64,000 nucleotides of DNA, from contig JAGNKY010000015.1 in assembly GCA_017999895.1 (NCBI GenBank), positions 4,278 through 68,277 on the forward strand. The letters are read 5' to 3'. The stretch is from Bacteroidales bacterium (lineage in GTDB: Bacteria; Bacteroidota; Bacteroidia; Bacteroidales; VadinHA17). The position numbers and the translations under genes were made by a program. Each line of letters begins with the position of its first letter. Position 1 is the first letter of the stretch. Under the pieces are notes generated by a model. It searched no databases, was not told where the DNA came from, and saw nothing but the letters and a program-made list of their open reading frames with translations. Of this stretch, positions 1 to 64,000 are shown in pieces.

Positions 1-21
1 GTTCGATTCCCCTTATCTCCA
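1..21 (+). tRNA. 3' end of a tRNA gene truncated by the window edge; isotype not determinable
   Basis: T-loop consensus GTTCGATT at 1-8, T-stem 3' half CCCCT (9-13), 7-nt acceptor strand TATCTCC (14-20) and discriminator A21. No encoded CCA. The anticodon lies outside the window. Confidence 0.6.
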
Positions 22-159
22 CATAAAACAGAGTTAGCGTGAGAGCTGAAAGCCTTGATTGTCGAAAGAACGTCAGGGCAAGAGCGGGCACTCTCATTCT
101 GTTTTCTCACACTCACATTGATCTTCAGGCATTAAATTTTTACTAATGTTAAACCAATG

Positions 160-191
160 TTTGCCAATAAGTACAATTAATAATACCTTTA
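160..191 (+). promoter_or_regulatory. Candidate Bacteroidota-type promoter for the four-gene cassette
   Basis: TTTG at 160-163 and TACCTTTA at 184-191 (7/8 match to the TAnnTTTG -7 element), spaced 20 nt apart and ~24 nt upstream of the ATG at 215. Motif match only. Confidence 0.3.
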
Positions 192-214
192 ATCATTTCT
201 AAAAATGAAAAATT

Positions 215-3200
215 ATGCCCAAAATCTTTGATAATATTTCTTTACACCTGAAAACAGGATTATTAGAGACACTGGAAAGCTCCTACAGCGCTGACTTTTG
301 TGTTGGCTATTTCAATCTTCGTGGCTGGAAATTATTAATGAATCATATTGACCATTTTAAAGGTAATGATGGTTGTTGCCGACTACTTATAGGTATGCAA
401 AGTCCTGATGAAAGTCTATTGCGTTTAGCATTAAGCGAAACAAAAAAAGGAATGATGGACAATCCTACCGCATTGGCTTTAAAGAAAGAAATGGCAAAAT
501 CATTTACAAGGCAATTGACTTTTGGAATACCAACAAATGAAGATGAAGAAAGTCTCAGAAAATTAAAATTGCAATTATCTGAAAGAAAAGTAAAAGTAAA
601 ACTGTTTCTTTCATATCCATTGCATGCAAAACTTTATTTGTGCCATAAAAATGACAAAGATGCACCCCTAATAGGATATGTCGGAAGTAGCAATTTAACA
701 ATGGCGGGACTTGTCCAGCAAGGTGAACTTAATGTCAATGTGGTTGAACAGGATGCTGCAGAAAAACTCTATAAATGGTTTGAAGAAAGATGGACAGACC
801 GATGGTGTATTGATATTTCTGAAGAACTAATCCAAATCATTGATGAAAGTTGGGCAGGTGAAAAGAGTATCCCTCCATATCTAATATACTTGAAAATTGC
901 TTACCACCTGTCTCAGGAGGCTCGAAGCGGAATTGGCAATTATATCATTCCTAAGATATTGCAAACAGATCTATTGCCTTTCCAGATGAATGCTGTAAGT
1001 ATTGCAGCCAGGCATCTTGATAAAAGAGGTGGCGTTCTGATAAGTGATGTAGTTGGATTGGGGAAGACAATGACTGCTACTGCAGTGGCAAAACTTTTTG
1101 AAGAAACATTCTTCACTGAAACATTAATAATATGCCCTAAAAATATCGTTGATATGTGGGAGGACTACGTACATACATATCAATTAAGAGCAAAAGTTCA
1201 CAGCATTTCGAAGATTGACAGGAATTTTCTTGAAAAGACGAGAAGGTACAGAGTAGTTATAATAGATGAAAGCCATAATTTAAGAAACAGAGAAGGCAAA
1301 CGTTATGCAATTGTTAAAGAATATATTGAAAAGAATGAAAGCAGGGTTATTTTAATAACTGCAACCCCTTACAATAAAAGTTATTTAGATATTTCAAACC
1401 AGCTCCGGCTGTTTATCCCTGAAGATAAAGATATTGGAATTTCACCGGAACAATTTTTGCGGGAAGTGGGAAGCCCTATTGAGTTTATTGCTAAATACCA
1501 GTATTCACCAAATACTTTATTAGCTTTTGAAAAAAGTAGTTTTTCAGAAGACTGGCAGGAACTGCTCAAACTATACATGGTACGACGCACCAGAACATTT
1601 ATAAAAGAAAATTATGCAACATACGATCCGGTAAAAAAACAATATTATTTGACCTTTAATGATGGAAGAATAGAATATTTTCCAGATAGAATTCCAAAAA
1701 AAATTGAATACTCTTTTGATCCTCATGATAAGGACAATATTTATGTAAAACTCTATGACGATGAAATCGTAAATATTATAAACAACTTGTACCTGGCCCG
1801 GTATGGTCTTGGAAATTACATTGATAAAGAAAAAGAAGAAGAGGCAACACCTGAAGAAAAACGAATTATCAATAATTTAAGCCGGGCCGGAAAACGCCTG
1901 ATGGGGTTTTGCAGGACAAACCTGTACAAAAGACTCGAAAGCTCAGGATTCTCGTTCCTTATCTCTTTGGCCAGGCATGTTTTACGAAATCACATCTTTA
2001 TTTATGCAATTGAAAACGGTCTCCCAATACCAATTGGCCAGCAGGAAACAATTGAAATGGATGAATTTCTTGAAGAGAATGATAATACCGACAATGTTCA
2101 ACTTAATCTTATTACTGATGTCAGCGAATACAAAAAGCTTGCGAAAAGATATTACGAAAATTATGTAGCTGAAAAAAATAAATATGACTGGATATCAAGT
2201 ATACTTTTTAAAGATTCACTTAAAGAATTACTACTAAATGATGCAGATAATATTATTTCAATAATTCAAATTGGAAAAAACTGGAATCCGGACGAAGATA
2301 AACAACTTAATTCTCTCGAAAAACTATGCAGTATAGACCATAAAAATGAAAAGATTCTTATATTTACTCAATTCGCAGACACTGCAGTATATCTTTATGA
2401 ACAACTTCAGAAGAGGGGCATAAAAGAAATTGCATGTGCAACCGGGAATCTTGAAAATCCTACCGAACTTGCACATAGATTTAGCCCCATAAGTAATAAA
2501 ATCGAAAATGTTAAAGACGAAATTCGTACATTAATTAGTACAGACGTCTTAAGTGAAGGCCAGAATCTGCAGGATGCCCATATAATTGTAAATTACGACT
2601 TGCCGTGGGCAATTATCCGGCTGATTCAAAGAGCAGGCCGTGTTGATAGGATCGGACAAACTTCGGATAAAATTTTATGCTATTCATTTTTGCCACAGGA
2701 CGGACTTGAAAGAATTATCAGACTAAGAAACCGTCTAACACAGAGAATAAGGGAAAACGCCGAAACTGTGGGCGCCGATGAAATATTTTTTGACGGTGAT
2801 CCTGTAAATATTCAGGACTTATACAATGAAAAAGCAGGTATCCTGGATGATGAAGAAGGAGATGTCGATCTTACTTCCGAGGCTTATGAAATATGGAACC
2901 AGGCAATTAAGGCTAATCCTGATTTAAAAAAGAAAGTCACTAAACTTCCTGACGTTGTTTATTCAACTAAACAGAAACAGCAGGAAGATTTCATAAGTAA
3001 CAGCATAATAACTTATCACAGAAACAGCCGTGGTTTTGAAGTACTTACATGGCTTGACGAAAACGGCAGTATAATTTCTACCAGCCAGTCTAGAATTTTA
3101 AAAGTAGCGGAATGTTCACTTGATACTCCTGCAGTTGAAAAGTTACCCAATCATCATGAACTTGTCAAACAATCTGTAATGATTGCTGAAAAAGAAGCAG

Positions 3201-3526
3201 CAAAATCAGGCGGTCAGCTCGGAAGCAAGTCAAGTGCAAGGTATAAAGCTTATGGTATTCTTACTCGTTATTACGAAAGCGTCAAAAATACTCTTTTTGA
3301 TATTGATGCACTTAAGAAAACTATTAATGATATTTATCACTATCCTTTGCGTGAAACAGCAAGGGAAATTATTAATCGCCGTATTAAACTTGGTTGTTCA
3401 GATGAGGAAATGGCATATTTGTGTATGCAATTACGTGATGAAGGTCGTCTCTGTGTAATAGAACAAAAAGATCAGGATAGTTTTAATACTCCTCAGATAA
3501 TTTGCTCACTGGGAATAAGAAAATAA
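215..3526 (+). CDS. PLD-family (single HKD-type) nuclease domain fused to an SNF2/SF2 helicase, with a ~290-aa uncharacterised C-terminal region
   Basis: 1103-aa ORF. PLD motif HAKLYL...GSSNLT (aa 137-162, nt ~623-700). Helicase motif I DVVGLGKT (GLGKT at nt 1055-1069), motif II DESH (1265-1276), motif III TATP, and motifs V/VI SEGQNLQ...QRAGRVDRIGQ. Confidence 0.85.
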   Translation: MPKIFDNISLHLKTGLLETLESSYSADFCVGYFNLRGWKLLMNHIDHFKGNDGCCRLLIGMQSPDESLLRLALSETKKGMMDNPTALALKKEMAKSFTRQLTFGIPTNEDEESLRKLKLQLSERKVKVKLFLSYPLHAKLYLCHKNDKDAPLIGYVGSSNLTMAGLVQQGELNVNVVEQDAAEKLYKWFEERWTDRWCIDISEELIQIIDESWAGEKSIPPYLIYLKIAYHLSQEARSGIGNYIIPKILQTDLLPFQMNAVSIAARHLDKRGGVLISDVVGLGKTMTATAVAKLFEETFFTETLIICPKNIVDMWEDYVHTYQLRAKVHSISKIDRNFLEKTRRYRVVIIDESHNLRNREGKRYAIVKEYIEKNESRVILITATPYNKSYLDISNQLRLFIPEDKDIGISPEQFLREVGSPIEFIAKYQYSPNTLLAFEKSSFSEDWQELLKLYMVRRTRTFIKENYATYDPVKKQYYLTFNDGRIEYFPDRIPKKIEYSFDPHDKDNIYVKLYDDEIVNIINNLYLARYGLGNYIDKEKEEEATPEEKRIINNLSRAGKRLMGFCRTNLYKRLESSGFSFLISLARHVLRNHIFIYAIENGLPIPIGQQETIEMDEFLEENDNTDNVQLNLITDVSEYKKLAKRYYENYVAEKNKYDWISSILFKDSLKELLLNDADNIISIIQIGKNWNPDEDKQLNSLEKLCSIDHKNEKILIFTQFADTAVYLYEQLQKRGIKEIACATGNLENPTELAHRFSPISNKIENVKDEIRTLISTDVLSEGQNLQDAHIIVNYDLPWAIIRLIQRAGRVDRIGQTSDKILCYSFLPQDGLERIIRLRNRLTQRIRENAETVGADEIFFDGDPVNIQDLYNEKAGILDDEEGDVDLTSEAYEIWNQAIKANPDLKKKVTKLPDVVYSTKQKQQEDFISNSIITYHRNSRGFEVLTWLDENGSIISTSQSRILKVAECSLDTPAVEKLPNHHELVKQSVMIAEKEAAKSGGQLGSKSSARYKAYGILTRYYESVKNTLFDIDALKKTINDIYHYPLRETAREIINRRIKLGCSDEEMAYLCMQLRDEGRLCVIEQKDQDSFNTPQIICSLGIRK

Positions 3527-3533
3527 GAATCCT

Positions 3534-6500
3534 ATGAATGCAATAAGTAAGCAAGAATTTAAAAGGTATATAGAAAGTTTCGATTTTGTAAATCTTTTTA
3601 ATCAGTTAGGGTGGACTTATATTGATGAACAATTCCCGGTTAAGCTAAAAGAAGAAACCTATTTGTTTAATTGTGTTGCGGAAAAAAGCGGATTCAGGAT
3701 TATAGTTTTTAAACCTGCAAATGAAAACTATCTCCCTGATTATGCCACACGCCTGCAACTTGACAGGCAAATCGGGAAATTATTCCGTGAACATCTTATT
3801 ATTTTCTGCGATAATGCCAATACGATTCAAATATGGCAATTGTCTGTAAAGAGACTTGGCAAACCAACACGTCTTAGCGAAACACGATGGTATAAAGGAC
3901 AGGAACCTGAATTGTTGTATCAAAAAGCATCAAATTTATTCTTTACTCTTGATGAAGAGGACAAAATTACTATTGCTGATGTCGTAGACAGAGTGAATGA
4001 AAACTTCAGCAGGAATGTTGAACAGGTAACCAAAAAGTTCTATGAGAGATTCAGAAAAGAGCATGAAAACTTTCTTCAATTTATTACAGGAATCTCAAAT
4101 ATAACAGATCAGGAATGGTATGCATCTCTGATGCTTAACCGTTTGATGTTCTGCTATTTCATTCAGAAAAAAGGATTTCTTGACAATAATCTGAATTATC
4201 TTAAAGACAAGCTCAACCAGTGTCAGAAAAAAACCGGACGGGATAAATTCTATATAAATTTTTATAAAAGCTTTCTTCTTATATTATTCCATAGAGGACT
4301 TGGCGCTCCTGAACATACAGAAGAAATCAGGAAAGAATTCGGCACCATACCTTATCTGAACGGAGGTCTTTTCGATGTTCATGAACTTGAAAAAAAATAC
4401 GCCGATATAGATATTAAGGATGATGCTTTTGAGGCTATATTTAATTTCTTCGATCAGTATAACTGGCATCTCGATACAAGAATTACAGCAACAGGCAGAG
4501 ATATTAACCCTGATGTAATAGGTTATATTTTTGAAAAATATATTAACGACCGTGCTCAGATGGGGGCTTATTATACAAAGGAAGACATTACAGATTACAT
4601 AAGTAAGAATTGCATTATACCTTTCCTTTTTGATGAAACAGAACGAAAGTATCCGAAAGCTTTTAAAGAGGATGCATGGATATGGCAGATGCTCAGGGAA
4701 TCGGGCGATACTTACATATATGATGCGCTTAAAAAAGGTATTGATATCAATATTCTTGATTTCAATACAAATATCAGCATTGACGACCATGACCACCCCC
4801 TCTGGTCTGACATGCCTGATGATATTCGTGCCGGTTTCCGCCCTGAAATTCAGGATAAGACAGTATTAGCTGATGATCATCCTCATTTATGGGAAATTAG
4901 AAAACCATGGAACCAACAGGCTCCTGAAGCCATTGCATTACCAGCAGAAATTTACCGTGAACTTATTGAACGTCGCAAAAGGTACTGGGAAGTACGAAAA
5001 AAAATTGATGCCGGCGAGATAAACAAGATAAATGATTTCATAACATACAATCTGAATATCCGGCAATTCGCACAGGATATAATTGACAACTCAGACGATC
5101 CTGATCTGATTAAGCATTTTTACGAGGCCCTTATCAACATTACTATTCTTGACCCCACCTGCGGATCAGGCGCCTTTCTTTTTGCTGCATTGAATATTCT
5201 TGAACCACTTTATGAAAGCTGCATAATGCGAATGAGAGCATTCGTTGAAGATGAGGATATTTTAAATGCACATAATAAGAAACACTTTAGCAACAAGTAT
5301 AAGTATTTCAGAGATGTGCTTTGCATTATTCAGAATCCCCAGCATCCGAATCTCTCATATTTTATTTATAAAAGTATCATTCTCCGAAATCTTTATGGTG
5401 TTGATATAATGAAAGAGGCAGTCGAAATTGCTAAACTTCGTCTGTTTCTAAAGCTTGTCGCGACGGTTGATCCTGATTACAATAAACCAAACCTTGGCCT
5501 TGAACCCCTGCCTGATATTGACTTCAATATTAGGGCAGGTAATACTTTAATAGGATATGCTTCACAAAAGGAAATTGAAGAATTACAGGGGCTGTTTATC
5601 ACGCCAAAAATGAAGGAGGATATACTCGAAGAGTGCGATGTTGTTGCCATGGCATTCAGGCGTTTTAAAGAGCTGCAACTGAAAGGTTATGAAAACAAAA
5701 AAGAGTTTACAGAAGCAAAAAATGAGCTAAACAAACGATTAAAAAAATTGAGTGGCAACCTGAACAAAATTTTACATAAGCAATATTACGAGGGATTGGA
5801 TTATAACAAATGGGAGATCACTCATCAACCTTTCCATTGGTTTGCTGAATTCTATGAGATAATTAATAATAATGGTGGGTTTGATGTGGTGATTGGAAAT
5901 CCACCTTATGTCCAATATTCATCTAATAACTTTGCTTATAAAATTGAAGATACAATTTATGAAACTTACTCTTCTTATAATCTTTATTCATATGTTTTTG
6001 AAAGGAGCCAATCGTTAATTAATAATAAAGCATGGAGTGGTATGATTGTTCAAATAAGCTGTTTATCCACTCCAACTATGGAAACAATGCGACAAAGAAT
6101 GACAAAAAATAGTTCAGTTTTGTTTTTATCTAATTATGCTACTAGACCAGCCTTTTTATTTGAAGGCGTCACAATGAACCTAACTATTATTATCAATCAA
6201 AAGAAAAATAATTCTAATCCTTTAATATACTCATCAAAATATCAAAGATGGTTTAATGAAACTCGTAAGTATCTTTTTGAATCAATAACATATACTGAAG
6301 TGAAGAATGAAAATATTTATTTTAAATACGCTATACCAAAGTTTTCAAATTTCAATGAGAATGTAATAATCAAAAAAATTTTGCGAACTCATAGTAATAT
6401 TGGTAAATACTTAGAACAAACACGAAAAAAAACCACACAACAAATGTTCTACAGAACTGCAGGCGGAAGATATTTCAAAATATTTATTGATAGAGACTTT

Positions 6501-6929
6501 GGCAGTGAGAGTAAAAGCAATAAATCAAAATATTTTAGTAATGAAACAAATGTTTATGAATTTATTACTGTTTTATCTTCTAATACTTGGTGGTGGTGGT
6601 ATACTTTACATTTTGACATGTATAATTGTAAAGACTACATGTTATTTACTTTTCCATATAAATACCTTAATAATGATTCTTTGATAAATTATGGGTATAC
6701 TCTTTGTAAAGACCTTTTATCTAAAGCAGAAAATAAAATACAAAGTTATGAAACAACAGGGAAAAGGTCACAATTAATTTTTACTCCATCAAAATCAAAA
6801 TATATCATAGATAATATAGACCAAATCTTAGCCGAGCATTACGGTTTCACTGAGGAGGAGCTGGATTTTATTATTAATTACGACATAAAATACAGGATGG
6901 GGCATGATGCAGAAAATAATGAAGATTAG
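3534..6929 (+). CDS. Large gamma-class N6-adenine DNA methyltransferase (Eco57I/PglX/DrmMI-like) with a long N-terminal region and a C-terminal putative target-recognition region
   Basis: 1131-aa ORF starting 7 nt after the upstream stop. AYYTKEDI motif (nt ~4566), AdoMet motif I ILDPTCGSGAFLF (D at 5151), NIRAGNTLIG, and catalytic NPPY (5898-5909). No nuclease motif recognised by eye. Confidence 0.85.
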   Translation: MNAISKQEFKRYIESFDFVNLFNQLGWTYIDEQFPVKLKEETYLFNCVAEKSGFRIIVFKPANENYLPDYATRLQLDRQIGKLFREHLIIFCDNANTIQIWQLSVKRLGKPTRLSETRWYKGQEPELLYQKASNLFFTLDEEDKITIADVVDRVNENFSRNVEQVTKKFYERFRKEHENFLQFITGISNITDQEWYASLMLNRLMFCYFIQKKGFLDNNLNYLKDKLNQCQKKTGRDKFYINFYKSFLLILFHRGLGAPEHTEEIRKEFGTIPYLNGGLFDVHELEKKYADIDIKDDAFEAIFNFFDQYNWHLDTRITATGRDINPDVIGYIFEKYINDRAQMGAYYTKEDITDYISKNCIIPFLFDETERKYPKAFKEDAWIWQMLRESGDTYIYDALKKGIDINILDFNTNISIDDHDHPLWSDMPDDIRAGFRPEIQDKTVLADDHPHLWEIRKPWNQQAPEAIALPAEIYRELIERRKRYWEVRKKIDAGEINKINDFITYNLNIRQFAQDIIDNSDDPDLIKHFYEALINITILDPTCGSGAFLFAALNILEPLYESCIMRMRAFVEDEDILNAHNKKHFSNKYKYFRDVLCIIQNPQHPNLSYFIYKSIILRNLYGVDIMKEAVEIAKLRLFLKLVATVDPDYNKPNLGLEPLPDIDFNIRAGNTLIGYASQKEIEELQGLFITPKMKEDILEECDVVAMAFRRFKELQLKGYENKKEFTEAKNELNKRLKKLSGNLNKILHKQYYEGLDYNKWEITHQPFHWFAEFYEIINNNGGFDVVIGNPPYVQYSSNNFAYKIEDTIYETYSSYNLYSYVFERSQSLINNKAWSGMIVQISCLSTPTMETMRQRMTKNSSVLFLSNYATRPAFLFEGVTMNLTIIINQKKNNSNPLIYSSKYQRWFNETRKYLFESITYTEVKNENIYFKYAIPKFSNFNENVIIKKILRTHSNIGKYLEQTRKKTTQQMFYRTAGGRYFKIFIDRDFGSESKSNKSKYFSNETNVYEFITVLSSNTWWWWYTLHFDMYNCKDYMLFTFPYKYLNNDSLINYGYTLCKDLLSKAENKIQSYETTGKRSQLIFTPSKSKYIIDNIDQILAEHYGFTEEELDFIINYDIKYRMGHDAENNED

Positions 6930-6943
6930 CAAATATTATTAAC

Positions 6944-8647
6944 ATGGAAATAAAGCATCTTAGAATTCTGAATTTCAGAGGAATAAAAGAATTAGACTGG
7001 TTTCTTCCGGGGAAATACATTTGTCTCATCGGTCATGGTGATTCATGTAAAACAACTATACTTGATGCTATTGAATATGCTCTTTATCCATCATATACAC
7101 TCTCATTTGACGATTCTGATTTTTATAATTGCAGTACAGAAAATCCTATTGTAATTTTCGTTTCTGTTTCAGACTGTCCGGCCGATTTTTACGAAGAAAC
7201 AAAATTCGGAATGTACCTTAGAGGCATAAAAGACAATAAGATTATCGACGAGCCGGAAGAAGGATCAATTCAAATTCTTACAATTAAACTATCAGTAAAT
7301 AAATCTCTTGAACCTGAATGGATATTATTTACAGATAGGGAAATGGAACGAAAAGAAATTTCCCATAAAATGCGTGAGAAATTGAGTATTTTGCGTGTTG
7401 GTAACCAGATCGAGAAACATTTTACTTGGGGCAAAGGATCTGTTCTTAATAAATGGTCTGATAATATAGATCAGGCAAGAGCAATGATTGCCGATGCAGT
7501 CAGAAAAGCAAAAGAAGGTTTTGATGAAGACAAGATTCCGGATCTTCAAAGCATAATTGAAAAAATATCAAAAACATCTGAAAAATTTGGAATAAGACCG
7601 AAAACCGGATATAAAGCTCAACTTGATACAAAATCTATTTCATTTGGTTATGGAGCAATTTCTATAAACGACGACAAAATACCGGTAAGACAATTTGGTT
7701 CAGGTTCAAAAAAACTGCTTGCTTCAGGCCTTCAAGTTGAAAGTACTAACGAAGGAGCTATTTTGCTTTTTGATGAAATTGAAACTGGTTTAGAACCTTA
7801 TAGACTAAGAAATTTAATAAGGGTTTTAAAGAGAGAATTAGAAAGTAAAGGGCAGATAATAGCAACAACTCATTCATCAGTAGCATTAGTTGAATTTGAT
7901 GCGGCTAATATTGTTATTGTAAGAAATAATGCCGGAATTATTAACTGCCAAACCTTGCCAACAGATATTCAAAAAGAATTTCAGGGTGTATTCAGAAAAG
8001 TACCTGAGGCTTTTTTTGCAAAGAATGTAATTGTTTGTGAAGGAGCAACAGAATATGGATTTTTGCTTGCTTTTGAAGAATATTTGACAGGTATTGGTTA
8101 TGATAATTTTGGTTATCAGGGAGTTACAATTGTCAATGGACAAGGTGATACTTTAAAGCAAATATGTAAAGGGCTTACTTCACTTGGGTATAATACATGC
8201 GTAATTATTGATTCTGATAAAATCAAGAAAGAAGAAATTGAAGCGCTCAGAAAATCTAATATTAAAGTAATCATTTGGAATGACCAGGTTTCTATTGAAG
8301 AAAGGATATTTCTCGATGTTCCAAAGGAATTAATTATTGAAACTATCAATTTAGCTTATGGTTTACTATCAGACGAAATTGGAGAAGAACCGGCAAGACA
8401 GAGCATAATTGATGTCATAAATTCTAAATTACACACTTCCTACTCAACATTTAATGAAATTGTTGAACATTCTGATATAACCGAATTAAGGAAAGATCTT
8501 GGAATAGTTGCAAATGATAAGAAATGGTTTAAAAAAGTCTATAAAGGGAAGTGCCTTGGTTCATTAGTTTTTGGAAGTTTTGATAAAATAAAAAGTACTG
8601 ACATCTATTCGAAAATGTACGATCTAATAAAATGGATCTATGGATAA
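6944..8647 (+). CDS. OLD-family ABC-type ATPase + Toprim nuclease (class 2 OLD / Gabija GajA-like)
   Basis: 567-aa ORF, 14 nt after the upstream stop. P-loop GHGDSCKT (7031-7054), signature-like FGSGSKKLL, and Walker B LLFDEIE (DE at ~7772). Toprim Glu in VIVCEGATE (8039-8041) and DSD in VIIDSDK (8210-8218). Confidence 0.8.
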   Translation: MEIKHLRILNFRGIKELDWFLPGKYICLIGHGDSCKTTILDAIEYALYPSYTLSFDDSDFYNCSTENPIVIFVSVSDCPADFYEETKFGMYLRGIKDNKIIDEPEEGSIQILTIKLSVNKSLEPEWILFTDREMERKEISHKMREKLSILRVGNQIEKHFTWGKGSVLNKWSDNIDQARAMIADAVRKAKEGFDEDKIPDLQSIIEKISKTSEKFGIRPKTGYKAQLDTKSISFGYGAISINDDKIPVRQFGSGSKKLLASGLQVESTNEGAILLFDEIETGLEPYRLRNLIRVLKRELESKGQIIATTHSSVALVEFDAANIVIVRNNAGIINCQTLPTDIQKEFQGVFRKVPEAFFAKNVIVCEGATEYGFLLAFEEYLTGIGYDNFGYQGVTIVNGQGDTLKQICKGLTSLGYNTCVIIDSDKIKKEEIEALRKSNIKVIIWNDQVSIEERIFLDVPKELIIETINLAYGLLSDEIGEEPARQSIIDVINSKLHTSYSTFNEIVEHSDITELRKDLGIVANDKKWFKKVYKGKCLGSLVFGSFDKIKSTDIYSKMYDLIKWIYG

Positions 8648-10040
8648 AGAAGAAACCACGCCGGAGTTATTGGCTAGACAAGAAAGAGCAGTAGTGGTTG
8701 CGCCTGCAGGATGTGGTAAAACTCATATAATTGCCGAATCAATAAAATATACTGAAGGCAGGCAGCTAATTCTTACGCATACCCATGCCGGTGTTCATTC
8801 AATACGTAACAAACTTATTAAACTCCAGATTCCTTCAAACAAATACAGGGTTGAAACCATTGCTGGATTTGCTCTAAGGTATGCTTCGTCCTATCCAAAG
8901 ATATGTGGTTATGATCTGTTCAATGATGATCAGATCGTCATATATGATAATCTGTATTCTGCGGCAGAAAATGTAATAAGAACCATTTTCGGCAGAAAGA
9001 TTATCAATTCCACTTATTCAGGCCTTTTTGTAGATGAATATCAGGATTGTACAATTGACCAGCATAAACTTATTCTTACACTTTCCGAAATTCTGCCCAC
9101 ACGCATTTTAGGAGATCCGCTTCAGGGGATTTTTGAATTTACAAAAAATCAAGTTAACTGGAATAAGGATATTTTTCAATTTTATATTCAATTACCGGAT
9201 CTGACTACACCCTGGAGATGGAAAAACAACAATAGCGATCTGGGGGCATGGCTATTCGATATAAGGCATAATATTGAATCAAATGAAAATATATATTTAT
9301 CAAAATTGCCATCGAATACAAAATGGTTTATCAATGAATGGCGAAATCAGATAAATCAATTGTTTTATAGCAAAGGAGATACTGTAGGAATAATTGATAT
9401 TGATAATAGAGCTCATAAAATAGCATCATGTTTAAAAGGTAATTATAATTCTATGGAAGAAATGGAAAGGAGAACTTTATTCAAGTTTATTAACAAATTT
9501 GAGAAAAGCTCCAGAAAAGAAAAAATATTAGAAATATTTAGCATTGCTTCAAAATGCATTACTAAAATAAAGAATGAATTAAAACCAATAAGGATATGTT
9601 TAGAAAGAGATAAAAGGTACAATGGGAAAAATGAAACCTTAAAATCATTTTACTTCTTAATAGATAATTATTTAAGAACTGGAAATAACATTTTAATATT
9701 AGAACTTATAAGATTGGTTAGCTCTTTTGAAAATAGTAACATTTACAGAAAAGAACTATGGATGGATATTGAAAAGATATTTTCTTCATCTGTTTTAAAC
9801 CCAGAAGAAAGTCTTAAAAATATTGCCCGAAAATACCTTGAGACTTATAGTATTATCGGAAGAAAAGTTTATAGAAAAACAATTTCCCGACCACACCTGA
9901 TTAAAGGTCTTGAGTTTAACCATGCTATTTTATTAGATGCAGATGCGCTGAAGCCTAAAGAATTATATGTTTCTTTAACAAGGGGGAGTAACTACCTGAC
10001 TATTTTGTCAAAGCAGAGAGTATTAACGCCAAAAAATTAA
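8640..10040 (+). CDS. Short UvrD/PcrA-like SF1 helicase (Gabija GajB-like)
   Basis: 466-aa ORF overlapping the upstream stop by 8 nt (ATGGATAA). Walker A APAGCGKT (8700-8723) and motif II DEYQD (9033-9047). C-terminal UvrD_C-like KGLEFNHAILLD...YVSLTRGSNYLTIL. Confidence 0.8.
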   Translation: MDKEETTPELLARQERAVVVAPAGCGKTHIIAESIKYTEGRQLILTHTHAGVHSIRNKLIKLQIPSNKYRVETIAGFALRYASSYPKICGYDLFNDDQIVIYDNLYSAAENVIRTIFGRKIINSTYSGLFVDEYQDCTIDQHKLILTLSEILPTRILGDPLQGIFEFTKNQVNWNKDIFQFYIQLPDLTTPWRWKNNNSDLGAWLFDIRHNIESNENIYLSKLPSNTKWFINEWRNQINQLFYSKGDTVGIIDIDNRAHKIASCLKGNYNSMEEMERRTLFKFINKFEKSSRKEKILEIFSIASKCITKIKNELKPIRICLERDKRYNGKNETLKSFYFLIDNYLRTGNNILILELIRLVSSFENSNIYRKELWMDIEKIFSSSVLNPEESLKNIARKYLETYSIIGRKVYRKTISRPHLIKGLEFNHAILLDADALKPKELYVSLTRGSNYLTILSKQRVLTPKN

Positions 10041-10226
10041 ATCGTCATTAATATAACAAGTAATCAAGTAATAAAGTAATAATAAGATATATGACTGACA
10101 ATAAATTTACATTTTTATAAATTTTCGCCGATTGAAATTAATTTCAAACTAAATGAGGTATGAACATTATATGTTTAATTACACTGAAAATAAGAATATT
10201 GACCTGCCACCATAAATGAATGATAA

Positions 10227-10328
10227 TCTCGCCAAATACTCGCCATTTTGGCGAGATAAGTTATAATAATTCATTAGAATCAAATTATCTCGCCAGATCA
10301 TGTGTTTTTTGGCGAGATAATTTATAAT
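10227..10328 (+). promoter_or_regulatory. Two tandem copies (61-bp period) of a palindrome TCTCGCCA-N14-TGGCGAGA, each followed by TAA(G/T)TTATAAT
   Basis: Copy 1 stem arms are at 10227-10234 and 10249-10256; copy 2 arms are at 10288-10295 and 10310-10317. The conserved tails are at 10257-10267 and 10318-10328. The element sits in the 365-bp gap between the helicase gene and the DprA-like gene. Confidence 0.5.
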
Positions 10329-10405
10329 GATTGAAATGCAAAAAAAATTGCAAAATAAAAAACGGCACGTTATCACAATAAAAAGATTGAAGGATAAGCA
10401 ACTAA

Positions 10406-10870
10406 ATGGAAATCATTGACAATATAGGTAACATAGAACTACTGAAACTACATAAAACAGCATTTCTTTGCAGCCGCTCAATACCTGCTTCTGTTGTTCT
10501 TAAGTGTTACGATTGGGCAATTGAGCAAAGAGAAGCAGGAAATTGTATAATTGGCGGTTTTCACAGCCGGATTGAAAAAGATGTTTTGCATTATCTGTTA
10601 AAAGGCACCCAGCCTATTATCATCGCCCTTGCAAGAGGATTGCCAGACAAACCAGCAACTGAATTTATTAAACCATTGAATAAAGGAAGATTACTAATAA
10701 TCACACCTTTTGAAAAATCAATAAGCCGGGTTACACAACAAACGGCAGAAATAAGAAACAAAATGATGATAGAATTAGCTGACAGTATAGCTATTGGCCA
10801 TGCAAGTTCAGGTGGTATGATTGAAAGAATCCTGAATTCTTCCGGTAAACCTATAACTAAAATCTATTAA
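10406..10870 (+). CDS. Stand-alone DprA/Smf-like Rossmann-fold (SLOG superfamily) protein
   Basis: 154-aa ORF. The pattern GGFHSRIEKDVL..LLKG.QPIIIALARGL ... GRLLIITPF ... IRNKMMIELADSIAIGHASSGG parallels the DprA core (SG.A.GID..AH...G..iaVl..Gl...G.llSE...RNRiia.ls..vvvvea...SG). Assigned from motif memory only. Confidence 0.55.
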   Translation: MEIIDNIGNIELLKLHKTAFLCSRSIPASVVLKCYDWAIEQREAGNCIIGGFHSRIEKDVLHYLLKGTQPIIIALARGLPDKPATEFIKPLNKGRLLIITPFEKSISRVTQQTAEIRNKMMIELADSIAIGHASSGGMIERILNSSGKPITKIY

Positions 10871-11094
10871 TAAATATCTTCAACTTAAAACTTGAAAAGA
10901 TATTCTGAACAAAATAACAAATAGAATTTTTCAATTTGACTAAAAATATCCGGAATTACTTGAATTAGATCATCTGGCAGAATCAGAAAGAACCAGATCT
11001 TTAATGCTTATTTTTTAAGAGGGATATAGAAGATAATCCAAAATTTAATTTCAGATCAAAACTTATTTGGCCGGTAAAAAGTGATAAAATTCAA

Positions 11095-11454
11095 ATGCAA
11101 ACGTTATTTAAGCATTTAACTACTGAGGAAGTAGAAGTATTTGACGAGCATGGCAGGAAATATAAAAAGAGAGAATTTGAAATACACAGATCTCGAAGAT
11201 TACATTGGATTCGACCTCATATTGAAGAAATTGTCAAAGAAATTATAAACGTTTTTAGCACAGAAGAGAGAAATAAAGGTAAAACTGTGTTTCGTACCTA
11301 CATATACAATATTAAAGAAAAGTATGTGATTGTTATGGAGCCACAACGTAGTAAGGCGGATTATTACCTTTTATCGGCATACTATTTACACAAACCTTAT
11401 GGTGAAAAGGAAATGATAAAAAAACTTAAAAAGAAACTTCCGGACATTTTATAA
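11095..11454 (+). CDS. Small basic hypothetical protein (119 aa)
   Basis: Intact ORF with no motif I can name. Its last ~24 nt plus downstream sequence are duplicated at 12806-12941. Confidence 0.45.
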   Translation: MQTLFKHLTTEEVEVFDEHGRKYKKREFEIHRSRRLHWIRPHIEEIVKEIINVFSTEERNKGKTVFRTYIYNIKEKYVIVMEPQRSKADYYLLSAYYLHKPYGEKEMIKKLKKKLPDIL

Positions 11455-11571
11455 AACGCAGAAGACGGTACATATCAAGATGTATCGTCCTCCGAAACTC
11501 CTTCTTCCTAAGTAAGGAAAGATGAGCATAACAAATATAATAATAAATAGAATAATACCAAATAAATATAT
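11431..11571 (+). repeat. Direct repeat, copy 1 (~141 bp)
   Basis: Near-identical to 12806-12941 (shared AAGAAACTTCCGGACATTTTATAAAACGCAGAAGA...AATAATACCAAATAAATATAT). Contains a 10-bp-stem hairpin GACGGTACAT-ATCAAG-ATGTATCGTC with one G:T pair. Confidence 0.9.
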
Positions 11572-11586
11572 AAAAATTAACATTTA

Positions 11587-12422
11587 ATGGAAACGTTTGA
11601 TTCAACCAAAACAAGTCTTTATGATATCTTGGAAGATATTAATAAGGGGAAAATTCAGCTTCCTGATTTTCAGCGTGGCTGGGTGTGGGACGACAACCGC
11701 ATAAAAGGCATCATTGCAAGCGTGGCAAAACAGCCTCATTCGCCTCTGAAGAGTTTGATTTAAAGGCCGACTGGTTAAAAATTAAATCGGAATTCAAACC
11801 TTATAGAATCCTCGATAAAACAAGCAATATCGATATTATCCAGGCAATAACAATCTATTCAACTTATCAGAAGAGAAAAGAACTTGAGACAAATTTTACC
11901 CCTTCCCGCCTGCATACATTACGTACAAGAAATAGTGCCGCTTACAAGGGTGTTTATGCATTATTATTGGAAGATAACACAAAAGACTGGCTCTCCGCCA
12001 CGAAGATTGATTTCAGTACTTACTTTTCAGAGTCTGTTGATATTCATCATATCTTCCCCGTAGCATGGTGTGAGAAGAAGGAAAACAATATTCCACGGAA
12101 TGACTATGACTGCATTGTTAATAAAACGCCGCTTTCAGGTAGAACAAACCAGATAGTTAGCGGCGATGCCCCAAGTAAATATCTTGAACGCCTTAAAAAG
12201 CACGCAAGGGTTCCAGATGTTGAATTTGATGCCATACTGAAATCTCATGCTCTTAATCCTGATTTCTTGTACGGTGATGATTTCAATGTATTCTTTGCTG
12301 ACAGGAAGGAGCGGATACTATCGAAAATTGAGGCAGCAATGGGGAAGCCCATTGTCCGGAGTCAGACAGAATCAGAAGAAGGGAAATTTATTGATAATGA
12401 TATTGAAGAAATTATTGAATAA
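11587..12422 (+). pseudogene. Internally deleted GmrSD-type DUF262-DUF1524 (ParB-like NTPase + His-Me/HNH nuclease) gene remnant
   Basis: The ATG at 11587 opens a 58-codon frame, METFDSTKTSLYDILEDINKGKIQLPDFQRGWVWDDNRIKGIIASVAK, which carries the DUF262 signature QLPDFQRGWVWD and stops at 11761-11763. A different frame (ORF 11685-12422) carries a DUF1524-like C-terminus, DIHHIFPVAW...NKTPLSGRTNQ. Roughly 1 kb of the middle is missing. Confidence 0.7.
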
Positions 12423-12600
12423 AGAATATGCAAGTTGAATAATCCGGTCCAAACTGAGCCACCCGTTCCGCATTAAATTGGACCACTTATTCCTCCTCTT
12501 TCCGCGTTGGGGAAACCCGGACAAGTCAAATAATTTTGTTAATTTATAATTTCATTCCCTGTTACATATAAAGCAATAGGAATGTAACTACAAAAATACT

Positions 12601-12624
12601 TTTGTTCCCCGTCAGGGGAACAAA
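12601..12624. other. Perfect 10-bp-stem hairpin with a tetraloop (TTTGTTCCCC-GTCA-GGGGAACAAA)
   Basis: Read directly from the sequence. It is the first of four GC-core mini-hairpins spaced ~40-60 nt apart; the others are at ~12660-12672, 12701-12713 and 12758-12771. Confidence 0.7.
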
Positions 12625-12757
12625 ATCATTAGATTAACATACACACAAAAGATTATTATTCCCCGTAGGGGATAAACATTTTTTGCCATAATTTTATTAA
12701 TGTCCTACGGACAAACGCAGAAAAATTTAATAATAATGTCCCGTCTATGAAACTATA

Positions 12758-12779
12758 AGCCCTGACGGGCTAATTTTTT
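12758..12779 (+). terminator. Candidate intrinsic terminator
   Basis: AGCCC-TGAC-GGGCT followed by AATTTTTT. The stem is short (5 bp). Confidence 0.4.
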
Positions 12780-12805
12780 CATTTGCTTTTGCTGCTTTTA
12801 TCTGT

Positions 12806-12941
12806 AAGAAACTTCCGGACATTTTATAAAACGCAGAAGAGGGTACATATAAAGATGAATCGTCCTCCGAAACTCCTTCTTCCTAAGTAAGAAAAGATGA
12901 GCATAACAAATATAATATAGAATAATACCAAATAAATATAT
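12806..12941 (+). repeat. Direct repeat, copy 2 (~136 bp)
   Basis: Matches 11431-11571 with a few substitutions and a small indel. The internal hairpin is degraded in this copy. Confidence 0.9.
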
Positions 12942-13206
12942 GTAGTGTAAATAATTTTATGCAACTGAATATAATTTAGTCAATAGCAGAACCCATGAAA
13001 ATATGTATTAATTCCACATGACCAGGTTTCAAAGAATAAGAGTCTCAGAATGGTTATAAATCCGAATATTTTATAATTACTTCAACTCGATGTCTTCAGC
13101 GTCTAATTCAAAAACCATTTGTCCTCGTTGGTGAAAATATTTCTGCGTGACTTTAATGAAAGTGCTCTGTCTCTTTAATGTTTTTGTACAAATTATGAGT
13201 ATTTTT

Positions 13207-13380
13207 TTAAGGTCAGAATCAGAGTGAACATTAAAATGTGCGATTTTTAACGTTTGATCCGGAATATGAATGAACTTTTAAGGTCAAAATCTAAGTAAAT
13301 ATTAAAATATGGATTTTTTAATGTATGATACGAATTATGAATGTATTCTTAAAGTCAAAAGCAAAAGATTTATTAATTCA
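13207..13380 (+). repeat. Tandem repeat, 71-bp period, ~2.4 imperfect copies
   Basis: Units start at 13207, 13278 and 13349 (TTAAGGTCARAATC.A.GT.AA.ATTAAAAT.TG.GATTTTT.AA.GT.TGAT...GAAT.ATGAATG). Located upstream of the CDS that starts at 13474. Confidence 0.75.
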
Positions 13381-13473
13381 ATTCAGATTTCGGAACTTAT
13401 AAAAAATCCAAAATTTTGTCCTATTTTCATAAACAAAAGGATTTCAAGGCAGCATTTTAATATTCATTTATTT

Positions 13474-14604
13474 ATGAAAAAAATATTTTGCATTTCATTA
13501 TTTCTTTCCGCTTCTTTTGTTTTATGCTTTTCTCAAAACGAAAACGACGGATTCTGGCAGAAAAGACTCGAAAAATATTTCGACAGGAAGGCGGCTCCAA
13601 ACTCCGGTCCTGTTCCTGACTACAGCAATCATAAGTTCTGGGCAGCTTCACCCTTCAGGCACGACACCTCCGACAGCATCCCTGCTTTTCTGACAAACGA
13701 AAAAAGAGAAGAGACTGCCGATGTGTTTTTCATTCATCCCACTACTTTTCTTGGAAAACTGGAAGGACCCAGTATAACTACGGCAAGTAAAAAAGAGTTG
13801 AGAAAATTACTGAGGAGCCTGCCTGAGCTGCCATGGAATGCCGACCTGAGCGATGAATCCCTGAACCGTAAAACCGATATGAGTCCGATACTTTTTCAGG
13901 CATCCGTTTTTAACGGAAGCTGCAGGGTTTTTGCCCCTCGTTACCGGCAGGCAAATATCAAAGCTTTCTTTGTACCAAATTCGGAAAAGGCTCAACAGGC
14001 ATTTAATCTTGCGTACAGCGATATCAAACAAGCTTTCGAGTATTATCTTTCGCACTACAACAACAACCGGCCTGTAATCATCGCTTCACACAGCCAGGGT
14101 AGCCTGCATGCCATACGGCTGCTTCAGGAATTCTTCGACGGAAAACCCTTGCAAAAGCAACTGGTTTGTGCCTATATCATCGGATATCATGTACCGCTGA
14201 ATGCGTTCAAAACTTTACCAATCGGAGATTCCCCGACAGCTACCGGTTGCTTCGTTACATGGAGGACATTCAAAAAAGGAGAAATCCCGAATTCCATAGC
14301 AAAAGAAAAAGGCAACTCCCAATGTGTCAATCCACTGACATGGAAAACCGATTCAGACTGGGCGCCAGATAGCCTGAACTCCGGTGCATTGTTCGATTTT
14401 CAAAAGGTGGTACCGCGTTTTACAGGAGCCGGAATTGAACCGAAATCCAGAATATTATGGGTAAAAATCCCTGAAAACGTCAATGATAAGCTTAATAAAT
14501 TGAAAAACTTTCACGTATTGGACTATAATTTATTCTGGATGAACATAAGAGAAAATGTAAAAGTCAGAACATTTTCCTATTTGAATAATCAAACCCAGCC
14601 ATGA
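13474..14604 (+). CDS. Secreted alpha/beta-hydrolase, DUF3089-like lipase/esterase
   Basis: The start was moved to the internal MKKIFCISLFLSASFVLCFSQ signal peptide (ATG at 13474). GXSXG nucleophile motif SHSQGS. Confidence 0.65.
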   Translation: MKKIFCISLFLSASFVLCFSQNENDGFWQKRLEKYFDRKAAPNSGPVPDYSNHKFWAASPFRHDTSDSIPAFLTNEKREETADVFFIHPTTFLGKLEGPSITTASKKELRKLLRSLPELPWNADLSDESLNRKTDMSPILFQASVFNGSCRVFAPRYRQANIKAFFVPNSEKAQQAFNLAYSDIKQAFEYYLSHYNNNRPVIIASHSQGSLHAIRLLQEFFDGKPLQKQLVCAYIIGYHVPLNAFKTLPIGDSPTATGCFVTWRTFKKGEIPNSIAKEKGNSQCVNPLTWKTDSDWAPDSLNSGALFDFQKVVPRFTGAGIEPKSRILWVKIPENVNDKLNKLKNFHVLDYNLFWMNIRENVKVRTFSYLNNQTQP

Positions 14605-14612
14605 TGAAAAAG

Positions 14613-14686
14613 TCGGGGTGACTGGACTCGAACCAGCGACCCCTACGTCCCGAACGTAGTGCGCTAGCCAACTGCGCTACACCCCG
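14613..14686 (-). tRNA. tRNA-Pro (anticodon CGG)
   Basis: The reverse complement reads CGGGGTG-TA-GCGC-AGTTGGCTA-GCGC-A-CTACG-TTCGGGA-CGTAG-GGGTC-GCTGG-TTCGAGT-CCAGT-CACCCCG-A. This is a 74-nt cloverleaf with CGG in the anticodon loop. Confidence 0.9.
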
Positions 14687-14819
14687 ATATATTTACCAAC
14701 GTAACTTTTCCCTCATCCTGCCAACGGTCGGCAGACAAAGGTAATATTTTTTCGAAACTTTCAGACCTTCCTATTACTGATATAAAAATACGACCTTATC
14801 CATTTTATTCTTATTTTTG

Positions 14820-16034
14820 ATGTTTTATCATCTGAATATTATGACCTCCGATTACCGTATAGTGCCTGTTTACAATGCAAAAGGAATTATTATAATAATT
14901 ATTCTTGCAATAATTGACATGTATCCAAGCGCTCTTTCTGCATGGGTATATTGCCAGCCACTTTCAGTATCAATAAGTGTAATTTTAACACTTTCTCTCA
15001 TCGCTTTCTTCTATCTCTCCGGTATAACCATTCCGTTTGAGTTATCTGAAAAAATTAATATGGGCCGCTCGAAATATGAAATAATAAAATATATTTTTGC
15101 ACAAACTCTTATTTATGTGGTAGTTGGCATGTGTATTGCCAACATCACAAGAGTAAACAAAGACCTTACGGGGTTCAACTCTTCTGTCTGGGCTATATTG
15201 TTGGTTATATCTATTTTCCTTATCTGGAACCATTATCCCGATAAAGAAAACAACTTTTTCACTGTGAGCGGCCTGAGGTTTTTTGGACTCCTTATTCTTG
15301 TTTTTCTGGTCTTTAAATTCAAATCGGGTAACTACGAAAACAATGGTTCACTTATTGCAGGCTATTGGGAACTTCCCGGACTCTACGGGTGGGGTTTCCT
15401 CATCGCATCACTTGCATGGCTTTTACTACGTAACTCTATAACAGGAACATCTATAATATGGCTCTTCTTTATTGCTCTGAATATTATATGCGCACTTGGA
15501 ATGACCAGTTCCCTCGACCCGACAAGAAAATATCTGGGAATTCTTATAGATGGTTTCATTCCTTCGGCATTCATTGCCGGAGTTATAACCGGAATATTTA
15601 TCAGAAGAAGCCCTGTTTCTTTCTGGACTAAAATGTCACTAATTATTGCAGCCGCTGGTATAGTTTTAACTGCCACTGGAATTATAATTGGCAAATTCTT
15701 CCCTCTCACAGTCACTTTTAATAATAATCCGGCATGGGCTCTCGCAGGAACCGGGATTGCATCACTTTTTTTTATTCTGTTTTTCTATCTGCATGAAGTC
15801 AGAAAAATTTCATTTCCTGCCCGCTTGTTCGAATCAGCAGGAACAAATTTCTTTACAGCCTATATAATCATTTTTCTTGTTTATAGTATTATAAACCTGT
15901 CAGGCATTGATATCCTGATATATAAAAACTCGTCTCTTGCACTTGTAAAAACCGGCGGGTCGATCATTTTTTCACTGCTTATTACCATACTTGTCACTGC
16001 AATGGCAAGAGCTGGTATCAGACTAAAATTATAA
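14820..16034 (+). CDS. Polytopic integral membrane protein, function unknown
   Basis: ~404-aa ORF with at least 10 hydrophobic segments. The start is uncertain (TTG at 14817 or ATG at 14820). Confidence 0.6.
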   Translation: MFYHLNIMTSDYRIVPVYNAKGIIIIIILAIIDMYPSALSAWVYCQPLSVSISVILTLSLIAFFYLSGITIPFELSEKINMGRSKYEIIKYIFAQTLIYVVVGMCIANITRVNKDLTGFNSSVWAILLVISIFLIWNHYPDKENNFFTVSGLRFFGLLILVFLVFKFKSGNYENNGSLIAGYWELPGLYGWGFLIASLAWLLLRNSITGTSIIWLFFIALNIICALGMTSSLDPTRKYLGILIDGFIPSAFIAGVITGIFIRRSPVSFWTKMSLIIAAAGIVLTATGIIIGKFFPLTVTFNNNPAWALAGTGIASLFFILFFYLHEVRKISFPARLFESAGTNFFTAYIIIFLVYSIINLSGIDILIYKNSSLALVKTGGSIIFSLLITILVTAMARAGIRLKL

Positions 16035-16058
16035 AATCAAGGTTTTGATTTTCGTCTG

Positions 16059-18386
16059 TTATTTTTCAGTGCTCATTGAATAAGGGAATGAATCTTCTTT
16101 CGTGCCTCTTTCATAATTGGGTTCCGGCGACATATTGAATTGTAGATTCCCTCCTCTCTGAAGCTCACGGTGAGTTATAAAATTACGATCTAATTTTCTT
16201 CCGTTAAGTTTGATACTTTCGACATAGACATTCTTTCTGCTGTTCCCCTGAGCATCAATTACAAATTTCTTTCCATCTTCGAAGGTCAGAGTCACTCTGT
16301 CGAATAAAGGTGAACCGAAAACGTACTGGTCGGTCCCGGGCGTAACAGGGTAAAAACCAAGAGCAGAGAAGACATACCACGCAGAGGTCTGACCATTATC
16401 CTCATCTCCGCAATAACCGTCGGGAGTATAATTATATAGTTTGTCGAGAACCCGCCTTACATGGAACTGGGTTTTCCATGGTTCACCTGCGTAATTATAA
16501 AGATATATCATGTGTTGAATGGGCTGATTACCATGTGCATAATTGCCCATATTCATTATTTGCATCTCACGGATCTCATGAATGACTATGCCATAATATG
16601 AATAGTCAAATATTGGCGGGACTTCAAAAACCGAATCGAGCTTTGCAACAAATTGTTCCCGTCCACCCATCAGGTTGATCAGCCCGGCAATATCCTGGAA
16701 AACGCTCCATGTATAATGCCAGCTATTCCCTTCTGTGAAGGCATCTCCCCATTTATACGGGCTGAACGGCGTCTGAAATGATCCATCAAGATTACGCCCT
16801 CTCATAAGTTTTCTTTCCGGGTCAAAGACATTTTTATAATTCATAGCCCGTTTTGCGAAAAGATCTATCTCTTCCTGGGGTCTGTTGAGTTCTCTGGCAA
16901 GCTTCCATATACAAAAATCAGCATAGGCATATTCGAGAGTTCGTGCAGCGCTTTCTCGTATGCCTACATCATACGGTACATAACCGAGATTATTATAGTA
17001 ATCTGCACCAAGTCTTCCAACGGAAGAAACTGGTCCTACTCCAAGTGTATTTTTAATTATTGCCTCATACAAAACATTTATGTCATACCCCCTTATCCCT
17101 TTCAGGTATGAGTCGGCAATCAAAGATGCAGAGTTCGATCCTATCATACAATCGCGATGACCGGGGCTGGCCCATTCGGGTAGCCATCCGCTCTCTTTAT
17201 ATGTATTTACCAGCCCCTCCATGATCCTGCTGTTCAAACTGGGATACATTAATGTTGTGAATGGGAAAAGAGCTCTGAAAGTGTCCCAGAAGCCATTATC
17301 GGTGAACATATATCCTGAAAGCACCTGGCCGTTATAAGGGCTGTAATGAACTATATCGTTGTTTTCGTCAAACTCATAAAAACTCCTGGGGAACAAAATC
17401 ATTCGGTAAAGGCATGAATAGAAAGTCCTCTGCTGATCGTAAGTACCGCCTTCAATCCTGATCCTTTTAAGTTCCCTGTTCCATTTTTCTTTTCCTTCAT
17501 TCATCACAGTTTCAAAATCCTTTCCTCCTATCTCACGTTTTAGATTAAGCTCGGCCTGCTCAGGACTTATAAATGATGAAGCGACTTTTACGTTTATTAC
17601 TTCTCCCTCAACAGTTTTAAATCCCAGTACCGCGCCGGTATGCTCTCCTTCATTTTCCAGTTTCCTGACATTCAGTTTTCCGTCTTTCCAGGTATAAGCT
17701 GAGCTGAAATCTTTATCGAAAACAGCAACAAAATAGTTATGGAAGTTTTCGGGAACCCCACCGTGATTATTTCTGCAATAGCCGGTAACTTTCCGTTCGG
17801 ATGGAATGATCTTAACCTTCGAGCCCATATTAAATGCATCTATCAGAATGAAGGAAGAATCGTTTTTAGGAAAAGTAAAACGAAAAATGGCTGCCCTTTC
17901 TGTCGGAGTCACTTCCGCAGTAACGTCGTGATCGGCAAGATAAACACTGTAGTAATAAGGTTTGGCCATTTCTGCCTTGTGAGAAAACCATGAAGCTCTC
18001 TCATCTTCCTTTATCCGAAGATTGCCGGTAACAGGCATAAGTGAAAAAGCCGCATAGTCGTTTATCCAGGGACTCGGCTGGTGAGTTTGTTTTATCCCCA
18101 TAATTTTAATGTCATCATAGGTATAGCACCACCCGTTACCCATCTGGCGTGTCTGGGGTGTCCAGAAATTCATTCCCCAGGGAAGAGCGATCGCTGGATA
18201 AGTATTCCCATTCGACAGCCTGAACTCCGAATCTGTACCCATCAGCGGACTTACAAGTTCAACAGGATCGAATTCACTCTTAGTTTGAGTTTGAATTTCA
18301 GAACATCCTCCCGTTAACAGCAAAATTGCAAAAGAAAAAAGGAACAGATTTACTTTAATTGTTTTTAAGGATAGAATATTAGCCAT
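16059..18386 (-). CDS. GH92 family alpha-mannosidase, lipoprotein
   Basis: 775 aa. Lipobox LLLTGGCSE and the GH92-type motif GDEDNGQTSAWYVFSALGFYPV. Confidence 0.85.
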   Translation of the reverse strand: MANILSLKTIKVNLFLFSFAILLLTGGCSEIQTQTKSEFDPVELVSPLMGTDSEFRLSNGNTYPAIALPWGMNFWTPQTRQMGNGWCYTYDDIKIMGIKQTHQPSPWINDYAAFSLMPVTGNLRIKEDERASWFSHKAEMAKPYYYSVYLADHDVTAEVTPTERAAIFRFTFPKNDSSFILIDAFNMGSKVKIIPSERKVTGYCRNNHGGVPENFHNYFVAVFDKDFSSAYTWKDGKLNVRKLENEGEHTGAVLGFKTVEGEVINVKVASSFISPEQAELNLKREIGGKDFETVMNEGKEKWNRELKRIRIEGGTYDQQRTFYSCLYRMILFPRSFYEFDENNDIVHYSPYNGQVLSGYMFTDNGFWDTFRALFPFTTLMYPSLNSRIMEGLVNTYKESGWLPEWASPGHRDCMIGSNSASLIADSYLKGIRGYDINVLYEAIIKNTLGVGPVSSVGRLGADYYNNLGYVPYDVGIRESAARTLEYAYADFCIWKLARELNRPQEEIDLFAKRAMNYKNVFDPERKLMRGRNLDGSFQTPFSPYKWGDAFTEGNSWHYTWSVFQDIAGLINLMGGREQFVAKLDSVFEVPPIFDYSYYGIVIHEIREMQIMNMGNYAHGNQPIQHMIYLYNYAGEPWKTQFHVRRVLDKLYNYTPDGYCGDEDNGQTSAWYVFSALGFYPVTPGTDQYVFGSPLFDRVTLTFEDGKKFVIDAQGNSRKNVYVESIKLNGRKLDRNFITHRELQRGGNLQFNMSPEPNYERGTKEDSFPYSMSTEK

Positions 18387-18396
18387 AATTACTGTT

Positions 18397-19440
18397 TTAT
18401 AGAATTTTAAGTTTTATTATTTGTTCGAAAACTTTCTCAGGTGTCAGTTGTGTCATGCATGCAAAATCGCCCCTTTTGCATTTTCCTTTTCCGTACACAG
18501 AGCATGGCCGACAATTAAGCACTTCGAAGGGTATTTTAATAGAATACTCTTCCGGCTGACCCCAGGCTCCGAAGCCTGCAAGCGGGTCGGTTCCACCCCA
18601 TATAGAGATAACACTTGTACCTGCCAGTGATGCCATGTGCATATTTGATGAATCCATTGCAATCATAAAGCTGAGCCTCTCCATTATAGCTATCTGGTCG
18701 GAAAGTGTCATTCTTCCACATAAATTTGTAGCTGATCCGACTGCCTTTTCAATCTCCTCAACTTTCCAATACTCGTCTGCTCCACCGAAAAGCCAAAACC
18801 ATACCTTTTTATTTGCCGAAATCATCTTAAGAAGTGCAATCATATTTTCAACAGGCCACTGTTTAAGTTCATGTTTTGCAAATGGCGCAACTCCTATATG
18901 TAATGCTGATTTATCATCAAACTTATCGCCAAATAGAATAGAAACCTTTTTTTCAGATACCCGAGCTGGAAAAAGAACTTTCCCTACAACAGGTTTTATA
19001 TTGAATCCGGCAGCGGCAAAAACATCACAATACCTTTCTACAGAATGTTTCAACCGAACCTTTTTTCTTCCTGAGATTAATTCCCTTTTTTCACGTCTGC
19101 CCTTATCCAGAATAAAAACCGGAACCCCTGTAACCCTGAAAAAGAAATCTATAACTCTTGACCTTATAACATTATGCAAATCTATTATATAATCAAACCT
19201 GCCAGTTCTCCGAAGTTGAAAGTATAATTTTATTATTCCCGACAAGCCTTTATAGCCTGATTTCAAATCAGGTGCAAAAAGTTCTGTTTCAGGATCCGAT
19301 ATAAAAAAATCTCTGAAAACAGGCTTTGTAAATACCATAATTTTAACCTCAGGGTATTCCTTTCTAAAAGCATGAAGTACGGGCAATGTTAATACAACAT
19401 CACCCATAGCTGAAAGTCGTATCACAAGTATCCGTATCAA
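18397..19440 (-). CDS. Glycosyltransferase family 9 (LPS heptosyltransferase-like)
   Basis: N-terminus MIRILVIRLSAMGDVVLTLPVL is typical of GT9. 347 aa. Confidence 0.8.
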   Translation of the reverse strand: MIRILVIRLSAMGDVVLTLPVLHAFRKEYPEVKIMVFTKPVFRDFFISDPETELFAPDLKSGYKGLSGIIKLYFQLRRTGRFDYIIDLHNVIRSRVIDFFFRVTGVPVFILDKGRREKRELISGRKKVRLKHSVERYCDVFAAAGFNIKPVVGKVLFPARVSEKKVSILFGDKFDDKSALHIGVAPFAKHELKQWPVENMIALLKMISANKKVWFWLFGGADEYWKVEEIEKAVGSATNLCGRMTLSDQIAIMERLSFMIAMDSSNMHMASLAGTSVISIWGGTDPLAGFGAWGQPEEYSIKIPFEVLNCRPCSVYGKGKCKRGDFACMTQLTPEKVFEQIIKLKIL

Positions 19441-19844
19441 TATTTGTTGTATAATTTTTCCTCAAGCAGCCCAGAGGATGTTTTAAGGTTTATTTCTCGT
19501 TTTATCTCCGCCCTTCTGTCATTAGTGAAATATACCGAACGGGCTGTATTAACAAAATCTTCTCCGAAATCTTTTCTTCTCTCTAAATCACGGATATGAT
19601 TTTCTATATCCCAGAGTTTTGAGTTAATATTATAGAGCTCGGTTACAAGCGGATCGTCCAGACTAAGTATTGATTTTGCAGCCTCAGCAACAACTTCATA
19701 TTCTTTTCTTATGTTTACAAGCTTATCCTCATCATTAATCTTTTCAAGTTTAATCATTAAAATGGTCAGCCTGTCAATTATTTCACCGTTTGAAACTTCA
19801 ACTTTCATGTTTAAATCATTTAATAAATATCTGTATATTAACAA
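19437..19844 (-). CDS. Small conserved hypothetical protein, translationally coupled to the GT9 gene
   Basis: 135-aa ORF whose stop overlaps the GT9 start by 4 nt. The start may be the internal MKVEV. Confidence 0.5.
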   Translation of the reverse strand: MLIYRYLLNDLNMKVEVSNGEIIDRLTILMIKLEKINDEDKLVNIRKEYEVVAEAAKSILSLDDPLVTELYNINSKLWDIENHIRDLERRKDFGEDFVNTARSVYFTNDRRAEIKREINLKTSSGLLEEKLYNKY

Positions 19845-19998
19845 AATATACTATTAATGGAAATGATACCGATATTACAGATTTTCATATATCCGTGGTT
19901 ATCCGTTGCATCAGGGTCATCCGTGTGCTGTTTTTCTTCATTTTACATCACACCTTTTTTATATTCAAATTTAATATTTTTCATTCATTAAAATTTTT

Positions 19999-22473
19999 TC
20001 AATATGGATCGACATCTATTGCGGTCCGAAGCAACGAAGCGCCTTTCAGAGAGAGAATTGAATCTATAGCGTTCTCTATCAATTCTTTAGCTTGAGAAAG
20101 TGACTGCTTTTTTTCAATTTTTATAAGAATTACTTTCAAATGCCATTGCTGGATCCTTGAAATAACTGGAAATTCAGGTCCCAGTACATGCATTCCGAAA
20201 TAATTGCGCAGCAAATCTCCAAGATTGTCTGAAAAATAGTTTAGAAGGTTTTTATCCTTATGCTTTAGAGTGATTTTAACAAGCCTCGAGAAAGGCGGAT
20301 AATTGAATGCTTTTCTTTCTTCAATCTGTGATTCATAAAATGCTTTATAATCGTTTCTTATCACATATCGTAAAATCTTATGCGATGGGTCGGCTGCCTG
20401 AATAATTAATTTGCTTTGTTTATGAATTCGGCAGGCTTTTTCACTTATCTGTACCATCATCTGAAAAGCCCTTTCATTCGCTCTGAAATCTGGATAATTA
20501 AGTAAACTATCAACATTTAGAATTCCCACAACAGTCAAATTTTCAAAATCAAGCCATCTTGAAATCATCCGTGTACCAACAAGTATATCTATACGGCCTG
20601 CTTCGAAATCTTTTAATATCATGTTGATAGAATCGGTTCTGCGGGTTGTGTCCATGTCCATTCGTGCAACAACAGCCTGGGGGAAAATAATCTTTATCTC
20701 ATCTTCAATTTTTTCAGTGCCAAAGCCTCTGGTTTCAATCGACGTTGAGCCACAAGACGGACATGTTGCGGGCACATTCGATATGTTTCCGCAGTAGTGG
20801 CAAATTATTTTATTTACTCCTTTATGATAAGTAAGGTTGACGGCGCACCTGTTGCACACCGGAATCCAGCCACATTCCCTGCACTCAAGATATGGTGCAA
20901 AACCCCTTCTATTTCGAAGTAACATTATCTGTTCTTTTCTTCCGAGTGCTTCTTTAATAGCATCAATCAACTGTGGAGAAAAATGTGAAATCATCAGTTT
21001 CTTGCGGTAAGCTTCACGTGTGTTGACAATAATAATCTCCGGCATTCTTTTAACGTCGAAATGTTGCGTAAGTTCAGTTAACTCGTATTTTCCTTTAAGA
21101 GCATTATAGTAACTTTCTATCGACGGTGTTGCCGAACCAAGTACTGTAACAGCGCCATAAAGCGAAGCAAGCATAACAGCACAATCTCTTGCATTATAGC
21201 GTGGAGCAGGATCATACTGTTTATAGGAAGCCTCATGTTCCTCATCCACTATAATTAGTCCGAGATTACGAAATGGCAGAAATATTGATGATCTCAATCC
21301 AAGTATAACCACTCCCCTCTTCTTCGTCTCCTCGCCTATAATTCTTTCCCATATTTTTATTTTTTCTTTCGGACTAATAAATGAATGATATACATCGGTA
21401 AATGACCCAAAATATTTTTTCACTCTTTCAATTATCCTGGAAGTAAGTGATATTTCAGGCAAAAGATAAAGAACTTGTTTTCCATTTTCCAGACAATCTT
21501 TAATAAGGTGCAGGTAAATTTGCGTCTTGCCGCTTGAAGTTATACCATGTAAAAGAACAACATTCTTTTTTGTAGCTATTTCCTTAATTTTCCTGTAAAC
21601 AGCCGATTGTGCATCAGAAAGAGGTTCGGGGTCACACTCCGGTCTGGCATCTTTACACTCATCAGCTTCCATTTCAACCTGAAGTAATATACCTTTATTT
21701 ATCAGTGATGTGAGGGTCGAAGTAAATGCATCTGCCTCTTTAAGAAGGTTCTCCTTCTTAACCGGAATAATTTCCCCTGCATTGTTATAATCAATGATTT
21801 TTAAATATGTTTTAAAAAGCTCCTGTTGCCGACGTGCTTTCTTAAGAGATTCAATTATCTTCTCTACCTCCCCGGAAGTGAATTGACGAGCAGCTATTAT
21901 ATATTTTTCTTTACTCTTTCCCGATTTAACTCTTACCGATTCAATAGCTGTTACTGCCTTATTTAAAATGAGCTTATTAACCAGCTTTATAATATTTTGG
22001 CCGTCAATATCAGCCGGCAGGTTCTTCAGCCTTACATGTTTCCTTTTTTCAATTATACATAACAGTTTTGACGATACATCGTCGAGTAATTTCAAGTCGG
22101 TAAAAGAAGGATCAGGCTCCAGAATAGTTTCGCTTTCAGGGCATAATCCTGCTGGCAGAGCAGCTTTCATAACTTCCCCGGGGCTACACATATAATACTC
22201 TGCAATCCATTCCCAGAATTTAAGCTGGACGCCGGTTAAAAGAGGAGCTGAATCGATTATATCTATCAATTCTTTTAAACTTTCTAATAATGGTTTCGTG
22301 TCATATATTCTAAGAATAATGCCGGTATAAAGCTTCTTTCTCCCGAAAGGCACAATAGCTCTTGACCCCGGGCATGCTAATTCAACAAGATTTGCCGGAA
22401 TAAGATAGGTAAAAGTCCGTTTTACAGCAAGCGGTAAAATAACATCGGCATAGAGCTTATTTTGCATAAACAT
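19999..22473 (-). CDS. priA: Primosomal protein N' (replication restart helicase PriA)
   Basis: 824 aa. Walker A GITSSGKT, DEEH box, and the Cys-rich zinc region CRECGWIPVCNRCAVNLTYHK...CHYCG...CPSCGS. Confidence 0.9.
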   Translation of the reverse strand: MFMQNKLYADVILPLAVKRTFTYLIPANLVELACPGSRAIVPFGRKKLYTGIILRIYDTKPLLESLKELIDIIDSAPLLTGVQLKFWEWIAEYYMCSPGEVMKAALPAGLCPESETILEPDPSFTDLKLLDDVSSKLLCIIEKRKHVRLKNLPADIDGQNIIKLVNKLILNKAVTAIESVRVKSGKSKEKYIIAARQFTSGEVEKIIESLKKARRQQELFKTYLKIIDYNNAGEIIPVKKENLLKEADAFTSTLTSLINKGILLQVEMEADECKDARPECDPEPLSDAQSAVYRKIKEIATKKNVVLLHGITSSGKTQIYLHLIKDCLENGKQVLYLLPEISLTSRIIERVKKYFGSFTDVYHSFISPKEKIKIWERIIGEETKKRGVVILGLRSSIFLPFRNLGLIIVDEEHEASYKQYDPAPRYNARDCAVMLASLYGAVTVLGSATPSIESYYNALKGKYELTELTQHFDVKRMPEIIIVNTREAYRKKLMISHFSPQLIDAIKEALGRKEQIMLLRNRRGFAPYLECRECGWIPVCNRCAVNLTYHKGVNKIICHYCGNISNVPATCPSCGSTSIETRGFGTEKIEDEIKIIFPQAVVARMDMDTTRRTDSINMILKDFEAGRIDILVGTRMISRWLDFENLTVVGILNVDSLLNYPDFRANERAFQMMVQISEKACRIHKQSKLIIQAADPSHKILRYVIRNDYKAFYESQIEERKAFNYPPFSRLVKITLKHKDKNLLNYFSDNLGDLLRNYFGMHVLGPEFPVISRIQQWHLKVILIKIEKKQSLSQAKELIENAIDSILSLKGASLLRTAIDVDPY

Positions 22474-22627
22474 ATTTTATTATGCAAATTAGCAATATTA
22501 TTCGTGAATATTCATTATATTGGTTATTGCATCTTGTTTAATAAATCATTTAAGCCACATTGTATTAAAGGATAACTAAGTAGAAAAATTATTCAATTTT
22601 GATTACATTCTTTAAAATTTATTACTT

Positions 22628-23167
22628 GTGAGAAAAAAGAAAAATGAGGAACTCGGTAGGAAGAGCATAAGTGAGTATAAGAGTGCAAATAAGATACCTG
22701 TTATAGTAGTTCTTGATAATGTGAGGAGTCACAATAATGTCGGTTCTATTTTCAGGAGCTGTGATGCTTTTCTTGTGGAGGAAATAATCCTTTGTGGCAT
22801 AACCGCCACGCCTCCTCACAGGAATATACAGAAGACGGCCCTTGGGGCAACCGAATCGGTAAACTGGAGATATTTTAATTATACCGTGGAAGCTGTGATT
22901 TCTTTAAAAAGGGACGGTTGGATAACGGTAGCTATAGAACAAGTAGAAGGTGCTATTGAATTACAGGATTTTGTTGTAGAAAGGGACAAAAAATATGCTC
23001 TCATTTTCGGCCATGAAGTTAATGGCGTTTCGCAAGAAGTGATTGATATTTGTGATGCATTCGTCGAGATACCACAGTTTGGAACAAAACACTCACTCAA
23101 CATTGCAGTGAGCGCAGGTATAGTCTTATGGGAATTCAGCAGGAAGTTTATGAATGAAAAAAAATAA
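22628..23167 (+). CDS. SpoU/TrmH-family RNA 2'-O-methyltransferase
   Basis: Motifs LDNVRSHNNVGSIFRSCDAF, LIFGHEVNGVS and IPQFGTKHSLNIAVSAGIVLWEF. Apparent GTG start. Confidence 0.8.
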   Translation: MRKKKNEELGRKSISEYKSANKIPVIVVLDNVRSHNNVGSIFRSCDAFLVEEIILCGITATPPHRNIQKTALGATESVNWRYFNYTVEAVISLKRDGWITVAIEQVEGAIELQDFVVERDKKYALIFGHEVNGVSQEVIDICDAFVEIPQFGTKHSLNIAVSAGIVLWEFSRKFMNEKK

Positions 23168-23198
23168 GCTGCCCCTCGTTAGTTCGAAGGGCAGCTTA
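23165..23198. terminator. Hairpin between convergent genes (likely bidirectional terminator)
   Basis: 10-bp stem TAAGCTGCCC/GGGCAGCTTA with a 14-nt loop, followed by TTTG. Confidence 0.55.
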
Positions 23199-23217
23199 TT
23201 TGATTCCGATAACTTTT

Positions 23218-24933
23218 TTACTGTACTATTGATTTGAATGTATCGTCATTCCAGTATTTAGCAAGCTCAAGGTCTGTCTTTGCATATTCTTTCCATGATG
23301 CGTCGAAACCGATAGCTTCGCGAAGGCCGTTCATCGAATAGTTTCTGTCGTCGAGTCTGGCGCCCACTACAGCTTTAAGGTACGAAGGTTTACCGCATTT
23401 GCATAGTTCTTTAATGCCATCGAGTGTGATTTTTGCCCTTGCAACATCACCCTTCAGAACCTGGGCAAGAGCCAGATTAAAGGATGGTTCACCCGACAGA
23501 TAGTTAACTGCAGCATCATATTGTCCTTTTGTGATAGCTATTGCGCCAAGCCCTAATCTGGATTCTGCACTTGCAGCACTCATCGAGTTATAAATTTCTT
23601 CTGCTTTTGCTATATCGCCTTTGAGTAGATAGGCAGCAGCCATATTATTCTTCACGACGTCGTTGTTATTATCTATAGCTCTTGCTTTTTCAAGAGCGGC
23701 GATAGCTTCATCTGCTTTGCCGAGATTTATATAACAGTAACCTACATTATTATGTGCTCTGATGCATGTCGGAAACTGTGCAGCGGCTGTCTGATAAACT
23801 GCAAGTTTCTGGTTCATATCGGTTACAAGAGCACCTGCATGAAGAATTTCTTCAAGTGACAGAGCTTTAGGATCGGACTTGTATTGAGCAAGTATTTCCT
23901 CATCGCTCCTGCCGATGAGATCAACATTAACCTTCATTTCCGACCTTCTAAGTCTGGGAAGAACATCGGTTTTCAGCACTTCGAAGGCTTCTGCCATATT
24001 TCTTATTTCTCTTTCACGAACTTCAGGATCAGAATACATTGAAAGAACACGAAGTATTAAGTCTTTATCCTTTATATTTGATTTTTCCAGCTCAGCCTTG
24101 AAACCTTCCCAGTCTTCGGCAGTCGTTCGCTCGTTAAAGAAATTGGATGCTTTTGCAGCTTCTATTTTCGCAAACTCGCTTCTGATAAATTTGTCGGCTG
24201 TGTTTCCTCTCTGACCCGATAGCTTTTCATTAAAATCATACTTTCCATCCGGTGAAGCATAAGAACTTACATCCGTATTCTTAAATTGTCTTTTAGGATC
24301 TTCATTCACCTTCTTAATATATTCTTTGAGAAGTTGAATATCCTCGGCCTTAAGTTCTGAACTGCGAAGGTCATACCGGTTTATAATATAGTGAATATCA
24401 GCCATCATGCTTTCAGGTATAACCCTCATATATTTATCCGGCATTAATACAGGTTTACCATGTAAATCAACAAGTGTAGAAGTAGCTATTACACCGTCGG
24501 CAATCTTTATAGGATCGAAGTTAAGGCTTGTGTTTCCCCTTGTAGCCTTCACTCTTACGAAAAGCTCCGATTTTTTCATCTCCTTTTTATAGGGAATTCT
24601 ATCGCTATAAGAAAAACTGTCGCCATTATATGAAATAACTTCATTATTTGCCTGAACACTTTCACCCTGTACTTTTACAGCTTTGAAGGCTGTTTCTCCA
24701 CCGCTGTAAACAAGAACCGGCGTTATTTCCATAATGGTTTTCTTGTCGAAATATTTCGGTGGAAAAGTGCCTTTTATAGTAACATCCACCTGACCGGCAT
24801 GAGCCTCCAGAACTTTAGGAGTAACTTCGTATTTAACCAGGCTTGCATTCTTTTTCATTTTGTTGAGCCCGCTGCAGCCTGTCATTAACAGGCCTGCAAG
24901 AAGAAGGATAAGTAAGTTACCGAATCTTTTCAT
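23218..24933 (-). CDS. TPR-repeat lipoprotein
   Basis: Lipobox LLMTGCSG and a C-terminal TPR-like A/Y/N-rich repeat region. Confidence 0.6.
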   Translation of the reverse strand: MKRFGNLLILLLAGLLMTGCSGLNKMKKNASLVKYEVTPKVLEAHAGQVDVTIKGTFPPKYFDKKTIMEITPVLVYSGGETAFKAVKVQGESVQANNEVISYNGDSFSYSDRIPYKKEMKKSELFVRVKATRGNTSLNFDPIKIADGVIATSTLVDLHGKPVLMPDKYMRVIPESMMADIHYIINRYDLRSSELKAEDIQLLKEYIKKVNEDPKRQFKNTDVSSYASPDGKYDFNEKLSGQRGNTADKFIRSEFAKIEAAKASNFFNERTTAEDWEGFKAELEKSNIKDKDLILRVLSMYSDPEVREREIRNMAEAFEVLKTDVLPRLRRSEMKVNVDLIGRSDEEILAQYKSDPKALSLEEILHAGALVTDMNQKLAVYQTAAAQFPTCIRAHNNVGYCYINLGKADEAIAALEKARAIDNNNDVVKNNMAAAYLLKGDIAKAEEIYNSMSAASAESRLGLGAIAITKGQYDAAVNYLSGEPSFNLALAQVLKGDVARAKITLDGIKELCKCGKPSYLKAVVGARLDDRNYSMNGLREAIGFDASWKEYAKTDLELAKYWNDDTFKSIVQ

Positions 24934-25045
24934 AATCTTATAGTTTATGTTTAATAAAATAAATAACTTTTACAATTTATTAATAATTACCTCTTTCTGC
25001 AAATCTAATAAAAAAAGATAAATAACAAGTTAAATTAAATAAAAT

Positions 25046-25690
25046 TCAACATAAAATTACCTTATTTATTCCAGTACGGTAATCCGAATTGAAAATGGCA
25101 TTTATAACCTTTATGTAATCTTCTTCATTATCAACGAAATCTATTTGATTAACATCAATTACAAGATATTTGTTTTCAGGATTTCTGTTGAAAAATAAAA
25201 AATAATTTTCCTGAATTTTTTGCAGATATTCAAGTGTAATTGACTGTTCATAATTTCTTCCCCGTTTTTTGATATTCTGAAGAAGTCGTTCAGGTTCTAT
25301 GTGCAGATAAATATAAATATCGGGTTTTGGGAAAATATCAAAAATTTTAAAAAAGAATTGACTATAAAGTTTATACTCCTCATCTGAAAGAGTTGCATTT
25401 GAAAAAATAAGTGACTTTGTAAAATAATAGTCGGCAATTGTAAATGGATAATAAAGGTTTTCCGCTGTTATTTCTTCCTTTAGCTGTTTATATCTGGAAG
25501 CCAGAAAAGAAAGTTCAAGAGGAAAAGAGTATTTTTCAGGGTTTTCATAGAATTTTGGTAGAAGAGGATTATTTTCAAAACTCTCGAGAATTAGTTTTGC
25601 CTTATATTGTTTAGCTATCTTTGTTGCAAGAGCGGTTTTACCTGCTCCTATATTTCCCTCAATGACAATATAACTATATTTTGGGATCAT
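25046..25690 (-). CDS. Deoxynucleoside kinase
   Basis: P-loop IVIEGNIGAGKT. The start was moved to MIPKYSY (ATG at 25690) so that it no longer overlaps the pnp 3' end. Confidence 0.8.
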   Translation of the reverse strand: MIPKYSYIVIEGNIGAGKTALATKIAKQYKAKLILESFENNPLLPKFYENPEKYSFPLELSFLASRYKQLKEEITAENLYYPFTIADYYFTKSLIFSNATLSDEEYKLYSQFFFKIFDIFPKPDIYIYLHIEPERLLQNIKKRGRNYEQSITLEYLQKIQENYFLFFNRNPENKYLVIDVNQIDFVDNEEDYIKVINAIFNSDYRTGINKVILC

Positions 25691-25757
25691 AATGTTCTTA
25701 ATGTTTCTTTTTAAAGAAAGGGTCGAGCAAAAACAAAAAAGGGAAAATATTTTTCGA

Positions 25758-27929
25758 TTATTGTTTTTTACCTGAGTTTTTGCTATGAGAATGTCTTTCA
25801 TCATCGTATCCGGGTGGATGAGGAAGAAGGACTTTTCTCGAAAGCCTTAACTTACCTGACTTCTCGTCAATATCGATCAGTTTTACTTCAACTTCCTGTC
25901 CCTCTTTCAAAACGTCCTCAACTCTTTCGGTTTTTTTCCAGTCGATTTCTGAAATATGAAGGAGCCCGTCTCTGTTAGGAAGTATCTCGATGAATGCGCC
26001 ATATTGCATTACTGATTTTACAACGCCTTTGTAAACCTGTCCGATTTCAGGGACAGCCACGATTCTTTTTATTTGTTCGAGAGCGTTGATGATTCCTTCT
26101 TTATTTTCTCCAAACACTTCAACTTCGCCGAATCCGTTCTTTTCCTCAACAATTATAGTAGTGTTCGTTTCTCTCTGTATTTCCTGTATTATTTTTCCAC
26201 CCGGGCCGATTAGAGCTCCTATCATTTCTCTGGGAATAGTAATTTTTTCAATTCTCGGGGCATGAGGTTTAAGTTCGGGCCGAGGTTCCGAAATAGTTTT
26301 GTCCATAATATCAAGTATATGTAGTCTGCCTATTCGTGCCTGTTCAAGTGCTTTTGCCAGAATCTCGTATGAAAGCCCCTTAACTTTTATGTCCATCTGA
26401 GTGGCAGTAATCCCATCGCGTGTGCCGGCAATCTTAAAATCCATGTCGCCAAGATGATCTTCATCGCCGAGTATATCGGAAAGGATAACATATTTAGAAT
26501 TGTCATTTTCGGTTATAAGTCCCATAGCAATACCAGAAACTGCCTTTCGGATTTTTATTCCTGCATCCATGAGAGCAAGAGAACCTGCGCATACGGTAGC
26601 CATTGAAGAAGAGCCATTCGATTCGAGAATATCGGAAACAATTCTTATTGCATAAGGATTTTCATCTTCAGGCGGAATCATATTTTTTAGAGCCCGGTGA
26701 GCAAGGTTTCCATGTCCTATTTCTCTGCGGCTGATGCCCCGTGCCGGTTTTGCCTCTCCTGTAGAAAAGGGAGGAAAGTTATAATGAAGTGTAAATTTTT
26801 CCGTTCCCTGAATAAGAGCTTCGTCAATTATCTTTTCATCAAGCTTTGTTCCAAGTGTAACGGTAGTTAGAGATTGTGTTTCGCCTCTTGTAAATAGTGA
26901 TGAACCGTGTGTTGCCGGAAGAGGGTCAACCTCGCAATAGATAGGCCTGATTTCATCAGGCTTGCGGCCGTCGAGTCTGATATTTTCATCGAGCACAAGT
27001 CTGCGGGAGCATTCCTTTTGTACTTCAGCGTAATATTTTCTTACAAGCGTTTCATTAACCTCATCTTCTTCAGTGTATTGTGCAAGAAACTCGGTCAACA
27101 CCGACTCGAAAGCTTCTGTTCTTTTCCGTTTATCTGCAATAAGGCTTTTAGCGACCTGCTTACATTTTTCATAAGTTTCATCCCACACTTTTTTACGCAG
27201 TTCTTCATCATTTTCTTCCTGGCAATATTCTCTTTTTGGAGGGGCTCCGACTTCAGCAGCGAATTCCATCTGGGTTTTACAATGGATTTTTATTGCTTCA
27301 TGAGCTACTTTGAGGGCTTCTATCATATCGGTTTCGGCAACTTCCTTCATTTCCCCTTCAACCATAAGTATATTGTCGTAAGTAGCGCCTACTATAAGAT
27401 CCATATCTGCATCCTTAAGCTCTGTTGCGGTAGGGTTGATTACGAATTTGTTGTTTATTCTTGCAACTCTAACCTCTGAAATAGGGCCATTAAACGGTAT
27501 GTCGGAAAGTGTAAGGGCGGCCGATGCTGCAAGGCCTGCAAGTGCGTCAGGAAGAATTTCTTTGTCGGCAGAGACAAGGTTGATTGTTACAAACGTCTCG
27601 GCATGAAAATCGTCCGGGAAGAGTGGCCTCAATGCCCTGTCAACGAGACGTGCAATAAGTACCTCATTATCTGAAGGTTTAGACTCTCTTTTAAGAAATC
27701 CGCCAGGTATTCGCCCCGATGAAGCGAATTTTTCCTTATATTCAACAGATAACGGCATAAAATCGTTATTTTCTTTTGCTTCTTTAGCTGCAACAACTGT
27801 AGCCAGAAGCATTGTTTTTCCCATTGTAATCAATACTGAGCCGTCTGCCTGCCTGGCATATTTACCGGTCTCCATTACAATTGTCCTTCCATCTCCAAGC
27901 TCAATGGTTTTCTGAAATATCTTAAACAT
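25758..27929 (-). CDS. pnp: Polyribonucleotide nucleotidyltransferase (PNPase)
   Basis: 723 aa with two RNase PH-like halves, a KH region ([12 protein letters not shown]) and an S1 region ([20 protein letters not shown]). Confidence 0.95.
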
Positions 27930-27965
27930 GTTAAGTGATTTATTAAAACTACGAATTTACGAAAT

Positions 27966-28005
27966 AATAGCTTCATTTAAGTAAAAATAGCTTCATTTAA
28001 GTAAA
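27966..28005. repeat. Perfect 20-bp tandem duplication in the rpsO-pnp spacer
   Basis: AATAGCTTCATTTAAGTAAA occurs twice back to back (27966-27985 and 27986-28005). Confidence 0.9.
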
Positions 28006-28030
28006 AAAGGCAACTTGAAATTGCCTTTTT
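28004..28030 (-). terminator. Hairpin immediately 3' of rpsO (terminator/attenuator ahead of pnp)
   Basis: AAAAAGGCAA-N7-TTGCCTTTTT: a 10-bp stem with a GGCAA/TTGCC core and flanking T run, starting 2 nt after the rpsO stop. Confidence 0.5.
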
Positions 28031-28031
28031 A

Positions 28032-28301
28032 CTATTTGCGTAATTTAAGTGCTTTAATTATTTCGCGATATCTTTCTATATCTTTTTCTCTAAGGTAATC
28101 AAGAAGTTTCCTGCGCTTACCGACAAGCTTAATAAGCGCCCGCTGAGTGCTGAAATCTTTCTTATTCTTCTTCAGGTGTTCAGTAAGGGAATTAATACGG
28201 TATGAGAAAAGAGCGATCTGCCCTTCGGTTGATCCGGTATCCATCTCCGACGTTCCAAACGACTTGAAGATTTCTTTCTTTTTTTCTGACGTTAAATACA
28301 T
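28032..28301 (-). CDS. rpsO: 30S ribosomal protein S15
   Basis: 89 aa from the internal ATG at 28301: MYLTSEKKKEIF...GSTEGQIALFSYRINSLTEHLKKNKKDFSTQRALIKLVGKRRKLLDYL. Confidence 0.9.
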   Translation of the reverse strand: MYLTSEKKKEIFKSFGTSEMDTGSTEGQIALFSYRINSLTEHLKKNKKDFSTQRALIKLVGKRRKLLDYLREKDIERYREIIKALKLRK

Positions 28302-28818
28302 GTTTTTTACTAAAATACTGTTAATCCAAATATATATTGTATCTCCAATTTTGGAACGCAAAAATAAAAATTTTTTATGTAAATTATTAATCAATTTTAT
28401 TTTTTTAAAAAATATTATTAAATATTTCTTTATTGAAATCTTATATCAAAAATTAAATCTTTATTAAGTCTTCATTAAAAAGACGAAAAAAATATACTTG
28501 AGGTTGCGTGAATTAAAATATTTATTTTTCTGTTTATCAATAATTTTCAAATATTTATCAAAATATTCCTCAAATGATTATTTTACTTTATTTTATTTTA
28601 TAAAAAGTAATTTTTTACATATATTATTAACTAAACTGTACGTTGTAATAAAATATTTTAAACATTATTGTTCAACAAAATTTGGGAACTTAAAAATTGT
28701 GATTACATATTTTAAAGTAAATCGGGATTTTTTAGCTCGATAATATCAATTCTTAAAGCATCTATTCCTTTTCAATAGTGTTAACCGGCTGCAGAAAGAA
28801 TGTATTTATTGCAAATTT

Positions 28819-30141
28819 TCATGGTTCGAGGATTAACTCATCGTTATCTTTCAATTTTGAGCCTGTGGAAATAAGTTGTAATCCGATGCGGCATTCAAGG
28901 CATCGGCGTTTCCGACAGTATTCCTCTCTTAGATGGATAAGCCCCTGCGTGTCGGAAGCAGAAGAGGCGGTTACTCCGGCTTCGCTCCATTCTCTGATAA
29001 TGCGGTTCTGTTCGGGTTCGATACTTTCGAGAAAATCGAGTGCCCTTTCGCATATTTCATTATTTCCTTTTGCCTTCCCATAAGCAAATAATATCGGAAT
29101 AACAGCATTTATCATAAAAATATCGGTTGCATTTTCGCCTGTGTTTTTTATAGCTTTTTTGCTCTCCTTCCCGAATACATAATGATTATCCCAATATTTT
29201 GATGCAGAAACTGAAAACAGTTTTCTCAGGCTTTCGATATTTTCAGCCTCGATGACTCTCGAGAATAATCCACCTGTTACAGTGAGCATTGCTGCGAGCT
29301 GTGAAATACGTACAGTGGGAAAATTAACTGGCCTCAATTTGCTGAACTTCCAAATCCATCCATGTACAGGTTTTATAGAATATTTGGCAGAAAATACTCT
29401 GAACTCTCTTGCAAGTTCCCTGAAATATTCATCATTAATAGCTTCTCTGAAAAGTTCTTCTTCGAGCATTCCGGCAGTACCGAACAATAAAGCCTCGACC
29501 TGCATACGGTTATCGAGGTGCTTCCTTATTATCTTGAACGGTAGGGCTGAAGCGAGCATTAAGAAGGGATCAGTGTTGACCCTGAATCCAAAATATCTCG
29601 AGATGAGCCTGTAGAAAGTCTCTTCCCAATCGTTCCCTGTCTCTTCGAAAATTTTTTTTATCATTCCGCATTTCCCTGCAAGACGCTCGATAAGAAGCGA
29701 ATTAATCCAGTTGTTCAGGATAAACCCGTTAACCTTTCCTATTTCTTCCTGACATGCAATTGTATATGGATTATTTATCAAACTCATATATTTTTCATAT
29801 ACCCCTATATCGGGTTTGACTTCGACCGTTAATATTTTAGAGCCTGCGGCATTAAAGACATCCCTGTCTTTTTCTCCAACAGCATGAAGAATCAAATTAT
29901 CGTAAGAATGATCAGTATTATGTCCGTGAGTCACAAAATGAGACGCTTTGGTATGAATCTCCACGTTTCCCGCCCATTCGGTGCCGTCATATTTTATTCT
30001 TGCATTGAAAAAATCAGGTCCGGAATCACGATTATAATCTCCCGGATGAACCACTACTATCGGATAGCCTTCAGGAGTTACAAGCGACTTTTTATCATAA
30101 AGGCCATATTTCCATACAAAATGAAGAAATTCTTCTTTCAT
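28819..30141 (-). CDS. DUF2851-family protein
   Basis: N-terminus MKEEFLHFVWKYGLY, ~440 aa. Assigned from memory of the DUF2851 N-terminal signature. Confidence 0.6.
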   Translation of the reverse strand: MKEEFLHFVWKYGLYDKKSLVTPEGYPIVVVHPGDYNRDSGPDFFNARIKYDGTEWAGNVEIHTKASHFVTHGHNTDHSYDNLILHAVGEKDRDVFNAAGSKILTVEVKPDIGVYEKYMSLINNPYTIACQEEIGKVNGFILNNWINSLLIERLAGKCGMIKKIFEETGNDWEETFYRLISRYFGFRVNTDPFLMLASALPFKIIRKHLDNRMQVEALLFGTAGMLEEELFREAINDEYFRELAREFRVFSAKYSIKPVHGWIWKFSKLRPVNFPTVRISQLAAMLTVTGGLFSRVIEAENIESLRKLFSVSASKYWDNHYVFGKESKKAIKNTGENATDIFMINAVIPILFAYGKAKGNNEICERALDFLESIEPEQNRIIREWSEAGVTASSASDTQGLIHLREEYCRKRRCLECRIGLQLISTGSKLKDNDELILEP

Positions 30142-30254
30142 GAAAAGCACATTTTAATGCAGCGATATAATTATAAAGATACAAAATTATTTTTGATTTA
30201 GGATGAATTATTGATGATTTATTATGGATTATAGAGGGAAAAATTGAGAAAATT

Positions 30255-31082
30255 CTAGATTAATCTTTTCTGTATCAAGTGTTTTTCCATCTGCATCTGC
30301 ATTTCATGGGCTTTAGCCCGTGCGGCTTTATCGAAATTTTCCGAATTATCAGCAAAAATTATTGCACGTGATGAGTTAACAAGCAGTCCGCATGTATTAT
30401 TCATCCCATATTTCGACACCTCTTCGAGGCTTCCACCCTGAGCTCCAACGCCTGGAATAAGCAGGAAAAATTCGGGCACGAGTTTTCTAACATTCTTCAG
30501 CATCTCAGGCTTTGTAGCGCCCACCACATACATTATATTATCGTTATTACCCCATTTCCGGGAAACAGATATTACTCTTTCAAAGAGCTTTATGCCGTCC
30601 TCATTATGATATTGAAAGTCATTTGCTCCTTTATTCGATGTAAGGGCAAGTATTACAGCCCATTTCCCAGGCACATTGAGAAAAGGAGTTATTGAATCCT
30701 CTCCCATATACGGCGAAAGTGTTACAGCATCGAACGGCATATTTTCGAAAAAAGCTTTTGCATACATACGTGCCGTATTCCCTATATCGCAGCGTTTGGC
30801 ATCGGCTATAACAAAAATATCAGGGTGATACTCCTTTACATATCTTACTGTTTTGTCGAGCGAAGTCCATCCTTCGGCACCCCTTGCCTCATAGAAAGCA
30901 AGGTTTGGTTTATATGCTACTGAATACTCAAAAGTTGCTTCTATAATTTTCCGGTTGAATTCAAAAACCGGGTCATTTGCGGATAAAAGCGAAGAAGGTA
31001 TTTTTTCATATTCCGAATCGAGTCCCACACACAAATACGATTTCTTGTTCCTGATGTTTTTGAAAAGCTCTGAATGAGTCAT
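30255..31082 (-). CDS. pyrF: Orotidine 5'-phosphate decarboxylase (type 2)
   Basis: LCVGLDS...ADAKRCDIGNTA...PGVGAQGG. Confidence 0.85.
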   Translation of the reverse strand: MTHSELFKNIRNKKSYLCVGLDSEYEKIPSSLLSANDPVFEFNRKIIEATFEYSVAYKPNLAFYEARGAEGWTSLDKTVRYVKEYHPDIFVIADAKRCDIGNTARMYAKAFFENMPFDAVTLSPYMGEDSITPFLNVPGKWAVILALTSNKGANDFQYHNEDGIKLFERVISVSRKWGNNDNIMYVVGATKPEMLKNVRKLVPEFFLLIPGVGAQGGSLEEVSKYGMNNTCGLLVNSSRAIIFADNSENFDKAARAKAHEMQMQMEKHLIQKRLI

Positions 31083-31101
31083 GTAAATATTTGAATAAAT
31101 T

Positions 31102-32190
31102 TTAGAGGTTGTTCGCCTTTAGCCGTTCGGCATTTTCTGCCATCTGAAGTTTATCAATCACTTCCTGAATATTTCCGTCGAGAACATTCTGCAGATTATA
31201 AACTGTATAATTGATACGGTGATCCGTCATTCTTCCTTGTGGAAAATTATATGTCCGAATCTTTGCCGAACGATCGCCGGTTGAAACCATCGTTTTCCTT
31301 TTTTTGGAAATGTTATCGAGATATTTTTGATATTCCAGGTTGTAAAGTCTTGTTTTCAGTTCTTTAAGTGCTTTCTCGTAATTTTTTATTTGTGATTTTT
31401 CATCCTGGCAGGTCACAACAATACCTGTAGGTATGTGGGTCAACCTTATAGCCGAATAAGTTGTATTCACTGACTGGCCACCTGGACCTGATGAGCAGAA
31501 GATATCCTTTCTTATGTCCTCGTTTCTTATTTCCACATCCACGTCATCTGCTTCCGGAAGTACTACGACTGAAGCGGCGGAAGTATGAATTCGTCCCTGA
31601 GTTTCCGTCTGAGGAACTCGCTGAACCCTGTGAACTCCCGATTCATATTTCATAATACCGTAAACACCCTCTCCGGTTACCCTTATCACTATTTCCTTGT
31701 AGCCACCAGCGGTTCCTTCTGTAAAACTCGTAACTTCTGCTTTCCATCCTTTAATTTCGAAAAACTTGGAATACATCCTGAAAAGATCACCTGCAAAGAT
31801 ACTGGCTTCATCGCCTCCTGTGCCGGCTCTTATTTCCACTATAGCATTCTTACTGTCTTCCGGATCGGCAGGTATTAAAAGTAGCTTTATCTGCTCTTCC
31901 ATTTCCGGCAGACTGGCATTAAGTTCCTCCAACTCTTGCTTGGCTATTTCCCTCATCTCTTCGTCTTTTTCCGAAGCAAGCATTAATCTTGTATTTTCAA
32001 TATTTGCAAGGATAAGTTTATACTTTTCATAAGCAGTAACAACTGGCTGAAGGCTCTTATATTCTTTGTTTAGCTGGATATAGTTCTTCATATCCGAAAG
32101 AATCTCCTCGCGGGTTAACATATTACCTACTTCAATAAACCTTTGTCTCACACCTTCAAGCCTTTCAAGTATAATATTATTACCAGTCAT
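31102..32190 (-). CDS. prfA: Peptide chain release factor 1
   Basis: GGQ motif SGPGGQSVNTT and an RF1-type PxT tripeptide in RVPQTETQGRIHTS. Confidence 0.9.
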   Translation of the reverse strand: MTGNNIILERLEGVRQRFIEVGNMLTREEILSDMKNYIQLNKEYKSLQPVVTAYEKYKLILANIENTRLMLASEKDEEMREIAKQELEELNASLPEMEEQIKLLLIPADPEDSKNAIVEIRAGTGGDEASIFAGDLFRMYSKFFEIKGWKAEVTSFTEGTAGGYKEIVIRVTGEGVYGIMKYESGVHRVQRVPQTETQGRIHTSAASVVVLPEADDVDVEIRNEDIRKDIFCSSGPGGQSVNTTYSAIRLTHIPTGIVVTCQDEKSQIKNYEKALKELKTRLYNLEYQKYLDNISKKRKTMVSTGDRSAKIRTYNFPQGRMTDHRINYTVYNLQNVLDGNIQEVIDKLQMAENAERLKANNL

Positions 32191-32390
32191 CTGGAATAAT
32201 TTTCAAGCTACAAATTTAAAAAAAAATAGAAAGGTGCAAGAGCATAAGGGTATAAAGTATGGTATGGGCATAAGTGAATAGAGATACAGGAAGTATTGAA
32301 AATAAAGTGGAACGGAGGAGAAAGGGGGTATAGGGAAAAGATAAAAGATAAAAGGCAAAAGATAAAACACAGACAAAAGACATTAAGCTT

Positions 32391-33560
32391 TTAATACTCG
32401 AACACTCCGAAGTCAGATTTGACTGTCAGTTTCTTTCTGTCGGAAGACTCGACATGGCCAATAATACGAGTGTCGAGATTGAACTCTGATGCAATTTCAA
32501 TAATTTCCACAGCATCTTTTTCGGCTACATAGATTTCAAACCTGTGTCCCATATTGAATACTTTATACATTTCTTCCCATGGTGTACCTGACATCTTATG
32601 AATTATTTCAAACACTGGCGGAAGAGGAAAAAGATTGTCTTTTATAATATGCAGTTTATCTATAAAATGGAGTATTTTAGTCTGGCCGCCGCCTGTACAG
32701 TGTATTATACCGTGAATCGAGCTTCTCTTCTGTTCGAGCACAGTTTTCATAACCGGTGCATAAGTACGTGAAGGAGATAAAATCAGTTTTCCAGCATCAA
32801 TATCAATTCCTTCTATTTTATCTGTAAGCTTCAATTTTCCTGAATAAACCAGATAATCGGGCATCGATGGATCGTAACTTTCCGGATATTTTTCTGCAAG
32901 ATAGTTTGCGAAAACGTCGTGGCGTGCCGAAGTGAGGCCATTGCTTCCGATTCCGCTGTTGTATTCATCCTCGTATATTGTTCGTCCGTAAGACACCAGT
33001 CCGACAATAACATCGCCTGGCCGAATATTATTGTTGGTTATCACTTCATTTCGTTTCATTCTGGCAGTTACTGTGGAATCAACAATAATCGTCCTTACAA
33101 GGTCACCTACGTCGGCCGTTTCGCCGCCAGTCGAATAAATACCTATACCAAGTGTCCTCATTTTCTCGAGAAATTCTTCAGTTCCGTTTATAATTGCCGA
33201 AATTACCTCCCCCTGAATAACTGATTTGTTTCTTCCTATAGTTGATGAAATGAGGATATTATTATAAGCTCCCACGCAGAGAAGGTCGTCGAGGTTCATG
33301 ACTATAGCATCCTGCGCTATGCCTTTCCATACCGTCATGTCTCCGGTTTCTTTCCAGTAAACATAAGCGAGCGACGACTTTGTTCCTGCGCCGTCCGAAT
33401 GCATTATGTTGCAATAATCGAGATCGCCGCAGAGAAAGTCGGGAACAATTTTACAGAATGCACCCGGATACAATCCCTTATCAATGTTTCTGATAGCATT
33501 ATGTACCTCCTTTTTCGAAGAGGAGACACCTCTTTTACTATAACGCGACTCATCAGCCAT
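32391..33560 (-). CDS. purM: Phosphoribosylformylglycinamidine cyclo-ligase (AIR synthase), long Bacteroidota form
   Basis: 389 aa with a PurM-like N-terminal domain (HSDGAGTKS...DDLLCVGA) and C-terminal domain. Confidence 0.75.
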   Translation of the reverse strand: MADESRYSKRGVSSSKKEVHNAIRNIDKGLYPGAFCKIVPDFLCGDLDYCNIMHSDGAGTKSSLAYVYWKETGDMTVWKGIAQDAIVMNLDDLLCVGAYNNILISSTIGRNKSVIQGEVISAIINGTEEFLEKMRTLGIGIYSTGGETADVGDLVRTIIVDSTVTARMKRNEVITNNNIRPGDVIVGLVSYGRTIYEDEYNSGIGSNGLTSARHDVFANYLAEKYPESYDPSMPDYLVYSGKLKLTDKIEGIDIDAGKLILSPSRTYAPVMKTVLEQKRSSIHGIIHCTGGGQTKILHFIDKLHIIKDNLFPLPPVFEIIHKMSGTPWEEMYKVFNMGHRFEIYVAEKDAVEIIEIASEFNLDTRIIGHVESSDRKKLTVKSDFGVFEY

Positions 33561-33673
33561 TTACTGAATTTTTCCAGGGTATAAAGGTAAGAAAATGAAT
33601 AACGATTAAAAGTGTGGTTTTTTAGTTTGTATTATATAATATATTAAACAACGAAGGCGAAGCGATTACAGTT

Positions 33674-36600
33674 TTATAACTGATCAAGAGCAATTTTCGC
33701 ATTAAGGTAATCCTGCGAAATTGACAATGCAGAAGTGAACTCTTCTTTTGCTTTCTTCCTGTCACCAAGTCCTGAATAACCAAGTCCGGCAATATAATGT
33801 GCCACTGCAGTAATTGGCCGTCCTTGTTGCCTTCTGTTAACCTGGGAGGCTGCAGAATCAATTTTTTCCTGTTGTTTAAGGACTTCCCTGGCAGTTGAAA
33901 CCAATTCATCAAATATTTCTTTAGTTCCATCTCTAAATCCAAGTTTTTCTCTTGCAAGAGCCTCGTAATATTTTCGTTCCAACTGTTCCAGACTGGCACT
34001 TGTTATATTGGTTCTTCCACCAGTGTATCCGGAGCCTGTTCCGCCCGAGCCCATTCCTCCACCGGCAGCAATCCCTCCCCCAGCAACACCCTCTCTTAAC
34101 ATTCTTTCTTCCGGATTGATAACCTCATTCCATGATTTTTTTGCATTTTCTTTTTCACCAAGTGCTTCGTATGCGCATCCCTTCCAGTAAGCCACCATAT
34201 AACTCCGTGTGTTAAAACGCTGCTCTGCCCTTAGGTTTTCAGGTGGTTCGAAAATAGCTTCAAAACTCGAAATAGCATCCCTGTATTTTTTCTTTTTTAT
34301 CTGCTGAAGACCCAGAATAAGGTTTGCATCTGCCCATGCCTGGCCGGTGTTAAAGGCCTGTCCGCCTTCCCATATACTAAAAGTACGGTTCCGTAAAAGC
34401 CTTATCGACTCCTCAGCCTTACCGGCAAAATTCTTAAGAGTTATCATATTGCCAAGAGCTTCATCGCTTTTCAAAACCACGCTTTCATATTTTTCAAATA
34501 AAGCAAGACGTTTTGAGACAGGTACATTAGTTGCCTGGTACAGGCGGTCTAATTCGATTAAATGATTTGCATAAGGTTGTTTGCTCACTGCAATTGCCTT
34601 CTCAAGGCATGCGATTGCTTTGGCTTTAGAGTCGTTGATATTTTGATGAGAATAGGCAATTGCCAGATTTCTCCATGTAATTGGAAAGCCCGGATCAAGT
34701 TCAGCAGATTTTTCCCATAGTTTAACAGAAACCTCCGGTTGCCAGTCATATAAAAGATTTCCAAGATAATAAGGAGCACGTGCATCTCGCGGATTTATGG
34801 CCATAGCACTATTCAATATCGGAATAAGTTCATCCTGGAAAGGAAAAACATAGTCGGGAGGCTGAAGGACAGCCTGATTATAATATTCGGTAGCCCTGAC
34901 ATTATCATCGAGTTTTTCCGCGAAATACCCCATATAGTAATATATTATTGGCGATATAGCACTTTTATCCGGAACTTTCAAAATACTCTGTTGTAGTATG
35001 TTTAACCCATCACTCCATAATCCGCAATTGTAATAACTGGCTGCAATTTCTTGTAAGACAGCCGGATGTGAATTAGTTGTTTCGAAAAGAATTTTTTCTG
35101 TATTTTTATCTTTAGAAGCCATCCATTTTTCGGCCATAAGATGAGCATCCAGAGGATCGCATTTTTGTTGAGCAAATGCAACTAATTTTATAGCCTCATC
35201 CGCACGATTAAGATGCCTGAGAATAGAAGATTTCAAAACATAAGCTCTCAAATTATATGCGTTGCCGTCAATAGCCCTGTCAATAAATTCAAGAGCCAAA
35301 TTGAAATCACCACGTGTTGTTGCAATTTCAGCTAAAGAAAAATAAGCAGGCGATTTCCATTCTTCTTCCCATGCGGCTTTATAAAAAGCAGTATAAGCTT
35401 CATCCAGACGCCCCTGTTTTTTAAGAGCTAAACCGAGATAATAGAATGGCTCAGCATTTTTTGGTGTAGTATGGTTGGCTGTAAGGCGTCTTATAGCCAT
35501 ATTCAGATATTTCTCCGCCTCAGCGTATCTTGCTTTTTTAAGACTCAAAATTCCCATTTCCGTATTTGCAGCCACATTGGCTGAATCGCGACGAAGTACT
35601 TCCAGATAATACGGATCGGCGTCGAGTGATGGATGGTGAAACTGGTCAATGCGTAAACCGGCGAGAAAGAGTTCTTCATTATTATCAATGTCTGCAGGCG
35701 CTTTTGGATCAGTGTAAGGCATTGGCATTGGCTCGGGTATTATGCGTACCGGAGAATATGAAATAAGTTCGCTGCCTTCAGCCGATATAGAAGCACGAAG
35801 ATCATGCTCGTCAATGCCCTCGGGCAACGATATTTCTTTTTTATAAGGATTCTCAGGATTGATAGATATTTTCTCCTCGAGAAGAACTTTATCTGCTGCT
35901 TTAAGAGTAACAACCGCATTTGAATGCGACCTTGTTGTATAAAACCCGAATAATGCTTTTCCATCTTTAACCTCGAGATTTACAGCAGCATCATGATTAG
36001 CATTTTTCGCACCTTCAATTCCTCTGAAGGGATATAAGTATATCTTAAAAGCTCTTTCCTCGTATGGGTGCATCCATGAATAATCAGGCTGATTATCGGA
36101 ATATGCACCTACCATTATTTCAAGGTAAGGGCCGTCGTCATCGGTAAGAATTTTGTCCCACATAGAACCAACACCCCATGTAAAGAATTTTTTCCCGGGT
36201 ACGATATTATGATCTGCAACACTCATTATGCCTGCATTTTTTCCATGGTCATAGCCTGCCACAAAATCATCCTCGTAATTTACAGCGAACCACGATGCCG
36301 ACCTCAGGTTGTTTTTATACCAGCTTACATCGAGCCCATTGACGACAGGCCATGGAGAGAAACTACGTTTACTATGACCGGTAGACCATTGTGTGCGGGG
36401 CGGAAAAATTACCTGGTAATTTTCGTTTGTATGAACGGCAATATTGGCAAAACAAAGCATCGAATTTGCCACAGGCGTGCGATTCACAATTCTTACTGAG
36501 CACTCGAGTATAGAACTGCCTGGCCGGAGAGTATAGCCTACCGCCCATCTCATCCGATGTCGAATCTCAAGTTCTCCAATCCACACCGTTTTACTTCCAT

Positions 36601-37105
36601 CAGGGTTATCCACTCTGCTCCACTGAACCGGTAGAAATGTACTTCCACGATGATGATGTGGAATGTTCCATTCCACTCCACCGGAAATCCATGCTCCTAT
36701 CAACCCTATAAGAGCAGGCTTGATAACACTTTGCTTGTAAATAAAATTATAATTGTTCGTCTTGTCAACTGCAGAAAATATTCGTCCACCAATTTCAGGC
36801 AGTATGCCAATCTTAACATATTCATTTTCAAGATAAACAAGATGATAAGTTTTGTCACTTTTTACATTGGTTAGATTATCGTAGAGAGGATATGGATAAA
36901 TTCTTCCTTCTGCTCCCTGCGACTGTTTCCCAAAAAAGAACATCGGATTAGGATCAGGCGGGCCTGCTATGTAAGTAGGTATCACCTCATCAGCTTCCCA
37001 AATCCTCACAAATGTTTGGGATAATACAATATCAGGCAAAAACAATAAAACAAAACCCGATACTAAAACCGCAACAAAATTTTTATACAGATTATTTTTT
37101 CTCAT
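33674..37105 (-). CDS. Secreted DUF5107-like N-terminal domain + long TPR-repeat protein
   Basis: 1143 aa with a signal peptide and many TPR-like repeats. A Gly-rich tract GVAGGGIAAGGGMGSGGTGSGYTGG lies near the C-terminus. Confidence 0.6.
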   Translation of the reverse strand: MRKNNLYKNFVAVLVSGFVLLFLPDIVLSQTFVRIWEADEVIPTYIAGPPDPNPMFFFGKQSQGAEGRIYPYPLYDNLTNVKSDKTYHLVYLENEYVKIGILPEIGGRIFSAVDKTNNYNFIYKQSVIKPALIGLIGAWISGGVEWNIPHHHRGSTFLPVQWSRVDNPDGSKTVWIGELEIRHRMRWAVGYTLRPGSSILECSVRIVNRTPVANSMLCFANIAVHTNENYQVIFPPRTQWSTGHSKRSFSPWPVVNGLDVSWYKNNLRSASWFAVNYEDDFVAGYDHGKNAGIMSVADHNIVPGKKFFTWGVGSMWDKILTDDDGPYLEIMVGAYSDNQPDYSWMHPYEERAFKIYLYPFRGIEGAKNANHDAAVNLEVKDGKALFGFYTTRSHSNAVVTLKAADKVLLEEKISINPENPYKKEISLPEGIDEHDLRASISAEGSELISYSPVRIIPEPMPMPYTDPKAPADIDNNEELFLAGLRIDQFHHPSLDADPYYLEVLRRDSANVAANTEMGILSLKKARYAEAEKYLNMAIRRLTANHTTPKNAEPFYYLGLALKKQGRLDEAYTAFYKAAWEEEWKSPAYFSLAEIATTRGDFNLALEFIDRAIDGNAYNLRAYVLKSSILRHLNRADEAIKLVAFAQQKCDPLDAHLMAEKWMASKDKNTEKILFETTNSHPAVLQEIAASYYNCGLWSDGLNILQQSILKVPDKSAISPIIYYYMGYFAEKLDDNVRATEYYNQAVLQPPDYVFPFQDELIPILNSAMAINPRDARAPYYLGNLLYDWQPEVSVKLWEKSAELDPGFPITWRNLAIAYSHQNINDSKAKAIACLEKAIAVSKQPYANHLIELDRLYQATNVPVSKRLALFEKYESVVLKSDEALGNMITLKNFAGKAEESIRLLRNRTFSIWEGGQAFNTGQAWADANLILGLQQIKKKKYRDAISSFEAIFEPPENLRAEQRFNTRSYMVAYWKGCAYEALGEKENAKKSWNEVINPEERMLREGVAGGGIAAGGGMGSGGTGSGYTGGRTNITSASLEQLERKYYEALAREKLGFRDGTKEIFDELVSTAREVLKQQEKIDSAASQVNRRQQGRPITAVAHYIAGLGYSGLGDRKKAKEEFTSALSISQDYLNAKIALDQL

Positions 37106-37129
37106 ATAAATTCGGTTAGTTGTTGTAAA

Positions 37130-38014
37130 TTATTTCTTCTTTGATTGATAAATTCTAACATAATCAACCTCGTAGGTTATTGGAAACATAGTATTTGACG
37201 GATCACCGCCGTTGGCTCCAATAGCAAGATTTAAAAGTAAATACTGAGGCTCTTTGAAAGGGTTCCTTCCGTCAGGATTAATTGTTTCACTTAGCATTGT
37301 AGTATTGATTAGAAGGTCGTCGAGATATAATTTAATAAAATCACTATTCCACTCCATTTTCCAGATGTGAAATTTCCTGACCCAGTCGGCATCTTTTGAT
37401 ATAAAGTCAGTTAAAGGTCTTATTTCAGTGTGCCATTTAGCCTGACCTGACTCTCCCATCCATGCTACATTTGCTAAAATAATCGGGATATTATTTCTTC
37501 TATAGAATTCCATAATATCTATTTCTCCGCCAGCTGGCCATCGTCCATTAACTCCAAGTGTCCATATTGCAGGCCATGAACCCATAGCAGTATCTATCCG
37601 CGCACGAATAATAAAGGTACCATAGAGCCATGATTTTTTACCTCTTGTCTGGATACTCGAGGAAGTATAATTTGCGTATTCTCTGTTAAGTTGCCATCTG
37701 TTGCTTCCTTCAATATAGTTGGGATTTTTTACTTTTTCCTTTCGTCCTTCAATCAAAAGAACTCCATTTTTAATAGTTGCATTATCTTTTTGATACCATT
37801 GAAGTTCCTGATTTCTTACAAAGCCCTTCTCATATATCCAGAACGCACTATCGGGTTCCCCGTTTTTATTGAACTCATCATTCCATACCAGTTTCATTCC
37901 TTTAATATTTTCAGGCTTTGTAAAATCAGGATAATAGGGATTATGTTTCTGTGCTAAAGCAATTCCCGATGTCATTATAAAAAACAATACAATAGTATAT
38001 CTTATAAATTTCAT
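37130..38014 (-). CDS. GH16 family glycoside hydrolase (beta-glucanase-like)
   Basis: Signal peptide and the catalytic ExDxxE motif GGEIDIMEF. Confidence 0.85.
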   Translation of the reverse strand: MKFIRYTIVLFFIMTSGIALAQKHNPYYPDFTKPENIKGMKLVWNDEFNKNGEPDSAFWIYEKGFVRNQELQWYQKDNATIKNGVLLIEGRKEKVKNPNYIEGSNRWQLNREYANYTSSSIQTRGKKSWLYGTFIIRARIDTAMGSWPAIWTLGVNGRWPAGGEIDIMEFYRRNNIPIILANVAWMGESGQAKWHTEIRPLTDFISKDADWVRKFHIWKMEWNSDFIKLYLDDLLINTTMLSETINPDGRNPFKEPQYLLLNLAIGANGGDPSNTMFPITYEVDYVRIYQSKKK

Positions 38015-38297
38015 GATTTTTATATTTTATAATAGAAATTTCAATCTCTTTAAAACTTTCCCTGGAAACCACAAAAAATTAAATAAAAGTACATTACCCC
38101 ACGTCTTTTCAATTATTTTTCAGGATCGCCCAAACTGTAATTACTCCGGTTTTTTTAATCTCTATCCAGCATTTTCAGTATTATTCTTTGATCTGATGAA
38201 TTTTGTACATAAAAATGAGGTAACACTATATTATTTACCCGGAAATATCGACATAAAGAAACGAAATACTTTTTAACATTAATAAAAATTGAAAAAA

Positions 38298-39026
38298 TCA
38301 TATCAATGATGCAGAGTCTCGATCTAAATATAAAAAAGCTCTCGGATGTTTGCGTAAGATACTGGCTGGACAGTCGGGCGATATCTCATGATTGATAGTC
38401 ATATATACTGCCCGGGCTTTCCGTTTATCAGGCACACTGCAAATAATAGCCTTCGATTTCATTATTTGTTTAATTGACATACTAATAGCTTGTTTCGGAA
38501 CATCTTCAAGTGTCTTAAACCATCCTTCTCCTACCTGTTGTTTCCGACACTCTTCATTTAAGTTAACAACAATATAGGCTTCTTCAGTTTCGAAATCGGC
38601 AGGAGGATCGTTGAATGCCAGGTGACCATTCTCTCCAATCCCAATAAAGGCTACATCAATAGGATGTTCTGCAATAAGTTTCCCAAGTCGAATACATTCT
38701 TCATGAGGATTATTACTGCTACCGTTTACATAATGAAACGCTTTCAACGGAACCAGATCCGCAAATCTCTCTTTTAAATATTTACGAAAAGAAGCCGGAT
38801 GATTCTCCGATATACCTATATATTCATCCAGGTGAAATGCTGTGACTACTGACCAGTCAATATCTTCCCGAACTAACTCGCTTAACATCTCAAACTGTGA
38901 TGCACCGGTTGCCAGAATAATATTGGCTTCGCCTTTTTCCTGAATAGCTTCGCGAATTAATTCTGCCCCATGATGAGCTGCTTTCTTACCAAGTTCCTGC
39001 TTGGTCTCCGAAATTATTATTTCCAT
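38298..39026 (-). CDS. Glucosamine-6-phosphate deaminase/isomerase (NagB) family protein
   Basis: [16 protein letters not shown] and [15 protein letters not shown]. Confidence 0.75.
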
Positions 39027-39036
39027 AATTTTTTGT

Positions 39037-40362
39037 TTATGTGGTTATTTTATTAATATTCTGCACTGTAACATATTCAAGATTATCATTGAGAGGAGTC
39101 ATCTTAGGCATAAGTAAATGCACAAAGATTAGAATAAAAAGATACGACAATCCCGCAATTATAAATGCCCAGAAATAACCCAGATTACCCGAAGAATCGA
39201 GTACTGTCCCAAGTGCATAATCGGCAACGATAGATGTGGCTACCCCAACCATCTTACCTATTCCTGTTACCGAGGCAACAGCTTTCCTTGGGAAAACATC
39301 CGAAACCAGAGTATAACCGGTAATTGACCACGACTGATGACCCGCTGCAGCCAATCCAATCAAAAATACAGCAATCCATTTGCTTGCAAGCATCGGTACA
39401 AAAGAAACCGGAAGAATAAGAATTGCACAAACCAACATTGTAATTTTCCGAGCACGATTAACCGACCAGCCTTTACCAATCAACGCTCCCGAGGCATAAC
39501 CCCCACCAAGACTTCCTGCATCGGCCATCAAAAAAATTATCAAAAACGGAATCCCAATATTATTTATATCCACCCCAAACTGCTCACCAAGGAACTTCGC
39601 TCCCCAGAACAGGTAAAACCACCACACTGCATCTGTAACTGTGGTCAGTGCAAAAGCCCATGTTTCACGCTTCGGCAATAGCCTCGCCCATGGAATTTTT
39701 TCCGCAGTCTCTTCAATGGAATCACTATTTATATAAGCAAGTTCTTCCTTGCTCAACTTGGGATGATCCTGCGGCCTGTGGTATGTCTTAAGCCAGAGTA
39801 AAACCCAGATGGCACTTAATCCACCGGTAAAAAGAAATGGTATCTGCCAGTTTTTACCATCAACAGATACAATAGCACCAACAATGAAGGGAGCAAGAAT
39901 CGCTCCCACACTTGTTGAAGCATCAAAAATCCCGTTTGCAAAGGCTCTCTCCTTTTTGGGAAACCACTCGGCCACAGTCTTTACTGCAGCCGGAAAATTA
40001 CCTGATTCTCCAATACCCAGACCAAAACGTGCAATAATAAACCCAATCAGACTAAAGGCAGGTCGGATAGCTGCATGAAGCATCCCGAAAATACTCCATG
40101 TTAAAATGGAAATAATGTAACCAATTTTAGTACCCAGCTTGTCTATAATGTTCCCCATAAACAGCAGTCCAATCCCATAAGCTATTTTAAAAGAAATCAT
40201 AATGGATGCATAATCCGTGTTAGTCCATCCAAATAATTTTTGCAAAGTGGGGGCCATCACACCTATGATACTGCGATCAAAATAATTGACTGTCGTGGCA
40301 AAAAATACCAGAGCTAAAATTTTGTAACGATAATGACCTACCTTCTTTCCTGTATCATTCAT
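39037..40362 (-). CDS. MFS transporter (hexuronate/sugar-acid ACS-like)
   Basis: 441 aa, ~12 TM segments, N-terminus [21 protein letters not shown]. Confidence 0.8.
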
Positions 40363-40396
40363 ATCTGGATGCTGTTTAAGCTATTTTACATTATTC

Positions 40397-41644
40397 TTAT
40401 CTTTTCGACTCATATACTAATTTTCCTGCAACATAAGTCTTTTGTATTTCTATATCCTTCTCACCAGGCGTAAAAAGAATAATGTCAGCACGATTACCAG
40501 GCTTTAATTCTCCCAGATAGTTCAATCCAAGTAACTTTGCCGGATTCGAACTGGCCATCCTGATAGCATCGGCCAGGCTGCATCCCGTGAACCGCATTAT
40601 ATTTATAACACCTTTCGAAACAGGGGATGCGGCTCCGGCCAATACATTTTCCGCAGGGAATTTAACAACATCAGGAGTCAAAATTACTTTACGTTCCCCT
40701 CTAATATACTCTCCCGGCTCCAGCCCTGCCAGATCAAGAGCATCAGAAACTAAAATAGTATGCTCACTGCCTTTAATCTTGTAAAAACATCTGATCTCAT
40801 CTGAATTTAAGTGAAACCCGTCGGCAATAATGCTTATAAAAAGCAAATCGTTCGACAACTGAGGCCAGAGCGGATTGTCGTGACGGTTTATTTCATTAGC
40901 ACAACCGTTGCCCAGGTGTGTTGACAACCTTGCACCTGCATACGTCGCCGACTTAATTGTCTCCGAATTCCCATTATGATGCCCCAGTGAAACAACCACA
41001 CCTGTTTCAACACATCTTTGAATAAACGGTATTGCCCCCTCAATCTCCGGAGCAAGAGTAATCAGTTTTATATGCTCTTTAGATGCCTTCTGAAATTCCT
41101 GAAACTCTCCCCAATCAGGCCTCCGGATATATTTCTCAAGATGAGCCCCGCGATAACCAGGTTCTGGAGAAATATAAGGCCCTTCAAGATGAAGCCCTGG
41201 AATAGACCGCGAAATTACAGAATCATCCAGAACTTGAGCAAATATCCTGAAACTCCTTAACAATTGCTCATGGCTGGCTGTAATCAAAGTAGGCAAAAAA
41301 GTTGTAACCCCATGCTCCTGAAGTGCTCCAATTGCCTTTATAATATCTTTTTTACTTAGCGCGGGGTCAGAAAAATCAACCCCCATAAAACCATTTACCT
41401 GAATATCAATAAGACCAGGAGCAATGTAAACCGTCTTACTTTCATCGGTTAGTCTCTCAACGGAGGTAATACTTACAATTTTATCACCCTTTATCTCTAC
41501 TGAAACCGGCGTTCTGTCAATGTAATGTAAACCTTCAATCCTTGTCTGCCCTGATAAAGTGTTTACGAATAAAAAAGTAAAACCTGAGAACAATACCTGC
41601 TTGATTAACATCTTTAGGAATTTTTTATCTTGATTAACATTCAT
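40397..41644 (-). CDS. NagA-like amidohydrolase (N-acetylglucosamine-6-phosphate deacetylase family) with an N-terminal signal-like segment
   Basis: APGLIDIQVNGFMGVDF matches the E. coli NagA-type QxN variant of the metal motif. The N-terminus KMLIKQVLFSGFTFLFVNTLSGQ looks like a Sec signal. Confidence 0.65.
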   Translation of the reverse strand: MNVNQDKKFLKMLIKQVLFSGFTFLFVNTLSGQTRIEGLHYIDRTPVSVEIKGDKIVSITSVERLTDESKTVYIAPGLIDIQVNGFMGVDFSDPALSKKDIIKAIGALQEHGVTTFLPTLITASHEQLLRSFRIFAQVLDDSVISRSIPGLHLEGPYISPEPGYRGAHLEKYIRRPDWGEFQEFQKASKEHIKLITLAPEIEGAIPFIQRCVETGVVVSLGHHNGNSETIKSATYAGARLSTHLGNGCANEINRHDNPLWPQLSNDLLFISIIADGFHLNSDEIRCFYKIKGSEHTILVSDALDLAGLEPGEYIRGERKVILTPDVVKFPAENVLAGAASPVSKGVINIMRFTGCSLADAIRMASSNPAKLLGLNYLGELKPGNRADIILFTPGEKDIEIQKTYVAGKLVYESKR

Positions 41645-41675
41645 TGTTTGAAAATATTATCAAAAATTAAATTAA

Positions 41676-43901
41676 TCAATTAATCCAATCTCCATAAAGA
41701 TCAAATGGTTTATCTTTTAACTCTCCTATCAATATACGAAGCTGGCTTTCTGCTTTATTTTCTTTATAAACGTATTCAATAAAATCAACTTCACGTTTAA
41801 TACTATCAATATCATTTGTTTTACCGCTCCCGTCCGTTACTCCTGCCATTAATAATTTAACTGGTGCGAGACTTACCGCAAGGTCAGGCAGGTCATATTC
41901 CTTAATAGCTCCAGGAACCACTCCATATATAAACGATGATTTATAAAACCTGTTCATAACTATTGAACTATACGAACAATAAGGTTTAATAAGAGCCACT
42001 TTTGTAAATGTTCTGCTTAAGGCTGCGGCATGCAATAATACGGGTGCCATTTCTTTAACAGCCACACCGTATATCTCGTTAACCATTCTATTATTTTTCA
42101 GGATATTTACAAGTTTTACAACATCTCCGGCTCTTATACCAACTATGCTTCTACCGATAAGAATTGAAGCATACCATATATTATGGGGAATATTTTCAAT
42201 ATTGGCATCACCGCGAAAGATACCCGGTCCAAGTTCTCCAATACCAATCAGATCAGGGGAGAGAACTGTAAATCCGTTTCTCACAAACCATTCCATTTCA
42301 CCTCCGGCTGATGCTTCCGCTGCTTTACCTTCAGGGTGCAAATAAATTATTGCCTTATTATTAGATTTTGAAGGAACCATAAGTAAATAAGGAATGACAT
42401 AGTCACCTTCTCCTTTTATAAAATATTTCTCAATAGCATAACTTTCCTTTTGAAAACGGCCTGTAAAAACAGGCTCATCGTTCACTGAAGGTTCCTGATA
42501 ACCAGAAAGTCTTTTAGCTGAACTCAATACCTTCGAAATATGAGTTGAAAGGTCATTTCTTGAATCCTGTAAAGTACTGATTAGTTTTTCTCCTTCCTTC
42601 CGGTTCAGACTGAAAACAGTTTCTCCTCCATACGATGTTGAAATCTGACCTGTAGTTGTTACTTTCATTTCTTCGGCAGTCAGAGTTTTTACTTTTTCAT
42701 CTATCGAACTTCCGGGATTATTAAGATGTTTCTGGAAAAATGCATACATAGCTTCCCTGTTCTTCATGGTTGATGCATGAGGGTAATCATCCTCAACTCT
42801 GCTGAAGTTATCCTCTTTACCATAAGCCTTATAGATGCGCGATACTTCTTTTTCAGTTTCCATTGCTCCCTGGATGCTAAACATGTCCCTTGTAGTTGTA
42901 ATCATCAATGCAGGTTTCGGTGCTCTAACAAGCAATAAATCCGGATGGTCTATACCTCTGATAATCCCATTAAAAAAGTTCTGTTCCGCGTCTTGATTTC
43001 CAATAGACTCAAGTAATCTCTTAAAATTTGTTATATAACACTCAGGGGCAGCAGCATAAATACGATTGTCCATCGCAGCAATATAAGCAGATTGCGTTCC
43101 ACCACCTGAACGACCAGTTATGCCTATTCTTGTTGAATCAACCTCTTTTCGTGTAAGGAGATAATCAACCGCTCTGATACCATCCCAGATCATATATCGA
43201 GCTAATGAACTTCCTGTGATAAACGTTTGTGAACCGGGATAAGAATGTTCCAATGTTGGGCCGCCAACAGTAGATTTTTTTGCTTGTGGATCGTAATATT
43301 GCAATCTCTCTCCCTGCCCCACAGGATCGAATGCAAACACAATAAATCCCTTTTTTACCAGATTGAGAATTACATGCTGGTATGCACTGCTACGATACCC
43401 CTCAGCGCTGTGACCGCTGCAATATAATATAGCCGGAAGCTTGGTTCTTTTTTTTAACCAGGTGGGAATAAACAATGAAGAGGTAACATAAAATCCAGGT
43501 TGAGACTCGTATATTACATGCTCAACGCGAAAACTGTCCTTCTCAATTATCCTTGTAATTTTTGCATTTAGAGGTGTTTTCTCTGGAAATGGCCCTACTA
43601 TATCCAATAAGGTTTTTTGTATCCATTGTTGTCTTTGTTGCCATTCTGACAATGAACTTATACCTGCAATTTTATTATTACGTTCATCAAGAAATTCGTA
43701 TGCACTTGCAGTAATGTAATGATATAGTGAATTTGGAGCGTCGCTGTATAACAACCATTTATTCCGGATAACATCCAGATCGTCTTTTGCCACCTGAGAA
43801 TTTATTTTTTCTCCGGTTAAAAAAGTAACCAACAATGGCAGAAACATAATTTTTATGAGATGAATTCTGTTCTCAATCTCTCTGAATATCAGATTCTTCA
43901 T
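41676..43901 (-). CDS. Large alpha/beta-hydrolase (acetyl-xylan-esterase/dienelactone-hydrolase-like)
   Basis: 741 aa with the nucleophile elbow GITGRSGGG and a signal-like N-terminus. Confidence 0.65.
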   Translation of the reverse strand: MKNLIFREIENRIHLIKIMFLPLLVTFLTGEKINSQVAKDDLDVIRNKWLLYSDAPNSLYHYITASAYEFLDERNNKIAGISSLSEWQQRQQWIQKTLLDIVGPFPEKTPLNAKITRIIEKDSFRVEHVIYESQPGFYVTSSLFIPTWLKKRTKLPAILYCSGHSAEGYRSSAYQHVILNLVKKGFIVFAFDPVGQGERLQYYDPQAKKSTVGGPTLEHSYPGSQTFITGSSLARYMIWDGIRAVDYLLTRKEVDSTRIGITGRSGGGTQSAYIAAMDNRIYAAAPECYITNFKRLLESIGNQDAEQNFFNGIIRGIDHPDLLLVRAPKPALMITTTRDMFSIQGAMETEKEVSRIYKAYGKEDNFSRVEDDYPHASTMKNREAMYAFFQKHLNNPGSSIDEKVKTLTAEEMKVTTTGQISTSYGGETVFSLNRKEGEKLISTLQDSRNDLSTHISKVLSSAKRLSGYQEPSVNDEPVFTGRFQKESYAIEKYFIKGEGDYVIPYLLMVPSKSNNKAIIYLHPEGKAAEASAGGEMEWFVRNGFTVLSPDLIGIGELGPGIFRGDANIENIPHNIWYASILIGRSIVGIRAGDVVKLVNILKNNRMVNEIYGVAVKEMAPVLLHAAALSRTFTKVALIKPYCSYSSIVMNRFYKSSFIYGVVPGAIKEYDLPDLAVSLAPVKLLMAGVTDGSGKTNDIDSIKREVDFIEYVYKENKAESQLRILIGELKDKPFDLYGDWIN

Positions 43902-44130
43902 TTTGATTGGTTTTAATTCATGTTTTTAATTTTCTGATTTACTCGTGCAGAAACTAAAGCATGAGTTCTATCTTCAATTGCAGAACTTATTGCCAATCTG
44001 CCTATAGTCATTCTATCTGTATCGCTAACACTTTCCTTAATAATTCTGTTGTTTTTGTTATATTAAAAGAATTTGAATTTCAAGTATATGAATTAATTTT
44101 TGTTTATATAACAATCTAATATTGATTCTA

Positions 44131-45201
44131 TTAGTATTTTCCAGCAAATTCTTCTGATAGAAAATTTATCTCTTCATCAGTAAGGTGAGAACCAGAATGA
44201 ACTACAACTCTATACTTTAATGTTATAGATTGATGTGGAAGGATAGTATAATTAAGAACCACTTTACCGTTAGTAAAATCTCTGGCCCCAAAAGGATTTA
44301 GACAAAACAATCCATATCCGCGAGCGTGCCAATAAGTCGGATAACTAACATTCCCTGGATGATCAAACATAACAATTGATATTTTCTCCTCACCTATATT
44401 TCCGTAAAGATCCATCCATTTTGCTCTTGTACCCCATACAGCCTCGCCAGTTACTCCTTCGCTACTTCTATAGTTTCCGGTTACTCCTTCGGTTGTTACC
44501 ACTAATTCAGATGATGGATTTCCCTGGGCATCTGTCATAGTGCGAGGCTCCTTAGACGGTAACTCAAGCTGACGTGCTACGCGCATGCCAAACATTCCTT
44601 CCTTTGTATCATGAAAAACAACAGGCTCTTCTTTAGCAGTCAGAGTAGTTATTCTGTCTATTATCCATGATGTTCCTTTTGCACTAAAATGATACTCAGT
44701 CCTTTCTGACAAAAGTTCTCTTTTCTCTAAACCAACCATCCAGCTTTCGTTTGAAATGATAACCCCCTCATCTTTGCCTCCTTCAATTTTTTCAAAACTC
44801 AAATGCTTGATTTGCCCACTAGTAGCAATGCTCGCTCTTGCACTGGCAGAGGTGTCAGCTGGATCTCCTGGACCCATATTACCCCAGAAATTATAACCAT
44901 TAACATCTCCATAATTAAGCCATAGCCCGGTATGATGAGGATGATCGGTAGTTTCAAAAGGTCTGGGCTTTATCGGATAACCTCGTGTGACCGTTGTACC
45001 TTTTGAAGTGTTTATTGGAAAAAGAATAGGTTTCATAATATTATCAGGCCAATAGTAACTTGTAAAGTACTTGCCGTCAATCATTACATCAACCATCCTT
45101 TCAGATTCTTTGTTAATAAATGTGACCTGAGGCTTTTTACTACAAGATCCTGTCAAAAAAAGAATTATTAACAGGGTCCCATAAATTGATCTTAGTTTCA
45201 T
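44131..45201 (-). CDS. DUF6807 (PmoA-like) family lipoprotein
   Basis: Lipobox LFLTGSCS and the motif HPHHTGLWLNYGDVNGYNFW. Confidence 0.6.
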   Translation of the reverse strand: MKLRSIYGTLLIILFLTGSCSKKPQVTFINKESERMVDVMIDGKYFTSYYWPDNIMKPILFPINTSKGTTVTRGYPIKPRPFETTDHPHHTGLWLNYGDVNGYNFWGNMGPGDPADTSASARASIATSGQIKHLSFEKIEGGKDEGVIISNESWMVGLEKRELLSERTEYHFSAKGTSWIIDRITTLTAKEEPVVFHDTKEGMFGMRVARQLELPSKEPRTMTDAQGNPSSELVVTTEGVTGNYRSSEGVTGEAVWGTRAKWMDLYGNIGEEKISIVMFDHPGNVSYPTYWHARGYGLFCLNPFGARDFTNGKVVLNYTILPHQSITLKYRVVVHSGSHLTDEEINFLSEEFAGKY

Positions 45202-45432
45202 AAATTTATATTTTACTTTTTAACTGGAATAGTGGTATATAATTGAATTGAAATTTACATCAATCCTTAAAAAGTCAGAATTTCAATATTTTATAAAAAT
45301 TAAAAAGTCTGTAAATAAAAAATTCAAGGGAAATTTACTGAAAACCTTGCAAATTATAAAAAATAACTTATTAACATTGGTGGTTAATAATCAATAATTT
45401 AATATGTTTTAAATAAAAGACTAATTAATATG

Positions 45433-47025
45433 CTATGCTTCTTCAACTACTTTCCAATTCATAGCATCAGCAAAAGCATATACCTGCTCCTTCAAATCAC
45501 CATAAAATGTTACTCGATGCCATCCCCAATCCCCCCAGTATCTGAATAACTTTTCAATATCACCCTTAGGCTCCCCACAAAGTTTCGTCCTGCATGCTCG
45601 GTCATCAGGATCATTACCAACAGCCTTCGCCTGATGAAATAAAATCTCCTTTCTGTTCTGGTTTATTTGAAGCGTTGTGGTCATGTAATCAACCGGTAAT
45701 ATAGACCTAACTGAAGCACCTTGCCTGTCTTCCGAATGTGTCATTATCTCAAATGGATTTTCCGGACCATCCGGACCAAATACCTTATTGGATGCAACAC
45801 AATGCGCATAAATTATTTGCCGCTTAGATGTGTCAATAACAGGATCAGAAATATATCCAGGCCTACCTTGTGTCATGGTCGTAAATGCTACCATCGTTGC
45901 TGTGGAACGAATATCACATTCACATGCTCCTACTAATCCCTCATTGTTTAATTCATGAAAACCAAGACATGGATATGCCTGAATTTGATTGCTATAAAAA
46001 CCTCCAAGACAATTTATTGTTATGGCATTCGCTTTATGATTCTTTAAAACACTCTTCATCGCTAAGTACATTGCTGCTGAATCCTGCAGAATATTAAATT
46101 GTACGCCTATAACTCTATTCGCACTTTTTTGCCACCTCTCTGCAATGACCGTTGCCTCATGCTTGTCAGCAGTTTCCCATGCATAATTAAGTTCAGCAAA
46201 TGAAATATAATCCAGAGGAATCTCCATAATTGGATCAGCACACATTGAAACCTGGTCACGCAGAGCCAGTATTTTAGATTCTCTCATCCTTCTTATAGTT
46301 TCATCAGGTGATAAAGTCTTAAACCTATCTTCCCTGCAAGAAAGATTCCCGGGTGCAGGAGTGGATTTTATACGAGCAAGAGCCGTAGCCGTAACAAAAT
46401 CATTTACCGAACCCCCCCTCTCTATAACTTCAAAACACTTAACAGCCGATATCAAATCCTCAACTCGCGATGATGAAACAAAACCAACATTCTTGCTTTG
46501 TTCCTTTAAAAAATTCGCAGTATATGACAGAAATCCACCACTACCACCATATTTGAAATCAACATAAATTACAGGCTTGCCTGATTTTGCTATTGTTTGA
46601 ACAACACGATTCCAGCAATTCAATTGAAATACTATATAACCCGATATATTTTCTTCTTTATCCTGTAAAAGAATTTTTTCAGCCTCAGGCTGACCTGCCG
46701 CTAAAGTCGGAAGAAATTCAAATCTTGGGAAATTCTTAGTTAATATAGAATTATAATTTTCCATTACTGGCCCAAAATTATATGCAATATTTGGCCAATC
46801 AGCAGTAGGTTGAACTACATCATGCAATGAATAAATAACTCTAATACGAAATTTGCTCTTAGCTGTTGGAATAATTAATGAATTATCAGCCCGATTTGGT
46901 TCTTTTGCTATTGATGCAAAAGGTGAAATTGCAATACATGCACCACACGCAGCACATGTGGAGAGAAATTTCCTCCTGGATGTACTGTTTGATTTTGCTT
47001 TAAAATTATCTCTATTCGAGTTCAT
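45433..47025 (-). CDS. Tat-signal protein of unknown function (paralog of 47077-48651)
   Basis: Twin-arginine motif SRRKFLSTCAA. Shares AITINCLGG...GACECD with the neighbouring gene. Confidence 0.7.
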   Translation of the reverse strand: MNSNRDNFKAKSNSTSRRKFLSTCAACGACIAISPFASIAKEPNRADNSLIIPTAKSKFRIRVIYSLHDVVQPTADWPNIAYNFGPVMENYNSILTKNFPRFEFLPTLAAGQPEAEKILLQDKEENISGYIVFQLNCWNRVVQTIAKSGKPVIYVDFKYGGSGGFLSYTANFLKEQSKNVGFVSSSRVEDLISAVKCFEVIERGGSVNDFVTATALARIKSTPAPGNLSCREDRFKTLSPDETIRRMRESKILALRDQVSMCADPIMEIPLDYISFAELNYAWETADKHEATVIAERWQKSANRVIGVQFNILQDSAAMYLAMKSVLKNHKANAITINCLGGFYSNQIQAYPCLGFHELNNEGLVGACECDIRSTATMVAFTTMTQGRPGYISDPVIDTSKRQIIYAHCVASNKVFGPDGPENPFEIMTHSEDRQGASVRSILPVDYMTTTLQINQNRKEILFHQAKAVGNDPDDRACRTKLCGEPKGDIEKLFRYWGDWGWHRVTFYGDLKEQVYAFADAMNWKVVEEA

Positions 47026-47076
47026 AATAACTACTTTATTTAGAATGTATTAAGAAAACACAAAAATTGATAAAAA

Positions 47077-48651
47077 TTAATCTAACTTTTCGAAATCTAT
47101 ACCTATTTTGTTTACAGCATAGCCATACTCTTTTAAATAATCACCATAACCAGTCATCCAGTGGAATCCGTGCATTTTTTTAGCCAATAAATTACTGTCA
47201 CAAGTAAAGCTTACATCAATTTGAGAGCGACATATATCCAAAAAAGGATTATTTACAATCGTCCCTGGGAGCCCTATATGTTTTTTAAATGAAAAATCGG
47301 GAATAATGTTTGTTACAGTCTGTCCAATTTTCATTTCAACTTTAGGGGCAGCTCCATAATCGGATTCGAAATGGGTTAGCAACCTGGCTGGTTCGAGATT
47401 ATTGCCATCCATTCGACGTGGAGCAGTACAATGTGCCAGAGTTATCAATCCATTATATGGATAAGTCGGATCATTGAGAAATACAGGTTTGCCGGATATA
47501 TTAGCCAATAGTATCCCTGAAGGAATAACAACAAAATCAGATTCACAAAATGCAAGATATCCTGCATCGTTAAGTAAACTAAGTGTTAAGCAAGCTGAAG
47601 TTTCAGCTACCGGCATAATTGTTCCCATGCAGCTATTTATCGTAATCGCTTTAGATTCAAATTTTTCAAGAATCCGTTGGAACACTTCTTCCAGAATGAA
47701 GCAGTTATCAATGAATTCACGCTTAGTTTCAACTCTCAAACTTCTATCCTTAAGATATAAATCTGCACGATCTTTTGCTCTGACTATTAATGATTTATCT
47801 TTTCTGGCTTCTTTTAATAAATTTGCAAGATCTTCATAAGAAACAGATTGTATATCTAATCCAAAAATATTTCTGGCAAGCTCCGGTGCTTTCGGCTGAC
47901 TCCATCCGCCTGGGCCTCCAATGGTTATTATCCTTGAATTTAAAGTATTCTTTAAACCGCATAATGCTCTTAATCTCCATAAAATATCATCCTGATTATC
48001 AATTATAACATCATCATAATTCATTCCAGCGGCTGCAAGCTTATCTGTGCGTTTCCTTAAAAAAGTAGGGTTAACGATTTCGTACCATAGATATACCGGA
48101 CCCGATTTATAACGACAAAAAATTATCCTGTTTTTACCCTCTTTATTTAAAGAATCAAAAATATTGGCACTGCCACCGGCAGCATAAATAAGAAAAATAT
48201 CTGCCTTTTCCAGATCTGGAATTTTGCTTAAATCGGGTTCTGAACGGACAGAAGATACAGGAAGAAATTCAACCGGAAAATCAGCTCTTGACTTTAATGA
48301 TTTGAGTTCCTCCTGGATTCGCAAACACTCCAGTTCTGCATCTTTCTCAGTTTGTATTCCTCCCCATTCCCGCCAGCTCATTTGTTCACGACGAGCAGGA
48401 GTTGAATAAGTCAAAACAGGTTTTACTACCAGGCTTTGACGTTTAATCTCATTATTCTCGCGGGTTTGAATTGAAGCAAATGTCGTCCATGACAAACCTG
48501 ACAAAGCTATTGAACCAACGACTGAGGTGCATGTAATCTGAACAAATTTCCTTCTCGAAATTTCATTTGATAAATGCTCATGCCCCCCATTGCAACAAGA
48601 ACTACCTCCAATTTTATTGGAATGAGTATCTTTTTTCATATGACAAAACAT
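47077..48651 (-). CDS. Tat-signal protein of unknown function (paralog of 45433-47025)
   Basis: Twin-arginine motif SRRKFVQITC. Shares AITINSCMG...AFCESD with the neighbouring gene. The start may be the second ATG at 48639. Confidence 0.7.
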   Translation of the reverse strand: MFCHMKKDTHSNKIGGSSCCNGGHEHLSNEISRRKFVQITCTSVVGSIALSGLSWTTFASIQTRENNEIKRQSLVVKPVLTYSTPARREQMSWREWGGIQTEKDAELECLRIQEELKSLKSRADFPVEFLPVSSVRSEPDLSKIPDLEKADIFLIYAAGGSANIFDSLNKEGKNRIIFCRYKSGPVYLWYEIVNPTFLRKRTDKLAAAGMNYDDVIIDNQDDILWRLRALCGLKNTLNSRIITIGGPGGWSQPKAPELARNIFGLDIQSVSYEDLANLLKEARKDKSLIVRAKDRADLYLKDRSLRVETKREFIDNCFILEEVFQRILEKFESKAITINSCMGTIMPVAETSACLTLSLLNDAGYLAFCESDFVVIPSGILLANISGKPVFLNDPTYPYNGLITLAHCTAPRRMDGNNLEPARLLTHFESDYGAAPKVEMKIGQTVTNIIPDFSFKKHIGLPGTIVNNPFLDICRSQIDVSFTCDSNLLAKKMHGFHWMTGYGDYLKEYGYAVNKIGIDFEKLD

Positions 48652-48775
48652 TGATTTTTATTAAACTAATTATAGCTAATGAAAAATCTATTTTTAATGT
48701 TTTGAAAATAATAAAATCCAATTTAATATAAAAGAACTGTAAATTTTTAATTTATCAAAATAAAATTAATGGTGT

Positions 48776-51700
48776 TTATTTAATTCTAATTCCATAAAGT
48801 GAGGTTCTTGTAGTAACAAAAAGAGTATTACTGTCAATATCGCCGAAAGCTATAGAAATTGGCCGCTCTTCAAGGCTTATACGTTTCTTTTCCTTGCCTG
48901 ACTTGTCATATACGAATATCTGGCCATCTGCAACATAAAGATTGCCGTCGCTGTCTAAAGCAGTGCTATATTCACTTCTCGGGAGTATCTCTCTAAGATT
49001 CGAGAGTCTCCCATTTTCAGCTACATCCATCTTTACCAGCCGTTTTGCAATCTCATCCGATGCATAAAACGGTTTACCGGGAACGGCAGCCTCCAGTTTT
49101 GCACACCGGCCGATATCATAAGTCTCAGGTATGAATGTAACGCCATCCGGTGCAACAAAAGCCGAATCAGGATAATATACGGCAGCCATGTTAAACGTAT
49201 AATGCCACCTGCTGGCCGGGTACCAGGCTTTATTAAGATTCCGTATTCCTTTAGTGGGTACTCGTGGCATAGGAGTAAATGTCTCATCAGGGTTGTCGGG
49301 ATCGATTGAAAACGGGTATGCAGCCCAACCGCTGTTGCCAAAGCTGCTATAAGCTACATTGTCGTCAGGCAGCCGTTTAACCGTTTCCTGAACACCTCCA
49401 GGCATATACCCCGGCTGAGGATCATATCTGCATACTACCAGAAGATTATCACGAGAGTCGGTGGCAAGCACCAGGGGTTGAAAGGGATAATCAGCCAATA
49501 ACGTTGTAGTCCTGGTCTCGGACGACCACTTATATATTCTTTTTTTTCTTGATTCACAGAAATATACATTTCCCTTGCTATCCACAGTTATTCCCTGTGC
49601 AAAATCAAAACCGGTTGCAAGCTTTTCAATCTGACCTGCAAGATTCAGTGCCGGACTAAAACCCTTTTCCCTTCCGGTCACCGTCAATAGTGCATATTCC
49701 CATGGATAGACAGGAAGCCTTTTGTTCACATCATATACGGTAAACTCTGTGACCCAAAGTTTTTGAGTATAGTTATGGACATTACGGAATTTTATATTTT
49801 CACAGTTCCATAGTCTTACTCCGAAAGGTTTTGGAGTTGTTACTCTTATTACTCTGTATATCCATAGATTATTGAATTGTATATTCTTACAGTTTGAAAG
49901 TTTAACGGCCTGGCATTCTTTGCCCTCACGGCTCTCCTCTTCGAGCTGGAAAGCATATAGTTTCCAGTTTGAAACGTTTTCGAACCGTGCTTCGTTCCTG
50001 ACGTGGTGTTCGAGTGAAATAGCATATATTCTGCATGGAGTAGAGGTATTGCTTGCATAAAGGCCGCTTGTAGCATAGGTGCTGGCTGTCCAGATATCCT
50101 TTATCGTTCCTCCGCCGCCTTTAGTGATCCATAGGCTCCAGTACTGGTTATCCCATGCCAGATCAAGGCCCTGTTCGCTGACAGGGTTTGTGGGAGAACT
50201 CACAGCTCTTAAGCCCATTCCAAAAGCCTGCCCACCCTGTCTGCCGGAACTGCTTTGTTGCTGGCCAGAAGCCTGTCCGGACTGCCGTTGTGATGTGGCA
50301 CCGGAAACCTGTTGTCCAGAGTTATCCTTTGGAACAGGTCTGCGCATCGTTCCATGACCGCCAACAAATTTTATATCGTTCATGAAAGATTTCTCCCCTG
50401 CCATCCATTTACATCCGACAGCTCTGTAGTTTATTCCTCCTGTGCTAAGGCCAATTCCATTCAGGATATCATCACCGCCTTCAGAAGACTCCAGAAGAGG
50501 AACAGGCCCTCCGAAACCGCTGAAATCAGGCTCACTTTCTTTCAATATGAGCTGTGTAGCCATTGGATGCAAACCTATAAGCTTAGTCCCAGGCCTCATC
50601 TTTAACGTCCCGGTAATCCTGTACCAGCCCTGAGGCACATAGATCGCCGGATATTTTGCTATAGCATCCCTGAACACCTGCGTGTCATCAGTTTCACCAT
50701 CACCTTTCGCTCCCAGATGTTTTATGTTTATCCATGTCTCCATTGGAGGAAGCGAAGGAATATCTTTTTCCAGAGCGACTTTAACCTTTTGTAAGGGCTC
50801 TATATCAACAATAGTCTTGAAATCAGAGTCCGCATTCATATCATCCATAATCAGACCGTGAGTAAACTCTTTTACTCTATAAGTCTTGTACACTGATGTA
50901 GTCGTCTTGCCGCTTTCACGGAACATAGCAAAGACAGGCACGTTATTACACTCGATATTCAGTAAGTTAATCTGTGTCAGAGCGCTTCTCTCCTTGCTTA
51001 TTATCACGCCTGCCCGTGTTACATTCTCAAAGAGGCAGTTTTCCATGATAAGCCTGTCAATGTCATTTTCCCTTATCTCCACCGCCACAGGAACATTTTT
51101 TACATGCATATTTACTATTGCAAAGCCGGTGTTATGCGAGAATATAGCAGCTTTTCGCTGGCCTTCAAAATATGTATCTACCAGCATCATCGGCCAGCTT
51201 GGGGAAGTAGGACCTGCCATGATGCCGTAATCACCACCATAAAAACTCACATCTTCCATCTCATTGCCTACTTCGGAAATACCTGCTTTCCCTTTGCCTA
51301 TATTTATTACCATATGACTTACAAATCCGTGTTGGGCAAAGTGAGTTCGTAAAGCCACAGCAAATGGATTGCCATCCTCAATTTTTAAATTTATATTGGA
51401 AATTGCACTGTAAAATGTACCTGCTCCAGCATCTCCGGGTTGTCTTCCACCTGCAACAATACCCCCTGTGAAGAAAAACATATACTTTTCCCTGTATTGG
51501 CTCTTCTCATCCAACTGCTGAAATCCAGGTGAGTTCTTCGAAAGGATTATCTCAGGTCGCGTTTTGCCATAACCAATCAACCTTATTGAGGGGGGTATAT
51601 ATATCGTTTTACTAATACGATACTTTCCTTCGGGAATAAAAACTATTCCAAAATTCTTTTCTGTTTTAACCTTATTGATAGCTGACTGAAGAGCATCAGA

Positions 51701-51886
51701 TACATCCATCTTTCCATCGGGCTTGATGTTATAGTTCTCAGGTGTAAAATACTCCGCTTCCGGATCATCGGGCCGCAGAGTATAGACTGATTCATTATTG
51801 GCGTTAGACTGGGCAGCAATAATCCCAAAATTCAACAGCAAAAAACAAATAAACAGATTTTTTTTAGGTTTCATAAAAAGGAGCAT
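48776..51886 (-). CDS. Secreted right-handed beta-helix (pectate-lyase-superfamily/GH55-like, two modules) protein with a C-terminal SMP-30/NHL-like beta-propeller
   Basis: 1036 aa. DVSDALQSAINKV and LGAKGDGETDDTQVFRDAIAK mark two Pectate_lyase_3-type N-caps. There is an S/G/Q-rich linker, and the C-terminal region has DSKGNVYF/DSDGNLYVAD repeats. Confidence 0.6.
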   Translation of the reverse strand: MLLFMKPKKNLFICFLLLNFGIIAAQSNANNESVYTLRPDDPEAEYFTPENYNIKPDGKMDVSDALQSAINKVKTEKNFGIVFIPEGKYRISKTIYIPPSIRLIGYGKTRPEIILSKNSPGFQQLDEKSQYREKYMFFFTGGIVAGGRQPGDAGAGTFYSAISNINLKIEDGNPFAVALRTHFAQHGFVSHMVINIGKGKAGISEVGNEMEDVSFYGGDYGIMAGPTSPSWPMMLVDTYFEGQRKAAIFSHNTGFAIVNMHVKNVPVAVEIRENDIDRLIMENCLFENVTRAGVIISKERSALTQINLLNIECNNVPVFAMFRESGKTTTSVYKTYRVKEFTHGLIMDDMNADSDFKTIVDIEPLQKVKVALEKDIPSLPPMETWINIKHLGAKGDGETDDTQVFRDAIAKYPAIYVPQGWYRITGTLKMRPGTKLIGLHPMATQLILKESEPDFSGFGGPVPLLESSEGGDDILNGIGLSTGGINYRAVGCKWMAGEKSFMNDIKFVGGHGTMRRPVPKDNSGQQVSGATSQRQSGQASGQQQSSSGRQGGQAFGMGLRAVSSPTNPVSEQGLDLAWDNQYWSLWITKGGGGTIKDIWTASTYATSGLYASNTSTPCRIYAISLEHHVRNEARFENVSNWKLYAFQLEEESREGKECQAVKLSNCKNIQFNNLWIYRVIRVTTPKPFGVRLWNCENIKFRNVHNYTQKLWVTEFTVYDVNKRLPVYPWEYALLTVTGREKGFSPALNLAGQIEKLATGFDFAQGITVDSKGNVYFCESRKKRIYKWSSETRTTTLLADYPFQPLVLATDSRDNLLVVCRYDPQPGYMPGGVQETVKRLPDDNVAYSSFGNSGWAAYPFSIDPDNPDETFTPMPRVPTKGIRNLNKAWYPASRWHYTFNMAAVYYPDSAFVAPDGVTFIPETYDIGRCAKLEAAVPGKPFYASDEIAKRLVKMDVAENGRLSNLREILPRSEYSTALDSDGNLYVADGQIFVYDKSGKEKKRISLEERPISIAFGDIDSNTLFVTTRTSLYGIRIK

Positions 51887-52270
51887 AGAGTGTTTCTTTA
51901 AAAGTTAGTTTTTCCAATATTTTATTGCTTCGTCAGCCTTCAGATAAGCTCTATGTCAAATGTACTGAAAATTTTCTATTGACACACAAGCGAATAAAAA
52001 TATGGGGACATTTCCTTAACTTTGCCCTTAGTATTTGTTTGCACTACGAACTCGAAGTTCAATCAATTAATAGTCATAAGGTCGATGTCCCCGAATACAA
52101 AGGTAATAATAAAAGCGTAAAGGTCGTGTATCTTTGTGGTGGCTAACAACCCCGGTCTCAAATTGACCCATTAAACATGTCCCTGTTAACAAGGACTCTA
52201 AGAACACAAACATGAGTTAATATCGGTTGAAAAACCGGTCAAACTCGCAGCAGAAAATTGCATGCCAAAG

Positions 52271-53422
52271 GCGTTATAATTTGAAAAAGATTTATAGGAG
52301 AAATATACAAAAATGAAACGCTAAATTAAACTATAGCGAATTATTTTTTTAACGTTTGGGCATAACTATCCTATGGAAACTACTATTTTTAATTGAGTAC
52401 AGCGGCAAATATTGTATGTCAGGTTCATCATCCCTATTTTTGCTTTAGCCCTTGTCATTTCAATTATAATTACGAATGAACCGTTCATACTATTTTCTAC
52501 AAATCCAAATAAGTGTTCTACCCTGGCACGTATTCTGGATTTCTCTCCTTTACTGGCTTTCTGTTCTTCAGTTAATGGTTTGTTACGGTATCCCTTCTCA
52601 TTGATTCTGTTTATGATTTTTTTCTTTTTGTAAACTGCCTCCTGATCTTTTCCTATATAAGCGCTGTCAGCATAAAGAGGTTGTCCCGCGTCTTTCTCCG
52701 TCAGCAATTGCTCAATAACTTGCGACCACGAAGTAGCGCCGAAGGCAATTATGTACAGAAGCATCAGTAACTATTTATTCCTCAATTAGTTTTGTTTTGG
52801 CGTATGCTTTTACATGATTTTTATATCCGTAGAAGGTCGCGTTGTTTTTCTTTGTCCACCTTGCATCCACCACCTTCCCTTCGTTGGCAAAAACCCCTGC
52901 TTCATCCATGGTTTCATTAAAGGTCTTGAATAAACCCTCGATCACTCCTTTTTCTATAAGTTATTCCCGAAATAACCAGAATGTCTTACTATCAGGAACC
53001 TTGTCACTTTTATTCAATCCCAAAAACCGTTTAAAACTTGCCCGACGGGCAATCTGATATTCCAACTGATCATCAGGAAGGTTATACAAACTTTGAATGA
53101 TAAGGGCTTTGAACAACATCAATCAGTTAAACGCAGGACGGCCTCACTTTGATAAATCCCTGTCTTCATCCTTAGATGCCTCATTTATTGGAGATTCAAA
53201 TATTCCCCAATTGATAAATTTATTCAATTTTTGCAGCAGACTATCATATTTACTTCAAGTTTCCAGTAAAAAATTATCATTAAATAGCCCAAGTTGAATA
53301 ATGTTTTTTTATTTTGATTATTTTTACACTGGAAAATTAAGCAAATATTACTGTTATATTATACTTATATTATTAACATTTAAATAATTATATCAACAAT
53401 TGGTTTTTAAAGATGCCTATAG
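52271..53422 (-). mobile_element. Degenerate IS5-family element, copy 1 (transposase pseudogene)
   Basis: The minus strand reads LGLFNDNFLLET*SK..., LEYQIARRASFKRFLGLNKSDKVPDSKTFWLFRE*, VVDARWTKKNNATFYGYKNHV, ...LYADSAYIGKDQE...RARVEHLFGFVENSM, with several in-frame stops. Boundaries are approximate, set by homology to copy 2. Confidence 0.7.
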
Positions 53423-53428
53423 GTAAAT

Positions 53429-55105
53429 ATGAAATACATTAAATCTGTATTTGGACTAAGTGCTGCAGCATTGTTATGTGTGAATGCCTATGGTCAGCAG
53501 CCTCAGAAAAAGCCTAATATCCTGTGGATTTCAACAGAAGATATGAGTCCACATCTTGGCTGTTATGGGGATAACGCTGCCCGTACACCCAATATTGATA
53601 AACTCGCATCGCAGGGAGTACGATACACGAATGTTTTTACAACAGCAGCCATAAGCGCTCCATGCCGCGCAGGTATCATAACGGGAATGTATCAGACCTC
53701 TATTGGCTGTATGCACATGCGAACAACATCTTACAGGCGATCGGTTGAAAATCCTATAGAGTTCACTGCCGTTCCCCCTCATTATGTTAAAACATTTACC
53801 GAATATTTGAGGGCCGCAGGATATTATTGCACAAACAATTCAAAAACCGACTATCAGTTTGCCACGGATCCTGTGCCTGCAAGTATATGGGATGAATGCA
53901 GCAGAAATGCACACTACAAAAACCGTCCGGATAAAAACCAGCCGTTTTTTGCAGTCTTCAACTGGAACGGAACACATGAAAGCCAGAACTGGAATATAAA
54001 AAATGTAAAGACCGACCTGAAGAAAATAAAAGTACCCCCGTATTATCCCGATAACGAGATCATAAGAAAGAACCTGGCAAAAATGTACGACAACATTGCC
54101 CGGCTTGATTCAGTTGTCGGATCCATTGTAAATGAACTGGAAAGAGAAGGTGAACTTGATAATACCATAATCTTTTTCTGGGGCGATCATGGTGACGGAT
54201 TGCCGAGATGCAAAAGATGGTTATATGATTCGGGGTTGAATATCCCGTTAATAATAAAGTGGCCGGATAAGTCGAATGCCGGTACCATTGACGACCGGCT
54301 GATAAGTTCGATTGATTTCGGACCGACTGTTCTGTCTCTTGCAGGCGTCCCGGTTCCGGCACATATGCAGGGTATTCCCTTCCTCGGACCTCAGACAGGT
54401 GAACCCCGAGATGCTGTTTTCGCTGCACGCGACAGAGTTGATGAATCGTACGATATGATAAGGTCAGTACGCACAAAAAATTATCTGTATATACGTAATT
54501 ATTATCCGAATGAGCCATTCCCTATATGGGTGCCCTATCTGAGCAATATGCCAATTTATAAGGAAATGCTCCGGCTGGATGCCGAAGGAAAACTGACAGG
54601 CCCACAGAAAGCATGGATGGCTTATTCCCGGCCTCCCGAAGAACTGTATGACGTGAAGGCTGATCCATACCAGATAAACAACCTTGTCAATGATCAAAAG
54701 CTGAAATCAGTACTGGATGATCTCAGGAAACGTCATGAGAAATGGACACTCGAAACAGGCGATATGGGTCATTTAAATGAACTGGAGATGATTGAACAAA
54801 TGTGGCCCGGGGGCAAACAACCGGTTACGGATATCCCATATTTCATCATCAACTCACCTGAAGATCCCGCTTCAAAGAATTACCGGACGGGAGGAACATA
54901 TTCAACACCTATGACACTTGGTTTCTATTGCCCTACACACGGATCATCCCTTGTTTATACTTTCGAAGAAACGAAAAATCCGCGGTGGCTGCTTTATACG
55001 GGACCTTTGCATCTGAAACCGGGAAACCACAACATAAGGGTTAAAGCTGTCAGATACGGTTATAAAGACAGCGAAGAACTGAAAGGAACATTTATAATCA
55101 AATAA
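53429..55105 (+). CDS. Sulfatase (Ser-type formylglycine motif), secreted
   Basis: 558 aa with a signal peptide. Motif S-A-P-C-R-AGIITG (53654-53668) and metal-binding region ILWISTEDMS. Confidence 0.85.
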   Translation: MKYIKSVFGLSAAALLCVNAYGQQPQKKPNILWISTEDMSPHLGCYGDNAARTPNIDKLASQGVRYTNVFTTAAISAPCRAGIITGMYQTSIGCMHMRTTSYRRSVENPIEFTAVPPHYVKTFTEYLRAAGYYCTNNSKTDYQFATDPVPASIWDECSRNAHYKNRPDKNQPFFAVFNWNGTHESQNWNIKNVKTDLKKIKVPPYYPDNEIIRKNLAKMYDNIARLDSVVGSIVNELEREGELDNTIIFFWGDHGDGLPRCKRWLYDSGLNIPLIIKWPDKSNAGTIDDRLISSIDFGPTVLSLAGVPVPAHMQGIPFLGPQTGEPRDAVFAARDRVDESYDMIRSVRTKNYLYIRNYYPNEPFPIWVPYLSNMPIYKEMLRLDAEGKLTGPQKAWMAYSRPPEELYDVKADPYQINNLVNDQKLKSVLDDLRKRHEKWTLETGDMGHLNELEMIEQMWPGGKQPVTDIPYFIINSPEDPASKNYRTGGTYSTPMTLGFYCPTHGSSLVYTFEETKNPRWLLYTGPLHLKPGNHNIRVKAVRYGYKDSEELKGTFIIK

Positions 55106-55319
55106 ATCCGTGCCGGCATGCCCGTTCACTACGATATGAATCGGTCGGGAGAAAACTTCATGAACATCTCAACAAGCTTATTTGTCAACTTGGCGACTGA
55201 AGATAGCGATTCGGAACAATATGATTTTCAGGATCATATTAGCTGTGTAGTTGATTATGCTCGAAGCAAAGGGTTAGAAGCGATCCAATGGGAGGGAAAA
55301 TGAATCTGAGCATTGAAAA

Positions 55320-55925
55320 TATACACCCTATAGGCTCAATTTTATTGTTCATAAATATTTTTGCCGGAAAAACATCTTTTCGGCCTGGCAGGAAAACTTA
55401 TTGACAACAGTATCAAACTTGATTAGGCAGGACTGCATCCTGTGTTAATAATAGCTATTATGCTGCTTGCTTATTCTGGAACATCTATTATCGGAGGCAA
55501 CGGTTTTCTTGCAATATATCTTGCTGATCTCTACCTTGGCAATCAGGCATTACTTCACAAGCGGACCATTATGATAGTATTCGACAGAATGGCATGACTG
55601 ATGCAGATAATACTTTTCGTTACACTGGGTCTTCTGATTTTCCTAAGCGAAATTGTACTGGCAATAGGATAGACCTTCTGATTTCTGCTTTCCTTATTCT
55701 GGTTGCAAGACCTTTAAGCGTTTTCTCTGTCTTGTCAATTTTAAAATAAAAACCAGAGATAAGTGATTTTCATGGACTGGGATCAGAGGAGCGGTTCCTA
55801 TTGTCTTCGCTACATTCCCCCTTATGGCAGGGATAGAGAAAGCCAATAGAATTTTCAATTTAGTGTTCTTTATTTCACTTACTTCAGTGCTTATACAGGG
55901 AACCTCTTGTCCCAGAGTGGCTTGT
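55320..55925 (+). pseudogene. Remnant of a K+/H+ (CvrA/NhaP2-type) cation/proton antiporter
   Basis: Fragments in shifting frames: GSILLFINIFAG, LLAYSGTSIIGGNGFLAIYLADLYLGN, LMQIILFVTLGLL, LVARPLSVF and [22 protein letters not shown]...[14 protein letters not shown], with multiple stops. Confidence 0.6.
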
Positions 55926-57195
55926 TTATACAACAATCCTTAAATTTTTTACCACTTCCGCACGGACATAGATCATTGCGCTCCGGCTTTACCGGCGTAA
56001 CCACCCGGTTCTCTTTATTCCTTATCCAGTTCATTACATTTGCCGGTGGTCGTTTATTTTTCAGCTCCTTAGCCATAAATTCCATATATGGCTCAACATG
56101 TTTAAAAAATAATTTAAATCCCGCACATAAATAATTTAATCCGGGCTCACCGTCGGGAGTAAACAAAAACCGGTGTTTCGAGCACTCTCTGTGACAAGCA
56201 TACCGCACATCACATTGTAAACAATATTGCGGCAGCTTATTTCTCTTGTCAATGCCGAAATCAAACTGACGCTGGGATTTTACCAGATCGATCAGGGATG
56301 TTTGAAAAATGTTTCCCAGATAATATTCCAGATAAACGAAATGATCGCAGCAGTATACATTACCATTATGTTCCATTACCAGTGCATCACCGCAGGTTGG
56401 ATTAAAAACACAAATACCGGGGTTTTCTCTAACATAATTGGCCAGAGTGGCATCGAAAATCTGAACATAATACCTTGCAACATCATTTCATACCCATTCG
56501 TCGAAAATCGTGATCAGAAACCTTCCGTAATCCTTTGTCCCGACTGCCCATGGTGCTACTTCAGCTTCGCCGTGTACCGGAGCCCACCATTTTCAGATCT
56601 TTTTCATTTTGGCTGTATGAAATCCTTTCAACTACCGGAAGAAATTGCATGAAACCGCTTCCGATTTTTTTAAGAAACCTTTAAGTTTCAGTGGCCATGA
56701 AAACATTATAATCATTAACAACGCTCAGAGTATTGAAATCCACGTCGTGTTTATGAAGCAGTTCAATACTTTTCATAACTCTATTAAAAGTAGCTGCCCC
56801 GATCTTGTTTTCCTGTAATGGTCATGATTATGTTCCGGCCCGTCAATTGAGATTTCCACCAGCATATTGTTTTCCTTCATAAAACGGCACCAGTCATCAT
56901 TTAACATCGTACCGTTAGTCTGAAAAACATTATTGATGCGTTTGCCTCCGGCATATTTTTTCTGGAATTCAATTGCTTTCCTGAAAAAATCGAGTCCCAT
57001 AAGAACAGGTTCACCTCCCTGCCATGTAAACATTACCACGGGAACTTCATGTGCCTCAATGAATTGCTTCGTGATTTCTTCGAAAAGTTCATAAGGCATT
57101 CTTGTATTTCCGGTACTTCCAAAAAGTTTGCTTTTTTGAAAATAATAGCAATAGGCACAATTGAGGTTACATGCCGGTACAACAGGTTTCAGCAT
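55891..57195 (-). pseudogene. Anaerobic sulfatase-maturating enzyme (radical SAM/SPASM, anSME) disrupted by at least 3 frameshifts and one in-frame TGA
   Basis: N-terminal piece (56773-57195) carries CNLNCAYCYY (CxxxCxxC). The middle is readable only by frame-hopping: ATFNRVMKSIELLHKHDVDFNTLSVVNDYNV, GSGFMQFLPVVE and WWAPVHGEAEVAPWAV. An in-frame TGA lies at 56488-56490. The C-terminal piece (55891-56376) has SPASM cysteines and a [13 protein letters not shown] tail. Confidence 0.8.
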
Positions 57196-57532
57196 TACTT
57201 GAAAAGCTGTGGGACGATTAAGCCTGATGGCATCGGTGAAGATAAGAGTCGGTTTCTTTGCTTACATATAATTGCAAAATTATAAATATTGGAGAAATGG
57301 AGGAAAGTAGAGATAGAGTAGAAACGAAGAGACTCAGAGATCAAAAAGAAGCTGGAAAGATAAATCAGCTCCGTCATGTATTTATACTATTATTATGTTC
57401 GAATATTTTGTTTTTTTAGCAAATTTTAAAAATGTAAATAATTTTGTTTGCAGCCCTGTGCTGCGTTAGGTCTTTTATCGTAAAAGTTTTAAAAAGTGTA
57501 ATAAAGTATACAGGAAATAAAAACATAAAGAG

Positions 57533-58367
57533 TTATTTATATAATTTAGCAGATTTATAGGAGAAATTTACTCTTTGATTTCGAAAAAACCAAATTTTAC
57601 CCCTCCCCCCCCTATTTTTTATCTAATTAACTATTAGATACATACAAAATTATTTTTTCACGTCCGGGCATATCTATCCCATGGAAACTACTATTCTTAA
57701 TTGAGTACAGCAGCAAATATTGTACGTCAGGTTCATCATCCCTATTTTTGCTTTAGCCCTTGTCATTTCAATTATACGTACGAATGAATCGTTCATACTA
57801 TTTTCTACAAATCCAAATAAGTGTTCTACCCTGGCACGTATTCCAGATTTCTCTCCTTTACTGGCTTTCTGTTCTTCAGTTAAGGGTTTGTTACGGTATC
57901 CCTTCTCATTGATTTTGTTTATGATTTTTTTCTTTTTGTAAACTGCCTCCTGATCTTCTCCCGTATAAGCGCTGTCAGCATAAAGTTGTTCCCTGAATAA
58001 CCAAAATGTCTTACTGTCATGAACCCTGTCTCTTTTATTCAATCCTAAAAAACGTTTAAAACTTGCCCGACGGGCAATCTGATATTCCAACGCACTGATC
58101 ATCAGAAAGGTTATACAAACTTTGAATTATAAGAGCTTTGAATAGCATCAATCGGTTAAACGTAGGGCGACCTTTTTTAAGCGGATCATCAAGTTTACTT
58201 AAAGTTTCCAGTAAAAATGATAATCGAATAGTCCGAGTGGATTAATGTTTTTCATTTTGATTATTTTTATACTTGAAAATTAAGTAAATATTTCTTTTAT
58301 ATTATTCTTATATTATTAACATTTAAATAATTATATCAACAATGGGTTTTTAGATATACCCATAAGA
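57533..58367 (-). mobile_element. Degenerate IS5-family element, copy 2 (shorter, internally deleted)
   Basis: The 142-aa ORF joins LEYQIARRASFKRFLGLNKRDRVHDSKTFWLFREQL directly to YADSAYTGEDQ..., so the region present in copy 1 is missing. A further deletion lies upstream. The flanks are homologous to copy 1. Confidence 0.7.
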
Positions 58368-58397
58368 AACTCAATCTTTCGCTAATATTTTAAATCA

Positions 58398-60023
58398 TCA
58401 ATATTGTTCTCCCTCCGGTTTCGGGAACTCTCTGATCGGACTGTACCGTGCATAAGATTCGAATACTTCCTTATCAGGCCCGACAACCCGGGGATCCTCC
58501 GATCTTTCAAGCTCTTTAAGCAATTCGGTTTTCATCTCCTGCTCAATGGCATAAAACATGGGATTTCCACACAGATTGGTCAAACAATACGGATCTTTCT
58601 TAACATCATACAATTCATATTCGGGTCTTTTTGCATAAGCCCAGTCAAAGTACCGCTTAACATTTGGATCATTATGTTTTTCAATAAGGAATGATTTCGA
58701 GGGACTTGCATCAACATCGGTAAACGCCCATTCTGAATGATGTATACCCTTTTCATCAATTCCATACATCGGTAACAGTTTTCCTGTTTTACTATCAATT
58801 GCCTGCGGATCACCTGCAGGCCATAATCCGGGTTTCATATTCCATATCAACAGGTATTGGGCACTCCGGATTAACCGCACAGGATATCCCAGATTGTTCC
58901 ACCTCGATGAAGAATGGCGTTCCCTGCCTGCAAATATGTATTTTTTCGTTTCATCAACAATGCCTGATTTTTTTGACTTAAGTATATTAACGATACTCCT
59001 TCCGAAAATTGGCATCATACCATCCGGTTTAGTATTTGTCATTTCCAGTATAGTAGGGGCAAAATCAGCAAAGCTCACAGGATCATCAACAATCCTGTTC
59101 CCGGTAAATCCGTTCGGATAACTTATTGCCAGGGGGACATGAACTCCATATTCATAACCGTTTGCTTTAGCCCTGGGAAAAGGCATACCGTTATCACCTG
59201 TAACGAAAACTATTGTATTATCAAGTTCACCGATAGAATCCAGATAATTGAGTATACGGGTCAGATGAAGATCGAACCATTCAATCTCAACGGCATAATC
59301 CAGAAGATCTCCTCTGATAACTTCATCATCGGGAAGAAACTCCGGAACCTGTACCAGTGTCAAATCTTTCCCGTTGCGTTTCCATGAATCTTGTTCATAA
59401 GCCCTGTGAGGCTCTGTGGCACCATACCAGAAATAAAAGGGTTGTCCATCGCGACGTTCTTTCATAAATTGAAGAAAATTGGCATAATAATTCGTGGCGC
59501 CAATCCCTCCTGCTGTTCTTTCATCACCCGGATCGCCTTTCTTATATTTAATTGAATTATACGCTTTGCCTGCAGCATTCTCTTCTCTCCACAGTGAATC
59601 CTGTTCATCCCGGGCATACTGAAATGGATCGACTCCCTTACCTGTAAAACCCGTGTGATAACCATTTGCTTTAAGAACATCCGGAAATGGAACATACTTT
59701 TTCAACCATGCCGATGCATGCTGACCGCTCGATTCATTCTGCCAGTGATAACGACCTGTTATAAGCGAACTGCGTGAAGGAGCCGATCCGGGAGAACCTG
59801 CAAAACAATTTGTAAAATAGACTCCACTCCGGGCTATTCTGTCAAATCCGGGAGTATTGACAAACTTACAGCCGGCAAAGCTGGTATGAGCGAATGATTG
59901 ATCATCGCTGATAGCAATAAGGATATTGGGACTTTTTAACTCTCTTTTTTCTTTCGGCTGACAGGATGTAAAGAGAATCCCTCCCCCCACAGTACAAATA
60001 ATCGCAGTTGATAAAGCATTCAT
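58398..60023 (-). CDS. Sulfatase (Ser-type motif), lipoprotein-like
   Basis: 541 aa. Motif S-A-P-S-R-SSLITGR (59772-59786) and ILIAISDDQS. Confidence 0.85.
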   Translation of the reverse strand: MNALSTAIICTVGGGILFTSCQPKEKRELKSPNILIAISDDQSFAHTSFAGCKFVNTPGFDRIARSGVYFTNCFAGSPGSAPSRSSLITGRYHWQNESSGQHASAWLKKYVPFPDVLKANGYHTGFTGKGVDPFQYARDEQDSLWREENAAGKAYNSIKYKKGDPGDERTAGGIGATNYYANFLQFMKERRDGQPFYFWYGATEPHRAYEQDSWKRNGKDLTLVQVPEFLPDDEVIRGDLLDYAVEIEWFDLHLTRILNYLDSIGELDNTIVFVTGDNGMPFPRAKANGYEYGVHVPLAISYPNGFTGNRIVDDPVSFADFAPTILEMTNTKPDGMMPIFGRSIVNILKSKKSGIVDETKKYIFAGRERHSSSRWNNLGYPVRLIRSAQYLLIWNMKPGLWPAGDPQAIDSKTGKLLPMYGIDEKGIHHSEWAFTDVDASPSKSFLIEKHNDPNVKRYFDWAYAKRPEYELYDVKKDPYCLTNLCGNPMFYAIEQEMKTELLKELERSEDPRVVGPDKEVFESYARYSPIREFPKPEGEQY

Positions 60024-60096
60024 AATTATAATATTTGAGTTTTAATATTTGAGTTTGATCATCTTCTTTTAATTGATTTCCCCTTAAAATACTCCT

Positions 60097-60850
60097 AATT
60101 AGGGTTTGGTGAATAAGTCATTTGGTTTTTGATAACATTAATTCATTCTGACGCAAGATAAAAATGTCTGGCACTGAAAAAAATGATGATAAATCCTCTT
60201 TTAAAAAAAAAAAGAACAAAAATTCTTTGCCGAGCCTTATCAGGTTCATCACAAAGAATATGGCTACTATCCAACTTATTGTTTGTATTATCATTACCAT
60301 GCTCATTAATATCCTACCTGGTAGCATCCCCTTTCTTCTCTGACCTGAGTATGATCTGCCGGGTCATCGCATCAAACTTATCTGCTCCTAACCGGTAACG
60401 TAATGTCGTGAAGAGTGACCTGTCAAACACATCTTCATAGGTATACTCACTCAGTCCAAGAAAGTACTGCATATACATATTCTCACGGATAGTCTCTATA
60501 GTCTCCCTATCATCCAGTTTCAACTTATGCTTTATTATCATAGCCCCTATTACTATCCTTGCATCTATGGCTGGAGCCCCCATATCTGAACTCATCGATC
60601 GATAATAGATTCTTGCCAGCGCATCCCATGGTATTGATTCTCCTAACCTTACCCACCTGTTGCTTTTATCCAGCTTAATCTCGAATGGTGTCTTAAATTC
60701 CTCGATGCTCATCTGATTTTGCGAAGTATATCTGATCATAATTGCATGGTTTTCTGAAAGAAAGATACAAATAATATGCAATATTTAATCAAAAATTACC
60801 TGTTTTTTATTAACAATCAATTGTTTATAACTTTTTCACCAAAGCCTAAA
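60097..60850 (-). mobile_element. ~754-bp internally deleted IS5/IS1182-type derivative, copy A, keeping only the DUF772-like transposase N-terminus
   Basis: Imperfect terminal inverted repeats: TTAGGGTTTGGTGAATAAGT (from 60099) versus the reverse complement of ACTTTTTCACCAAAGCCTAA (to 60849). ORF 60314-60781 encodes ...NRWVRLGESIPWDALARIYY...IVIGAMIIKHKLKLDDRETIETIRENMYMQYFLGL. No DDE domain. Confidence 0.75.
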
Positions 60851-60987
60851 TAAATATGTTTTTAAGGAACGACTATTTAGCTGTATTACAAACTATATGA
60901 TAGAACCTAAAACCAGTATTATGAATATGGTGTATGGTAAATTAATGACGTGAAAATCTAGTATAAAAATAAAATTTTTGAAATCAT

Positions 60988-62394
60988 TTATCTGGCTGTA
61001 GTTACTTCTTTATGGAGGTCTAATGATAAATTATACTGCATCTCTTTTCTCAGTTCCTGAACTTTATCCGGATTATCTTTTGCAATATCTTTGGTTTCGT
61101 ACGGATCAAGTTTGATATTATATAATTCATCAGTGCCATCTTCGAATTTACTGCCGTTGTGTATTAATTTCCAACCGTCTTTCTGCAATGCGGCGCCGTT
61201 ATTTGATTTCCAGTACAATGATCGATCTTTTGGAGAAGCATTTCCATTAATAAGAGGCCAGAAATTAATTCCCTCGATATTAAACTCAGCAGGTATCTTT
61301 GCTCCTGCAAGGTAAGCCAAAGTAGGATAAATATCTGTCACATTAACGGACTCTTCGATTTTCATATATTTCAGTTTTCCGGGCCAGATGAGTATAGCAG
61401 GTACTCTAAGGGCTCCTTCATAAAGGGATCCCTTCCAGCCTCTCAGAGGTTTGTTATCGCCAAGGACATCATTCCCTTTAAATTTCCCGCCATATTCTGT
61501 TTTTGGATGCCAGTTTTGCTGTCCACCATTATCGCTCAGGAACATAACTACAGTATTTTTTTCAATTCCAGCTTTTTTAATCGCAGCGAGGATGAGACCT
61601 ATTGAAGTATCCATGTGTTTGACTGATGCTGCATAATCACGACGTGATTTGTTGCTTATAATATTTTGAAAGGCATCAATATATTCTTTAGGTTCCTGCA
61701 ACGGATAATGAGGCACTGTGAAGGCAACATATAAAAAAAACGGTTCCCCATTTTTACGTGGTTTACTTATAAACCTGACAGCTTCTTTTGCAATCAAATC
61801 TGTTGCATGGCCTTCCTCATCTATCAATACATCATTTCTCTGCCAGGTTTTAGCTCCGTTTTTATAGAGATGAGTATACGGATCTATCTGCCCACGTAAA
61901 GATCCATATGAAGAGCTGAAGCCGTAATGCATGGGTCGCGCTTCTGGAACTGCTCCTAGATGCCATTTACCTGAAATTCCTGTGTCGTAGCCGTTTTGTC
62001 TTAAAAGTTCTGCAATTGTTACAGTTCCTGCCGGCAGTCCTGCATCATCAGCAAGGGGGGCTAAAATACCATATCTACTAGGGAATCTTCCTGTTAATAA
62101 TGAAGCTCTTGTTGGTGAGCTTACCGAGCAGACATAGAACCTGTTAAACTCGATTCCTTGGCTGGCAAGTCGGTCTATATTGAGTGTTGTGATTTCCGAT
62201 CCATGATAACCAACATCATTCCAACCCAGGTCGTCCGCAAGAATTACTACGAAATTTGGTCGTTTGTTTTCAATACTTTTTTTATTCTGTTTACAACTTA
62301 ATGTTATTGCAGAAGGAATCATCAAAACGGAAACTCCGAAAAGTGAGAATCCAAAGATTCGATTCCTGTAATTTAATAACGATTGATTTTTCAT
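60988..62394 (-). CDS. Sulfatase (Ser-type motif), secreted
   Basis: 468 aa. Motif S-S-P-T-R-ASLLTGR (62107-62121) and VVILADDLGWNDVG. Confidence 0.85.
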   Translation of the reverse strand: MKNQSLLNYRNRIFGFSLFGVSVLMIPSAITLSCKQNKKSIENKRPNFVVILADDLGWNDVGYHGSEITTLNIDRLASQGIEFNRFYVCSVSSPTRASLLTGRFPSRYGILAPLADDAGLPAGTVTIAELLRQNGYDTGISGKWHLGAVPEARPMHYGFSSSYGSLRGQIDPYTHLYKNGAKTWQRNDVLIDEEGHATDLIAKEAVRFISKPRKNGEPFFLYVAFTVPHYPLQEPKEYIDAFQNIISNKSRRDYAASVKHMDTSIGLILAAIKKAGIEKNTVVMFLSDNGGQQNWHPKTEYGGKFKGNDVLGDNKPLRGWKGSLYEGALRVPAILIWPGKLKYMKIEESVNVTDIYPTLAYLAGAKIPAEFNIEGINFWPLINGNASPKDRSLYWKSNNGAALQKDGWKLIHNGSKFEDGTDELYNIKLDPYETKDIAKDNPDKVQELRKEMQYNLSLDLHKEVTTAR

Positions 62395-62446
62395 CTCTAA
62401 TTTTTTTGGTTTATTTACAAGTTTTTAAGATTATTCTTCCTGTTTA

Positions 62447-63200
62447 AATTAGGTTTTGGTGAATAAGTCATTTGGTTTTTGATAACATTAATTCATTCTG
62501 ACGCAAGATAAAAATGTCTGGCACTGAAAAAAATGATGATAAATCCTCTTTTTAAAAAAAAAGAACAAAAATTCTTTGCCGAGCCTTATCAGGTTCATCA
62601 CAAAGAATATGGCTACTATCCAACTTATTGTTTGTATTATCATTACCATGCTCATTAATATCCTACCCGGTAGCATCCCCTTTCTTCTCTGACCTGAGTA
62701 TGATTTGCCGGGTCATCGCATCAAACTTATCTGCTCCTAACCGGTAGCATAAGGTCGTGAAAAGAGACCTATCAAAAATATCTTCGTAAGTATACTCTTT
62801 TAAACCAAGAAAATACTGCATATACATATTCTCCCGGATAGTTTCTATTGTCTCCCTGTCGTCAAGTTTCAACTTATGCTTTATTATCATGGCCCCTATA
62901 ACTACCCTTGCGTCTATGGCCGGCGCTCCCTTATCTGAACTCATAGAACGATAGTAAATGCTTGCAAGGGCATCCCATGGTATTGATTCTCCAAGCTTTA
63001 CCTACCTGTTGTTCCTGTCAAGCCTGATCTGGAAAGGCGTCTTAAATTCCTCGATGCTCATCTGATTTTGTGAAGTATATCTGATCATAACTGCATGGTT
63101 TTCTTATATAAAAATACAAAAAATATGCACATATTGATCAAAAATAATCTGTATTTTATTAACAATTAATTGTTTATAACTTATTCACCAAAGCCTAATT
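62447..63200 (-). mobile_element. ~754-bp internally deleted IS derivative, copy B, in the same orientation as copy A
   Basis: Same inverted repeats and same internal sequence as copy A. It additionally carries a TGG to TAG nonsense change (stop at 63002-63004) in the transposase N-terminal remnant. Confidence 0.75.
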
Positions 63201-63371
63201 ATAATTTGAAAATTCAGATAATGGAGTCCAGTTTTCAGGAATGAAGGATTGCATTTTCTCGATCTGCCCTCCATGTTTAATATGTTTATGATATAATACA
63301 AATTTAGTATAAAAAGCAATCTACATATAAAAATACCAGATAAATATAATTCGGGCATAATCCACTGTAAA

Positions 63372-64000
63372 TTATTTAAGAGTGCTTACCATCGGTAGTT
63401 TTAGAGTATCGCCTGTTAATTTCTGCCATTCATATATCTTGTTGGCAAGAAAGATGATCTTTCCCCTGAATTCAGGTTCTGTAAATATATTGATCTTTTC
63501 CCACGGATCGGAGTTTAGATTGAAAAGCTGAGAATTATCTAGTTCACTCAAACACAGTTTCCATCCATCTGGTGATATTACTGTTCTTGTATTTGATTTT
63601 TCAGCCTTGAAAATTTCTTCAACAGGAGCAATCCTTGATTTTGGAAGTGAGCTATAATCGAGATCCCTGTTGGAATTCCACTCAATAAAGACATAATCCC
63701 AATTAGCCTTTTTGCCTGAGATAAGGGGAAGAAGGCTCTTCCCATGCAGCTTTTTATTATCTATTTCTGCATTCATCAGGTCAAGGATTGTCGGCAATAC
63801 ATCGATCTGACTAACCGGATTTTCAATAACGCGGTGTTTTGTTTTCATCGCCGGAATTTTTATCATGAGGGGGACTCTTATTGCTTCCTGGTACATAACC
63901 GATTTTGCGACCAATCGGTGAGCTCCCATCATATCTCCATGGTCGCTGGTAAAAACTACAATCGTATTATCTTCAAGACCCAGTTCATTCAGCTTATTAA
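63372..64000 (-). CDS. Sulfatase, C-terminal part only (5' end beyond the window)
   Basis: The reading frame continues upstream of the listed Met (…NTIVVFTSDHGDMMGAHRLVAKS…) to the window edge. TSDHGD is the conserved sulfatase motif. Confidence 0.75.
   Translation of the reverse strand, partial: NKLNELGLEDNTIVVFTSDHGDMMGAHRLVAKSVMYQEAIRVPLMIKIPAMKTKHRVIENPVSQIDVLPTILDLMNAEIDNKKLHGKSLLPLISGKKANWDYVFIEWNSNRDLDYSSLPKSRIAPVEEIFKAEKSNTRTVISPDGWKLCLSELDNSQLFNLNSDPWEKINIFTEPEFRGKIIFLANKIYEWQKLTGDTLKLPMVSTLK

Follow-up and report, generated by a model that had tools for sequence, protein, structure and literature searches.

The defense locus at the start of the window (the whole 64,000-nucleotide stretch of a Bacteroidales contig analyzed here) is best explained as two autonomous defense systems nested in a mobile island beside a tmRNA gene. 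We place the probability of this reading near 0.7. The outer, or host, system appears to be a conserved unit of an HKD nuclease–SNF2 fusion (gene 1), an adenine methylase (gene 2), and a DprA-like protein (gene 5). The inner system is a Gabija pair (genes 3 and 4) that appears to break into this unit (Table 1).

Table 1. Annotated features of the defense island, in window coordinates
Feature	Position	Strand	Description
tmRNA (ssrA) gene, 3′ end	1..24	+	Rfam RF00023; cut at window edge
Gene 1, HKD/PLD nuclease–SNF2 fusion	215-3526	+	1103 aa; Pfam, PADLOC, and motifs
Gene 2, N6-adenine DNA methyltransferase	3534-6929	+	1131 aa; gamma class, Eco57I/MmeI type
Gene 3, GajA, OLD-family ABC ATPase + Toprim nuclease	6944-8647	+	567 aa; opens Gabija cassette
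Gene 4, GajB, short UvrD-like SF1 helicase	8640-10040	+	466 aa; 8-nt overlap with gajA
Two tandem 49-nt units	10223..10332	.	Palindrome TCTCGCCA-N14-TGGCGAGA, then TTATAAT
Gene 5, stand-alone DprA/Smf-like Rossmann-domain protein	10406..10870	+	154 aa
PADLOC candidate PDC-M04B homolog, N-terminally truncated	11095..11454	+	PDLC04358, 6e-42; profile 59-166 of 167
Broken GmrSD-type (DUF262/DUF1524) type IV restriction gene	11587..12422	+	Fragments PDFQRGWVWDD and DIHHIFP

Genes 1 to 4 each start with ATG. Direct reading of the sequence gives spacings of 7 nt and 14 nt, followed by an 8-nt overlap (ATGGATAA). Open reading frame calls agree, confirming the array of four co-directional genes described in an earlier sequence-only reading, which overlooked that the run extends to gene 5 and that a tmRNA 3′ end opens the window. 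Because all four proteins give strong, near full-length family matches, the genes are genuine and not chance reading frames, and their catalytic motifs are unbroken. Given the tight co-directional packing, Gabija and the host genes probably share a transcript, but sharing one does not entail a common mechanism.

A terminator cannot fit between the genes because the gaps are just 7 and 14 nt, and weak terminator-like hairpins are found within genes at 3343-3366 and 6842-6863. A sigma-70 promoter scan performed no better on the window than on shuffled sequences (69 sites versus 61.3 ± 7.8); the host is a member of the Bacteroidales, with −7 motif TAnnTTTG. This motif is likewise at chance level, with 70 sites observed where 78 are expected, and none of its + strand matches lies ahead of gene 1 or gene 5. 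The 365-nt spacer preceding gene 5 carries the tandem palindrome element, which may be operator-like or hairpin-like and is matched twice in the sequence versus never in 100 shuffles. The palindrome unit is absent from every locus fetched for comparison (these carry L numbers below); in the corresponding position, L083, L088, and L170 have another repeat (ACCGGAnATTACCGGAT), present twice.

Gene 1 encodes a single HKD (PLD) domain (~20–195), a Swi2/Snf2 ATPase (~250–850), and a conserved C-terminal region. It matches PLDc_2, RE_NgoFVII, SNF2-rel_dom, and Helicase_C in Pfam and 'HKD+Snf2' in PADLOC (1e-47). The protein carries HAK...GSSN (HKD), GLGKT, DESH, and QRAGRxDRIGQ motifs; across homologs, H137/K139/GSSN, GxGKT, DESH, and motif VI are invariant. 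RapA and other SNF2 motors are the top Foldseek matches to its low-confidence model (pLDDT 61). More than 8000 homologs exist, full-length in many phyla. Gene 1 is predicted to be the motor–nuclease effector of the host system.

The second protein is predicted to be the target-recognition and self-marking subunit. It matches Eco57I (6e-29) and MmeI_Mtase in Pfam and REase_MTase_IIG in PADLOC (PDLC03628, 3e-272), with motif X (GAYYT) at 344, motif I (DPTCGSGAF) at 542, and motif IV (NPPY) at 789. A conserved ~340-aa N-terminal module, which in L170 forms its own reading frame, precedes a methyltransferase core with large insertions. No PD-(D/E)xK triad is conserved in residues 1–165.

Several lines of evidence indicate that gene 5 has a DprA fold. 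Its PADLOC match is PsyrA (4.5e-9), the six best matches of its profile to the PDB are DprA/ShosA, and PF02481 is annotated on many homologs. An AF2 model (pLDDT 73) gives DprA/ShosA as the best 14 Foldseek matches, each with probability 1.0. Gene 5-like reading frames were found in 33 loci, all of the gene 1 type, where each is co-directional with and 3′ of gene 2; none was found among ~80 GajA-only loci. When gene 5 homologs were sampled independently, all three came after gene 1 and gene 2. These patterns suggest that the host system has gene 5 as its third member, with the Gabija cassette lying between it and gene 2. Of the 52 gene 1-type loci that extend 8 kb or more downstream, 29 have a gene 5-like frame; since ~44% of gene 1–gene 2 loci are without it, gene 5 is accessory rather than core.

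The gene 1 census comprised the best 80 of >600 loci, which are only 45%–57% identical. Gene 1 adjoins gene 2 in all 76 informative loci (those extending past gene 1) among these best 80, from >15 phyla, whereas GajA and GajB were found in none of the 80. Occupancy of the Gabija position in near relatives is under-sampled because of this sampling depth and identity range.

Genes 3 and 4 are a bona fide, standard Gabija pair, as the sequence-only reading had proposed. GajA matches PADLOC model PDLC04168 over residues 1–566 (5.8e-170) as well as Pfam AAA_15/AAA_21 and OLD-like_TOPRIM, and GajB matches PDLC04173 (1.1e-127) and Pfam UvrD-helicase. GajA has a Walker A motif (GHGDSCKTT), DEIE, and Toprim residues E366 and D423/D425, with Walker A/B and these Toprim residues invariant among homologs; GajB has GCGKT and DEYQD. 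As in the Gabija of Bacillus cereus VD045, an ABC ATPase–Toprim gene overlaps at its 3′ end the gene for a short UvrD-like helicase, with full-length PADLOC matches and catalytic residues kept. However, the sequences have diverged very far from those of the solved B. cereus proteins, to which GajA has no phmmer match at E < 1e-3 and GajB has one at 1e-5 covering a single motif, and the pair is nested in another system rather than free-standing. In B. cereus, Gabija is established to act on its own, pairing a UvrD helicase with a Toprim nuclease gated by ATP/nucleotides. GajA and GajB are neighbors in 76 of 78 GajA-only loci (33%–41% identity), and neither gene 2 nor gene 5 lies near GajAB in any of these 78.

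Comparison across genomes suggests that the junction of gene 2 and gene 5 behaves as a slot, empty or holding unrelated defense cassettes. In 30 nonredundant loci, the two genes are separated by ≤200 bp in 10 and by 0.8–7.2 kb in 20, and the inserted proteins are unrelated to one another. Cargo elsewhere includes GmrSD with Schlafen/AlbA_2, a Dsr1-like protein, a second Type IIG enzyme, the HEC-01A ATPase, YhcG/PDC-S02, and SocA/Panacea. The gene most similar to gene 1 (85% identical) lies in a locus whose slot holds a cytidine deaminase–HATPase_c_4 cassette, as does that of L252. A second, rarer insertion point lies between genes 1 and 2 (KilA-N).

At least four backbones besides the window's share the order gene 1–gene 2–GajA–GajB (L083, L085, L088, and L170), so the association is recurrent, but seemingly as exchangeable cargo. 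Gene 1 is 84%–91% identical among L083, L085, and L088 and 64% identical to that of L170. For GajA, the identities are 84% between L085 and L170, 85% between L083 and L088, and ~66% between those pairs. This discordance of the GajA and backbone trees indicates that the Gabija cassette has been exchanged. The two-system reading is also supported by the presence of the same GajAB clade in a DISARM-like locus (L167) and beside a Type I R-M system (L169). In L004, whose gene 1 is 75%–76% identical to that of the L083 clade, genes 2 and 5 are just 36 bp apart.

These data bear on the proposal that the four genes form a single composite modification-dependent system, in which the methylase marks self DNA and the PLD–SNF2 protein, GajA, and GajB act as one machine on unmodified DNA. 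One tightly spaced, co-directional array and its recurrence in the four backbones are what such a machine would look like. However, genes 1 and 2 lack Gabija in 80 of 80 loci (the best 80 of >600) and in the 85% relative, GajAB lacks genes 2 and 5 in 78 loci, unrelated cargo occupies the same position, and the trees disagree. Moreover, L170 has extra genes between its methylase and GajA, and in L083 and L088 further cargo comes after GajB. The comparative data thus largely refute the composite arrangement, which we consider very unlikely. The sequence-only reading had offered it as one option and had treated the four genes as the unit; the conserved unit appears instead to be genes 1, 2, and 5. 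The abundance of each half without the other favors its other option, in which two independent systems share one co-directional array. The linkage it envisaged between the two pairs holds in part: They mostly occur apart, yet their order is repeated in the backbones named above.

Embedding of this kind has precedents. Defense cassettes nested in methylase/helicase systems are documented, with 96.7% co-oriented (bioRxiv 10.1101/2024.01.29.577857; see also PMC12839542). For Hma, BREX, DISARM, and Type I R-M systems, Payne et al. (2024), under the name 'guilt by embedding', and Rakesh & Krishnan (2026), in terms of auxiliary or backup effectors, describe co-oriented cassettes among helicase and methylase genes that include GmrSD, ABC ATPase–Toprim, Schlafen, and others, and HEC-01, HEC-06/GmrSD, and OLD/Gabija are cargo families here as well. 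In contrast to those cases, the host system here is none of the four, and there is one defined methylase|DprA-like junction.

A related possibility is that Gabija is autonomous yet selectively kept in the slot to cover failure of the host system. Triggers could be anti-restriction proteins, or DNA ends and nucleotide depletion upon inhibition or overload of the PLD–SNF2 protein. PrrC within EcoprrI and PARIS or BrxU within BREX are parallels. In all six distinct loci with a GajA that shares 56% or more identity with that of the window (the window itself, L083, L085, L088, L170, and L167), the gene adjoins a SNF2 and methylase pair. The nearest GajAB clade recurs in three kinds of SNF2 and methylase loci: the gene 1/2/5 backbone, the DISARM-like locus L167, and L092, where a distant HKD–SNF2 gene is immediately 5′ of GajAB. 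Since this clade was never found alone among the loci sampled, functional coupling fits too. GajAB is packed tightly, 12–17 nt past the methylase stop and co-directional, and the same logic has been proposed in print for embedded OLD/Gabija/PARIS (PMC12839542; bioRxiv 10.1101/2024.01.29.577857). However, the slot also takes cargo without obvious backup logic (SocA antitoxin, the second Type IIG enzyme), the majority of GajAB loci adjoin no SNF2 and methylase system, and recombination between homologous flanks alone can yield co-location. We regard selective retention as a possible but doubtful explanation. It overlaps with nesting of two autonomous systems, to which it adds a selective reason for co-location.

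Could genes 1 and 2 be a degenerate or partial form of a named system, with the remaining genes lost or outside the window? The candidates are class 1 DISARM (DrmD/DrmMI) and Hma/BREX-related (BR) type-2/MANTIS (MtsD/MtsC). Weak, partial HMM matches to DrmD, DrmMI, HmaA (2e-22 for gene 1, with PLD_Helicase at 1.8e-18), and PglX are in line with this, and an HKD–SNF2 protein with an N6-methyltransferase is the effector and modifier architecture of BR type-2 systems. However, the NCBIfam models set cut-offs of 610 bits for DrmD and 500 for PglX, and the scores here, 134 and 83, fall far below them. DrmA, DrmB (DUF1998), DUF499, and DUF3780 are absent among the window reading frames scanned and from the Pfam lists within ±10 kb of L081-L086, L170, and L251-L253, and genes 1 and 2 are kept as a compact unit across phyla without them. 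A remnant of this kind is therefore extremely improbable. Because DrmA/B and the DUF499 ATPase are missing, membership in DISARM and in Hma/MANTIS is rejected. The sequence-only reading was correct that genes 1 and 2 (a PLD–SNF2 protein and NPPY methylase by Pfam and motifs) resemble DISARM without belonging to it and that DISARM core and BREX genes are absent. Its comparison with the Hma triad fails, since HmaC belongs to the DUF499 AAA+ ATPases and not to the OLD-type ABC ATPases (PMC12839542), and the locus has no DUF499 gene.

The likenesses to known systems are nevertheless instructive. Class 1 DISARM (DrmD, DrmMI, DrmA, DrmB, DrmC) also unites a SNF2 helicase, a large N6-adenine methylase, and a PLD nuclease in one locus, whereas here the PLD domain is fused to SNF2; L167, a true DISARM-like locus with embedded GajAB, looks quite different from the window locus. 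MANTIS (Gao_RL/BR type-2; MtsA-D) likewise has an N-terminal HKD/PLD nuclease on an SF2/SNF2-type ATPase effector, a large N6-adenine methylase that marks self and reads targets, and ATP-consuming restriction, features predicted here from the genes. In MANTIS, however, the DUF499 AAA+ ATPase (MtsA) and the small DUF3780/3870 protein (MtsB) are both needed for methylation and restriction, and here a DprA-like protein stands in their stead. Type ISP enzymes (LlaGI, LlaBIII) and the PLD-family enzymes CglI/NgoAVII and SauUSI share the predicted combination of nuclease, SF2 translocase, gamma-class N6-adenine methylase, and target recognition domain, in which ATP-driven translocation leads to a cleavage state, and the gene 1 PLD domain matches Pfam RE_NgoFVII. 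In contrast, Type ISP enzymes unite these activities in one polypeptide and have an Mrr/PD-ExK nuclease, where the present system has two proteins and an HKD nuclease; in CglI/NgoAVII, PLD nuclease and helicase are distinct proteins and the methyltransferase is separate; and SauUSI has no methylase and targets modified DNA.

The host system (genes 1, 2, and 5) would function as a restriction–modification-like module. From its NPPY and AdoMet motifs and its MmeI/PglX-type architecture, gene 2 is expected to methylate adenine at its own recognition sites, marking self DNA, and it probably signals unmodified sites too. Its N-terminal ~340 aa likely dock gene 1, as suggested by their conservation and occurrence as a separate reading frame. 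Gene 1 would be a SNF2 double-stranded DNA translocase bearing one HKD half-site, so that it would have to dimerize to form one active site, as BfiI, SauUSI, and MtsD do, and would cleave unmodified DNA following ATP-driven translocation. Gene 5, the weakest step, most likely binds single-stranded DNA and/or restrains the helicase–nuclease, by analogy with RqlI/PsyrA and ShosA. In PsyrTA (RqlHI) and ShosTA, a protein sharing the DprA Rossmann fold with gene 5 (PsyrA/RqlI, ShosA) neutralizes a DNA-damaging partner, which for RqlHI is a RecQ-like SF2 helicase (PMC4670107, PMC11961720). Unlike those proteins, gene 5 is a bare Rossmann domain without SAM, HTH, or MoCo-like parts and is linked to a methylase and SNF2–nuclease pair, with no PRTase-type toxin. 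The Gabija pair would be swappable cargo at the gene 2–gene 5 junction that acts independently.

The tmRNA 3′ end forms the left border of the defense island. This match covers model positions 351–374 of 374 (E 0.0031, 5′-truncated), with T-arm and acceptor sequence legible, and no second copy of the 21-mer at the tmRNA end exists within the window. In a Bacteroidales MAG with 91%–96% identical flanks, genes 1–6 are missing. Downstream from gene 5, the PDC-M04B homolog appears to be a nearby defense remnant belonging to neither system. What is left of the broken GmrSD gene is an N-terminal fragment plus a C-terminal part in another frame; compared with a close relative, ~610 bp have been lost, and L171 carries the gene intact (GmrSD_N, 5e-20).

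Of the two nested systems, Gabija is already known, and the new part is the host, a variant of an ATP-dependent restriction-like system. Its distribution suggests that genes 1, 2, and 5 represent a widespread and apparently unnamed restriction-like system.

The array described in the sequence-only reading was recovered exactly when the ORF coordinates were re-read. Four co-directional genes are separated by gaps of 7 and 14 nt and, at the gajA/gajB junction, share an 8-nt overlap (ATGGATAA). All four proteins give strong family matches with Pfam and PADLOC models, and the catalytic motifs are intact. PADLOC labels gene 1 'HKD+Snf2' (1e-47) and gene 2 'REase_MTase_IIG' (3e-272), and the latter protein carries methylase motifs X (GAYYT at 344), I (DPTCGSGAF at 542) and IV (NPPY at 789). 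When the window was scanned for sigma-70 promoters, matches appeared at the level of shuffled sequence, and the Bacteroidota -7 motif likewise occurred at chance level. The source is a Bacteroidales bacterium, and one flanking gene has a 93%-identical counterpart in a Bacteroidales MAG.

Features of the window and of homologous loci. L followed by a number is the handle of a fetched locus; the slot is the interval between genes 2 and 5.
Sequence	Position	Strand	Feature
Window	215-3526	+	Gene 1: single-HKD PLD nuclease domain (Pfam PLDc_2, RE_NgoFVII) and Swi2/Snf2 ATPase
Window	3534-6929	+	Gene 2: Eco57I/MmeI-type gamma-class N6-adenine methylase
Window	6944-8647	+	Gene 3, GajA: OLD-type ABC ATPase and Toprim
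Window	8640-10040	+	Gene 4, GajB: short UvrD-like helicase
Window	10223-10332		Spacer upstream of gene 5: two tandem units, each a perfect palindrome TCTCGCCA-N14-TGGCGAGA followed by TTATAAT
Window	10406-10870	+	Gene 5: bare DprA/Smf-type Rossmann domain
Window	11095-11454		PDC-M04B homologue, N-terminally truncated (PADLOC 6e-42, profile positions 59-166/167)
Window	11431-11571; 12806-12941		Direct repeat of ~140 nt, 94% and 91% identity in two blocks
Window	11587-12422		Broken type IV restriction gene of the GmrSD type; frame changed and ~610 bp lost internally relative to L171 8433-9912
Window	12434-13154		Segment of ~720 bp
Window	13194-13335		Two tandem 71-nt copies, 73% identity
L083	~15180-15380		Repeat ACCGGAnATTACCGGAT, two copies
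L088	~16870-17070		Repeat ACCGGAnATTACCGGAT, two copies
L170	~12800-12925		Repeat ACCGGAnATTACCGGAT, two copies
L015			Slot cargo: GmrSD, with the Schlafen protein of the next row
L015	20951-22276		Schlafen/AlbA_2-HATPase_c_4 protein
L083	13722-15122		Schlafen/AlbA_2-HATPase_c_4 protein
L088	15132-16526		Schlafen/AlbA_2-HATPase_c_4 protein
L170	11429-12820		Schlafen/AlbA_2-HATPase_c_4 protein
L081	16764-18215		Cytidine deaminase-HATPase_c_4 protein
L252	8305-9870		Cytidine deaminase-HATPase_c_4 protein
L017			Slot cargo: Dsr1-like protein
L048			Slot cargo: second Type IIG enzyme
L026			Slot cargo: HEC-01A ABC ATPase
L010			Slot cargo: YhcG/PDC-S02 nuclease
L050			Slot cargo: SocA/Panacea antitoxin
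L026	15523-19219		Apparently split methylase
L050	16338-17897		Large slot ORF (519 aa)
L028	16798-18444		Large slot ORF (548 aa)
L017	9329-12247		Large slot ORF (972 aa)
L251	5920-6744		KilA-N domain gene between genes 1 and 2
L253	5282-6097		KilA-N domain gene between genes 1 and 2
L004	14198-15616		Gene 2 homologue, in-frame stop in N-terminal module
L007	6522-7895		Gene 2 homologue, in-frame stop in N-terminal module
L092	6459-13048		Distant HKD+SNF2 gene and gajA-gajB

The four genes had been taken together as one array. Their co-directional packing stands, but the unit that is conserved consists of genes 1 and 2 and a small ORF located 3' of the Gabija pair, gene 5. Gene 1 has more than 8000 homologues, and over 600 genomic loci carry it in various bacterial phyla. 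The best 80 of these >600 loci were fetched (45–57% identity; Bacteroidota, Chloroflexota, Cyanobacteriota, Pseudomonadota, Planctomycetota, Patescibacteria and others). Among them, a gene 2 relative adjoins gene 1 in all 76 loci that extend past gene 1, whereas none of the 80 contains a GajA or GajB relative. Gene 5 is found again 3' of gene 2 in gene 1 loci. A profile search located gene 5-like ORFs in 33 loci, all of the gene 1 type and always co-directional with and downstream of gene 2, and in none of the ~80 loci fetched via GajA. Of the gene 1-type loci, 52 have 8 kb or more of sequence downstream, and 29 of these contain such an ORF. Sampling from the gene 5 side gave the same arrangement, with three of three homologues, chosen solely for lying on long contigs, coming after genes for a PLD-SNF2 protein and an Eco57I/MmeI methylase.

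Gene 5 belongs to the DprA/Smf (SLOG) superfamily by its DprA-type Rossmann fold. The top six matches of its profile against the PDB are DprA or the DprA-like antitoxin ShosA, and a Foldseek search with the AF2 model (pLDDT 73) returned DprA or ShosA for all of the top 14 (probability 1.0, E 2e-5 to 1e-3). PF02481 is recorded on many homologues, and PADLOC matches the protein to PsyrA (4.5e-9).

The boundary between genes 1 and 2 also varies. Gaps of 0.5–2 kb are found there in about a dozen of the best 80 loci (e.g., L004, L006, L021, L033, L051 and L072), and two loci carry a KilA-N domain gene at this position. These observations point to a second, rarer insertion point or to an optional fourth component.

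The proposal that genes 3 and 4 are Gabija holds. GajA matches its PADLOC model over the full length (5.8e-170), contains Pfam AAA_15/AAA_21 and OLD-like_TOPRIM domains, and has Walker A/B, E366 and D423/D425, which are invariant in the family alignment. GajB (1.1e-127) carries Walker A and DEYQD. By every criterion that can be applied to sequence, the pair is predicted to be Gabija, of which it is a new, divergent member. A genome scan with the single GajA protein found nothing, and an alignment-based scan gave 80 loci. In these, gajB comes immediately after gajA wherever the contig permits, and the pair is conserved in 76 of 78. Neither gene 2 nor gene 5 is found in 78 GajA-fetched loci (GajA 33–41% identical to that of the window), which indicates that this Gabija subfamily is a self-contained pair. 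Work referenced in PMC12839542 describes Gabija as an autonomous nucleotide-sensing nuclease-helicase complex.

The nearest GajA relatives, at 63–66% identity, are in L083/L087 (a Rikenellaceae MAG), L085, L088 and L170. A survey of homologues, proposed in the sequence-only reading, finds the four-gene order again in L083, L085, L088 and L170. In these loci genes 1 and 2, optional extras, GajA and GajB are followed by more cargo (DUF4062, Schlafen-HATPase_c_4). Gene 5 is then present in L083, L088 and L170, and the L085 contig stops before that position. GajA at 56% identity (L167/L168) follows the DrmMI-like methylase in a locus resembling DISARM, and GajA at 42% has, in one locus, a Type I R-M system and an Mrr gene as neighbours. 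The HKD+SNF2 gene of L092 is directly before GajA-GajB, with no methylase between or nearby. Its identity to gene 1 is 29%, and it matches the PADLOC HKD+Snf2 model better than gene 1 does (3e-81); this locus is an independent SNF2-Gabija juxtaposition.

Two readings of the array had been offered: two independent systems in one operon, or a single composite modification-dependent system. Gene 1 is 84–91% identical among L083, L085 and L088, and these are 64% identical to L170. GajA pairs the loci differently, with 84% identity between L085 and L170, 85% between L083 and L088, and ~66% across these pairs. A co-evolving five-gene machine does not fit such discordant identities. Genes 1 and 2 of the window are 55% and 53% identical to those of the L083-type loci, no closer than to Gabija-free loci of other phyla, and the locus with an 85%-identical gene 1 (L081) is without Gabija. 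In L004, whose gene 1 is 75–76% identical to the L083 clade, genes 2 and 5 are just 36 bp apart. The simplest reading of these data is repeated cassette exchange among homologous backbones, plausibly by recombination in conserved flanks. The composite system is thus very unlikely, given the discordant identities, the separate occurrence of both halves and the unrelated cargo described below. The reading of two independent systems is right in a more specific form, in which Gabija is nested as cargo within genes 1-2-5.

The junction between the methylase and DprA genes was surveyed in 30 non-redundant loci having both gene 2 and gene 5. Gene 5 begins no more than 200 bp after gene 2 in 10 of these loci and is 0.8–7.2 kb away in 20, although a few of the shorter intervals are partly a divergent gene 2 C-terminus. 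ORFs in this slot are co-directional and nearly all mutually unrelated, and those that were identified are defence genes (Table). A cytidine-deaminase-HATPase_c_4 gene occupies the slot of L081 and that of L252. The 3.5-kb interval of the window consists of gajA-gajB and a 365-nt spacer. Because cargo is polymorphic across loci, this Gabija-filled interval is one state of a variable junction. Defence cassettes nested in Hma, BREX, DISARM and Type I R-M systems, 96.7% of them co-oriented, are already documented (bioRxiv 10.1101/2024.01.29.577857).

Whether or not Gabija is present, proteins ending in HATPase_c_4 recur directly before gene 5 and may be a semi-conserved gene 5 partner or just the commonest cargo. 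In L026 the methylase seems split, with a HEC-01A-type ATPase cassette before a 168-aa ORF. Residues 7–65 of this ORF are similar (39% identity) to the ~55 C-terminal residues of gene 2. The 3' end of the methylase gene, rather than the space after it, may at times be where cargo goes in. Large slot ORFs in L050, L028 and L017 lack a Pfam match, and PADLOC gave either nothing or partial matches only (L017, Dsr1-like). 'Guilt by embedding' makes these ORFs candidates for unknown defence genes.

Repeats are present before gene 5 both in the window and in L083, L088 and L170, where a different sequence is found in two copies at the same place. Among the loci fetched, the exact palindrome motif is unique to the window, and an attC-like recombination site or conserved cassette boundary was dropped as an explanation for this reason. 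Only the layout of two repeats upstream of gene 5 is shared among loci. The paired repeats look like paired operators whose sequence might co-vary with an unnamed regulator. A Schlafen-HATPase_c_4 (wHTH) gene precedes gene 5 in L083, L088 and L170, and not in the window.

Residues 1–165 of gene 2 were examined in an alignment of 30 homologues. W27 and W101 alone are invariant, and E86 and D93 are each kept in 24 of the 30. No conserved PD-(D/E)xK triad was found in this region among these homologues, and no ExK follows. The 'Type IIG' label from PADLOC is therefore not evidence for an intrinsic gene 2 nuclease, and the nuclease would most simply be provided by gene 1. A profile of the N-terminus gave only a marginal match to the MmeI spacer in the PDB (E 0.33). 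This module is an ORF of its own in L170, and it is the sole part of gene 2 kept in loci with a different methylase body. The in-frame stops in the modules of L004 and L007 could reflect pseudogenes or MAG assembly errors.

The absence of the DISARM core genes DrmA and DrmB (DUF1998), as first claimed, is borne out over the ORFs of window positions 1–28 kb and in the homologous loci. NCBIfam DISARM_DrmD scores 134 bits on gene 1 against a cut-off of 610, and PADLOC DrmMI matches gene 2 partially (4.9e-24 versus 3e-272 for REase_MTase_IIG). Class 1 DISARM was rejected on the missing core genes and the DrmD score. The Hma affiliation put forward in the sequence-only reading also fails. HmaC/MtsA, the defining gene of Hma/BR/MANTIS, is a DUF499 AAA+ ATPase (PMC12839542), and none was found in the scanned window ORFs or in the Pfam lists of the 10-kb flanks of nine homologous loci. 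Gene 5 gave no Pfam match to DUF3780 (MtsB of BR type-2) even at E ≤ 5. Hma/BR/MANTIS (Gao_RL) was rejected because the DUF499 ATPase is missing and, for type 2, because DUF3780 is missing too.

Genes 1 and 2 nevertheless share with Hma/BR/MANTIS an N-terminal HKD nuclease plus Swi2/Snf2 effector and an N6-MTase; the likeness to HmaA/PLD_Helicase is architectural only, with weak HMM matches. Type ISP enzymes are single polypeptides with an Mrr-like nuclease, SF2 helicase, MTase and TRD. In contrast, two ORFs share the activities here and the nuclease belongs to the HKD/PLD type; Type ISP was set aside on these grounds. The full-length AF2 model of gene 1 is poor (pLDDT 61, pTM 0.44). With this low-confidence query Foldseek returned generic SNF2 motors, RapA first, and SauUSI was not among the top 50, so no SauUSI- or MtsD-like global architecture is claimed. 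The host system would work like an ATP-dependent, methylation-guided restriction system, and its architecture is closest to BR type-2/MANTIS. It is simpler than that system and distinct from it, and has a DprA-like gene as an accessory. No description of a PLD-SNF2, MTase and DprA/SLOG triad or of the slot was found in the literature; coverage of this search was incomplete, and novelty is not proven.

Nucleotides 1–24 of the window are the 3' end of tmRNA (ssrA; Rfam E 0.003), a classic island integration site and hotspot. No integrase was seen in the window; in L081, a tyrosine recombinase lies 2.8 kb upstream of gene 1. With up to 3 mismatches allowed, no att-like direct repeat of either a tmRNA or a tRNA end was found in the window, and thus the right-hand island border is not marked by a repeat. 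GC content is lower over 1–13 kb than in most of the remaining window. L171, a Bacteroidales MAG, is 91–96% identical to the window from 11,570 onward and has none of genes 1–6. Taken together, these features indicate that the block is recently mobile DNA in a defence island.

Beyond gene 5, the truncated PDC-M04B homologue was found with no PDC-M04A partner and is a decayed defence gene. The GmrSD gene that is broken in the window is intact in the 93%-identical relative L171. A direct repeat surrounds this remnant, and the segment that holds the second repeat copy (12434-13154) is not in L171, suggesting a local duplication or insertion. The tandem 71-nt copies lie immediately 5' of the point where a DUF3089 gene is annotated to start, and overlap it.

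A mechanism can be proposed in which gene 2 would mark self DNA and recognise unmodified sites, its conserved N-terminal module would dock gene 1, and gene 1 would translocate and cleave DNA. Gene 5 would restrain or assist gene 1. The docking role is suggested by the separate ORF in L170 and by conservation of this part alone with different methylase bodies; the role of gene 5 is the weakest proposal because the gene is missing from ~44% of loci. In MANTIS, an N6-MTase serves hemimethylation and site recognition, and a PLD-SF2 effector serves restriction. Single-HKD nucleases are dimers with one active site (BfiI; MtsD). The DprA-like protein RqlI interacts with RqlH, a RecQ-like helicase, and counteracts it (PMC4670107), and ShosA, which is DprA-like and binds ssDNA, neutralises ShosT (PMC11961720). 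OLD/Gabija-type modules have been proposed as backup effectors in helicase/methylase systems (PMC12839542).

The boldest reading, to which we give a little over one chance in three, is that genes 1, 2 and 5 form a restriction-like system of three components, widespread and unnamed, which amounts to MANTIS minus its AAA+ loader. The HKD-SNF2 motor-nuclease would be gated by the DprA-like protein and take its direction from a PglX/MmeI-like methylase. The methylase–DprA junction would be a dedicated, recombination-driven slot that shuttles whole cassettes (Gabija, GmrSD, deaminases, HEC-01 and others) between distant bacteria, with cargo maybe co-regulated via the operator-like repeats before the DprA gene.

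Four large NTPase, nuclease and methylase genes packed as tightly as in an operon do not amount to a composite machine, and for annotation the Gabija pair and the flanking genes are best handled separately. The locus is valuable as an annotation correction and a discovery anchor rather than as a new principle. Its conserved and very widespread host system is only half-recognised in current defence catalogues: in PADLOC the methylase goes under 'Type IIG' and the helicase under 'HKD+Snf2,' an orphan. For discovery by embedding, the methylase–DprA junction offers a well-defined anchor, as with the large ORFs of L050, L028 and L017. The DprA-like third gene connects restriction-like systems with RqlHI/PsyrTA and ShosTA, in which enzymes that damage DNA are kept in check. 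Finally, the host system is related to the newly characterised MANTIS/BR systems minus their obligatory AAA+ loader, which makes methylase loading and nuclease licensing without a loader a testable question.
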